Positions 1 to 46,999 of a DNA stretch of 46,999 bases are shown in pieces. A program made the translations under genes and the position numbers. The DNA lies in the IMG/VR virus record IMGVR_UViG_3300016476_001496, positions 1 through 46,999 of that record, one strand, 5' to 3'. Within the stretch, counting starts at the first letter, position 1; each line of letters starts with the position of its first letter. The notes below the pieces were generated by a model, which saw only the letters and a list, made by a program, of their open reading frames with translations, was not told the origin of the DNA and made no database searches. This DNA comes from a virus. Its lineage: Duplodnaviria; Caudoviricetes.

Positions 1-66
1 AATTTTACAAACTTTAATTTTGAAAAAAAGGATGATTTCTATATTTGGAGTAAAAAAGAGTAATAT

Positions 67-92
67 AAAGAGAGTTTAAAACTCTCTTTTTT
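67..92. terminator. Intrinsic terminator-like hairpin
   Basis: Inverted repeat aaagagagttt/aaactctcttt followed by a T-run. Confidence 0.7.
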
Positions 93-113
93 ATTTTATG
101 AAAATAATATTTT

Positions 114-121
114 AATATATA
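114..121 (+). promoter_or_regulatory. Putative late promoter AATATATA
   Basis: Motif recurs just upstream of most structural genes in the window; analogous to the T4 late box TATAAATA. Confidence 0.6.
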
Positions 122-142
122 CATAAAAACATTAATTAATTT

Positions 143-1174
143 ATGGCTCTTTTATATGGATATGGAACTGGAAGTAATATAGAATCATCTCGTTATGATC
201 AAGTTGTTGATTTATTAAATAACATTCCTAATAATACAACTAATTATGTTACAGCAGAGTTTGTTAGAAATGCAGTATTTACACTTTGGGAGAGAATAAG
301 TGATTTGAGTGTTATTGTTGCTTCTGCATCTGCAGTACCTACAACATATATGAATGCAAATCCAACAACTATCACAGTTGGTGGAGTGGCAACAGGAACA
401 ACATTTCCAACACCTCAAACAATTCAACAAATGTTTGATGCAATTTTATATCCATATGCTTCACCAATACCATCAATTAATGTAGTTGGTTTTATTAGTA
501 GTACAACACCTATAACTACAACAAAAGAATATGGACAATCATTAAATAGTATTCTTTACTGGTCAGTTACTAAAAAATCAAATGCAATAGTAAGTATTGT
601 TGTTGATGGTACAACAATTTTACCTATTACAGGAAATTCACAAAGTGGTTGGAGAACAGTAACAGGAACTTATAGTTTTCCTCTACCAGTTAGTACAACA
701 AATAACTTCATAATGACTGTAAATGATGGAACAGGAGGAACAACAACAGGTACATCAGTTACTTGGATGAATAAAATATACTGGGGAACTATTGATTTAA
801 GTGGTCTTGTTTACCCTAATCCTGATTTAACATTAAATCCATCATATACAACTTATGTATCAGCTACAGTAACAAGTAATCTTATAAAAGCTCTAACAGG
901 TGCAGGTGTTGGTTCAGGAAGTGAATTATCAACAAGTAAAAACAAAACATATACTGGAATTAATGGTAATGGTAAGTATTTGATATTTGCTTGGCCAAGT
1001 TCAGTAAGTGGTGCATTAACACCTACTTTTACAGTTAATGGATTAGCAAATACAGCATTTACAAGAGTTAAAACTGGTTGGGCATTTACCAACACATATA
1101 ATGTAACAACAAATTATGAGGTTTGGGTAAGTAATACTATCTATAACTCACCAGCAAATGTAATAATAAGTTAA
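143..1174 (+). CDS. Putative virion structural protein (tail/baseplate-associated, beta-rich)
   Basis: 343 aa, T/S/G/N-rich; follows a late-type promoter and precedes the fibre gene. Confidence 0.55.
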   Translation: MALLYGYGTGSNIESSRYDQVVDLLNNIPNNTTNYVTAEFVRNAVFTLWERISDLSVIVASASAVPTTYMNANPTTITVGGVATGTTFPTPQTIQQMFDAILYPYASPIPSINVVGFISSTTPITTTKEYGQSLNSILYWSVTKKSNAIVSIVVDGTTILPITGNSQSGWRTVTGTYSFPLPVSTTNNFIMTVNDGTGGTTTGTSVTWMNKIYWGTIDLSGLVYPNPDLTLNPSYTTYVSATVTSNLIKALTGAGVGSGSELSTSKNKTYTGINGNGKYLIFAWPSSVSGALTPTFTVNGLANTAFTRVKTGWAFTNTYNVTTNYEVWVSNTIYNSPANVIIS

Positions 1175-1192
1175 AAAAAATATAAGAAGAAA

Positions 1193-4100
1193 ATGGCAGG
1201 AACACCAAATGTAGGAACATTAGTAGGAGCAGCAATTAGACCAATTAACTCTGCAGACTTAATCTCAACAGCTTATGCAAATGAGATTAAAGGTGGTATT
1301 CATGGATATGCAACTATAGCAGAAAGAGATAGTATAATTATTCAAAGAAGACAATGGGGTATGTTGGTTACTGTTTATGATGATCCAAATCCATCTAATA
1401 ATAAAACATATCAATTAAAATATAATAATGTTGATACTGATTTAATGAATTTACTTAACTGGGTTGAATATACTGGTGTAAGTTCTACTAATATAAGTGA
1501 GTGGCAAAATTCAGTTAAATCTATTGTTACTACAGTGCCAGCATCACCAAGTGATGGTGATAGATATTTAGTGGGTACTAGTCAATTTTCACCAGTAAAT
1601 GGTGCACCTTGGGCTGGTAATCCAGGAGGTTTTATATCAGAATATAATGCAACAACTACAAATTGGACTAATACTTATCCAACAAATGGTATGACTGTTA
1701 GAGTTGATGACCAAGATAATTCACTTTATAAATATGAAGGAACTTACTCAACTGGTACTTGGGGTAAAGAAAAATTAACTCAAGTATATTCTATTGATTT
1801 TACAGGAGATGGTACTTTATATTCAACTACAGTATTTCCACAATTTCCAACATATGATAAAGATACAATATTCTTATCTAAATTTGATGTTGTGAATACA
1901 ACTACAAATGTAAAAGTAAATATTAATGGTGTAGGATTCTTGGATGTTAAAAAACCATCAATAAATGGTTTAATAGATTTATATCCTGGTGAAATTCAAC
2001 CTGATAACATCTATAGTTTAACATATGATCAAACAAATAATTGTTTCCAATTCTTTAGAAACTACTCAAATGATGCAATAAATATAAAATATTATATTGA
2101 ACCAAATGATTATATAGTTGTACCACCATTTTGTCAATATTGGGTATATGGTGATTTAACTGTTGATGGTACTATAGTTAATTATGGCCAGGTAATTGTT
2201 GCAAATGGAGAGTTAATAATTGGTACTTCTGGACAAGTTCAAAACTTTGGAGATGTTGATTTAATAACTATAGGTGGTGGTAATTCAAATGTTGACTTTA
2301 GTGCTATAGATGGACATTTAATTCCTTCTGTTGGTGATACTTATGATATAGGTGCAACAGCAGGTTATAATTGGAGAGATTTATATTTATCAGGAAACAC
2401 AATTTACTTAGGTGATTCTACAATATCATCAGTTAATGGTGAAATTCTATTTAATGGTAGTACTACAGTAGGACCTACTGGACCTCCAGGTATGGATGGT
2501 ATTGTAGGTGGACAAATATACTATTTCAATGAGAGTGTTGTAGGTTATACTGCTTCTTATAAACAATTAGGTAATAGTCCTATTATAACAAGTGAACAAA
2601 TAGTAACAAAAACTTTAGCTCCTACCGAGTCTAATGTACTTGTTAGTTCTTATATTTCAGATAGTTTAGGATTAACTATTATACCGGGTGGTGTTCAAAG
2701 ATTTACATTACACTACTTAAAAGGTTCAAGTCAAAGTAATATATCAACTTATGCAGTAATACAATTAGCAAATGAGAATGGTGATAAATATTATGATTTA
2801 GGAGCAACTCAAGCTATTGCATTTAGTAATACACAAACTATAGATTGGAATGGTACTAATGTGGTATCAGTAAATCTTGATATTATATCAATGACTACAG
2901 AAATTCAGGCAACTGATAGAATAGTAATATCATTATATGCAAATAACTTAGATAGTACAACTCAAAGTATATCATTTTATACAGAAGGTTCTAATAATTA
3001 TTCATATATACAAACTTCAACTGCAGTTGTTCCAGGTCCAATTGGACCTACTGGTGCAACAGGTGCAACAGGACCTACTGGTGCAACAGGACTTAGTGGT
3101 GATAGATATTCAACAACATCATCAGACACATTCACAATACCAGCAGTTGGTATAACAAGAGATTTTGTAGTAGGTAGTGGATTAGCATATACACCATCAC
3201 AAACAGTTATAGTTTCACCAAATGTTGATCCAAATGATCACTTCCATGCCATAATTAATAATTACTATCCATTGACAGGTTCAATGAGTGTTACTTGTAC
3301 AGAAGATAATAATTTAGCAGGTGAAACATACTCAGCTTGGACAATTAACTTATCTGGTGCAGTTGGTGTACCTGGTGATATTGGACCTACAGGTTCAATT
3401 GGTGTAACTGGTGCAACAGGACCAACTTATGTAAATATTTTATTTACACATGCAGCAATAAATCCTGTAAATAGTACAAACTATACAATTGGTAGATTTC
3501 CACAAATACAACCATATAATATAACTACAAATAAAGGTAGTTATATATCACAATACACTGGATATATTACAGATGTTTCCATTGTTGCAGATTTCACTGG
3601 TGGTACTACTGAAAGTTCAACATTTACTATATCAAATGCAACACAAGGAACTTCATCTATTATAGATACTACTATAAAGTATGCTGCTGCTTCATCAAAT
3701 ACAACAATATTCAATGAGGCATTAACATCTGGTGTTAATCCAGTTGGATGGGTTGCAACAGGAGTTACTTTTGTTTCAGGTTATGCTTATTTTGTAAGTG
3801 TACCAAGTGCAACTTTAGATACACCATCTTTTAGTGGAACAGGATATGATACAATTACAGTAACTACAGATGTTGCAAAATTTGGTACAGGTACAGATGG
3901 ACCTTTAACTATTCAATATTCACTTGATGGTGGTTCAACTTGGCTTACTGCAGGTAATACATCAATTCCTACAAGTTCAACATATCTAACATCAACTGTT
4001 ACTATACCGGCAACCTCAGGAACAATGAAAATAAGAGTTGCTTCTATAAATACAACCAGTCAAAAAAGGTTAAAAAACTTTATTGCAGTTGGTGTTACAT

Positions 4101-4252
4101 TACCACCAATAGTTCAATATAATTATACATTATCAAATACACTACCAGTTAATAGTGGTGATATTATAAAAGTATTATGGAGTACACCTGCTTGGTTAAC
4201 TCCACCAACATCAGTAGTTAATTTACTTGATGCAAAATTAAAATTATTATAA
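1193..4252 (+). CDS. Tail fibre-like protein with collagen-like GXY repeats and a DUF2793-like segment
   Basis: 1019 aa; GPTGATGATGPTGATG tracts; TTVPASPSDGDRYLVG..W motif; T/S-rich beta domains. Confidence 0.7.
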   Translation: MAGTPNVGTLVGAAIRPINSADLISTAYANEIKGGIHGYATIAERDSIIIQRRQWGMLVTVYDDPNPSNNKTYQLKYNNVDTDLMNLLNWVEYTGVSSTNISEWQNSVKSIVTTVPASPSDGDRYLVGTSQFSPVNGAPWAGNPGGFISEYNATTTNWTNTYPTNGMTVRVDDQDNSLYKYEGTYSTGTWGKEKLTQVYSIDFTGDGTLYSTTVFPQFPTYDKDTIFLSKFDVVNTTTNVKVNINGVGFLDVKKPSINGLIDLYPGEIQPDNIYSLTYDQTNNCFQFFRNYSNDAINIKYYIEPNDYIVVPPFCQYWVYGDLTVDGTIVNYGQVIVANGELIIGTSGQVQNFGDVDLITIGGGNSNVDFSAIDGHLIPSVGDTYDIGATAGYNWRDLYLSGNTIYLGDSTISSVNGEILFNGSTTVGPTGPPGMDGIVGGQIYYFNESVVGYTASYKQLGNSPIITSEQIVTKTLAPTESNVLVSSYISDSLGLTIIPGGVQRFTLHYLKGSSQSNISTYAVIQLANENGDKYYDLGATQAIAFSNTQTIDWNGTNVVSVNLDIISMTTEIQATDRIVISLYANNLDSTTQSISFYTEGSNNYSYIQTSTAVVPGPIGPTGATGATGPTGATGLSGDRYSTTSSDTFTIPAVGITRDFVVGSGLAYTPSQTVIVSPNVDPNDHFHAIINNYYPLTGSMSVTCTEDNNLAGETYSAWTINLSGAVGVPGDIGPTGSIGVTGATGPTYVNILFTHAAINPVNSTNYTIGRFPQIQPYNITTNKGSYISQYTGYITDVSIVADFTGGTTESSTFTISNATQGTSSIIDTTIKYAAASSNTTIFNEALTSGVNPVGWVATGVTFVSGYAYFVSVPSATLDTPSFSGTGYDTITVTTDVAKFGTGTDGPLTIQYSLDGGSTWLTAGNTSIPTSSTYLTSTVTIPATSGTMKIRVASINTTSQKRLKNFIAVGVTLPPIVQYNYTLSNTLPVNSGDIIKVLWSTPAWLTPPTSVVNLLDAKLKLL

Positions 4253-4686
4253 TGAATAAATATGAAATAATTGAAGTTAATGGACAATCAATAATTGTTT
4301 ACTATCAAGATAATGTTGAAATAACTAGAGAAGTATATAATTCATCTTATGTAATCAGAACTGGTTATGAAAAAAGGAATAAAATGACTCTACCAGAAGG
4401 ACATTCAATTCCTTTTGTTGAAGGTGATTATCTATATAATTTTTATCTTGAACTATTGAAAGATGATGATAATTTAGATGAAGATGGATTTCTATCAACC
4501 ATAGGTAAATATAATTTTAATAAAGAAATAAGAAAAGTTTATTCAAATAAAATATCAAATATAGAAGGTATGAGTGAAGCAGTTGAAAGATTTGCAATTG
4601 ATGGAACACCAGTACCACAAACTATAATAAACCAAAGAGATGCATTAAAAACAGAGTTTTTTACAATAACTAATACTCTTTATTAA
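4252..4686 (+). CDS. Hypothetical protein, possible fibre assembly chaperone
   Basis: 144 aa, translationally coupled (TAATG) to the fibre gene. Confidence 0.45.
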   Translation: MNKYEIIEVNGQSIIVYYQDNVEITREVYNSSYVIRTGYEKRNKMTLPEGHSIPFVEGDYLYNFYLELLKDDDNLDEDGFLSTIGKYNFNKEIRKVYSNKISNIEGMSEAVERFAIDGTPVPQTIINQRDALKTEFFTITNTLY

Positions 4687-4702
4687 TTTAATATATATGA
4701 TA

Positions 4703-5467
4703 ATGAAAGTAAATAAATATTTTGAATTTGTACAAGCTGATTTAGAACCAGTAAAATCATTTCATATCAAAGATGAATTGAATCCTAAAGTATGGGATAA
4801 TTTTGAACTTGATGATGAAATAAGGAGAGAACTATTACAAATAGGTGAAGACTTCTATAGTGAATTAGATTTAGAAGCAGATGTACTTGATATTATATTC
4901 TGTGGTTCATTATGTAACTATAACTGGTCTGAAAAATATTCAGATTTTGACCTACATGTTATCATAAGACACTCTGATGTTGATGAAAATGTAGAATTAG
5001 TTGAAAAGTATTGTGATTATGCTAAGAAATTATGGAATGACCAACATGATATTCAAATTAAAGGTTATGATGTTGAAATAATGTTACAAGACATCAACTC
5101 ATTAAAAGAAGGAATTGAAAGTGGTAAAATGGGTGGTGCTTATTCTATCTTAAAAGATAAATGGGTTAAGAAACCTCAAAAAATTGATTTTGTTCCAGAT
5201 GAGGAAGAAATTAAAGAGAAAGCTAAAACTATAATGTCAAAAATTGATGACTTAGAAGAAGCTGCAAAAGAAGATACTTATGATGCACTTAAAGATAAAA
5301 TCAAAAAAGTGTGGACTAAAATAAAAGATAGTAGAAAAAGTGGTCTTGATAGTGAAGGTGGAGAGTTCTCAACAGGAAATCTTGTATTCAAATTACTAAG
5401 ACGTAACAACTATATAGGAAAAATAATGAAGCTTAAAAGACAAGCTTATGATAAACAATTTAATTAA
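4703..5467 (+). CDS. Pol-beta superfamily nucleotidyltransferase
   Basis: GSLCNYNWS..SDFDLH motif plus downstream DVE; start moved to 4703 because ATG 4697 overlaps the AATATATA box. Confidence 0.75.
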   Translation: MKVNKYFEFVQADLEPVKSFHIKDELNPKVWDNFELDDEIRRELLQIGEDFYSELDLEADVLDIIFCGSLCNYNWSEKYSDFDLHVIIRHSDVDENVELVEKYCDYAKKLWNDQHDIQIKGYDVEIMLQDINSLKEGIESGKMGGAYSILKDKWVKKPQKIDFVPDEEEIKEKAKTIMSKIDDLEEAAKEDTYDALKDKIKKVWTKIKDSRKSGLDSEGGEFSTGNLVFKLLRRNNYIGKIMKLKRQAYDKQFN

Positions 5468-5470
5468 ATT

Positions 5471-6175
5471 ATGCATATTAGAATAGCCGAAATAGAAGAA
5501 GCATTTAAAGAGATATTTAGTGAAGAAGATGGTGTAGTAAGTGCCATTGAAACAGTATATGAGAAATCAAAAGATGGTGATTACCTTAAATTAGTAATTT
5601 GTTTACAAGGTCTTTCAACAGAGGATATTTCTATAATACACACTAAGTTTATTTTTAAAACAGACTTAGAAAAAAGAAATATTATTGAAAATTCATTTAT
5701 ATATCTTTATGATATAAATTGTGTTTATCACAAAATGGAGTTTGATAGTATAATTGAACTAAAACAAAAAATTGATGACATCATTGAGTCTAATAACTTT
5801 GGTGAAGATATACAAATCTTATCAGACTTTATTGAAGCACCTGCAATGTTCTTGAATTACTATATGAAAAGAGCAAAGATTACTGAGTATTCTGTTTTTG
5901 ATGTAGAATATGAACCTAAGTTTAAAATAGTTTCTTGTGAGAAAACTACATTTGACTTTAAAATAAATATTAATAATAGTTATGATATTGAATTTTCAAT
6001 ACATAAAATAGATAAAGATTTAACTGAGGATCCTGATGATATAGATATGTATAAATTACAATTTAGATTTATGGATGAAATTGAATCTGTAGAAAGTGAT
6101 ACAATTAAAAATATACACTTCTTAATTGGATCAAATATGTCTAAATTATTAGATAGAAAACTAAAAAATCAATAA
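5471..6175 (+). CDS. Hypothetical protein
   Basis: 234 aa acidic ORF in the same operon. Confidence 0.7.
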   Translation: MHIRIAEIEEAFKEIFSEEDGVVSAIETVYEKSKDGDYLKLVICLQGLSTEDISIIHTKFIFKTDLEKRNIIENSFIYLYDINCVYHKMEFDSIIELKQKIDDIIESNNFGEDIQILSDFIEAPAMFLNYYMKRAKITEYSVFDVEYEPKFKIVSCEKTTFDFKININNSYDIEFSIHKIDKDLTEDPDDIDMYKLQFRFMDEIESVESDTIKNIHFLIGSNMSKLLDRKLKNQ

Positions 6176-6180
6176 ACACA

Positions 6181-6534
6181 ATGGTAAAAATGGTAAAATT
6201 TGAAGACTTCAAAAAAGAAGAAGAACAAAAAGAGCTTCAAGACTTAGAAAGAACATTTACTAAAAATAGTTCTGATAAACAACAATATCCAAGAAATACA
6301 AAATTTCACTATAATGATGTAACTAAAAAAATGGATGATTTGTCAGTTGATGAGGTTGATGATTCTATTGAAAGTTTAGAAGAATCACATGGAAGTGATT
6401 TAACTGCACACCAGATAGTTCTTAACTCACTTAAAATGTATAATTTGGAAAGTGTTGCTAAAAATGATAGTCTAAAAGAAGAATTGGCAAGAGAAATTGT
6501 AAATGATTTAGTACATGCTAATTTAATGAAATAA
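6181..6534 (+). CDS. Hypothetical protein with capsid-targeting-like leader
   Basis: 117 aa, N-terminus MVKFEDFKKEE. Confidence 0.65.
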   Translation: MVKMVKFEDFKKEEEQKELQDLERTFTKNSSDKQQYPRNTKFHYNDVTKKMDDLSVDEVDDSIESLEESHGSDLTAHQIVLNSLKMYNLESVAKNDSLKEELAREIVNDLVHANLMK

Positions 6535-6565
6535 AAAAAGAGAAGAATAAATCTTCTCTTTTTTT
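6533..6565. terminator. Bidirectional intrinsic terminator
   Basis: aaaaaagagaaga-ataaa-tcttctctttttt between convergent genes. Confidence 0.8.
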
Positions 6566-6893
6566 ATATTAATTTATTTATTGTTAATTCTCTATTAACA
6601 GACTTTGTTATATGACCAAGTACTGTCTTTTCTAACTTATCCTGTATATTAAGTTTTTCTGTATCATCCTGACTATTTTCATATATATCAATAAGTTTAT
6701 AGTTCTCATTATACCAACTATAAAACATATCAATACAAATCTCCATAAAGTCTTCAAAATCATCATTAGACTCATATACTGCTCTTAATACAACCAAGTC
6801 TAAATCATAGAACTCTATAGCAAAATCACTATTCCAACTTATATCAACAACAAAACCTAAATCAACTATCTTATCAAGATGTGTTTTAATCAT
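6564..6893 (-). CDS. Hypothetical protein with C-terminal RxxK(I/L)xxLL-like motif
   Basis: 109 aa ending RELTINKLI. Confidence 0.65.
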   Translation of the reverse strand: MIKTHLDKIVDLGFVVDISWNSDFAIEFYDLDLVVLRAVYESNDDFEDFMEICIDMFYSWYNENYKLIDIYENSQDDTEKLNIQDKLEKTVLGHITKSVNRELTINKLI

Positions 6894-7605
6894 TTAATAA
6901 AGTATCTATTTTTTTATCTCTCAATTCAGTAAGATATTTATTATAATTATTAGAATACATTTTATCAATAACATAACATATTTTACTATCATATGATGAA
7001 AACATATCAAAATCTATAACAATTCTTGGTGTAAAAGTTGCCTCATTTTTAATTTCAGAATCAATATAGTTGATATTTAATCTCAAATCATTTATCAACA
7101 ATACAATATTATCATTAAATCTCATATATGGGTCAATAAATAATTCAATAGTTGATAGAAATCCTATACTATAAATATCAGCACCACTATTTAATACAGT
7201 TGTTTTAAAGTGAAATCTAGCATCATCTTGAATAACCGATGCTAACATTGAACTTAATATACACTTCTTATAACCAGAATTGATAATATAGTCAATCAAT
7301 TCATCTGTAGCAGGTTTAACCAATTCAACATCATTATTATATTTTGATAAATCTAAAAAATCAGTAATAGAATTATCCATTAATTCTTTAACACATTTTC
7401 TACCAATTGATTGAATAATATCATTAGATATATGTTCTTTCATAATATCAAACTCTGCAGGTCCTACACTTACAGATGTAGAATACTTAGCAAAATTAGT
7501 ATTAACAGATTTATCAAATGTTATAACATCACTTAGTTTAATATCATTAAATAGTTCTTTAATCTCTAAATGGATCCCATTCTGGTTCTGTTGCATTTGA
7601 TTCAA
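6886..7605 (-). CDS. Truncated major-capsid-protein paralog with C-terminal RDKKIDTLL tag
   Basis: IYSIGFLSTIELFIDPYMRFNDN and EATFTPRIV align by eye to LYPVGSIGDISIYVDPYMRYNDN and EATFAPRML of the capsid protein at 13713-15416. Confidence 0.8.
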   Translation of the reverse strand: MNQMQQNQNGIHLEIKELFNDIKLSDVITFDKSVNTNFAKYSTSVSVGPAEFDIMKEHISNDIIQSIGRKCVKELMDNSITDFLDLSKYNNDVELVKPATDELIDYIINSGYKKCILSSMLASVIQDDARFHFKTTVLNSGADIYSIGFLSTIELFIDPYMRFNDNIVLLINDLRLNINYIDSEIKNEATFTPRIVIDFDMFSSYDSKICYVIDKMYSNNYNKYLTELRDKKIDTLLND

Positions 7606-8542
7606 CTTTTATTTTTTCTCCAGTCTCAGGGTTGTAATTCATAATCAATAATTCAACACCTTTCTCTTTATCAACACCTTCTACTTTGTTTTTAATAACT
7701 GCAGAAGGTCTATGAAACTCTTTAGAAGTCCAAAAATACTCATCTTTAGGTAATAATTCCTCTAATAATGGAAAGTAATAATATGATAATGACCATCTAC
7801 ATTTAGATTCTTTTAACAACTCTAATAAACGTCTGTGTGAGGAAACACCAAAGGTGTTGTCTGTGTCACATCCATACCAAAATAGTCTTCTACCATCATC
7901 ATCATTTTTAATGTCATTAAAACGAGCATAAGGTGGGTCTAAATACAAATAAGTATCTTCTGAATCATACTTTTTAATTACATCTTCAAAATCCATATTA
8001 TGGAAGTTTGTAATCTTTTGTAATCTTTCAGTGTATTTGTTTTTCTCTAACTTATTGATTAATATTTGTAAGTTTAGTTTATTAGTTTTTTTCTTGAATC
8101 CAGTGAAACCACCACCTCTTGGATAAACTGAACTAAAACTTGATGTTATTAAGAATGCATAAATTGCAGCTACTTTAAAATCACCTAATTCAAAGTTCAT
8201 ATCATCTAAGAAATCATTTGTAACATAAGTTCTATAAATACCTTTATAGAAGTCCCATTTCTTATCTAATTCAGTTTCTTCTGTATATAGAAGTCCACCA
8301 AAGTCCATTAGTTTTTTAAGTTCAACCAAAAACTCTTCTGGTCTTGAACAACATTGCATCAAGTTAGCTTGATGTCTATTTCTATCATTAAAGATAACAT
8401 TTTCAAATTCTAATTTAGAATCTAAATAGATTGCAAATGAACCAGAAAAAGGTTCTACATAAGTTTTACAATCTTTTGGTATTATAGGTGTGATAAAAGA
8501 CTGAAAGTTTGCCTTACCACCAAAATATGAAATTATACTCAT
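7559..8542 (-). CDS. dam: DNA adenine methyltransferase (Dam/D12 class)
   Basis: YFGGK, YVEPFSGS (motif I) and YLDPPY (motif IV). Confidence 0.9.
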   Translation of the reverse strand: MSIISYFGGKANFQSFITPIIPKDCKTYVEPFSGSFAIYLDSKLEFENVIFNDRNRHQANLMQCCSRPEEFLVELKKLMDFGGLLYTEETELDKKWDFYKGIYRTYVTNDFLDDMNFELGDFKVAAIYAFLITSSFSSVYPRGGGFTGFKKKTNKLNLQILINKLEKNKYTERLQKITNFHNMDFEDVIKKYDSEDTYLYLDPPYARFNDIKNDDDGRRLFWYGCDTDNTFGVSSHRRLLELLKESKCRWSLSYYYFPLLEELLPKDEYFWTSKEFHRPSAVIKNKVEGVDKEKGVELLIMNYNPETGEKIKVESNATEPEWDPFRD

Positions 8543-8564
8543 TTTTATATGTTTTTATTTGTTT

Positions 8565-8591
8565 TTATATGAATTGAAAGTCCAAAAGTTT
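8565..8591 (-). promoter_or_regulatory. Putative middle promoter AAAC-N18-TATAA
   Basis: Same bipartite motif found upstream of six other replication/regulatory or accessory genes. Confidence 0.5.
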
Positions 8592-9096
8592 ATTTCTTTG
8601 GAAATAGAACATCATAAAGATTTGGTTTCTTTGTACCATCTAATTCACTTCTAATATCCATTAAAAGTTTACCTAAGTGGTTTTTACCTTTACCTGCACA
8701 TTTCTCACAAGTACATTGACCCCAATAGTTGTCATGCCAATAGTTACCTTCAACTATTGGAACATTACCAGTCATTAGTAACATTTCTTTTAATTCAGGT
8801 TTCTTAAACTTCTCATTAACACCCCAAGTCATAAACTCTAATTTCTTAGAATCCCAGTCAGGTCTTATTTTAATTTGTTGACCTATTTTCTTTACTCTTC
8901 CTGGACTTGGAATTTTTGCAATCATTTCTCTAAAATCCACAGGAGTATAATATACACCATCAATTGTTTGATTACTATTACATTTCATTGCAACATAGTA
9001 ATGTTCTACAGATGGGTAAGTTATACCTTGGTGTTCTATTTCACAGGGGTAGAAGTTTGAAAGAAAACTATATCTACCATTAAATCTATTTATCAT
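8590..9096 (-). CDS. NADAR (YbiA/DUF1768) family protein
   Basis: FLSNFY, YPSVEHYY.AMK, VEGNYWHDNYWG and GKNHLGKLLM motifs. Confidence 0.9.
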   Translation of the reverse strand: MINRFNGRYSFLSNFYPCEIEHQGITYPSVEHYYVAMKCNSNQTIDGVYYTPVDFREMIAKIPSPGRVKKIGQQIKIRPDWDSKKLEFMTWGVNEKFKKPELKEMLLMTGNVPIVEGNYWHDNYWGQCTCEKCAGKGKNHLGKLLMDIRSELDGTKKPNLYDVLFPKK

Positions 9097-9101
9097 AATT
9101 A

Positions 9102-9109
9102 CAAAGTTA
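9102..9109 (-). promoter_or_regulatory. Bacteroidota-type -7 promoter element TAnnTTTG (TAACTTTG)
   Basis: 5 nt upstream of the NADAR ATG; same arrangement at 29523, 33305, 36482 and 37626. Confidence 0.65.
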
Positions 9110-9127
9110 ATATTTAATATATAATAT

Positions 9128-9607
9128 ATGAAATATTTGAAAAAGTTTTTTGAATCATTTGGAGATAAAAATATTATAGAAGAGTTACAAAAATTTTGTA
9201 ATGAGAACTTAGCCTACTTAATAGATGAAGGTTATCAAGTAAAAGTAATATGGACACCAAATTGTAATGCTTGGAGATTAGTATTTGAAAAAGTTAAAAG
9301 AGAAGCAGCACATTTAAGAGATTCTGAAAGAATAAACTCTTTTTACTGGAGAGAAGTAAAAGATGATTTTATACCTTTCTTTGAAATGTTAGATAGTAAA
9401 TATGAATTATGTGGAACTTTTAACAATGATTGGGTTCCTTCATATCAAAAGGATATTAAAGATGAATTAGTTGTAGATTTTGAAACACCTATGTATATTG
9501 TAGAACATACACATTTCTTCTATGAAAGAAAACAATTGTTATCAGGTAATGTAACAAGAAAAAAAATTAAGAAAATAATTATATATGTAAAAAACCCATC
9601 AAATTGA
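9128..9607 (+). CDS. Hypothetical protein with capsid-targeting-like leader
   Basis: 159 aa, MKYLKKFFESF; AATATATA at 9116-9123. Confidence 0.7.
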   Translation: MKYLKKFFESFGDKNIIEELQKFCNENLAYLIDEGYQVKVIWTPNCNAWRLVFEKVKREAAHLRDSERINSFYWREVKDDFIPFFEMLDSKYELCGTFNNDWVPSYQKDIKDELVVDFETPMYIVEHTHFFYERKQLLSGNVTRKKIKKIIIYVKNPSN

Positions 9608-9617
9608 TGGGTTTTTT
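9589..9617. terminator. Bidirectional terminator between ORF 9128 and tmRNA
   Basis: aaaaaacccatcaa-a-ttgatgggtttttt. Confidence 0.8.
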
Positions 9618-9621
9618 GTTG

Positions 9622-9985
9622 TGGAGCTGACGTTGTACTGCCCAACGTGTCTTTCTCAGTTAATAATAACTATTCATTTACAGGTTTAGTTAGTTTTTCT
9701 AAGCTAACAAAATACTTAGTTTTTGAATCTCAAAACTCTAATAAAAAGGTTTCACTTTTAGACTGGTGACACAGCTTTTTTGTTTTGTAATAGTTAAACT
9801 TAATTAAGCTATTACTAGATCAGAGATCATGTTGTTTTGTAAGCAAGCTACTAAATCTTCACTTGTTCCTACTTCGTTTACGTTTCCGTTTAAATTTGTT
9901 ATCAACTAATTTATTAATCGGCCATTAGACCACCCGATACCTGCATAATCACTACTAGACCACAAATCAATTCTATAACAGCCCC
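9622..9985 (-). ncRNA. ssrA: tmRNA (SsrA), one-piece, CCA not encoded; tag (A)GNVNEVGTSEDLVACLQNNMISDLVIA at 9804-9887
   Basis: 5' GGGGCTG pairs with 3' CAGCTCC-A including a G3:U alanine determinant; T-arm ACGTTG/CAACGT; internal frame after AAATTTAAAC ends Ala-TAA; 364 nt in an ORF-free gap. Confidence 0.92.
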
Positions 9986-10034
9986 TTGTTTATTATGTTA
10001 TATATATTATAATTAAAAAGTCAAAAAAGTTTAA

Positions 10035-10730
10035 TTATTCTCCTTTAAATCTTAAAAGTATTATTTTCTCATTAGAATAACCAAATATATATTTATCATA
10101 AATTACTTCATCCTCATCAAATACACCATATATGTAATCTTCATCAATATCACCTTTGAATATTTCATCAATAGTTTCTACTTTTTTACCTAATTTACCA
10201 AAAATGTAATTTGAATCCTCAACCAATCTCATTTGATATTCATTTACATAATTCATAACATAGTCACCATCCTTGTCATGAGTTTCATAACTTGGTGATT
10301 CACCTAAGAAATCATCTAAATCAAATTCTATAACTAATGAGTTTCTATTTGCAAATATACCATATAATTCATTCTTAGTATATTTCTTAATTGTATCTGC
10401 AGGGTCTAGTATTAGATAATAACCATCAGAATAACCTTGTAAAACAACCCAGTGTTTTATTTGTCCACAATATACTGCCAACATCCAAACTTTATTTTCA
10501 GGTTGACTTTTAAAGTATTCTAATGATATATCAGCCATTACTTTATGTTTGATACCTAAATCTCTTATTATCTTAGACATTCTTGACCAAGGAGTACCAC
10601 CAATTTTAGTTGGTGACATACCAAAAATGTCTTGTATTCCAAGATTATCTTTATATCCAGCTTCCATCATTATCATTTTTAATGATGTTGGTCCACAAGA
10701 TGAACCACAATTTTGATTTATATGTCTCAT
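10035..10730 (-). CDS. C39-like (papain-fold) cysteine peptidase
   Basis: Q..SSCGPTSL, HWVVL and ILDPA give the Cys-His-Asp pattern. Confidence 0.8.
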   Translation of the reverse strand: MRHINQNCGSSCGPTSLKMIMMEAGYKDNLGIQDIFGMSPTKIGGTPWSRMSKIIRDLGIKHKVMADISLEYFKSQPENKVWMLAVYCGQIKHWVVLQGYSDGYYLILDPADTIKKYTKNELYGIFANRNSLVIEFDLDDFLGESPSYETHDKDGDYVMNYVNEYQMRLVEDSNYIFGKLGKKVETIDEIFKGDIDEDYIYGVFDEDEVIYDKYIFGYSNEKIILLRFKGE

Positions 10731-11497
10731 TAGTTGTCTTTCTTTTTACAAAATTTAACAATTTCCATTACTTCACTTACATCAAACCCATAGTTAGATA
10801 ATGTATCATTTATATCATTTATTTCAATACCTTCTTCTAGTTCATCATTAATATAATCAATTACACTTATCTGATTTTGTTCATAAAAGTCCAAATATTT
10901 TGTCTTTGGATATTTATTTATACCACCTGGTGTGTAAAATTCAATAGTATAATATACACCAAACAAATCATTAAACATAGTTCTTGTTTTCAACCAGTGG
11001 TTCATATTATTCAAACCATGAAATGCCATACCCCAAATAAATTGAATTTCAGGATGTTTGTTCTCTTTATAATAGTATTTAAGTTTATGTCCTATTCCTG
11101 CTGATTTATATTTTGGGTCAACAAATAATGAAACTCCTTCAACTCCTTTTAAGTTTTCACCTTGAAAATCATAAAAGTTTCCTGGATAATTAGGTAAACC
11201 TGTTTTTTCAAGTATATAACCACCAACTATTTTACCATCTATCTCTGCAATTAAAGAAACCGATAAATCTAATTTACTAAGTGCATAATTATCATGCATC
11301 ATTTTAGTCATAGGATCCTTTAAATCTCCATAGAAATGACCAAAATATTGATATTTTAAGTCTAAACAAGCATCAACATCATTATCAGTCATAGGTCTTA
11401 TGACAACTTCACCTTGTTTTTTATCTTCTTTTTTTTTACCAAATATATTTTTAAAGGATATTTCCTCAAACTTCTTTAGGTGTTTCATATTTTTCAT
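10730..11497 (-). CDS. GNAT family acetyltransferase with capsid-targeting-like leader
   Basis: IRPMT..D, IAEIDGKIVG and LFVDPKYKSAGIGHKL (acetyl-CoA motif A); N-terminus MKHLKKFEE. Confidence 0.8.
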   Translation of the reverse strand: MKNMKHLKKFEEISFKNIFGKKKEDKKQGEVVIRPMTDNDVDACLDLKYQYFGHFYGDLKDPMTKMMHDNYALSKLDLSVSLIAEIDGKIVGGYILEKTGLPNYPGNFYDFQGENLKGVEGVSLFVDPKYKSAGIGHKLKYYYKENKHPEIQFIWGMAFHGLNNMNHWLKTRTMFNDLFGVYYTIEFYTPGGINKYPKTKYLDFYEQNQISVIDYINDELEEGIEINDINDTLSNYGFDVSEVMEIVKFCKKKDN

Positions 11498-11512
11498 TTT
11501 TATTTTTATTTT

Positions 11513-11890
11513 TTATTCATTATCAAAATCATCGCCATTACCTTCATTGTAATAGAAATTAAACTCTAATACAGTACCTCCAGTTCTTTTAGTTTGATAC
11601 ATATCAAATTCAGTATCATATTGGGGTATAATATCAGTTTTTAAATATTGTAATATATCAAAGATGTTAATCATATCCTTTAATCTTTCCAATTCATAAC
11701 AGAATACTGATATACATATATCATATCCAGAATAGTCAACTGTAAAATCTTCAATACCTCTATTTCTAAGAGTAGTTCTTAATAAGTAAGCAATGTGATC
11801 CATACCATCATTATTATGACCATAATATTCATCATCATAATGGTCTGTATCATCAAAACTCTCTGTAAATTTTTTATAACTATCTATCAT
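11513..11890 (-). CDS. Hypothetical acidic protein with capsid-targeting-like leader
   Basis: 125 aa, MIDSYKKFTESF. Confidence 0.65.
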   Translation of the reverse strand: MIDSYKKFTESFDDTDHYDDEYYGHNNDGMDHIAYLLRTTLRNRGIEDFTVDYSGYDICISVFCYELERLKDMINIFDILQYLKTDIIPQYDTEFDMYQTKRTGGTVLEFNFYYNEGNGDDFDNE

Positions 11891-11891
11891 T

Positions 11892-13238
11892 TTATCTTAT
11901 TTCAATTTTAATATATGTATCTTCAAATTCAACATAAGGGTCAATAATATTATATCTTGATAATATATTATTAATATATCTTAATGTATCACCTATTGCT
12001 TTAATATCACATCCAAGTGTATCAAATTGTATAAATACTTTACCATCATAACCTACAACTTTTACATCAAGGTCAAATGCATATCTTTTAATCTGTTGAA
12101 TTAAATTTTTATACTTTCTAATAACTTCACTATTTATACCAACTTTTCTAATAGTAGGTAATTTACTCCAATTAACATTAACTGATGCTTTTGCAATTTT
12201 ATCTAAAAATGTAATATTTTGTATTTCACTAAATGTATGTTCATTTTCATAACCTACTGATATATTAGTACACTCTGGAATATCATCAATAAAAGATGCT
12301 GAATCTGTAAAAATTCCTGTATCATCTAATGATAATTTTAACCCATTACTATTATATTCACTACACAAAGCTGATGCAAACTCATTAGAACAGCAAACTC
12401 TACCATATTGAGAAGTAATTACAGAACCTGTTTTTCTTCTATCAAATGATATACATCTTTTTATTTCTTTAAGATGTTCTATTTTATCAAAATCACCAGC
12501 AACTAATCTTGAACCAACACCACCTCTTTCTTCACCTAAGAAGAAGTAATATAATCCAGGAACATTATGTGCCATCATATAAAGCATTATAGTGACACCT
12601 GCTTTATCATCTGCACCAAGAATACTTGTACCATCAGTGAATATAAATTCATCATTATCAATAGTCTTAGTCATTAATTTAGTAGGTAATTGTTTCCAAT
12701 CAGCAGTATCTAAGTGAGAAGTAAACATAGTTTTTGTATCACCAGGAATTATTTTGTAATAATTTCCATGTATATCTTTGTCAAGTTTAGGTAAAAACTG
12801 TAATACTTCTTTCTCATGACCCATTGGATAAGTCTTTGTAACTAATGATAAGAAAGTAGAACGTACATCTTTAGGATTAAATACAAATGGTTTATGTTCA
12901 ATTGGTGTACCAGTTACAATACCAAATGCTTCTCCTTTAAATGAGTTATAAGCAGTGTGAAATTCAATTAAAGCATGGTCAGTTATTTTTAAATCAGGAA
13001 AATAGGTATTGGCAAACTTTGCAATACTTATGGTTGTTTTTTTACCTTTAACCATCATTTCAAAACAATTATTAACTTTAGATAGGTCCAAATAATAAAT
13101 ATCTAATACATTAGTATATTTAATATTACCATCAATAAGTCCCAATATCTTATAAGATAAGGTATTCTCAAACTCATCATCAATTTGTTTAATAACCTTT
13201 ATAAATCTTGGTGAAAACTTTATTCTCAATTCTGCCAT
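11892..13238 (-). CDS. M20/M28-clan zinc metallopeptidase
   Basis: SHLDT, LGADDKAG, GEERG, SFDRR and YENEHT metal-binding motifs. Confidence 0.85.
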   Translation of the reverse strand: MAELRIKFSPRFIKVIKQIDDEFENTLSYKILGLIDGNIKYTNVLDIYYLDLSKVNNCFEMMVKGKKTTISIAKFANTYFPDLKITDHALIEFHTAYNSFKGEAFGIVTGTPIEHKPFVFNPKDVRSTFLSLVTKTYPMGHEKEVLQFLPKLDKDIHGNYYKIIPGDTKTMFTSHLDTADWKQLPTKLMTKTIDNDEFIFTDGTSILGADDKAGVTIMLYMMAHNVPGLYYFFLGEERGGVGSRLVAGDFDKIEHLKEIKRCISFDRRKTGSVITSQYGRVCCSNEFASALCSEYNSNGLKLSLDDTGIFTDSASFIDDIPECTNISVGYENEHTFSEIQNITFLDKIAKASVNVNWSKLPTIRKVGINSEVIRKYKNLIQQIKRYAFDLDVKVVGYDGKVFIQFDTLGCDIKAIGDTLRYINNILSRYNIIDPYVEFEDTYIKIEIR

Positions 13239-13248
13239 ACTTTCTAAT

Positions 13249-13641
13249 TTAATTTACTACTACTTCATGTGAGTTACCATAATCAACTCTTACTTGACCA
13301 TCATTCATACCTGGTAACTTTTTAACAAATTTTGCTTTACAATAAACAATAGTAGCTTTATCTTCATCTTTTGCTTTACTATTTTTCTTAGCTATCTCAG
13401 CAACCTTTTTAATTACTTCTGGTGTAGGTAATTTTTCTCTAACAACAATTAACATATGACTACCTGGAACACCTTTTGTGTGCATCCAAATATCATCTGG
13501 TTCTGACATATTAAATGTTAAATGGTCATTAGATTTTGCATCACGACCCAAATATACAATAAATCCATCAATATCCAAAGTTTTTATGTTTGGAAATTTA
13601 TTTTTACTTTCATTAAATGATTTATATTTCTTAATTCTCAT
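13249..13641 (-). CDS. Stand-alone NFACT-R (DUF814) RNA-binding domain protein
   Basis: GRDAKSNDHLT..DDIWMHTKGVPGSH matches the NFACT/RqcH C-terminal domain; start at MRIKKYKSFNE, just downstream of AATATATA (13646-13653). Confidence 0.85.
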   Translation of the reverse strand: MRIKKYKSFNESKNKFPNIKTLDIDGFIVYLGRDAKSNDHLTFNMSEPDDIWMHTKGVPGSHMLIVVREKLPTPEVIKKVAEIAKKNSKAKDEDKATIVYCKAKFVKKLPGMNDGQVRVDYGNSHEVVVN

Positions 13642-13666
13642 ATTGTATATATTAATTGTATAAAAC

Positions 13667-13695
13667 AAAAAAGACTCCTAAAAGGAGTCTTTTTT
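13667..13695 (-). terminator. Intrinsic terminator after capsid gene
   Basis: aaaaaagactcct-aaa-aggagtctttttt. Confidence 0.8.
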
Positions 13696-13712
13696 ATATA
13701 ATTAATTAATGA

Positions 13713-15416
13713 TTAGTTAAGTAATTGAGCAGTATCAGTAACATTAATAGTCATGAACTGTTTTTGTGGATACCATCCCACTTCTGCAACAGCATATCTT
13801 GATCTTAGTAACATTCTTGGAGCAAATGTAGCCTCAGAGATAACTGAGATAGATTGTGCCATTAAGTAAGGTACAAAGATGATACCTGGTTGGTCAGGGT
13901 TATTTTTTCTACCTAATACAATTCTGTTATCGTTATATCTCATATATGGATCAACATAGATAGAGATGTCTCCGATTGAACCAACTGGGTAAAGTTGACC
14001 TTGAGAGTTCATTTTAGATTTAACTGGGTTAATTGTGTAACCAGCAATATCTTGTAATGCAGCAGCTAAACCTCCATTTGTAATTAAGTATTGAGCTGGT
14101 CCAACACGTCCTTCTGTTGCAATATAGTTAGATGCATGAGCAATTCTAGTTATAAGCTTTCTTTGGATAGCGTGAGTAGTCTCTCCACCAGGAACATAAG
14201 AGTTACCAGCATTACCTGTTGCATAGTTAGTGTTTAAGTCAAATAATGACTCAGTACTACCAGCTTTTCTAGGTGCACTTGCAGCATTCAAATCTCCCAT
14301 TTCAAAGATTTTAGCAACAATTTGTTTAGAAATTGTTTGAGACAATTCATTAACAAGTATTGATTCCATTTTTTGAACAATATCCATACCTGTGTTAGCT
14401 TTGATGTCTTCAATTTCTGTTCTTCTTAAAGCAGAAGATATTTCAATTGTACCAACTGCAATAGTTTTAGAAGAGATTTTTGGTCCAATAACACCTGCAT
14501 AAGAGTTATCATCTTCTAATCTTGACATTGGGTAAGCACCAGCAGCAGCACCAGCAGGAACTGTAGCCCAGTTAGCAGAGAAACCAGGAATGTGATCTTC
14601 TAATGCAGAAACTAATTCAATTGAAGGAGTTGTAACTGCAACTGCTCTAATCTCTAAAATTTGAGCAGTCATTGCAGATGTTGCATCAAATGTATTTTTT
14701 TCAGCAACAAAACCAAAGTAATTTGCTTGACCAGCAGTATTAGCTTGTCTAAATGCTCTAAACATTGGTAATCCATCAATACGAGAGAATCCTAAAAATT
14801 CAACAATATTTTCTTTAGAATCTGGAACATTACTAGTAGTGTAGTGTGTTGTAGTATAATTTGTAGAAGATGCAGTACCAATACTGAAATAAATCTGACC
14901 TGTTAAACCACCTTGAGTTTGTGTAATACCTGCAGCAAGTAAAGATGCAGTAATACCTGCAGCAATTGCAGCATCATTAGCTTTTAATTTGAAAACTTGT
15001 GGTCTTTCATATGAGTCTAAATTAACATCATCATATTGAAAATCAATATAAAGTAAGTCTAATTTTGGACCTGGAGTTGGTTTTACAGCAACTAAGTCTA
15101 AACCAATTGTTTGTGCAGCAATTTTCATTGCAACTGGTAATAAGTTTTGACCAACATCACCAGAACCTGGAGTTCCTGTGTAAGCACCACCTAAGTTAGC
15201 ACCTAAAGTTGTTCCTGCAGGACCACCTAATACTGGGTTAACTACAGCTCCCATACCAGCTACATTTGTAGCATTAACGTATGCATTTTCATTGATAGAG
15301 TGGAACTCAGCATATTCTGACATCCATTCAAGTCTATCACCTGAAACTCCCATGTTTTCCAACACTGGAGACCATTTTTTCATGGCTTTTTGATTATCTA
15401 TTCTAATTTGTGACAT
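13713..15416 (-). CDS. gp23: Major capsid protein (T4 gp23-like, divergent)
   Basis: KKWSPVLE N-terminus, IAAQTIGLDLVAVKP, IYVDPY, PGIIFVPY and TFAPRMLLRSRYA; adjacent to the prohead protease gene. Confidence 0.88.
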   Translation of the reverse strand: MSQIRIDNQKAMKKWSPVLENMGVSGDRLEWMSEYAEFHSINENAYVNATNVAGMGAVVNPVLGGPAGTTLGANLGGAYTGTPGSGDVGQNLLPVAMKIAAQTIGLDLVAVKPTPGPKLDLLYIDFQYDDVNLDSYERPQVFKLKANDAAIAAGITASLLAAGITQTQGGLTGQIYFSIGTASSTNYTTTHYTTSNVPDSKENIVEFLGFSRIDGLPMFRAFRQANTAGQANYFGFVAEKNTFDATSAMTAQILEIRAVAVTTPSIELVSALEDHIPGFSANWATVPAGAAAGAYPMSRLEDDNSYAGVIGPKISSKTIAVGTIEISSALRRTEIEDIKANTGMDIVQKMESILVNELSQTISKQIVAKIFEMGDLNAASAPRKAGSTESLFDLNTNYATGNAGNSYVPGGETTHAIQRKLITRIAHASNYIATEGRVGPAQYLITNGGLAAALQDIAGYTINPVKSKMNSQGQLYPVGSIGDISIYVDPYMRYNDNRIVLGRKNNPDQPGIIFVPYLMAQSISVISEATFAPRMLLRSRYAVAEVGWYPQKQFMTINVTDTAQLLN

Positions 15417-15485
15417 AATAATTTCTTTTTTTTTATTTTTTTATGTAATCTATATATATCCTTGTTTTTCTCACTTTTTTCAAGT

Positions 15486-15500
15486 GTGGATTTTTTATAG
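15486..15500 (-). promoter_or_regulatory. 15-nt element CTATAAAAAATCCAC upstream of the capsid promoter
   Basis: Exact copy at 17739-17753; both lie about 35 nt upstream of a TATATA box. Confidence 0.5.
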
Positions 15501-15501
15501 A

Positions 15502-17673
15502 TTATACTCTTCTAAATCTTTCCATAATCATAGAAACTTCTGTATCAGATAGTTTATCCTCTTGGATTAAACCTTCATGAGCAACAAGTTTTTTAGTTAC
15601 AGTTTCATTAGTTTTGATATTTCTAGTTCCCCAGAAATGCTCAATTTGATTTTCAGTTCTTAAAACTTCTTCTGGATATAATCTAGCTTGTGATAAGATA
15701 GATTTTTTAGCAGATTCGTTTAACTGACCCCAGACTGGCTTAATGTTATCAGGCATCAATCTGATTACTCTTTCTTCAAGAGTTTCGTTTTTAGTTGATA
15801 ATGCTTCTGAGATCAAAGTAAGAACTTCTTTCTGTGTGAAATAACTACTCTCGTTTATGTGTAGTTTAACAGTATCTTGTTCTTCATTTGATAGAGCATA
15901 AAAACTATCAACTTGTGATTTGTTTAAGAACTTTAAAAAGTTCAAATCACTGCTTTCAGAAACTTTACGTTTTTTAGCTTCTTCAATTAATTTATTAATA
16001 GATTCAGAAAGTTCAGAGTCTTCATGACCTTTAAATTCTTCTTCTTGTTCTTCTTCATGTTCTGGTGTAAATTCACCTTCTTCTTGGTGACCTTCATGAT
16101 CATGTTCTTCTGCAAACTCAGCAGCATCTTGAGCAAACTCTTCAGCTTCTTCAGCAAATTCTTCAGCCTCATGAGCAAAATCATCATGACCTTCTTCACC
16201 TGCAAATTCTTCCTCTTCTTCTTCTTCTTGAGATTCAAAACCAGCATCTTCAATAGATGGGAATTGAGCTTCATCTTCACCAAAAGATTCATTTAATTTA
16301 CCAAATGAGTTTAATTTTTCAACAATCATTCCTTGGTAAGAAATTGATTTGTCTAAGTTCTCAGCAATGTATTCAGAGTAAGCAATGTTATCATCTAAAT
16401 GTTCAGCAATGTATTCAGAGTAAGCAATGTTACCTTCTACATGTTCTGCTAAATATTCAGAGTAAGCAATTGAATTATCAACATTCTCTGCAATGTATTC
16501 AGAGTAAGCAATATTCTTGTCTAAGTTCTCAGCAATGTATTCAGAGTAAGCAATGTTTTTGTCTAAGTTTTCTGCTAAATATTCTGAATATTCAATGTTT
16601 TTGTCTAAGTTCTCAGCTAAATATTCTGAGTAAGAAATGTTTTTGTCTAAGTTTTCAGCAATATATTCTGAGTAATTGATATTTTTATCTAAGTTCTCAG
16701 CTAAATATTCTGAATACTCAATATTTTTATCTAAATTCTCAGCTAAATACTCTGAATAATTAATAGCTTTTTCTAAGTTTTCAGCCAAGTAATCATTGTG
16801 TTTAGCCAATTTTGTAGTAGTTTCTTTTAATGATTTATTTTCATTAACCACTACTTGGATTTTATCAGCTAAATAATCTAAATATTTAGCAACTTGTGAG
16901 TTAGTGTTATTTAACTCTTCATAATACGCAAGTAATTCTTCTAACTTTTTAGTTGGTAAATTACCTTTTGTAATAGCACTGTTTACTACTTTTTTAGTAG
17001 AAGCAATCTCATTAACTAAATACTTTGAATAGTCACTTAGTTGTTGTTTTGTTACAAAGTCATTGTTGTTCATTTTGAATAATTCATTCGTTTTGGACTC
17101 GTCAGACATTTCATATATCCTAAAGTTATTTTTTTCAATTTGTCCATCAGTACAATAACCTAAAGATTCATTTAATACTTTTACACTCATTTTTGCAGAT
17201 GCAAATCCTGGATCAGCAACAATGTCATATGTAAAAAGTTTTTTCAATGATACTGAACCATCTGATTCAGTAATACCTGCAGCTCTTGATGATACAAAAA
17301 CTGGACATCCGTCATTAACCAATGCCTTAGCTTCTTTACCCCAATATGTACTTAACAATTTGATTTCTCCTTCAACTGTGTTCTTTTCAGAAACATAGTC
17401 AGCTTTGGTAATAATGTGAGATGCTCTTGATAATGATGTATCAAAAACATCCGGGTGATCAAATTCACCATAAACAACACCTAAGCTGCTCATTCTCTCA
17501 TTCAATTCTGCTAATGCAGGCAAGAACTTCTCTGCTGTATAAATTCTCTCATTACGATTCTTCACACCAAATTCTGTGAAAGTACCATTAAGAACAAAAT
17601 CTTTACTACCAGTAGAAGCACTCTCTCTTACAAGAGAATTAGTTGAGTTTTCTATAATTAAAACTGGTTTCAT
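15502..17673 (-). CDS. gp21: Prohead protease (gp21-like) fused to a scaffold/core region
   Basis: KNRNERIY, GEFDHP, VSSRAAG and YDIVADPGF catalytic motifs, followed by coiled-coil repeats and an acidic tract. Confidence 0.9.
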   Translation of the reverse strand: MKPVLIIENSTNSLVRESASTGSKDFVLNGTFTEFGVKNRNERIYTAEKFLPALAELNERMSSLGVVYGEFDHPDVFDTSLSRASHIITKADYVSEKNTVEGEIKLLSTYWGKEAKALVNDGCPVFVSSRAAGITESDGSVSLKKLFTYDIVADPGFASAKMSVKVLNESLGYCTDGQIEKNNFRIYEMSDESKTNELFKMNNNDFVTKQQLSDYSKYLVNEIASTKKVVNSAITKGNLPTKKLEELLAYYEELNNTNSQVAKYLDYLADKIQVVVNENKSLKETTTKLAKHNDYLAENLEKAINYSEYLAENLDKNIEYSEYLAENLDKNINYSEYIAENLDKNISYSEYLAENLDKNIEYSEYLAENLDKNIAYSEYIAENLDKNIAYSEYIAENVDNSIAYSEYLAEHVEGNIAYSEYIAEHLDDNIAYSEYIAENLDKSISYQGMIVEKLNSFGKLNESFGEDEAQFPSIEDAGFESQEEEEEEEFAGEEGHDDFAHEAEEFAEEAEEFAQDAAEFAEEHDHEGHQEEGEFTPEHEEEQEEEFKGHEDSELSESINKLIEEAKKRKVSESSDLNFLKFLNKSQVDSFYALSNEEQDTVKLHINESSYFTQKEVLTLISEALSTKNETLEERVIRLMPDNIKPVWGQLNESAKKSILSQARLYPEEVLRTENQIEHFWGTRNIKTNETVTKKLVAHEGLIQEDKLSDTEVSMIMERFRRV
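16339..16800 (-). repeat. 11 tandem 42-nt coding repeats (YSEY(L/I)AENLDKNIx)
   Basis: 14-aa units read directly in the protease-scaffold translation. Confidence 0.9.
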
Positions 17674-17753
17674 TTTTAAAAATTATTTTTTGTAGTTTGA
17701 GGTATATATTACTTTATGTAATTACTTATTTTTTAGAAGTGGATTTTTTATAG

Positions 17754-17761
17754 TATCTTTG
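17754..17761 (+). promoter_or_regulatory. Possible TAnnTTTG promoter (TATCTTTG) for the RNase R operon
   Basis: Lies in the divergent intergenic region upstream of 17835. Confidence 0.4.
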
Positions 17762-17834
17762 TAATGTCTTGAAATTAAAGGAAATTTTTTTTTATCAAAA
17801 AGAGAGATTGATAATTTAATAAATACTTAAAAAT

Positions 17835-18236
17835 ATGTGGTTTTTTATGATCCTTTCAAGAGAGATAAATATTAAAATAAATGAATCAAATTACAACTAT
17901 TATGATTATTTAGGATATGATGTATATATAGGAGAAGAAATAGTTATTCCGGTAGAACTATTACCTAAGGGTTCTCACTATAAAATTAAATGTAAATGTG
18001 ATGTTTGTGAGGTTGAAAAAGATGTAATCTATAAGAACTATCTTAAATATGATAATGTTTGGGGTGAATATTATTGTAGAAAATGTTCTGAGAGTAAGAG
18101 GAAGGAAACACTTAGAAAAAACTTTGGAGTAGATTATCCTATTCAAAATAAAAAAGTTTTAGATAAGATGAAAAAAACATTAATTAAAAAATATGGAGTG
18201 GATAATATCTCCAAGAAAATAAAAAAGAATGAATAA
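17835..18236 (+). CDS. Zn-finger/KYGV-repeat protein resembling the DNA-binding part of phage homing endonucleases
   Basis: CDVC..CRKC plus KNFGVDYPIQ and KKYGVDNIS repeats; no nuclease motif visible. Confidence 0.55.
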   Translation: MWFFMILSREINIKINESNYNYYDYLGYDVYIGEEIVIPVELLPKGSHYKIKCKCDVCEVEKDVIYKNYLKYDNVWGEYYCRKCSESKRKETLRKNFGVDYPIQNKKVLDKMKKTLIKKYGVDNISKKIKKNE

Positions 18237-20103
18237 ATTAAAAGAAGGTAGTATCTATGAAGGTACTATAGATTTCTCAAATAGTGGTAATGCATCCATT
18301 ATAGTAGAAGACAGAAGTATTTTTATCTATAAAAAAAATACATTGAATGCTCTTAACTCAGATAAAGTAAGAGTTAAAATTATTATTAAGAATAATAAAG
18401 TAGAAGCGGAAGTAATAGAAGTATTAGAAAGATTCCGTACACAATTTGTTGGTAAAGTTCACCTAAACAAAGACCTAACCTTTGTAATACCAGACAGTCA
18501 AAAAATTCCAGTAGATTTTTATATTAAAGGAGACCATGATGCTAAGAATGACCAAAAAGTTTTAGTTGAGTTCTCAAGCTGGGAACCTGGTTCCAAATCA
18601 CCTAAAGGTAAAATTATTGAAATATTAGGAGAATCTGGTGATAATAATACTGAAATGAACTCAATTATGTATGAATATGGATTACCTAATAGTTTTCCAC
18701 TAATGGTTGAAGCAGATGCTGAATTGATACCATTTGAAATATCACAAACAGAAATTGATAAAAGAAGAGATATGAGAAGTATCACTACTTTTACTATTGA
18801 CCCAGTTGATGCAAAAGATTTTGATGATGCACTTTCTGTAAATATATTAGACAATGATATAGTTGAAGTTGGTATCCATATTGCAGATGTATCTCACTAT
18901 GTTAAAGAAGGATCTGATTTAGATGATGAAGCTATAAATAGAGCAACATCAGTTTACTTAGTTGATAGATGTGTACCTATGTTACCTGAAAGATTAAGTA
19001 ATGGTGTTTGTTCACTAAGACCTAATGAAGATAAACTTTGTTTCTCTGTTGTAGTTACTTTAGACAGAAACGGAAAAATATTAAACAAATGGTTTGGTAA
19101 AACGGTTATACACTCTGATAGAAGATATTCTTATGAAGAAGCTCAAGAAATAATTGAAGGTAAAGATGGAGACTTCAAAACTGAAATTATTTTATTAGAT
19201 ACAATTGCTAAGAAAATGAGAAAACAAAGAATATCAGATGGCTCAATTGAAATGGGTGGTATTGAAGTAAGATTTAAGTTAGACCCTATTACTAAAAAAC
19301 CAACTGGTGTTTATTTCAAAACTCAAAAAGATGCAAATAAACTTATTGAAGAATATATGTTACTTGCAAATAAATTAGTTGCAAAAGAATTATCTGATGC
19401 AAAATATCCAAATGTTTATAGAGTACATGATACTCCCAATCTTGAAAAATTAGAAGCACTTTCTTTAATCTGTAAAAACTTTGGTTATACTTTAGAAGTT
19501 GAAGGTGAACCAGCAAACCTTAAAAAATCAATTAATCAATTAGTTGGTGATATTAAAGGTAAACCAGAAGAGAATATGATTGAAACCTTAATCACAAGAT
19601 GTATGTCTAAAGCTACTTATACAATAGTAAACTCTGGACACTATGGATTAGGATTTACTCACTACTCTCACTTTACTTCACCTATTAGAAGATATCCAGA
19701 TTTAATAACTCATAGAGTTTTATTTGATTACTTAAATAAGAAATCTGTTGGAAGTCCTAAGAAAATTGAAGATATGGCTAAATGGTGTTCTGAAAGAGAA
19801 ATCTTGGCAGCAAAAGCACAAAGAGATTCAATTAAATACAAACAAATTGAATACTTAGAAGATAAAATTGGACAAGTATTTGATGGTATAGTTTCAGGAG
19901 TAACTGAATGGGGTATGTATGTTGAACTTATTGAAAGTAAATGTGAAGGTATGGTTAGATATAACAATAACTACACAGTTGATGCTGAAAATTATATTGT
20001 ATTTCCTAAAATGGGTGGTTCAATAAGATTAGGTGATGAAGTTAAAGTTGTTGTTAAAGCAATTGACTTAGATAGAAAACAAATAGATTTTGAAGTATTC
20101 TAA
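18229..20103 (+). CDS. rnr: Ribonuclease R (RNB family)
   Basis: FTIDPVDAKDFDDALS, HIADVSHYV, HFTSPIRRYPDL; N-terminal cold-shock domains and C-terminal S1. Confidence 0.95.
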   Translation: MNKLKEGSIYEGTIDFSNSGNASIIVEDRSIFIYKKNTLNALNSDKVRVKIIIKNNKVEAEVIEVLERFRTQFVGKVHLNKDLTFVIPDSQKIPVDFYIKGDHDAKNDQKVLVEFSSWEPGSKSPKGKIIEILGESGDNNTEMNSIMYEYGLPNSFPLMVEADAELIPFEISQTEIDKRRDMRSITTFTIDPVDAKDFDDALSVNILDNDIVEVGIHIADVSHYVKEGSDLDDEAINRATSVYLVDRCVPMLPERLSNGVCSLRPNEDKLCFSVVVTLDRNGKILNKWFGKTVIHSDRRYSYEEAQEIIEGKDGDFKTEIILLDTIAKKMRKQRISDGSIEMGGIEVRFKLDPITKKPTGVYFKTQKDANKLIEEYMLLANKLVAKELSDAKYPNVYRVHDTPNLEKLEALSLICKNFGYTLEVEGEPANLKKSINQLVGDIKGKPEENMIETLITRCMSKATYTIVNSGHYGLGFTHYSHFTSPIRRYPDLITHRVLFDYLNKKSVGSPKKIEDMAKWCSEREILAAKAQRDSIKYKQIEYLEDKIGQVFDGIVSGVTEWGMYVELIESKCEGMVRYNNNYTVDAENYIVFPKMGGSIRLGDEVKVVVKAIDLDRKQIDFEVF

Positions 20104-20525
20104 TGGAATTAAATGTAAAACTTGATAATAATACTTTAGACCAGTATGATAAGGCACTTTCCACTTATATTGAGTGGAAATCTTTTTATAGAGAAATTAA
20201 ACTAACAACATTACTTGAGGGTAAAAAAGTTCAGTTTGATATTGATAATATACAAAAGATTGGAATGGTATATGATTTTATAACACTTGATAATGGTAGT
20301 AAATTAGACACAATGGCATTTGATATAAAAGGTATGACCTTTATTATAAAAGATAATACTATTGAGAAATTGACCTTAAAGGCAGAATTTTTAGAAACTG
20401 ATTGTGGAAGGAGATTAAAAGAAATGTATGATGCAGGAATAGAACTTGAAGTTAATCAAGTTTTCACTGATAAAAATATTTCTTTTAAGATAACTTTACC
20501 AGAAACTAAAAATCCTTTCAATTGA
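20103..20525 (+). CDS. Hypothetical protein with REIKLTTLL motif and a degenerate prohead-protease-like segment
   Basis: LKAEFLETDCGRRLKEMYDAGIEL resembles the protease segment GEIKLLSTYWGKEAKALVNDGCPV; catalytic SSR absent. Confidence 0.6.
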   Translation: MELNVKLDNNTLDQYDKALSTYIEWKSFYREIKLTTLLEGKKVQFDIDNIQKIGMVYDFITLDNGSKLDTMAFDIKGMTFIIKDNTIEKLTLKAEFLETDCGRRLKEMYDAGIELEVNQVFTDKNISFKITLPETKNPFN

Positions 20526-20537
20526 AAGGATTTTTTT
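20508..20537. terminator. Bidirectional terminator
   Basis: aaaaatcctttcaa/ttgaaaggattttt palindrome between convergent genes. Confidence 0.8.
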
Positions 20538-20538
20538 A

Positions 20539-22296
20539 TTAAAACTCAAACTCTGAACTTTCACCACCTGCAGCAGGAGGAGTTTCAGGTGCTGCTTGAG
20601 GTGCTGCTTGTCCTCCACCTTGTGCTGGGGCCTCAGGTGCTGCTTGAGGTGCCGCTTGTCCACCTCCACCAGGCATTTCACCACTTTCACCAGAGCCACC
20701 AAAGTCAGCTCCTCCACCACCTTCTGATGGAGATCCTGGTTCACCAGTAGCACCAGCTGCTTGATTAGCAACATCCATTGCCCAATACTTAGCATTCTCT
20801 GCTTTCTCTTCTGGTGTAAGTTTAAATACATTATCCATAATCCATTCAATGTGAAAGTATGGTTTCTCACCATTCATAACACCAAGTAAAGTACCAACAA
20901 TACCTGCTTTCTTCTCTAAATTGTTTATCTTTTTCCACTCTTCAAATACTTGGTTTGTAAAGAATGTAACATCTACTGCATTTGTAAAAAACTCATCATC
21001 TTTTAATTCAGGAAACTCAATTAACATCTGTAATCTCAATGGTTTAACAATTAACTCTTTGAAATTAGATCTTAATCTACTAATGAAATTATGAAACTTA
21101 ATCTCATCTCTTGTCATCTCTGCTGCATCAGTAACTAAATTACCACCACCATTATCACTTTCAAATCTTGACATTGGTATTTTAGATGCTCTTTTAAGTG
21201 CTTTATAGAACCAATCCAACATTGTGTCATCATTTAAGTTATGACCCTGTGGAGATTCTAATGTCATATTTGGGGTACCTGCATCTCCCTCTGGAAACCA
21301 AATCTGTTTATTATAAGGTAAATGTTTTGAACCATTAATAGTTAATGTTCCTAATGAATCATCCCATTCTACTTCTTCTGAATAATCATGTATTAATTGT
21401 CCTATTTGTTCTTCTGCTCTTTGTCTGGACATACCTTTAATTGGAATGGTAAACTTTTGATAAATAGTTGCATTAATAATGTTAAACATTATTCTTGTTT
21501 GTTGTAATATTTTTAATTGATTATATGGTTTAATCAAACCCTCTACATAAGATGTTTCTGAAAACTCATTTTGTGTTGAATATGATACATAAACAATTTG
21601 AGAATCTAAGAATATCCTTCTTAATTGTGGATCCTCTGGAAACTGAATCCATAAGTGACCAATTGATGGTTCATATGCAGGAACTAAAGTCTCAGGTCTT
21701 AATCTATTAAAACTAATAATGTTTTTCTTTTTATCATCAAATATAATCTCAAGTGCAACATAACCATCAACTAAGAAGTCTTTCATCATATTCCAAGCCG
21801 TTATGTTGTCAGAAAATCCAAACTTATTATAAATAGATTCAAAATACTCTTGATACTTATCTTGTATCTCTGTTGAATACTCAACTGGTAAAGCAACTGG
21901 TGAACAGAAATCTCTTTCATCATTATAAACAATACATTCATCTGCAATTGAACTAACAAAATCTCTAATCTCATCTTTGATTGAATACTCTCTTAATATT
22001 CTTCTTTTATCAGCATAAGCTTTATCTAAATAAGGTATTGATTTTCTGTTTAATACTGATGCAACTGCTCTTTGTGAGAAGAAGTCATACATTGAGTTAC
22101 CTCTTGCAGCATATGGATCTTCATTGATACCAATACCAACTTGGTTTCTGATAATCATATCATCATAATTCATTCCATAAGATGATAGGTTTCTTAATAT
22201 CCTATTAAATAATCCTCTATTTTCTACTGCAGATTGACCTGCAGCTCCAAAGTTTGCAGTATTACTATTTGTATCAAAGTTATTATATGATGCCAT
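20539..22296 (-). CDS. gp20: Portal protein (T4 gp20-like)
   Basis: IKPYNQLKIL, WFPEGDAG, LKRASKIPMSRF and EMTRDEIKFHNFISRLRSNF; low-complexity G/A/P/E tail. Confidence 0.92.
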   Translation of the reverse strand: MASYNNFDTNSNTANFGAAGQSAVENRGLFNRILRNLSSYGMNYDDMIIRNQVGIGINEDPYAARGNSMYDFFSQRAVASVLNRKSIPYLDKAYADKRRILREYSIKDEIRDFVSSIADECIVYNDERDFCSPVALPVEYSTEIQDKYQEYFESIYNKFGFSDNITAWNMMKDFLVDGYVALEIIFDDKKKNIISFNRLRPETLVPAYEPSIGHLWIQFPEDPQLRRIFLDSQIVYVSYSTQNEFSETSYVEGLIKPYNQLKILQQTRIMFNIINATIYQKFTIPIKGMSRQRAEEQIGQLIHDYSEEVEWDDSLGTLTINGSKHLPYNKQIWFPEGDAGTPNMTLESPQGHNLNDDTMLDWFYKALKRASKIPMSRFESDNGGGNLVTDAAEMTRDEIKFHNFISRLRSNFKELIVKPLRLQMLIEFPELKDDEFFTNAVDVTFFTNQVFEEWKKINNLEKKAGIVGTLLGVMNGEKPYFHIEWIMDNVFKLTPEEKAENAKYWAMDVANQAAGATGEPGSPSEGGGGADFGGSGESGEMPGGGGQAAPQAAPEAPAQGGGQAAPQAAPETPPAAGGESSEFEF

Positions 22297-22350
22297 TAAA
22301 TTAATTAAAAATTTTACTTATATATTAAATTTTCATTATTCCTCCAAATA

Positions 22351-23046
22351 CTACCTGTTCCCATACTTAGTAAGGCTTGTCTGTAATCTTTTAATATGAT
22401 CCTTCATTACATTATACTTATCAGAAATATCACTATTAACATCATAAAACTCTTTTAATGTAGAAGCCATTAATTCTTTATGTCTATCATCTCTTTTATC
22501 AATCTTAGCTACCCATATTTCATTTAATTTATTTGGGTCATATTTATTTATAGGATGTTGTGAATATAAAAATCTTGGAAGTAATTCTAAACTAATTCTA
22601 TGAACTCTAACTAACTGAATTGCATTAAACTCCATTAAAGCATATTCAAATCCAAGTTTTCTAATTTCATTATACATACCATTATAATCAACTTTCAATA
22701 GAGAATTTTTTTCAAAGTCTTCTGGTAAAATAAATTTATCAAATAACATCACTCTTACTTCCATTGGAATAAAATTAAAATTAACTGCAAATAAAACTAC
22801 TTTGTCTTCAAACTTCTTAAAGTCTGCAACAAATACAGGTGAATACTTCATCCAATTAGAATCATCTAAATAATGAAAGAAATAAAAACCACCTGGGTAA
22901 ATATCAGTAATACTTATTGCCAATACATCTGGTGTACTTTGATTGTATTTTTCATAAAAAAATAATGAATTGTTCTTAAAGTTTTCAACTATTCCATCTC
23001 CATTAACAAGTAGGTTAAGTTTAACTCTTTCTAGTAGTTCAGCCAT
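22351..23046 (-). CDS. DNA end protector (T4 gp2-like)
   Basis: PGGFYFFHY..SPVF..AVNFNFIP..R pattern; next to the gp4-like gene. Confidence 0.6.
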   Translation of the reverse strand: MAELLERVKLNLLVNGDGIVENFKNNSLFFYEKYNQSTPDVLAISITDIYPGGFYFFHYLDDSNWMKYSPVFVADFKKFEDKVVLFAVNFNFIPMEVRVMLFDKFILPEDFEKNSLLKVDYNGMYNEIRKLGFEYALMEFNAIQLVRVHRISLELLPRFLYSQHPINKYDPNKLNEIWVAKIDKRDDRHKELMASTLKEFYDVNSDISDKYNVMKDHIKRLQTSLTKYGNR

Positions 23047-23091
23047 AAAGGATTTTTATTTTTATATATAAAAATAAACTATAGATAAATT

Positions 23092-23619
23092 ATGTTAAAT
23101 TCTAAACCTAACAACTCCAAATATCATGGTGGTAACTTTATACCACAAAATAAAGATAAGGTCTTAAAACTAAACTCTGAGGGTGGTGTGTACTATAGAT
23201 CATCTTGGGAGAAGAGAATTATGTTTTGGATGGATATGAAAAAAGAAATATTTCAATGGGGAGCAGAATGTTTAGAAATTCCATATCAAATGACACATTT
23301 TGAAAATGGAGATGCTAAAGTAAAAGTACATAGATATTATCCTGACTTCTTCTATAGAATGAGATTAGCAGATGGAACTCTTAAAGAAGTTGTTGTGGAA
23401 GTTAAACCTCAAAAAGAATATGATATGGTTATAAAATTAAATGAAGGTAAATTAAATGTACCAGAAAATGGGCTTAAAAAATTAAAAAGTTTTGAGTATG
23501 ATTTAAAAATGGCACAGAAAAATAGAGACAAATGGGAAACTATGATAAAGTGGTGTAATAAAAAAGGTTATGACTTTATAATCATAACTGAAAATCATCT
23601 AAAAAAGTTTAATGTTTAA
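23092..23619 (+). CDS. gp4: Head completion nuclease (T4 gp4-like, TnsA-type fold)
   Basis: YRSSWE, IPY, HRYYPDF, VEVKP and KWE..WC..KG..F.IITE. Confidence 0.88.
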   Translation: MLNSKPNNSKYHGGNFIPQNKDKVLKLNSEGGVYYRSSWEKRIMFWMDMKKEIFQWGAECLEIPYQMTHFENGDAKVKVHRYYPDFFYRMRLADGTLKEVVVEVKPQKEYDMVIKLNEGKLNVPENGLKKLKSFEYDLKMAQKNRDKWETMIKWCNKKGYDFIIITENHLKKFNV

Positions 23620-23927
23620 TCTAAAACATATTCTATTTCCTTCAACTCAACTAAATTTCTTAGTTCTGTTTGTAATAATCTAATAGACTTAGACTCTTTT
23701 AAGATATTATAAATATTATCTGTAACATTAACCTCAATTGGTTTACCAACTGCCACTTCATAATGGTCAGGAATAGCTTTTGATTGTCTCAATTCATATT
23801 CTGTATTAATATAATCCAATCTTGCATCTAAGTCTATATGTATAGAACAACCATCTGGTCTTGAACCTTTTCCTTTAATAGATTCTTCCCAAAGTTGAAG
23901 AATGATAGTATCTGATAATTTTTTCAT
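23616..23927 (-). CDS. Hypothetical phage protein
   Basis: 103 aa with WEES..G.RPDGCSIH motif. Confidence 0.65.
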   Translation of the reverse strand: MKKLSDTIILQLWEESIKGKGSRPDGCSIHIDLDARLDYINTEYELRQSKAIPDHYEVAVGKPIEVNVTDNIYNILKESKSIRLLQTELRNLVELKEIEYVLD

Positions 23928-23933
23928 GTTTCT

Positions 23934-24098
23934 TTATTTACTACTTTTATCAAAAATACTTAATAAGTTTTCTATCTTTTTCTTTCTTATAACATTCTTT
24001 GGTGGAAAAATAGACATAGTATGTGTTATAGTAGCAGAACCAAATGCTGGTTGTGCTACTATATCAAATACTTTAATATTAGATTGAGTGGAGTCCAT
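23934..24098 (-). CDS. Unannotated 54-aa protein: prohead-protease motif fragment plus RKKKIEKLI tag
   Basis: Hand translation MDSTQSNIKVFDIVAQPAFGSATITHTMSIFPPKNVIRKKKIEKLIKYFDKSSK; fills the gap between gp55 and ORF 23927. Confidence 0.7.
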   Translation of the reverse strand: MDSTQSNIKVFDIVAQPAFGSATITHTMSIFPPKNVIRKKKIENLLSIFDKSSK

Positions 24099-24444
24099 TT
24101 CCGTCATTTGCACTATTTATTGAGATAAGTTTTATTTGATGTTCATTATCACCTTTCTTTTTATAAAGGTCATTCCATCCCTTTGCCAATCCTCTCTTAA
24201 AGATTTCTGTGAAGTAAGCAAAAGCATTAATTGATTTGTCTTCATTGAAGTTATACCAGTTTTGAAACATATCTAATAAACCACTTTGGTAGCAATCTAA
24301 TTTGTCATCATTTGACCAGTATCTCATCTTTTTGATTGTTTTCTTTGCTAAGAGCTCTAACATCTTCTCAGCATTTCTTGTTAGTCTTCCTTGAGCTTTA
24401 CTAACAATTATTTCTATGTAAAGGTCTTTATTATTTAAGTACAA
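24079..24444 (-). CDS. gp55: Late-transcription sigma factor (T4 gp55-like)
   Basis: YLNNKDLY N-terminus and NFNEDKSINAFAYFTEI motif. Confidence 0.8.
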   Translation of the reverse strand: MYLNNKDLYIEIIVSKAQGRLTRNAEKMLELLAKKTIKKMRYWSNDDKLDCYQSGLLDMFQNWYNFNEDKSINAFAYFTEIFKRGLAKGWNDLYKKKGDNEHQIKLISINSANDGNGLHSI

Positions 24445-24521
24445 TTCATATTTGATTCTTTTTTAACCAAGTTTTAATTAAATTGGTTTCATGTTATATA
24501 TATTGATGAAAAAAAAGTTTA

Positions 24522-24557
24522 AAAAAAAATCCTCAAATATTTATTTGAGGATTTTTT
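24522..24557 (-). terminator. Intrinsic terminator
   Basis: aaaaaatcctcaaata-tt-tatttgaggatttttt. Confidence 0.8.
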
Positions 24558-24574
24558 ATTATGTTTTAGGATGA

Positions 24575-25855
24575 TTATCCTCTAACTCTTTCTTTGTATT
24601 GTAATTCTTTAACTGCTTGTAATTCAGCGTTAAGATTTGAACTTCTTTTTTCAAGATTTGCCAATGCGGTTGTTAAAGTTTCTGATTCACCAATCATTTG
24701 GATAGAACCTTTAATTTTACCAATGTTAAAGTTAATATCTTCTAATTTAAGAGTGATTTCTCTTTCTTTATCTTCTAATTTTCTTTTAACAATTAATTCT
24801 TTTCCTAATTTATTTTCATAGAAATAAGTTAAATCACAATTTAATTCATTTCTTACTTCATTTACTAATTCTAAAGCAGATTCATATTTGAAGAATGAAT
24901 TACCATATCTCTCATCACATCTGTAAACAAATGTATTGTTTTTGTAATTGAAAGCAAATACTTCTAAATAAGGATTGATTAAGTTGTTAACTCTTTTAAC
25001 AACATCTAATTCAACAAATTTATCTAAGTTTTTAGAAGTTTCTAATAAAACTGGGTAGAAGTTTTTGTTTACAATAGGAACAATTGGAGAGTTGAATAAA
25101 CTTTCTAATGTAGTTTCACCATTTAATTCATCATCATTGATGAATAATGCTTTTTTACCAACACCTAAACCAATTGTCATATATTCAGAAATTCTGAAAT
25201 TAATTCTATTTTCAGTAACTGATGCATATTTCATAGCAGTTTCTAAAGTTCTTAAACTTTGTAAAGCTTCTGCATCTTTAACATGATTTTCTAATAATGT
25301 TTTCTCAATTGAATTTTCAGTTAATAAAAACCAAGAATCTTTAACCAAAGCAATGTGTCCTTCTTCAACTTGTTCAACAATTGTAAAAATTGATTCAACA
25401 TTACCACCACTTAAAAGATTATTTCTTTTTTCTGGAGATTTAGTTAAGTTGTGAACAAATACTTTAATTTCTGGAACCCAGTCATAAACTGCTAACTCAT
25501 TAAGAACTTTTGACATTCTATCTTGATCAGTCTCTAAATTAATAGTTTGTAATAAAACATTTATAGGTTGTCTATAAAGTTCACCTTGATTTTTAGAATT
25601 AAGAACACTATATAAGTTTTTTAATTCATATAACAATTCATAGTTTGCCATATCATCATTAAGGCTCTCTAATAAAGATTTAACTTCCTTATCATAAGTA
25701 TAAGGTTTTAATCTTTCATTAAGAGATGTAATTATAGTTTTCTCAGAGTGTTGATTACAAGCATTCATATGGCTTTCCACAATTACAAATATCTCTTCCT
25801 GGTCTAAAGAAAGGTCCTTTTTGAAGTTAAACAATTCAAGTTTAAGATTCTTCAT
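24575..25855 (-). CDS. Hypothetical late protein with C-terminal coiled coil (possible head core protein)
   Basis: 426 aa; AATATATA upstream (25884-25891); several L-x-E sites. Confidence 0.6.
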   Translation of the reverse strand: MKNLKLELFNFKKDLSLDQEEIFVIVESHMNACNQHSEKTIITSLNERLKPYTYDKEVKSLLESLNDDMANYELLYELKNLYSVLNSKNQGELYRQPINVLLQTINLETDQDRMSKVLNELAVYDWVPEIKVFVHNLTKSPEKRNNLLSGGNVESIFTIVEQVEEGHIALVKDSWFLLTENSIEKTLLENHVKDAEALQSLRTLETAMKYASVTENRINFRISEYMTIGLGVGKKALFINDDELNGETTLESLFNSPIVPIVNKNFYPVLLETSKNLDKFVELDVVKRVNNLINPYLEVFAFNYKNNTFVYRCDERYGNSFFKYESALELVNEVRNELNCDLTYFYENKLGKELIVKRKLEDKEREITLKLEDINFNIGKIKGSIQMIGESETLTTALANLEKRSSNLNAELQAVKELQYKERVRG

Positions 25856-25923
25856 ATTATTAAATATTATTTTTTTTATATACTATATATTTATATTAAA
25901 AAGCCATTTTTTACCACTTTTTA

Positions 25924-26826
25924 CTAATCCTTATTAGTATTCCTATTCTGTATTCCTCTTGAGCTAGGATTATCATTTCTTGCATTGTTTTCTTCCCTTG
26001 CTCTCAAGATATTATTAAACCATCTAGTTCTTTTTGGTTGTAAAAAGTAATCTGATTGATTATAATAGCTTGATTGTGTTGAACCTGGCTGTGTAAAGTA
26101 GTCAGAATAACCACCTTCAATAGAAAATCCGTTCATATCAGATTGTCCTGTTCCTTTTGAATATCCAGGCATATCTATTCTATCCTTTCTAAATGCAGGA
26201 TAATAAGTTTGAACTTCAAAAGAAACTTTCAATTTAACAGTATTATCACTTGATAAATTCTTTTCTCTTGATATTTCTATACCATTTGTATCAGGCATCA
26301 AAATAACTGCATCTATATTCATAAAGTTATGTTCAAAATACATAAACTTATAAATCCATAGAGTGTCCATAACTGATTGACTACACTTAAAAACATCTAA
26401 CTCACTAGCCAATAATATTTCCAATTCATAAGTTACAGAAATTGGAACAGACCTAACTCTCCCAATCAATTTTTTTATCTCAACCTCATTCTCAACAACA
26501 GTTCTTAACCAAACATTTGGATTTGCATACTCATCAGCTCTAATATTAAATCCTGTCATAGTCACATGACCTCTTGGTATAATATCAGTATTCAACTCAA
26601 CATATCTACCATTACCTGATGAATCACCAGAAACTATATCATCAACAAATGAGTCTAATAAAAATCTTTCATCACCTGTCATTGAATAATAAAAAGGTAC
26701 TTCTACAAACTTATCACCTGATGAAAATCTGTTTATCCATTTTACTTGACCTTCTAATGTATCTAATACACAAACCGTAAGGTCTCTAAAAAATACATCT
26801 TCAAAATTAAATCTTTCTCCTATCAT
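25924..26826 (-). CDS. Tail completion/sheath stabilizer (T4 gp15-like)
   Basis: VEVPFYY..ERFL, IIPRG and VPISVTYELEIL; late promoter at 26831-26838. Confidence 0.65.
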   Translation of the reverse strand: MIGERFNFEDVFFRDLTVCVLDTLEGQVKWINRFSSGDKFVEVPFYYSMTGDERFLLDSFVDDIVSGDSSGNGRYVELNTDIIPRGHVTMTGFNIRADEYANPNVWLRTVVENEVEIKKLIGRVRSVPISVTYELEILLASELDVFKCSQSVMDTLWIYKFMYFEHNFMNIDAVILMPDTNGIEISREKNLSSDNTVKLKVSFEVQTYYPAFRKDRIDMPGYSKGTGQSDMNGFSIEGGYSDYFTQPGSTQSSYYNQSDYFLQPKRTRWFNNILRAREENNARNDNPSSRGIQNRNTNKD

Positions 26827-26886
26827 ACTTTATATATTAAAAAACTTTTGTCTGTAATTCCAATATATCATGTAAAGGAAAATTAT

Positions 26887-27861
26887 ATGTCAGTAAATAA
26901 ATTATTATTATGGGAAAAATATCGTCCTAAAACTATGGAAGATGTTATCCTACTACCAAGAATAAGAGAACAATTCAAAGATGGTGTTACCCAACACTAT
27001 ATATTTCATGGTCACTATGGAACAGGTAAAACCAGTTTAGCAAGAATACTTATAGGTAAATACTCAAAAGAAACACCATTCTTAGAACTAAATTGTTCTT
27101 TTGATACATCTATAGATGTTCTTAGAACTCAAATTGATGACTTCTGTAAGTTTTCATCAATAATGGACACAACAACATCAGATATAAAATATGTATTCTT
27201 AGATGAGTTTGAAAGAGTATCAACAAACTTCCAAGATGCTTTTAAAGCATTCATTGAAAAGTATAATAAAAATGTTAGATTTATTATAACCACTAACCAT
27301 ATCAACAAAATATCAGATGGTCTAAAATCAAGAATTAAGTTAATTGACTTTGATGTTCAAGGATTAGATGAAGAAAAGTTCTTAAAACAAGAAATCTATA
27401 AAAAGATTACTAATACTATTCTACCTAATGAAGGTGGTGAAATACCTAAAGAAGATTTAATAGCAATAATTAATAAGAAGTTTCCTGATTTCAGGGCTGT
27501 AATAGTTGAAGTTCAAGGATATTTAGAAACAGGAACTTTAAGTAGTGGTGCAAGTAACATATCAAATAAAATCAAGTTAGACTTATACAAAAGTTTATAT
27601 GACAATTTAGATTATGAACAAATCTATCATTTCTTAATGTCAAACTTTGGTGCAGAAAAGATACACTCAATGTTAACTCTTTTAGGTAAACCATTTGTTG
27701 AATGGGCATTTAATGAAAAAAGAGAAGACATCAACAAATTGTTTCAAACAAGTTATGTAGTAACTGAGTTTACACCTAAGTTAGATAGTGCAATTGACCC
27801 TATTATATTAGGAATGACAGTAGTAGGAAAATTTAGAGATATATTAAAAAACCCAGCTTAA
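26887..27861 (+). CDS. Clamp loader AAA+ subunit (T4 gp44/RFC-like)
   Basis: LWEKYRP, Walker A GHYGTGKT, Walker B FLDEFE, FIITTN and PDFR; ATG start at 26887. Confidence 0.92.
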   Translation: MSVNKLLLWEKYRPKTMEDVILLPRIREQFKDGVTQHYIFHGHYGTGKTSLARILIGKYSKETPFLELNCSFDTSIDVLRTQIDDFCKFSSIMDTTTSDIKYVFLDEFERVSTNFQDAFKAFIEKYNKNVRFIITTNHINKISDGLKSRIKLIDFDVQGLDEEKFLKQEIYKKITNTILPNEGGEIPKEDLIAIINKKFPDFRAVIVEVQGYLETGTLSSGASNISNKIKLDLYKSLYDNLDYEQIYHFLMSNFGAEKIHSMLTLLGKPFVEWAFNEKREDINKLFQTSYVVTEFTPKLDSAIDPIILGMTVVGKFRDILKNPA

Positions 27862-27881
27862 TCAACTGGGTTATTTTTTTT
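27846..27881. terminator. Bidirectional terminator
   Basis: aacccag..ctgggtt hairpin flanked by A/T runs at a convergent junction. Confidence 0.6.
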
Positions 27882-28772
27882 ATATTCATCTAAGTTTTTA
27901 TCATTTAAGTATTCTAAATACTTTTGATAGAAAGCTGGATCAACCAAATAGTATTTATCACAAACAAATGTTATTTCTTGGTCAACTATTTTATCCATTT
28001 GATTATCAACATAACCATATACTATGTTTTCTAAATTTTCTCTTAATTCTTTTTCAGCTTCTTCCATATAATCATCAAGACTCATAGCAGGTTCCCAATC
28101 TAAAAGTTTTTGAACATATTCAAATGACTTATTAGATAAATCATCATTATCCTCTTTAACTCTTTTAACAGCAGTTATAATATCTCTATCATATTCAATT
28201 CCATTATAACACCAATCACCATTATTTCCTGGACCATATTGCCAATCCCAATCACTTTCATCAAAATAATACCAATGTTCTCCTTCAATATCACCATATA
28301 AATCTTTTACATCTGGATTCCAATAATACTGATAATCTCCTATTGGGAAAAATAAATAAGGTCTACCATAATCACTTGCCACAGTTGGTAATTTAGAAGC
28401 AAATACACCAACACTTCTTAATTGAACACCAAATTTTTCTTCAAAAAAATTATCTAAAATCTCAGACACTTCTTTTTTTGTGTCAAGTGGTTTTCTATCA
28501 ATTCTAGATCCTTTAACACCTATACCCTTTGTATAAGTATCATCTACATTTTTAGCACCTCTAAAAATAGGTCCTACTTTACCTTCTTTTACTTCATCAA
28601 GAAACTGTTTACACTCATTCTCTAACATAGAAATAATTTCTTGAAATTCCTCATCTGTATATTCTTCATCTTTATATCTTTTATTAGCCCAAGTAATAAA
28701 ATTACCTAAACTTGCAAATCTTATTTTTCCAAATCCTGATGAGAAAAACTCATATGTTTTCATATATTTCAT
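27858..28772 (-). CDS. Hypothetical protein with capsid-targeting-like leader, possible ADP-ribosyltransferase-like fold
   Basis: MKYMKTYEFF; IFRG..VFAS..A.DYG pattern. Confidence 0.55.
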   Translation of the reverse strand: MKYMKTYEFFSSGFGKIRFASLGNFITWANKRYKDEEYTDEEFQEIISMLENECKQFLDEVKEGKVGPIFRGAKNVDDTYTKGIGVKGSRIDRKPLDTKKEVSEILDNFFEEKFGVQLRSVGVFASKLPTVASDYGRPYLFFPIGDYQYYWNPDVKDLYGDIEGEHWYYFDESDWDWQYGPGNNGDWCYNGIEYDRDIITAVKRVKEDNDDLSNKSFEYVQKLLDWEPAMSLDDYMEEAEKELRENLENIVYGYVDNQMDKIVDQEITFVCDKYYLVDPAFYQKYLEYLNDKNLDEYKKNNPVD

Positions 28773-28803
28773 AATGTATATATAAAATTTTTATATATAA
28801 ATC

Positions 28804-29184
28804 ATGGCAAATAATTTTAATTTTATAGATTTCTACATACACTACCCAGGACACCCTGATTATATTCCATTAGAATTAATTGAAGATGATGTTGTGAAAG
28901 TTATCATTCAAAAATATGAAATGATAATATTCACAAATAAAGGTGAAGTATTAGGTGAACCTAACTTTGGTGGAAATCTTACAGAATTACTACATGAAAC
29001 TAAATTATCATCTGAATCTGTTCAAGGAGAGTTAATGGCACAGATTGCAGATTATATACCAGAGATTGATAAATTAACTTATGAATTAGTTGTTAACTTT
29101 TATGATGATCCAGAAAATTATCAAGAATATATGGAAATTCTTTTTACAATTAATGGATATGAAGTTTATGCCACTATAGCATAA
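28804..29184 (+). CDS. Baseplate wedge protein (gp25-like)
   Basis: IFTNKGEVLGEPNFGGNLTELL..I.DYIPE. Confidence 0.8.
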   Translation: MANNFNFIDFYIHYPGHPDYIPLELIEDDVVKVIIQKYEMIIFTNKGEVLGEPNFGGNLTELLHETKLSSESVQGELMAQIADYIPEIDKLTYELVVNFYDDPENYQEYMEILFTINGYEVYATIA

Positions 29185-29518
29185 CCCAATTAAAATCTGG
29201 ATTTTTTTCTATAACATACTCCCAAAAACCACCACTTACATCTTGATCTATAAATATAGTCACTTCTTTGTCAATATTTTTAAGAATAGTATCAATAACA
29301 TTTTTAGAAAACCCACTTTCACCTGATGAATTAACTATAGACTTAATAGTAACAGATTTATCAGTCAATTTCAACATAAGTGCTTTTATTGGTTCTTTAG
29401 AATCAATTCTAACTAATGGATTACCCAACTTATTAAGTTTAGTAGATAGATATAGATTATCATTTGATAATTTATTATAGGTAAATATTTGTGATAATTC
29501 TTTTATTAGATTTTCCAT
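29174..29518 (-). CDS. Hypothetical protein, possible minimal GNAT-like fold
   Basis: 114 aa, GESGFS..SGGFWE; TATCTTTG 4 nt upstream of the ATG. Confidence 0.55.
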   Translation of the reverse strand: MENLIKELSQIFTYNKLSNDNLYLSTKLNKLGNPLVRIDSKEPIKALMLKLTDKSVTIKSIVNSSGESGFSKNVIDTILKNIDKEVTIFIDQDVSGGFWEYVIEKNPDFNWVML

Positions 29519-29537
29519 CTAACAAAGATACAAAAAA

Positions 29538-30158
29538 TTATTTTATTGGACAATTAGTTGCAGAGTAAATATAATTACTATCTCTTCTAATTTTAACACC
29601 AAAGGTTTTTGCAGCTGTTTCAACATCTAAGTAACACTCTTGGTCAGAACCACCAACCATTACAACTTCTTTACCTTTTAAGTCTGTAAATAAATCTTGT
29701 AGTTTTTTAGGTAAGTGATACCATTTATGATTGTTACCAATGTATATAAGATAAGTATCTTCTGTAGTCTTAAAAAAATCACCTCTTTTTAATTGATGGT
29801 TAGTTTCTTTATGTTTAATATCATTATATACTTTTTCATCTAATATCTTTTTATAGAAATCAGCATCAACATCATAATTATATCTTTTCTCAATCATATC
29901 TCTTTGATTAGGAAAACTATATAAATCATTATGAACTGGAATATCAGGATTTTCATCATAAAGATAATCTTTGTCAACATTTTTACCATCTATATGGTTA
30001 TCCCATATTTGGTAAACATCTTTGAACTTTTTACAATAATCATTAAGTGCTTTCAAATAATTATCATTGAAGAATTTCTTAAAAGACTTTTGAACATCAA
30101 CTATAATTAAGATTCCATTTCCTTTATTAAAATCCTCATATACTTTTAAGTGTCTCAT
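29538..30158 (-). CDS. Isochorismatase/cysteine hydrolase family protein with capsid-targeting-like leader
   Basis: LIIVDVQKSF and VVMVGG..EC motifs; MRHLKVYEDF. Confidence 0.7.
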   Translation of the reverse strand: MRHLKVYEDFNKGNGILIIVDVQKSFKKFFNDNYLKALNDYCKKFKDVYQIWDNHIDGKNVDKDYLYDENPDIPVHNDLYSFPNQRDMIEKRYNYDVDADFYKKILDEKVYNDIKHKETNHQLKRGDFFKTTEDTYLIYIGNNHKWYHLPKKLQDLFTDLKGKEVVMVGGSDQECYLDVETAAKTFGVKIRRDSNYIYSATNCPIK

Positions 30159-31562
30159 TTACATTGAATATCTATTTTTAAGGAAATCTATAAATCTTTC
30201 AGTACCTTCAAGTGCCAATTCTAAATCATTTTTAGAAAGTCTGTTATTAGTTAAATAATACATTGCGTCTGAATAACTCCATCTACTAGCAACCCTATCA
30301 AAAAATCCATTAAGATTATGTAAATATCTTTTTTGTGACATTAATTCTGTAATTGTAGTCAAGTCTGCAAGTAATGTTTCATAGTCATACAAAGTCTCAA
30401 CTTTATATTTAGATACATATTCATAAATCATAGTATTTATTTGCATTAAATTATTGAATATTTTAGAAGGTGTTTTATCATCACTACTATCAACTAAATT
30501 TCTTGTTGAATCCAAACTTCTTTTAATTCTACTTTTATAATCATCCAAAGAGTTAAGATAATTCTCAATATCTCTATTCAAACTATCTATTTTAGATATT
30601 AGTGAATTTTTATTTAGTTGACTACTATCTTTTTGCACTGAATACATAATATCATAAATAGTTTCACCTACAGAATTTATCTTACGCATAGAATCAACAT
30701 CACTTGATGGATTTATAGCAAATAATGCATACTGACCACACAAAAATCTATTTATTAATTTATTTACATTTTTAATTTCATCAAAATTAACATCAATACT
30801 AAATTTACTTCTCTTTATAATTTGTTCAAAATATCTTCTAATATTTTGTTCCTTAATAACTACATGACTTTGTAAAGCCAAAGCACCCCTCTTAATATCT
30901 TTTCTTTCTTGTTTTGTTACTTCTGTACTTTTAACTTTTTTAGATTTCTTTTCCAATTTATCCAAATCTAATATTAATGCAAAGTTTGCACTTTTTAGTT
31001 CTCTTTGAATATCTTCCTCTCTCCAACCATACCAATCTCTTGGTTCAACACTACCATAACTTAAATTGACTAATCTATCATACTTATATGGACTTGTACC
31101 ATCACCATAAACTGAACCATTTGTTGCAGTTTTAGTAATATATTCACCATCTGTATTAAACCAGAACTTAATATATCTCCATTTAGGTTTGAAAGGTTCA
31201 ATACCAGTACCATTACAATGTGGACATTCCATAACTCTTATACGTCCAGCACCCCAACTTCTTTTTAATTTACCATCTTGACATTTCTCACCAGATATTC
31301 CAACTGAACCAAATTCACCTTCTGATGTAGCTCCACACTTCTTTTCTACTGGATCTTTATGAAAGGCCAAAGCTTTTCTAAGTGGTAAATATTCAAATAA
31401 ATCATCACTTATTTCAGATAATGGAAAGTCATTTTTATAGAACATTCTTTCTACATCAAATAAAAATGATTTTCTATAATCTTTATCTACAAACTTCAAG
31501 GTCTTAGATAATTTAATAGATTGAAATGCTTCAAAAAGTTTTATATACTTTAATTCCTTCAT
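30159..31562 (-). CDS. Hypothetical protein with CxxCxGxG zinc motif and capsid-targeting-like leader
   Basis: CPHCNGTG; MKELKYIKLFEAF. Confidence 0.7.
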   Translation of the reverse strand: MKELKYIKLFEAFQSIKLSKTLKFVDKDYRKSFLFDVERMFYKNDFPLSEISDDLFEYLPLRKALAFHKDPVEKKCGATSEGEFGSVGISGEKCQDGKLKRSWGAGRIRVMECPHCNGTGIEPFKPKWRYIKFWFNTDGEYITKTATNGSVYGDGTSPYKYDRLVNLSYGSVEPRDWYGWREEDIQRELKSANFALILDLDKLEKKSKKVKSTEVTKQERKDIKRGALALQSHVVIKEQNIRRYFEQIIKRSKFSIDVNFDEIKNVNKLINRFLCGQYALFAINPSSDVDSMRKINSVGETIYDIMYSVQKDSSQLNKNSLISKIDSLNRDIENYLNSLDDYKSRIKRSLDSTRNLVDSSDDKTPSKIFNNLMQINTMIYEYVSKYKVETLYDYETLLADLTTITELMSQKRYLHNLNGFFDRVASRWSYSDAMYYLTNNRLSKNDLELALEGTERFIDFLKNRYSM

Positions 31563-33256
31563 TATATTGATGGTCCAATTATTTCAATTTTTATTCCTCT
31601 TGATTTTAATGAATCAAAAAATGGTTTTGCCTGCTTAGTATATAAATCACCAGATATAACAACTTTTCTAAGTTTTTCAACACCTGAAATTGCTCTTTCC
31701 AATTGTTTAATACTATCTAAAGTATATATAAGATGCAACTCTTCTAAGTTTCTAAATTGTGAGAAATTAGGAACACCTTTGTTATCACAACTTACAAGTT
31801 TTATCTTTTTAATATCTGGTGTATTTTTTACAATATCAGTGAATATTTTATTATCAAATTTACATTTCTCAAATGCAATTGCAGAGTAAGATATTTTATT
31901 AAATGGTTCTAATGTTTCTAATTTCAAATACTTAAACTTAACCCATTCAAGATCTAATTTAATCTCTAAAAGATTTTCAGGTATTTCAGTAGTTTCAATT
32001 ACCAACTCTTTAAGGTTATTATTTTCATCTATAATAAAATTACTCCAATCATATGAAGGATTAAGATCAAGACTTCTAATATTAGAACCTATTCTTTTTT
32101 TGTTTATAATTTTATCTTCAATTCTATCATGGTAAGGTCTTTCTAATTTAGAATCATCACCAGTATCAATATCTGGAGCATAAATATAATTATAATCATC
32201 TGCATCTACTGGTATATTTGATGTGTATTTCTCAATAATATCATCAAAAGTGGCTTTCATTCTATCTGGATAAGCTCTATCAAAATATACACCAACATCT
32301 TTATCATCATCAAGTGTCTCTAACTTTCTTAATTGCATTCTTGATAAAGGCATAACATCAGATAATTTTTGACCATCTTTATTATAAATTGGACTATCAA
32401 ATATTAAGAAAGCAGGAATACTATTTGGATCAAATACATTTGCCAATAACTGACTTCTACAATCACCTGTATATAAGTGTTGACAAGATGAGTAAAACTT
32501 AGAGATAGACATATTTAATATATCTTTAGGATTATGTTTAATAGATAAATAAATATCTTTATTAAATATCTCAACATCATACTTCCAATTATATTCATTA
32601 TTTGAATCATCTTTTGCCGCACTCACATAAGATTGTAAATTTTCATCCTTAAACAAGTCAGATTCTAACAAGTCAGATTCTTTGTATTTATCACCTAAAT
32701 TACTTTCTATGTATTTAGAAACCATAGAATTATAATCATCAAGAACTGAATTAATATTAACTAAGTTATTTGATAGAACTAAATCTCCTGGTGTTTTCTC
32801 AACTCTAATCATATTTCCATCAGCATCCTTGATAGGTCTACCATTCTCATCTTTTGAAATCATATTATTTGCCAATGTATCATTTACTGATATTTTTTTG
32901 AAAACTGGGTCAAATATAAATACTAATTGATCTAAAGTAGGTTTATTTATGTCAATTTCCTTTACACTATCTGATGCAATAGTAGAAACAAAGTTCACAA
33001 AAGCTTCTGGTAGATTATCAAATATTTCAATTATTTTATCCATATCACAATCCATAAAGGCAGAAAAAACTTCCATTTTATCTTCATAGTCTAATTTCCA
33101 TCTACCTTGTTCTATAGCGGTTGTAGGTTCAATTTCTTCATAATCTAAGTATTTTTCACCCCATTCGGCAGCAACTGCCTTTGCTTGTGTAGGTAAGATA
33201 ACATCTCTCAATCTTGCCTCATTAAGAAACTTCTCTCTATTTCTAATCCATTTCAT
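31562..33256 (-). CDS. Hypothetical protein with SSC motif and C-terminal leucine-rich-repeat-like region
   Basis: ILNMS..FYSSCQ and YFDRAYP; NLKELVI, IKKIKL, NLEELHL, KLRKVVI; MKWIRNREKFLNE. Confidence 0.7.
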   Translation of the reverse strand: MKWIRNREKFLNEARLRDVILPTQAKAVAAEWGEKYLDYEEIEPTTAIEQGRWKLDYEDKMEVFSAFMDCDMDKIIEIFDNLPEAFVNFVSTIASDSVKEIDINKPTLDQLVFIFDPVFKKISVNDTLANNMISKDENGRPIKDADGNMIRVEKTPGDLVLSNNLVNINSVLDDYNSMVSKYIESNLGDKYKESDLLESDLFKDENLQSYVSAAKDDSNNEYNWKYDVEIFNKDIYLSIKHNPKDILNMSISKFYSSCQHLYTGDCRSQLLANVFDPNSIPAFLIFDSPIYNKDGQKLSDVMPLSRMQLRKLETLDDDKDVGVYFDRAYPDRMKATFDDIIEKYTSNIPVDADDYNYIYAPDIDTGDDSKLERPYHDRIEDKIINKKRIGSNIRSLDLNPSYDWSNFIIDENNNLKELVIETTEIPENLLEIKLDLEWVKFKYLKLETLEPFNKISYSAIAFEKCKFDNKIFTDIVKNTPDIKKIKLVSCDNKGVPNFSQFRNLEELHLIYTLDSIKQLERAISGVEKLRKVVISGDLYTKQAKPFFDSLKSRGIKIEIIGPSI

Positions 33257-33304
33257 ATATTTTAAATAAATTTATTTGTAGAGTATATATTAAAATTTTT
33301 TCAC

Positions 33305-33312
33305 TAATTTTG
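33305..33312 (+). promoter_or_regulatory. TAnnTTTG promoter (TAATTTTG)
   Basis: 4 nt upstream of ATG 33317, heading a three-gene operon. Confidence 0.65.
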
Positions 33313-33316
33313 TTGG

Positions 33317-33583
33317 ATGTTTAACCTTTTTGATAAAATACAAATAAAAAATATCCTTGAACAAAAAATAAAGGACAAAGAAATCATTAACTATAAGTTA
33401 ACTGATGATAAACTTTATTTGTATATATCAAACAAAAAGAAAAATAAGAAATATAATATTGACCTAAGTAAAGTATCAGGTAAAGAATTAATATCAGTTC
33501 TTTATAAGACTATACCTAAAGATATTGATAATCACTTCAAAGTTGAAATGAGAAGTGTTAAAATTAGAAAACTATTAAATTAA
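33317..33583 (+). CDS. Hypothetical protein with C-terminal RSVKIRKLL motif
   Basis: 88 aa. Confidence 0.65.
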   Translation: MFNLFDKIQIKNILEQKIKDKEIINYKLTDDKLYLYISNKKKNKKYNIDLSKVSGKELISVLYKTIPKDIDNHFKVEMRSVKIRKLLN

Positions 33584-33587
33584 TTAT

Positions 33588-34049
33588 ATGATATTACAAA
33601 TCACACTACTTATAACAATGGGTTGTCTATTGTTCATGATAATACTATTACATAAATTCTATTCTAAAAATGAAGAATTGAAAAAAGAACTATTTGATAT
33701 AAAAGCTAAAAACAATGAAATGGAAAAGTTCAATGAAGAACTTATGTTGATTGAACCTGGTGATAAAGTAATTTATCCTGATTATGGTCTTTGTTATAAT
33801 CCTAAAACAGATAAAGAAAAGAATTTTAAAGTTACTTATGAACTTGAAGTATTAGATACCTCAAAAGATAAAGTAAAGGTTAGAGCAATTGACTTCACAT
33901 CAACTGATGCAGTTGCAAGAGACCCAAAAAACAAACAAGGTATTATTGATTTTATGAAAGACAAATGGGTAAATAAGAAAGAAATACAATTAATTGTTGA
34001 TGAATCAATTAAAAGAGATATTAAATTAAGAAAATTAGGTATTAGTTAA
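33588..34049 (+). CDS. Membrane-anchored hypothetical protein with C-terminal RDIKLRKLG motif
   Basis: N-terminal hydrophobic helix followed by a coiled coil. Confidence 0.7.
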   Translation: MILQITLLITMGCLLFMIILLHKFYSKNEELKKELFDIKAKNNEMEKFNEELMLIEPGDKVIYPDYGLCYNPKTDKEKNFKVTYELEVLDTSKDKVKVRAIDFTSTDAVARDPKNKQGIIDFMKDKWVNKKEIQLIVDESIKRDIKLRKLGIS

Positions 34050-34387
34050 TGAAAGAATTAGTAGAAATTGAAAGAACCTATATCAAAGATATTATAGAGT
34101 TCTTTTGTAGAAAATCCTTAGAACTATTTATAGGAAGAACAGATTCATTTTCACATGAGGTTACATCTTGGATAGAAAGTAAGATTGTAAAAAGATTACA
34201 TCAAACAGGTCTAATAACTGATTACCGTATTGTTGTTAATTTTTATGATATTGCAGAAACCAGAGAAATGAAAATTGGTCAATTATTAGGAACATCTTCT
34301 GTTACTCCTAAAAATAGTATTGAAGTTAGTGTAAATATGGTAATAGAGATTTTGAAACCTTTGAAGTTGAAATTACTTAATTCTTAA
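34049..34387 (+). CDS. Hypothetical protein with REMKIGQLL motif; weak tail-sheath C-terminal resemblance
   Basis: LELFIG..GLITDYRIVV..IEVSV pattern. Confidence 0.55.
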   Translation: MKELVEIERTYIKDIIEFFCRKSLELFIGRTDSFSHEVTSWIESKIVKRLHQTGLITDYRIVVNFYDIAETREMKIGQLLGTSSVTPKNSIEVSVNMVIEILKPLKLKLLNS

Positions 34388-34876
34388 ACAATAAAACTTA
34401 TCTTTATCAAAATAAAATTCTATTTCAGTTGGTGATACTTCTCTGATTAAAAAATTAGTTCTTTCACCTACAATAATATCACTAACTGAATCATCTACAA
34501 ATACTTCACAATTTACATCAGTTAGAAAACTATTAAATAACTCTGTAGATGTTATTATAAAATTATTCAATGAAATATCTTTTAATTCTTTCATAACAAT
34601 CTTCTTATTATCTCTAATTAGCTTTGTAAGTATGTTTTTAGACATTTTAATCTCACTTACATTAGATAATGTCATGTTGGTATATAACATTGTTTTAATA
34701 GAAGAAATATCAGTTAAATCTAACTGATATTTCTCTAAGTTATATATCTCTTCTCTTATAGAAGATTGTACTTTACCATTATTTTTAAATACCTCTCTTA
34801 TACTGAAAGAAGCTGGATTACTATCAACCTTAATAACATTGAAGTATTTTTCTATCTCATTAGAAAGAAGTGTCAT
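34373..34876 (-). CDS. Hypothetical protein
   Basis: 167 aa ORF in the thyA operon. Confidence 0.65.
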   Translation of the reverse strand: MTLLSNEIEKYFNVIKVDSNPASFSIREVFKNNGKVQSSIREEIYNLEKYQLDLTDISSIKTMLYTNMTLSNVSEIKMSKNILTKLIRDNKKIVMKELKDISLNNFIITSTELFNSFLTDVNCEVFVDDSVSDIIVGERTNFLIREVSPTEIEFYFDKDKFYCLRIK

Positions 34877-35350
34877 AATAATCTAAAACAATATTATTTT
34901 TGTCTATTACAAATAATAGTTCATCTCTTCTAACCAATTGATACTCAAAATGTCTACCTGTCTTAAATAATGTTCTAATAAATGGTATCTCATTACTATA
35001 GTTAACTGTCTTTTCATCAATCATTAAACAAAGAACTTTTTTATCATCCTCTGTATTATAATGTGTTACTATATCACCATTGTCTTTATCTAATCCTTGT
35101 TTACCATAACAGATAAATTTTGTAGTTAATTTTTCACCACTTGGTGTATAACTAATTGTAATGTTATCTCCAATCTCAATATTTGGTTGTTCATCTTTTA
35201 TATAAAGTCTTATCCAAAAGTATGTCTTTTGTTCTTCTACAACAGTATTAACTGCCTCATCACTTACATTCTCAGGTAAATCTGTAGTATCAATAGTTTT
35301 TATTTGTTCAACTATACTATCTAAATAGTTCATTGTGCTTAAATTACTCA
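34860..35350 (-). CDS. Hypothetical protein
   Basis: ORF 34860-35417; probable start near MSNLSTMNY, downstream of the thyA stop (start approximate). Confidence 0.6.
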
Positions 35351-35370
35351 TTTTTTGTATTATTATTTTT

Positions 35371-36477
35371 TTAGTTTGATAAAGGGAAATTGATTGTTGG
35401 TGAAGATTGATAACCAACTACTTTAAAGTCTTCATACTTAATATCATCAATAGATGTATTAGATAATTCCAATTTAGGTAATTTATATGTCTCCTGTTCT
35501 AATTGAGTATTAACTCCATCAAGTTGGTCTAAATAGATATGACAATCTCCACCAGAGAATATTAAATCATTTGGAACCATATTAACTTCTCTTGCCAATA
35601 AGTGTAATAAGAAAGCATAAGAAGCTATATTAAATGGTAATCCTAATGGAACATCAACTGATCTTTGAAACCATTTAAGATCCAATTTTCTTTTAGGTAC
35701 ATTTAATTCATCTAACTTTTGCTCATCAAAATCTGATGCATAGTGAACACTCTTACCTAAAGAATTACACCAATATTCTAACCTTTGTTCAAAAGTCATT
35801 TCACTTGTATAACATTGAAACCCAAAATGACAAGGTGGTAAAGTCATATTCTCTAACTCACTTACATTCCAAGCATTAACCATTAATCTTCTTGAATCAG
35901 GATTTTTTTTAAGGTCATTGATAAGATTAGCAATTTGGTCTATACCATATTTCTCTTCTTCTACATTATTAGAACCCCATTCCATATCATGTGCAATAGA
36001 CATTCCAGCAGATAAACCTTCCCAATTTCTCCATTGAGCACCATAAACAGGACCTAAGTCACCCCATCTTTCATGAAACTCAGGGTCATTTTTCATATTA
36101 TCAGCAAATTGTTCCTTAGTCATAAGTTCAACTGGTTGAAAGTCAATCTGTGGATTTTCTTTTCTTATTTTTTCTTCTGTTGCTATAACATATTTTTCAT
36201 ATGCTTTATAAGCATCACCATTCCAGATGTTACAACCATTATCAACTAAGTATTTGATATTAGTATCACCTTTCAAGAACCACATAAGTTCAATTATAAC
36301 GGCTTTAGTAAACATTTTTTTGGAAGTAAGTAAAGGGAACCCTTCACTCATATTAAATCTCATAGAGTAGTCAAATACAGATATTGTTCCTGTACCTGTT
36401 CTATCAATTTTTTTAGTACCATTTTTAAGAATGTGTCTTAAAAGTTCAAGGTATTGTTTATCTACATTATTATTCAT
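35371..36477 (-). CDS. thyA: Thymidylate synthase
   Basis: DRTGTGT, FPLLTSK, LGPVYGAQWR, LPPCH and QRSVDVPLGLPFNIASY. Confidence 0.97.
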   Translation of the reverse strand: MNNNVDKQYLELLRHILKNGTKKIDRTGTGTISVFDYSMRFNMSEGFPLLTSKKMFTKAVIIELMWFLKGDTNIKYLVDNGCNIWNGDAYKAYEKYVIATEEKIRKENPQIDFQPVELMTKEQFADNMKNDPEFHERWGDLGPVYGAQWRNWEGLSAGMSIAHDMEWGSNNVEEEKYGIDQIANLINDLKKNPDSRRLMVNAWNVSELENMTLPPCHFGFQCYTSEMTFEQRLEYWCNSLGKSVHYASDFDEQKLDELNVPKRKLDLKWFQRSVDVPLGLPFNIASYAFLLHLLAREVNMVPNDLIFSGGDCHIYLDQLDGVNTQLEQETYKLPKLELSNTSIDDIKYEDFKVVGYQSSPTINFPLSN

Positions 36478-36545
36478 ATAACAAAATTAGTTTCTTGTTA
36501 TATGAATAACTATAGATTTGTTTAATCATGTAACATCATGATTAA

Positions 36546-37055
36546 TTATTTTAAAATACTTGCAATTTTCTTATCTCTAATCAACTCTTTTAATTCAGGA
36601 ATTTGACAAATGTGTTTATCAATCAATACTGGATTAAATTCTCCTATAATCAAATATGAATCATTCATATTTATATTTGATGAATTTACATGCATAAAAT
36701 AATCTTTAAAATTATCAAAATATATATTTATTGAATAATTAAAGTATGGTTCTACTTCATTTCCTTTATGGTCAAACAAATAAACTATTTTAAGTTCAAT
36801 CTCACATAATTTATCATTTGACATTCTTTTTCTCAACCAGATTGAACCATCAGGTCTTTCTTTTAAGAATTTTATAGGTGAAACTTTATCTCTCAAAAAG
36901 TAAAAGAGTTTTTCATTCTTTTCCTTTACCCAAATATAAAAATTTCTTTTTACATATTGAAAATAACTAGAAGGAATAGAACAAGGTACAATTTCAAAAT
37001 CATACTCTTGTTCTATATAATCTACTATTTTGTTAAGTTGATTTATTGGTTCCAT
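36546..37055 (-). CDS. Hypothetical protein with C-terminal RDKKIASIL motif
   Basis: 169 aa. Confidence 0.65.
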   Translation of the reverse strand: MEPINQLNKIVDYIEQEYDFEIVPCSIPSSYFQYVKRNFYIWVKEKNEKLFYFLRDKVSPIKFLKERPDGSIWLRKRMSNDKLCEIELKIVYLFDHKGNEVEPYFNYSINIYFDNFKDYFMHVNSSNINMNDSYLIIGEFNPVLIDKHICQIPELKELIRDKKIASILK

Positions 37056-37621
37056 TCTATTACTTTTAATTCACTTAATGGTTTTCTTGGTGCATTAGAT
37101 ATTAATTCATGTCTTTTACAACATTCTAAAATATACTCAGAGTGTTCTATGTAATCTTTTTTGATTTTCATAATTGAATTATTATTTTCCTCAACACCCT
37201 CTGGGTATCTTTGTTCAGCTCTTCCTAATGTTAAGTGCATACCAAAAAATGGTTCTCTACTTAAACCCATTATCTCTCTGATACTTTCAGCTTCTGGACA
37301 GTGAACTCTTAACCACCAGTGTTCACCATTAGATCTTGGTTCAATTTCAACATAGAAATCAATTTCTTTACCTTCAAATACTTGAGCAAATTGTTCAAAT
37401 ACTTGAGCATCCATTCTATCATTAATAAATGTAACATGGGTACCTCTCAAGTTTCTTGCTAATTCAAGATTAAATCTTTTTTTCAAAAACCAAGCATAGT
37501 ATCTATCTAATTCACAATTAGTACGAATCATAGCAACTCTCTTCCAAGAAGCTTGACTTAAATGCTTCTTGGTTTTGTCCTCAGGACTAAAATCTAATAT
37601 GCCTCTTACTTTAAATACCAT
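37043..37621 (-). CDS. 2H phosphoesterase superfamily protein
   Basis: Two HxT motifs (GTHVTFI, GMHLTLG) about 65 aa apart; TATCTTTG at 37626-37633. Confidence 0.7.
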   Translation of the reverse strand: MVFKVRGILDFSPEDKTKKHLSQASWKRVAMIRTNCELDRYYAWFLKKRFNLELARNLRGTHVTFINDRMDAQVFEQFAQVFEGKEIDFYVEIEPRSNGEHWWLRVHCPEAESIREIMGLSREPFFGMHLTLGRAEQRYPEGVEENNNSIMKIKKDYIEHSEYILECCKRHELISNAPRKPLSELKVIEWNQ

Positions 37622-37664
37622 ACAGCAAAGATAATAAAATTATATATAAAATAAAAATTAAATT

Positions 37665-37817
37665 ATGGATAAATCACAAAAAGAAAACATTTCATTATTA
37701 AGAGAAAAGTTCCTTTTAAACTATTGTAAAAAGATGAATTGGAACCATAATGAGTTATCAACTAATCAAATGTTGATTATAACCTCTCAAAAAGAGTATA
37801 TTACTCCTAAACAATAA
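37665..37817 (+). CDS. Unannotated 50-aa protein
   Basis: Hand translation MDKSQKENISLLREKFLLNYCKKMNWNHNELSTNQMLIITSQKEYITPKQ; TATATA box upstream. Confidence 0.6.
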   Translation: MDKSQKENISLLREKFLLNYCKKMNWNHNELSTNQMLIITSQKEYITPKQ

Positions 37818-37855
37818 GTTTTTTATTAATATAAATAAAAAATAATTAATTATGA

Positions 37856-38611
37856 ATGAATACACACACTTTTACCTTTGTAATAGGGTATAGACACAAA
37901 ATGGATAGATTTAACAATCTTAAAAGAACTTTAGATTGGATAAATGGATTTGCAGGTGTTGATGTAATACTTGTTGAACAAGATACACACTCAAAAATAT
38001 CTCACCTACCTCTAAAAGCAAGACAAATATTCTTAAAATCAGATAAACCATATAACAGATCTTGGGCATTTAATGTTGCCACAAAATTTGCAAAATCAAA
38101 TGTAATTGTATTCTCAGATTCTGATTTAATAATGGAACCTAATCAATTCATTGAAGGTCTTAAAGCCATTGAAAAATTTGAAATGGTTAGTCCTTATAGT
38201 TCAGTATTAGACTTAAACCCTCAAGAGTCAAATCTTCAACTTCAAGACATAGTAAAAATAGACAGACCAGGTAGAGGTGAAACCGATAATCAAAAAATTA
38301 ATATTTGTGGTGGTATTAGTATCTTTAGAAAAGATGCCATACAAAGAATTGCAGGATGGAATGAAGACTTTATAGGATGGGGCGGTGAAGATGATTTTCA
38401 AACTATTAAAGTAGAAAACTTTTTAACACACACAACTTTACCACATAAATGTTATCATTTATATCATAATAGAGAAACACTAAATCAAAATGGTTATCAA
38501 AGAACTCTACAATTATTACAGACTCTTAAAAATTTATCAAAAGATGATTTAGTTAAAACTATAAACTTTAGTTTACCAAAAATAGGAATGGTGAATAAGT
38601 ATGACAACTAA
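37856..38611 (+). CDS. GT-A glycosyltransferase (GT2/GT7-C-like)
   Basis: LVEQD, YNRSWAFN, FSDSD (DxD) and GWNEDFIGWGGEDDF. Confidence 0.88.
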   Translation: MNTHTFTFVIGYRHKMDRFNNLKRTLDWINGFAGVDVILVEQDTHSKISHLPLKARQIFLKSDKPYNRSWAFNVATKFAKSNVIVFSDSDLIMEPNQFIEGLKAIEKFEMVSPYSSVLDLNPQESNLQLQDIVKIDRPGRGETDNQKINICGGISIFRKDAIQRIAGWNEDFIGWGGEDDFQTIKVENFLTHTTLPHKCYHLYHNRETLNQNGYQRTLQLLQTLKNLSKDDLVKTINFSLPKIGMVNKYDN

Positions 38612-39347
38612 TATTAAAAAAATATGCAATTATTCAGAAGATGATAAACCTTATCAACCTACTATATCATTTGCATATATAGACTATCTAACAGAAGATG
38701 AAGATGAACTACAAAGAGAGTTAAAAAGACAAAATAGAGACTTAGCTATTGATATTCTATTAGATGAGAAAGATGAAAGTGAATGGGAAAATAGAAATAA
38801 TCTACCACAATTTGGTGGAGGATTTACCACAGTAATGTCACCTAAACTATTTAGTGTAAATACAATTGCTAAAAACTTTACATCATTTGAAGATTTAGAA
38901 TATGAAATATTCACTAAGTTAGAAAATCTAACTAAAAATCAACCTAATAGTAATAACACAATGATGAATAATCTAAACATCAATATTGCTAACTTAAACT
39001 CATCTTATGATTTTGAGGCTCTTCAAAGAAGAGTTATATCAAAAATTATGGTTTGTAAAAATATTGTTACAATGGAAAGTAGAAAAGGTTCAGCAAATAC
39101 AATAATTGTTGGAATAAATGTTACCAAATATATTGAAACCAGAGATATGAATATTAGTGGTATGTTTATTGGTTTAGATATAGTAGTAACTCCTTATATT
39201 GATAAAGATAAAATTATAGTTATGAGAGTTGAAGATAATATATCAATTGGTCTAAATGTTATATTAAAACCAAATGATGATAAATACTATATGGTTGAAA
39301 CACCACAATCTTGGGAAAAGACCATGAAATGGTTCTGGGTAAAATAA
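38601..39347 (+). CDS. Degenerate capsid-protein paralog with RDLAIDILL motif
   Basis: ALQRRVISKI..NIVTMESRKGSANTII resembles capsid AIQRKLITRI..NYIATEGRVGPAQYLI. Confidence 0.65.
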   Translation: MTTNIKKICNYSEDDKPYQPTISFAYIDYLTEDEDELQRELKRQNRDLAIDILLDEKDESEWENRNNLPQFGGGFTTVMSPKLFSVNTIAKNFTSFEDLEYEIFTKLENLTKNQPNSNNTMMNNLNINIANLNSSYDFEALQRRVISKIMVCKNIVTMESRKGSANTIIVGINVTKYIETRDMNISGMFIGLDIVVTPYIDKDKIIVMRVEDNISIGLNVILKPNDDKYYMVETPQSWEKTMKWFWVK

Positions 39348-39374
39348 TAAAACCACTCATTTGAGTGGTTTTTT
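39348..39374. terminator. Bidirectional terminator
   Basis: aaaaccactca-tt-tgagtggtttt. Confidence 0.8.
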
Positions 39375-39909
39375 AATTTCTTGATAAAACTCTAATCTTA
39401 TCATATTTCAACATTAACTTATACATATTTTCCCATTCAGTATTAGGATCTTCAACTAACTTTTCATTCCATTGATTATTATTGAAGTATTCAACAATCA
39501 TACCAACTCTAAAATCTTCTTTTTTTGTTGGTGTCCAGTATCTTTTTTCTTCATAAAATGAGAATGACATTCCTTTATAAATATAAGAACTCTCACAATT
39601 CTCATTGTATTTTGTTACACCTAATATCTTTTCAGATCCTGAATTAAATATCTTTCTTGGTTTATTCTCACCTTTATACTTAATAATTGCAGATTCTACA
39701 TTAAATTTATCAAGTAAAAATACAATATCACTTCTTAATGAATCATTATCAATAGTACCATATGCCAATATTGAATCATTAAATATACCAGATACATAAT
39801 TCTTCATTTCTAATATCTGATAATCTCTTGAATACAATACAGACATAATATCATCTAATTTATCAGATGATATTAAAAGGTATGATATTTGAGGATTTTC
39901 TAAATTCAT
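39373..39909 (-). CDS. Hypothetical protein
   Basis: 178 aa; AATATATA 4 nt upstream. Confidence 0.7.
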   Translation of the reverse strand: MNLENPQISYLLISSDKLDDIMSVLYSRDYQILEMKNYVSGIFNDSILAYGTIDNDSLRSDIVFLLDKFNVESAIIKYKGENKPRKIFNSGSEKILGVTKYNENCESSYIYKGMSFSFYEEKRYWTPTKKEDFRVGMIVEYFNNNQWNEKLVEDPNTEWENMYKLMLKYDKIRVLSRN

Positions 39910-39925
39910 AAACTATATATTAAAA

Positions 39926-40078
39926 TTATTTAGTAGTAACTCTAAATACCTCTAATAGTTTACTCATACTTATTTGCTTAATTGCAGCAAAATACTCAAT
40001 AGCTAATTCCTCTGATAGGAATTCACCTTTTTTAATAACTTCCTCAGAAGTCTTTGTTTTCAAATAAAATGTTTTCAT
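39926..40078 (-). CDS. Unannotated 50-aa protein
   Basis: Hand translation MKTFYLKTKTSEEVIKKGEFLSEELAIEYFAAIKQISMSKLLEVFRVTTK; AATATATA at 40083-40090. Confidence 0.65.
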   Translation of the reverse strand: MKTFYLKTKTSEEVIKKGEFLSEELAIEYFAAIKQISMSKLLEVFRVTTK

Positions 40079-40091
40079 ACTCTATATATTT

Positions 40092-41321
40092 TTATATTAA
40101 ATTAAATTCTTTACAAATTTCATTTTGGAAGATATTATTTACAATATCTCTATATTTTTTTTGAACAACAATACTATCATGTATTGTTATTATTTTTATT
40201 TCAGGATGTAAATTAATTATAGTTTTTATCATCTTGTTAAATATTAAATTTGATTCTGCCTTTTGTAAATCATATGCCAAAACCTTATAATCACCATGTT
40301 CCTTCTTATACAACTTAATAAAGTTATGAATTGTTGGAAACAATACTTTGAATAATTTATCAGCTTTACTATTGGTCACATTTCTACCAAATAAAACTTT
40401 ATATGTCATTTCTTTAACCTTTCTTTTATCCTTCTCACCTGTTTGTTCCATAACATATTGATAATAATAACCATTGGTAGTTAACTCTCTAAACAATTCA
40501 AACTCATCCTCTTTAACCCACTTTGTATTAGATTCTTGTATAAGTTTACTTAAAAAAAGTGGTTGACTATTTTGTATATCTATCTCACAAGTTTCTTCAC
40601 CATCAATCATTAAACAATTCTTTCTAATAAATGACTTTAATATTGTATAGTTAGTATGCATTCTACCATAAGCATCAAAATGGTAAAAAATATGTTTATT
40701 ATTAATACATTCAACAGAGTAAACATTTCTATTGTAAATATCATAATACTGATACTTCAATGAGTCTAAGAAAAATATTGCTCTATCAAACTCAATGTTT
40801 ACACTAAATAAATCAGAAACTAATCTTTCCTTAACATCTACATCTATTAATGATTCTCCATCAATAGTACTAACCATTTCAACAAATTTACCTTTGTATT
40901 TCTTCAAAAGTACTTTATCATAGTTCTTATACCTTTTAATCTTTGAATTAAATATACTATCATCTAATGAATATACTCTTGAGGTAACACCTGTTTGATA
41001 TTGTGTGATTAATTCAATTATCCCATTGTCAATTAGATAGTTAATATAGTAATTATAAAGATAACCATACTTATCCTTTAATACAGTAGCATTAATTGCA
41101 AATCTATTTTCTTTCTTGAAATAGTACTTTAAAATAAGACTATGAACTATATCAATTAGATAGTCTGTTTTTAATTTTGTTTCTTTGTAATATATGTTTT
41201 TTATATTCTCTATGCTATACAAACATTCTGGTAAAAATTGAAGAGTGAAAGTTTTATCTTGTACTCTGTTAGATACCAATTTACTTGGTTTTTTACTTAT
41301 ACTTTTACTTTGAATATTCAT
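40092..41321 (-). CDS. Compact family-A/T7-like polymerase-domain protein
   Basis: GRMHT, motif A EIDIQNSQP, motif B-like KVKEM..VLFG, LQKAES and motif C TIHDS; no exonuclease domain. Confidence 0.7.
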   Translation of the reverse strand: MNIQSKSISKKPSKLVSNRVQDKTFTLQFLPECLYSIENIKNIYYKETKLKTDYLIDIVHSLILKYYFKKENRFAINATVLKDKYGYLYNYYINYLIDNGIIELITQYQTGVTSRVYSLDDSIFNSKIKRYKNYDKVLLKKYKGKFVEMVSTIDGESLIDVDVKERLVSDLFSVNIEFDRAIFFLDSLKYQYYDIYNRNVYSVECINNKHIFYHFDAYGRMHTNYTILKSFIRKNCLMIDGEETCEIDIQNSQPLFLSKLIQESNTKWVKEDEFELFRELTTNGYYYQYVMEQTGEKDKRKVKEMTYKVLFGRNVTNSKADKLFKVLFPTIHNFIKLYKKEHGDYKVLAYDLQKAESNLIFNKMIKTIINLHPEIKIITIHDSIVVQKKYRDIVNNIFQNEICKEFNLI

Positions 41322-41337
41322 AGTTTTTATATTGAAA

Positions 41338-41547
41338 TTAAGATATATGTTTCAAGATTTTTTCTATTTTTTTCTTTCTCATTTCTCTTTTAATTTCAGC
41401 TCCCAATAATCTTTCTAACTCAGCAGATGCATCAATGTTATGATATGATTTTAAATCACTTACCAACTCAGGAGACCAGCTTGCTCTAATTTTCCTGGTT
41501 GTTGCTTTAACTTCAACTTCCTTCATGTTTAAATTTATCTCATTCAT
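41338..41547 (-). CDS. 69-aa gp23 spine-helix fragment with RKKKIEKIL tag
   Basis: VKATTRKIRASWSPELVSDLKSYHNIDASAELERLL matches the conserved gp23 block (R.LKA.(Y/W)S.ELAQDL.A.H..DA.AEL..IL). Confidence 0.8.
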   Translation of the reverse strand: MNEINLNMKEVEVKATTRKIRASWSPELVSDLKSYHNIDASAELERLLGAEIKREMRKKKIEKILKHIS

Positions 41548-41578
41548 ACTTTTATATTGAAAACTAAATATATAGTTT

Positions 41579-41911
41579 ATGAGAGAATATTTATTTGTAT
41601 ATGGTCAATTTAGAGATACTGCTAAGAAGTTATTAGAGGATCCAATTTATTGTGGTAAAGCTACAATAAAAGGTAAAATCTATAAAGTTAATGATTTCTA
41701 TCCTGGATTTGTTGATGGAAAAGGTAAAGTCTTAGGTGATGTTTATTTAATTGATCCTAAATTATTTCCTGTACTTGATGAATTTGAAGGAGATGAGTAC
41801 ATAAGAACAAAAGTAATCACTTCAACTGATGTTGAATGTTGGGTTTATAAGTACATACATGATGTTTCTAATTTTGAAGAAATTGAATGTGGTGACTGGT
41901 GGCTTAGATAA
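41579..41911 (+). CDS. Gamma-glutamylcyclotransferase (AIG2-like) family protein
   Basis: LFVYG, YPG, VLGDVY and LDEFEG..YIR. Confidence 0.85.
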   Translation: MREYLFVYGQFRDTAKKLLEDPIYCGKATIKGKIYKVNDFYPGFVDGKGKVLGDVYLIDPKLFPVLDEFEGDEYIRTKVITSTDVECWVYKYIHDVSNFEEIECGDWWLR

Positions 41912-41939
41912 AAAAACCTACTTATAAAGTAGGTTTTTT
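41911..41939. terminator. Bidirectional terminator
   Basis: aaaaaacctactt-ata-aagtaggtttttt. Confidence 0.8.
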
Positions 41940-43256
41940 AGTTTGGTTTAGTGGTTCAATTGGTAGTTTACCTCCTTTTTCACCTTTTTTCTTTTTATTA
42001 TCAACTCCTTTTTCAAACTCAGAGTAAACATCTGGATAAACTTGTCCTTCTGCATCTGTATCATACTTAATATCAAAGAAATCTTCAAAATCAAGTAGTC
42101 CAGCTCTTGTTAATTCAATTTCTTGCATTTTACCCATATAATCATTAATATGATTATCAATTGCATCAACAAATACATTAAACAATTTAACTGTATTCTC
42201 AGTAAATACCCCAATTGGTTTTTTCTTTCTTCTATTAAATGAACCTAATATAACTTTAAAAATATACTCAAGTTTATCACTCTCATCTATATACTCTTTA
42301 GTTAACTTATTGTTAATTAATTCGGTATTAATTTTAAACTTGTCTTTATCAAAAAACTCTGGAACAATAAAATCAAAGTCAAGTAAATCAGACTTAACTT
42401 CTGAAATATAGATATTGAACAATTTACAGATTAAGTAAATATAAATTTCATCTTTTTTATCTCCTTTAAGTTTTATATTTTCTAAATCTACAGACTGACA
42501 GAAATTTAAAAAGTTAAGTAATATCAATGTGTATATTTCAACAAACTCAGTATCATTATTCTCACTCAATCTTCTATATAAAGGATTTAACAACTCAAAT
42601 GAGGTATCACTTGAACTACTTCTAATTATTAATTTCTCAATATTCTTTTGAAACTCATCTTCCATTAAAAAAGAGTTTTGTAACATTGGATTAAGTATTT
42701 TGTAAAAGAAAAATGTAAATGACTTCTCACCAAAAATATACTCTAAGTCATCTTCACTTGTGTTTATAAAGTATTTGATAGCTTCAATCATTTTATCTGT
42801 AAGTTTACCCTTAAATACTACTGGTATAACATCAACATCAAATAATCTTGCAAATTCTTCTAATTCCTCTAGTATAAATTCATATTTACCTGATTTATTA
42901 ATAGAAGTTAAAACTAATTTATTTTTAGGAACTCTATTATATTCAATATTTGCAGGTTGTTCATCAGGAAAATACTCAAAGCAAAATGACCATTTTCTGT
43001 TTAATAAACTTTTTACTCTACTATCTAACTCATTAAAGTAGTTTATTGCAGGATTGTAATAGTTCTGCATTGCTAAGTCAACCATATTGATAGGTTCTGC
43101 AGATAGTGACTTTGGTTTTATCACAAATTCTTTACCATTCCAACTTACCCATATTTTTGATCCTTGAATGTCTTCAAAAATTACTATTTCATCATTAAAC
43201 AAAGTGTCTAATAGTTTTTGGTCATCAAGACCATTTAATGTTATTAATTTACTCAT
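41922..43256 (-). CDS. RNA-ligase-fold protein lacking the catalytic lysine
   Basis: IVIFEDIQGS (vs EKxDG), FCFEYF, VIPVVFKG and IEKLIIR in ligase motif order. Confidence 0.5.
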   Translation of the reverse strand: MSKLITLNGLDDQKLLDTLFNDEIVIFEDIQGSKIWVSWNGKEFVIKPKSLSAEPINMVDLAMQNYYNPAINYFNELDSRVKSLLNRKWSFCFEYFPDEQPANIEYNRVPKNKLVLTSINKSGKYEFILEELEEFARLFDVDVIPVVFKGKLTDKMIEAIKYFINTSEDDLEYIFGEKSFTFFFYKILNPMLQNSFLMEDEFQKNIEKLIIRSSSSDTSFELLNPLYRRLSENNDTEFVEIYTLILLNFLNFCQSVDLENIKLKGDKKDEIYIYLICKLFNIYISEVKSDLLDFDFIVPEFFDKDKFKINTELINNKLTKEYIDESDKLEYIFKVILGSFNRRKKKPIGVFTENTVKLFNVFVDAIDNHINDYMGKMQEIELTRAGLLDFEDFFDIKYDTDAEGQVYPDVYSEFEKGVDNKKKKGEKGGKLPIEPLNQTKKPTL

Positions 43257-43295
43257 AATTTGATTTCTTTTTTATATCAAACATATATATTGTTT

Positions 43296-43580
43296 TTAGT
43301 CTTGTTTATCATTAAAGAATGAGACTATTGTATCTAAATTCTCTTTACTGAAACCATCTAATGGACTTCCACCAGCTTTTAGATAATCTTGATACATTTG
43401 GTTATATTCATCCATTGTGTATATTCTACCACCTATTTCACTATAGATAACATCAGTATCAAATGAATTTATTGTTTTATTTTGTAACCTGGTTTCACCA
43501 TATGCAGGTCCAATTGGACCAACAAGTTCAGTACCACTTACTTCTTCTTTAATAAAATCATTATACTTTTTAATCATCAT
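43296..43580 (-). CDS. Hypothetical protein with capsid-targeting-like leader
   Basis: MMIKKYNDFIKEE. Confidence 0.65.
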   Translation of the reverse strand: MMIKKYNDFIKEEVSGTELVGPIGPAYGETRLQNKTINSFDTDVIYSEIGGRIYTMDEYNQMYQDYLKAGGSPLDGFSKENLDTIVSFFNDKQD

Positions 43581-44043
43581 TTCTAACTTCTAATTTTTCA
43601 AAATACTCATCTTGTTCTTGTAGTGAGTATCTTTTTAACTTTTGATTATAAATCAAGTTGTAAAGAAATCTATCATTTAGTTCATAGGTCTCATTTTTCA
43701 TAATAACTAAACCTTTTTCTTCTTCATAGTTATTTTGTATATCTACAATAGGTAGTCCAATTAAACCGTCTCTGTCATGTAAATCACAGATTACTTTTTT
43801 ACCACTATCTAAAAAGAACTTAACTCTTTCACATGTAGTGTTTTTTGAGAGATACATTAAATCCTTATCATCATTTCTATGATGATAAAGATCAAGAAAT
43901 CTTTTTTCTCTTTCTGTAAGGACATCCTTTTTTGAAATCTTATTTAATATTCTATTAACTTCAATTTCTTTAAGAGACTCACCTAGTAAATAGTATTTAA
44001 TTACTTTTTTGATACCCATTTCCATATGATTATTTCTATTCAT
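43570..44043 (-). CDS. Hypothetical protein
   Basis: 157 aa, VNRILNKIS..LTEREKRFL helix pair; true start probably a downstream Met. Confidence 0.65.
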   Translation of the reverse strand: MNRNNHMEMGIKKVIKYYLLGESLKEIEVNRILNKISKKDVLTEREKRFLDLYHHRNDDKDLMYLSKNTTCERVKFFLDSGKKVICDLHDRDGLIGLPIVDIQNNYEEEKGLVIMKNETYELNDRFLYNLIYNQKLKRYSLQEQDEYFEKLEVRNDD

Positions 44044-44116
44044 TATATATTAATTATCTATTATAGTAAAAAAGATGGAAAATGTTAAAAGGATTAATAT
44101 TTTTAATATATACTTT

Positions 44117-46999
44117 ATGGATAAACAGTTATTAGATGGATTAGATAATTTATCAGAAGCTCTTGTAATGATTGCTGAGGCACTTGAAAAGAAAAATGAA
44201 AGTAGTAATAGTGCCACAACAAATGCTTTAGTAAGTGGTGACTTCACAACTCAAATTAAAGAGATTAATGTTAGTATCAAATCAATTAAGAAAGATACTA
44301 AGAAAATTCTTGAAAACCAACAAACTATATTAGAAATGTCTAAGAAAAAAGACAAGAAAAGTAGTTTAATTGAAGATGTTGGTGGTGATCAAAAAGCTGA
44401 AAGTAATCTTAAAAAAGGAGTTACAACTATTTTATTAATTGCTGCAGGTGTATTGGCCATAGGTATTGCATTTAAGTTAGTTGGTAATATAAACTTTTTA
44501 TCTGTAGTTGGTTTATCATTAGCAATTGTATTAGTATCAATTGCATTTGAGAAGATAGCCAAAATGAACATACCTATCAAAACTGCAGTTGACACATCTT
44601 TAGTTATGACAATTATGGCATTTGGTATAACTTTATCTTCTTGGGTTTTAAAAATGGTTACACCTATTGGACTTGGTCAAGCAGTAACTGCAATATTAAT
44701 AGCTGGTATGTTCTCAGTTATATCTTTTGGAATTGGTAAATTAATTAAAGCATTAGGTAAATCAGGAATGCAAGAGTTAGGTAAATCTATATTATTCTTA
44801 CCACTAATATTACCTGCTATAGCATTGGCAATTGCTTTGTCTTCTTGGGTTTTAAAAATGATAACTCCAATTTCATTTTCTCAAGCAATAACAGGTATTC
44901 TTATTGCAGGAATGTTTACTGTAATTGCGTATGGTATTGCTAAATTAGTTAGTGCTTTTAAGGATATGAAGGAAAATGAAATAGAGGCAGCAGTAATAGG
45001 ATTACCTTTACTTCTTCCTGCAATGGCATTAGCAATTTCAGTTTCATCATGGTTTTTAAAAATGATTATACCTATATCTTTAGGACAAGCACTTACTGCA
45101 ATATTAATTTCAGCAGTATATGTTGTTCTTTCTTATGGAATGGAGAAAATTGCAAAAAGTATTAGTAAGATGGATTGGAAGGATATTCCTAAAATTCCAG
45201 TATTCTTTACATTAATGGCATTAGCTATAGCATCTTCTGCATTTATATTCTCTAAATTCTCTAAGGAAATAAATGCAATAACATTTACTATGTTATTAAA
45301 AGTACTTGTAATAGGAGCAGCAATGGGTATAGTAATGATTATTGTTGGTGTTGCTATGAGAATGATGGGTAAACTATCAACTGGTGATGTTATAAAAGTA
45401 CCAGTTATATTTACCTTATTGGCAGCAGCAGTGGCACTTTCTGCTGCAATTTTCTACAATTATAGAAAAGAAATTGATGGGATAACATTCATGTCAATGT
45501 TTAAGATATTAGTATTTAGTGCTTGTTTAGCAATATCAGTAGCAATTTTAGCTGTTGGTGTTCTAATTGTAAATAAAATAGGTGGTCCTAAAGATTATAT
45601 TACAGGTGGTATATCAATACTAATTATTGCAGCAACAATAGCGGCAGCATCACAGATATTATCACTTGGTGATTACTCAGATGGTAAATACCCTGACTGG
45701 AAATGGTCATTAGGTGTAGGTCTATCATTAATTGCATTTGGTACAGCTGCTGTTATATTAGGAACAATTGCAATGAGTGGAGTTGGTGCACTTGCAATAC
45801 TAGCAGGTGCTGCTTCAATACTAGTAGTTGCAGGAACTATTGTTGCAACATCAATTATATTAGGTAAAGGTAAATATGATAAATACCCTACACTTGATTG
45901 GTCTTTAGGAGTAGGTTTAAGTATGACTGCATTTGGATTAGCAATGGGTGGTCTTGGAACTTTTATATTAGGTTCTCTTGGTCTTGGTATGCTAGCATTA
46001 ATGGCTGGTAAAGAGGCAGTACTAATGATTGCACAAACAATAGTTGATTCATCAGCAATTCTTCAAAAAGGTACCTATAGTGGTGGACCAACTAAAAAAT
46101 GGGCAGAAGGTATAGCATTGGCATTAGGTGCATTTGCACCGGTTTATAAGATGTTAAGTACTGGTGGTATAATGGATGTACTATTTGGTAGTGGACCATC
46201 ACCAAAACAATTCTCAGAGGGTATAATAACCGTATCAAAAGGTATAGTAGATGCTGCTAATTATTTTGCAGGTGCCAAAGTTGCATTTTCAGGTGGACCA
46301 TCTAAAAAATGGGCAGAAGGTGTAGGTACAGCCATTGCTGCATTTGCACCTGTTTATGAAGCACTTAGTAGTGGTGGATTCTTTAGTAATAAAGTCACAC
46401 CAGAAGATATGAAATCAGGAATTATAACTATATCAGATGGTATAATTGCAGCAGCTGATAAGTTTGGTAAAAGTATAGCCAAATTTGATTTATCAAAAGT
46501 ACCATCAGTGGATTGGGGTAAAAGAGTTTCATCTGCAATTATGTCATTTGCACCAGTATTTGACTTCATGAATGGTAGTGGTATGTTTAAAAGTAATAAA
46601 GGTGCTATAGATGATATGGTATATGGTATTAACTCAGTGGCACAAGCAATAATAACAGTTGCAAAAAGATTTTCTGTAGTAAAACCAGATATATGGAATT
46701 CTTATCCTAAAAAAGAATGGGTAAGCTCATTAAAATCATCAATAGGTTCTTTTGTATCAATAGTAAACTCACTAAAAGATACAGACTGGATTGAATTAGA
46801 CTCTGTTAACTCAGTTGCAAGAAGATTAGTAAATGCTGCAGTTATTCTATCTAAAGGTGACTTTAGTAAAAAAATTGATCCTAACTTTATTAAGAACTTA
46901 TCAACTAATGTTCTTGGATTTTCAACACTTGCAAAAAAATTAACTGAACTTAATAAAGGTACTGGTTTAGTCAAAAGTATGTTTGGTTTAGACCCTGTA
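44117..46999 (+). CDS. Putative tape measure protein (partial, runs off window)
   Basis: Open frame from ATG 44117 (MDKQLLDGLDNL) to the window end (961 codons), absent from the ORF track because it has no stop; A/G/I/L-rich helical repeats; AATATATA at 44105-44112. Confidence 0.7.
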   Translation, partial: MDKQLLDGLDNLSEALVMIAEALEKKNESSNSATTNALVSGDFTTQIKEINVSIKSIKKDTKKILENQQTILEMSKKKDKKSSLIEDVGGDQKAESNLKKGVTTILLIAAGVLAIGIAFKLVGNINFLSVVGLSLAIVLVSIAFEKIAKMNIPIKTAVDTSLVMTIMAFGITLSSWVLKMVTPIGLGQAVTAILIAGMFSVISFGIGKLIKALGKSGMQELGKSILFLPLILPAIALAIALSSWVLKMITPISFSQAITGILIAGMFTVIAYGIAKLVSAFKDMKENEIEAAVIGLPLLLPAMALAISVSSWFLKMIIPISLGQALTAILISAVYVVLSYGMEKIAKSISKMDWKDIPKIPVFFTLMALAIASSAFIFSKFSKEINAITFTMLLKVLVIGAAMGIVMIIVGVAMRMMGKLSTGDVIKVPVIFTLLAAAVALSAAIFYNYRKEIDGITFMSMFKILVFSACLAISVAILAVGVLIVNKIGGPKDYITGGISILIIAATIAAASQILSLGDYSDGKYPDWKWSLGVGLSLIAFGTAAVILGTIAMSGVGALAILAGAASILVVAGTIVATSIILGKGKYDKYPTLDWSLGVGLSMTAFGLAMGGLGTFILGSLGLGMLALMAGKEAVLMIAQTIVDSSAILQKGTYSGGPTKKWAEGIALALGAFAPVYKMLSTGGIMDVLFGSGPSPKQFSEGIITVSKGIVDAANYFAGAKVAFSGGPSKKWAEGVGTAIAAFAPVYEALSSGGFFSNKVTPEDMKSGIITISDGIIAAADKFGKSIAKFDLSKVPSVDWGKRVSSAIMSFAPVFDFMNGSGMFKSNKGAIDDMVYGINSVAQAIITVAKRFSVVKPDIWNSYPKKEWVSSLKSSIGSFVSIVNSLKDTDWIELDSVNSVARRLVNAAVILSKGDFSKKIDPNFIKNLSTNVLGFSTLAKKLTELNKGTGLVKSMFGLDPV

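Follow-up and report, generated by a model that had tools for sequence, protein, structure and literature searches.

Directly downstream of a Dam-like adenine methyltransferase gene, a T4-like phage carries a small gene resembling part of its own major capsid protein (MCP), raising the question of what a phage does with a shortened copy of its shell protein and whether this copy enters the shell at all. The window, i.e. the whole stretch of 46,999 nucleotides analysed here, is part of the genome of this phage and encodes a portal, a prohead protease, a gp23-type MCP, a head closure protein, a late sigma factor and a clamp loader. Its MCP is 69-70% identical to the MCPs of LR745206 (634,780 bp; W01 in the following, a relative of ~635 kb with 926 ORFs) and LR756502 (642,428 bp), and the window phage is a relative of these 635-642 kb giant phages. 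Metagenome runs with 20% or more of the sampled words come from freshwater, wastewater, aquatic and estuary samples; among the runs listed as containing the region we found no RNA run.

Two further features of the window were observed. The prohead protease and a long tandem-repeat/acidic region are joined in one protein of 723 aa (15502-17673, minus strand), probably representing a built-in scaffold. A divergent tmRNA-like gene lies at 9619-9985 (minus strand) between a C39 peptidase gene and a 159-aa ORF. It aligns to Rfam RF00023 across the whole model with 16.2 bits (gathering threshold 47, E 1.6e-4). By inspection of the sequence, its 5' and 3' ends are complementary, the T-arm is atypical and a CCA is not encoded. 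ARAGORN missed this gene and, like Rfam at the gathering threshold, gave no match in the window. Its 3' end recurs upstream of NADAR in many relatives.

Mini-MCP-1 is a paralogue of the phage's own major capsid protein

We find that the protein, termed mini-MCP-1, is genuinely paralogous to the gp23-type MCP of this phage, the latter representing its parent lineage. A reading made from the sequence only had pointed out three blocks colinear with the capsid protein, and all three are recovered in order (Table 1) in a pairwise alignment that is significant both by BLASTP (27% identity over 144 columns, E 4e-11) and by Smith-Waterman comparison, the score of 112 being reached by 0 of 2,000 shuffled sequences (mean 35, maximum 62). 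Among the 52 ORFs of the window, mini-MCP-1 and the MCP form the sole BLASTP paralogue pair (E<=0.01). Profile comparison lengthens the match to MCP residues 341-544 (probability 99.3; in a second run 99.7, E 4e-25), a region comprising the spine helix, the A-domain and, at its end, the C-terminal P-domain strands.

The gene had been placed at 6886..7605. It is real, but, as judged from where the database protein and the homologues begin, its likely start is the ATG at 7596, resulting in 236 aa, and not the TTG at 7605. The reported overlap with the DNA methylase gene is present, amounting to 38 nt from this ATG, although it is variable in the relatives with spacings from -56 to +792 nt. Contigs from an independent study (run X2) span the gene, one covering 6940-9039 (51 differences, 6 gap letters) and another covering 6400-6943, so that mini-MCP-1 is not an assembly artefact. 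Pfam (PF07068 included), NCBIfam and PADLOC gave no match for mini-MCP-1, PHROGs returned phrog_28442 at E 0.0099 and nothing else, and a PDB profile search returned gp24 at E 0.035, level with an unrelated ribokinase-like match. The ESM Atlas yielded no match above 0.77 and no model of the protein.

Table 1. Features of the window discussed in the text (positions in the 46,999-nt stretch)
Feature	Position	Strand	Evidence
Mini-MCP-1, 236 aa; HK97 core with spine helix, A-domain, P-domain strands and C-terminal helix ending in tag	6886..7596	-	BLASTP, profiles, predicted structure
R-x-x-K-I-x-x-[IL]-L tag, C-terminal end of mini-MCP-1	6895..6921	-	R226 (98% of 143 members) ranks with the most conserved residues
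Block 1, residues 118-124, LASVIQD vs LAAALQD (MCP 450-456)	7225..7245	-	BLASTP; D124 kept in 87% of 143 members
Block 2, residues 153-163, FIDPYMRFNDN vs YVDPYMRYNDN (MCP 487-497)	7108..7140	-	DPYM motif: D155 91%, P156 86%
Block 3, residues 185-191, EATFTPR vs EATFAPR (MCP 528-534)	7024..7044	-	BLASTP
109-aa ORF whose end is tag-like, frequently located downstream of the mini gene	6564..6893	-	ORF list, locus comparison
Dam-like D12-class adenine methyltransferase, directly upstream of mini-MCP-1, 38 nt overlap	7559..8542	-	PF02086 E 9e-21
AAAC[AT]2-N13-17-TATA element upstream of Dam	8566..8591	-	Sequence
NADAR-domain gene	8590..9096	-	PF08719 E 2e-25
MCP, gp23 type, 567 aa	13713..15416	-	PF07068 E 1.6e-29; phrog_138
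Mini-MCP-2, 248 aa; separately derived HK97-core paralogue with tag-like helix in N-terminal part	38601..39347	+	hhalign, model
Micro-MCP-3, 69 aa; P-domain strand and spine helix of canonical T4-type gp23, running into tag	41338..41547	-	phrog_138 E 3.8e-14

The predicted structure retains the HK97 core

The AlphaFold2 model of mini-MCP-1, based on an alignment of 143 family members, has a pLDDT of 93.5 and a pTM of 0.87, and the matches listed for it by Foldseek/VIA are capsid or encapsulin shell proteins. The best match is T4 gp23 (Z 12.1, rmsd 4.0, 188 residues aligned), placing model residues 19-211 on gp23 residues 105-520, and T4 gp24 reaches Z 11.8 (rmsd 3.8, 198 aligned). The A-domain, the source of the capsomer-centre contacts, is retained, and the C-terminal helix comprising residues 216-235 is an addition ending in the tag.

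The sequence-only reading had described the N-terminal half of the capsid protein as missing. This holds on the sequence level, residues 1-46 of mini-MCP-1 matching nothing in the MCP (hhalign probability 0.2 for the MCP N-arm); structurally, an internal deletion is the better description, because residue 19 of the model is paired with residue 105 of T4 gp23, and such a deletion is suggested by the alignment end points alone. The prodomain, the E-loop linkers and the insertion domain appear to be deleted, while a short N-arm-like helix and a strand are apparently kept. Loss of the E-loop and the insertion domain is indicated by the short stretch of ~8 residues, as median of 143 members, left between the flanking strands where gp23 has the E-loop linkers and the I domain; the absence of the E-loop is judged from the end points and from the spine helix, whose position is fixed by sequence, and not residue by residue. 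The partial HK97 fold that had been expected is thus predicted and its E-loop probably lost, but the N-arm is apparently reduced and not absent. In T4, the I domain is described as resting on the neighbouring subunit and strengthening the capsomer, E-loop and insertion domain clamping the neighbours (PMC9958956).

The mini gene is accessory and lies outside the late-box class

Contrary to the earlier description, mini-MCP-1 is not a direct neighbour of NADAR, as Dam sits between the two. The suggestion of an anti-defence neighbourhood likewise finds no support: Dam and NADAR, with mean identities of 70% and 61% (dN/dS of Dam 0.02-0.11), are conserved and occur in loci without the mini gene as well. 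Because their conservation exceeds the 28% mean identity of the mini (18 loci), we regard them as conserved neighbours, not as evidence for an anti-defence island.

We collected 84 loci with 66 distinct MCPs. As the 143-member alignment was too variable for a locus scan, the MCP as query and an alignment of close minis (3 loci) were used. In 30 distinct-MCP loci the slot is covered, i.e. Dam is intact on the MCP strand and at least 1.8 kb follow beyond, and the mini gene is present in 15 and missing from 15 of these; this count leaves out loci ending early (some with a mini, L019 and L071), the inverted block of L051/L052 (mini present), L086 and duplicate MCPs. Nearly all loci having the mini carry it downstream of Dam, L086 having a mini without Dam. 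Mini-less slots hold other small genes, several with tag-like endings, and no other mini-1 copy was found in five of five larger contigs lacking it at the slot (122-385 kb, all possibly fragments). In the window, the mini gene is separated from the MCP gene by 6.1 kb and by an antisense gene.

A late-type ATATATA box precedes 63 of 65 protease, 55 of 65 MCP and 55 of 62 portal genes (6-8 when shuffled) and is found directly upstream of 0 of 19 mini, 1 of 36 Dam and 4 of 38 NADAR genes, whereas an AAAC..TATA element occurs in 22 of 36 Dam and 20 of 38 NADAR upstream regions (2.2 and 0.8 when shuffled), both patterns having been defined after inspection of the same sequences, from which the timing is read. 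These patterns suggest that mini-MCP-1 is likely made outside the late program, and the element upstream of Dam is a candidate for a non-late promoter that would serve Dam, mini-MCP-1 and the 109-aa ORF.

The mini-MCP-1 family is old and diverges rapidly under purifying selection

Clustering at 90% gives 41 close homologues of mini-MCP-1, and clustering at 50% gives 154 representatives. The 143 aligned members comprise 212-279 aa in a family of ~240 aa, and among the best 150 matches of a search without length limit none exceeds 305 aa. Eight of the 143 match PF07068 at E<=0.01 (best 4e-5), and PF08967 is absent from the ten families matched by the members. A tree built from 21 minis, the MCP cores from the loci of these minis and nine mini-2 sequences, and rooted on the distant mini-2, unites the minis in a single clade (support 0.997). 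Their total branch length is 27.4 compared to 4.7 for the MCP cores, pointing to one old duplication followed by rapid divergence. We rejected a recent duplication from the own MCP, DNA similarity being meaningful only over a 40-nt piece and the minis forming one clade.

At 85-95% MCP-core identity (132 of 153 pairs from 18 loci), the mini cores are on average only 27-31% identical (range 21-87%). As rate control, we compared T4 and ten relatives chosen from 60 spread rows (55 pairs; the pairs of neither set are independent): gp24 cores are 51-99% identical at a gp23 core identity of at least 85% (12 of the 55 pairs), the lowest value anywhere being 44%, resulting in means of 73-78% for gp24 versus 27-31% for the mini at comparable MCP-core identity. 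Close pairs behave differently, the mini being no more diverged than the whole MCP; the window and locus L001 share 87% identity in the minis and 81% in the whole MCPs. In eight of eight mini pairs above 45% identity (21 distinct alleles), dN/dS amounts to 0.16-0.55 (whole MCP 0.26-0.41 in the same pairs), and the mini gene is therefore under purifying selection, with no direct sign of positive selection in these eight pairs. The minis do not follow their own MCP, which ranks 2nd to 18th of 18. We read the conserved mini positions as apparent fold-core residues, explicable by folding alone.

The C-terminal tag marks a class of small, probably non-late ORFs

The tag of mini-MCP-1 is common to many unrelated small ORFs. 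The pattern R-x-x-[KR]-[IL]-x-x-[IL] terminates 107 of the 143 mini family members and 123 of the 926 W01 ORFs, with a mean of 2.5 and a maximum of 7 after shuffling. Another motif, K-x-[FY]-x-x-[FY], begins 83 W01 ORFs versus 15.8 after shuffling, and resembles the capsid-targeting sequence (CTS) of T4. Just two of the 926 W01 ORFs combine the tag with a CTS-like start, none of the 143 mini family members has a capsid-targeting-like N-terminus, and the late-type box stands directly upstream of 0 of 123 tagged but 30 of 81 CTS-like W01 ORFs. The Bacteroidetes-type promoter TAnnTTTG is not enriched upstream of tagged ORFs (22 of 123, compared to 111 of 722 and 10 of 81). Because of its tag and the lack of both a CTS-like start and a late-type box, mini-MCP-1 belongs to the tagged non-late class and not to the class that looks virion-targeted; the T4 CTS itself is described in PMC9958956.

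None of the 123 tagged W01 ORFs matches a named structural or replication family of PHROGs, which misses the mini as well, and BLASTP links three of them to longer W01 proteins, two of these to the MCP. These counts do not support the possibility that the tagged ORFs constitute a general bait library.

In the window, the tag or a variant also occurs on the unrelated small ORFs 33317-33583, 33588-34049, 36546-37055 and 6564-6893, internal copies are present in the ORFs 20103-20525 and 34049-34387, and CTS-like starts are found e.g. at 9128-9607, 10730-11497, 11513-11890, 27858-28772, 29538-30158, 30159-31562 and 43296-43580. In the more distant megaphage LR756501 (735 kb; loci L005 and L116), several small ORFs share another, DPYGE-type tail, one of them being a 78-aa piece of the MCP C-terminus.

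Further genes derived from the capsid protein

The window holds three tagged capsid-derived genes, i.e. mini-MCP-1, mini-MCP-2 and micro-MCP-3. Mini-MCP-2 aligns to MCP residues 302-515 (hhalign probability 96.9, E 2e-10), has 77 homologues and is also present in W01, in W02 and in three of the five contigs without mini-1; its model (pLDDT 80.5) matches gp24 with Z 13.2 (rmsd 3.9, 194 aligned) and gp23 with Z 13.1. Micro-MCP-3 is 33% identical to T4 gp23 residues 248-310 (E 8e-13), reaching Smith-Waterman scores of 101-115 to eleven gp23s and a non-significant 46 to the own MCP, and its family consists of 28 proteins of 60-69 aa, the query counted.

W01 encodes pieces of the MCP N-terminus (157 aa), the insertion region (137 aa, E 0.01), the spine helix (62 aa, E 0.03) and the C-terminus (75 aa), most of which bear the tag or a variant. 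Twelve window genes besides the MCP were checked for extra copies in W01: none was found for portal, thymidylate synthase, RNase R, sigma factor, head closure protein and three unnamed genes; the protease has one piece of 83 aa, Dam and M28 peptidase have near full-length paralogues, and protease and clamp loader have one marginal match each. Several pieces were thus found of the MCP but not one of portal, thymidylate synthase, RNase R, sigma factor or head closure protein, and judged from these comparisons the MCP is singled out for copying. Other truncated MCP paralogues are encoded by LR756501 (188 aa) and LR756500 (313 aa).

W01 also carries five Dam-like and five M28-peptidase-like paralogues. 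Its ORFs 93266-93520 (plus strand) and 554784-555284 (minus strand) copy the Gly/Ala-rich MCP segment 32-95, a match whose score may be inflated by low complexity, and they have no C-terminal tag, one showing a CTS-like start.

Possible functions of mini-MCP-1

Our data support that mini-MCP-1 behaves like a non-structural gene, being accessory, without late-type box and fast-evolving, and suggest a location of the protein outside the virion. The earlier reading as an assembly-incompetent capsid mimic is partly supported, both incompetence for assembly and mimicry being putative; the A-domain with its capsomer-centre contacts is retained. As best explanation we tentatively propose, at somewhat less than even chances, that mini-MCP-1 is a free capsid look-alike binding host MCP sensors outside the shell. 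According to this model mini-MCP-1 would be made outside the late program and stay out of the shell, would bind host proteins recognising capsid monomers and thereby shield the real MCP, and its C-terminal tag would dock the bound complex to a putative hub, so that sensing does not fire. For Avs7, Avs8 and Avs10, binding to the penton/hexon face of the A-domain in apparently monomeric MCP is reported (PMC13581612), and sensing of the MCP is described for Thoeris ThsB1/B2 (PMC12578639) and for CapRel SJ46 (PMC13728456). The model fits because a non-late, tagged and accessory HK97 core keeps the face of the A-domain bound by the sensors, without the clamping parts.

The main objection is that an HK97 core might equally trigger the sensors: as conserved core folds are what Avs sensors are reported to recognise (PMC13581612), a copy of the A-domain could set off defence instead of blocking it, a difficulty that docking by the tag may solve. 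Also speaking against a look-alike are that the minis do not track their own MCP, that conservation of the fold core is explicable by folding, that a direct sign of positive selection is missing and that PADLOC gave no match. A wider version of the model, which we consider doubtful, is that megaphages field a set of capsid look-alikes, pre-dating the MCP in expression and sharing the same docking helix, which would catch receptors of capsid patterns and pass them to a silencing or destroying hub. Such a set would consist of two whole E-loop-less HK97 cores and of short pieces of the N-terminus, the insertion domain, the spine helix and the C-terminal strands, one being of foreign T4-type. If true, this would be a trigger-mimic anti-defence system made from the phage's own most-sensed protein.

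The location directly downstream of Dam in most loci is reminiscent of Family 4 encapsulins, which are likewise reported downstream of enzymes (PMC8346489), and together with the conservation of tag residue R226 and the lacking tie to the own MCP sequence it would suit an HK97 core exapted for a job unrelated to capsids or capsid sensing, e.g. as scaffold or chaperone for the neighbouring enzyme or a tag-reading hub, a type of role also proposed for the A-domain encapsulins. We judge this unlikely: Dam occurs without the mini in half of the loci counted and the mini of L086 occurs without Dam, and the repeated copying of different MCP pieces, some (62-75 aa) too short to fold alone, points to capsid likeness as the selected trait.

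Rather unlikely, in our view, is a role in assembly, in which the mini, through its retained A-domain and spine helix, would enter capsomers during their growth or interact with scaffold or chaperone and thereby delay the own heads or spoil those of co-infecting T4-like phages. The retained core of A-domain and P-domain would allow this, micro-MCP-3 is far nearer to foreign T4-type gp23 than to the own MCP, and for Ccm, an MCP homologue at 24% identity, co-assembly and redirection of assembly are reported (PMC8569155). However, Ccm retains N-arm and E-loop, and co-assembly with the own MCP core, which is 89% conserved (the MCP insertion region being just 52% conserved) should constrain the surface of the minis, which are ~28% identical to each other and no nearer to their own MCP.

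The top structural matches being gp23 and gp24, and the complete relatives W01 and W02 lacking a full-length second gp23-family gene, mini-MCP-1 might also be a vertex (penton) or minor virion protein, i.e. a reduced counterpart of gp24; even its patchy presence would be compatible with such a role, as T4 gp23 mutations are described to bypass gp24 (PMC9958956). We nevertheless consider this improbable given the missing I domain, the lack of a late-type box in all 19 mini upstream regions, the distance from the MCP gene with an antisense gene in between, the absence from 15 of 30 loci and a divergence far faster than that of gp24. Rapid divergence and frequent absence would suit a slowly decaying relic of the old duplication with no present function but folding, a highly improbable reading that is largely refuted by the 154 clusters at 50% identity, the narrow length range of the 143 members, dN/dS below 1 in all eight close pairs and the conserved tag.

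Comparison with known systems

The free look-alike model would give mini-MCP-1 the place of a ligand, possibly imitating the MCP, for sensors such as Avs7/8/10, Thoeris ThsB1/B2 and CapRel SJ46. In the main texts of Creative Commons articles in PMC and of bioRxiv we found neither a phage-encoded MCP decoy against Avs, Thoeris or CapRel nor a description of the mini family or its tag. Several bacterial immune systems (Avs7/8/10, Thoeris, CapRel) are known to be triggered by the MCP, the core of which is little changed. Tagged MCP copies that probably lack the E-loop are a ready reagent for asking whether phages blunt capsid sensing by decoys. Should mini-MCP-1 instead act as an assembly poison or as a minimal penton, it would reveal how small a part of the HK97 fold suffices to join or block a capsomer. 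The mini genes also give the unexplained megaphage tag its first passengers of recognisable fold.

Like mini-MCP-1, T4 gp24 (PDB 1YUE, 5VF3 chain a) is an HK97-fold paralogue arisen by duplication of a gp23-type MCP (gp23: PDB 7VRT; PF07068). However, gp24 comprises 410-432 aa and keeps the I domain region, whereas the mini has 236 aa (212-279 aa in the family) and is tagged; in eleven phages gp24 is encoded 0.08-1.6 kb from gene 23 and is at least 44% identical, whereas the mini is accessory, outside the late-box class and ~28% identical within the clade. Ccm of SaPIbov5 (PDB 7RWZ) is likewise described as an MCP homologue, of ~24% identity, acting on capsid assembly, but it is satellite-encoded, its HK97 fold is complete, including delta domain, N-arm and E-loop, and it forms pentamers in the virion (PMC8569155). 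Mini-MCP-1, in contrast, shares its contig with the genes for MCP, protease and portal and probably lacks the E-loop. The Family 4 A-domain encapsulins (PF08967/DUF1884) share with the mini a truncated HK97 fold, a position downstream of an enzyme and a function described as speculative, but these are cellular proteins of ~100 aa consisting of the A-domain only (PMC8346489), while the mini adds the spine helix and the P-domain strands, is gp23-derived, viral and tagged and has no match to PF08967 among its families. By the features compared, mini-MCP-1 is therefore neither gp24 nor Ccm nor a Family 4 encapsulin, and it is partly like each of them.
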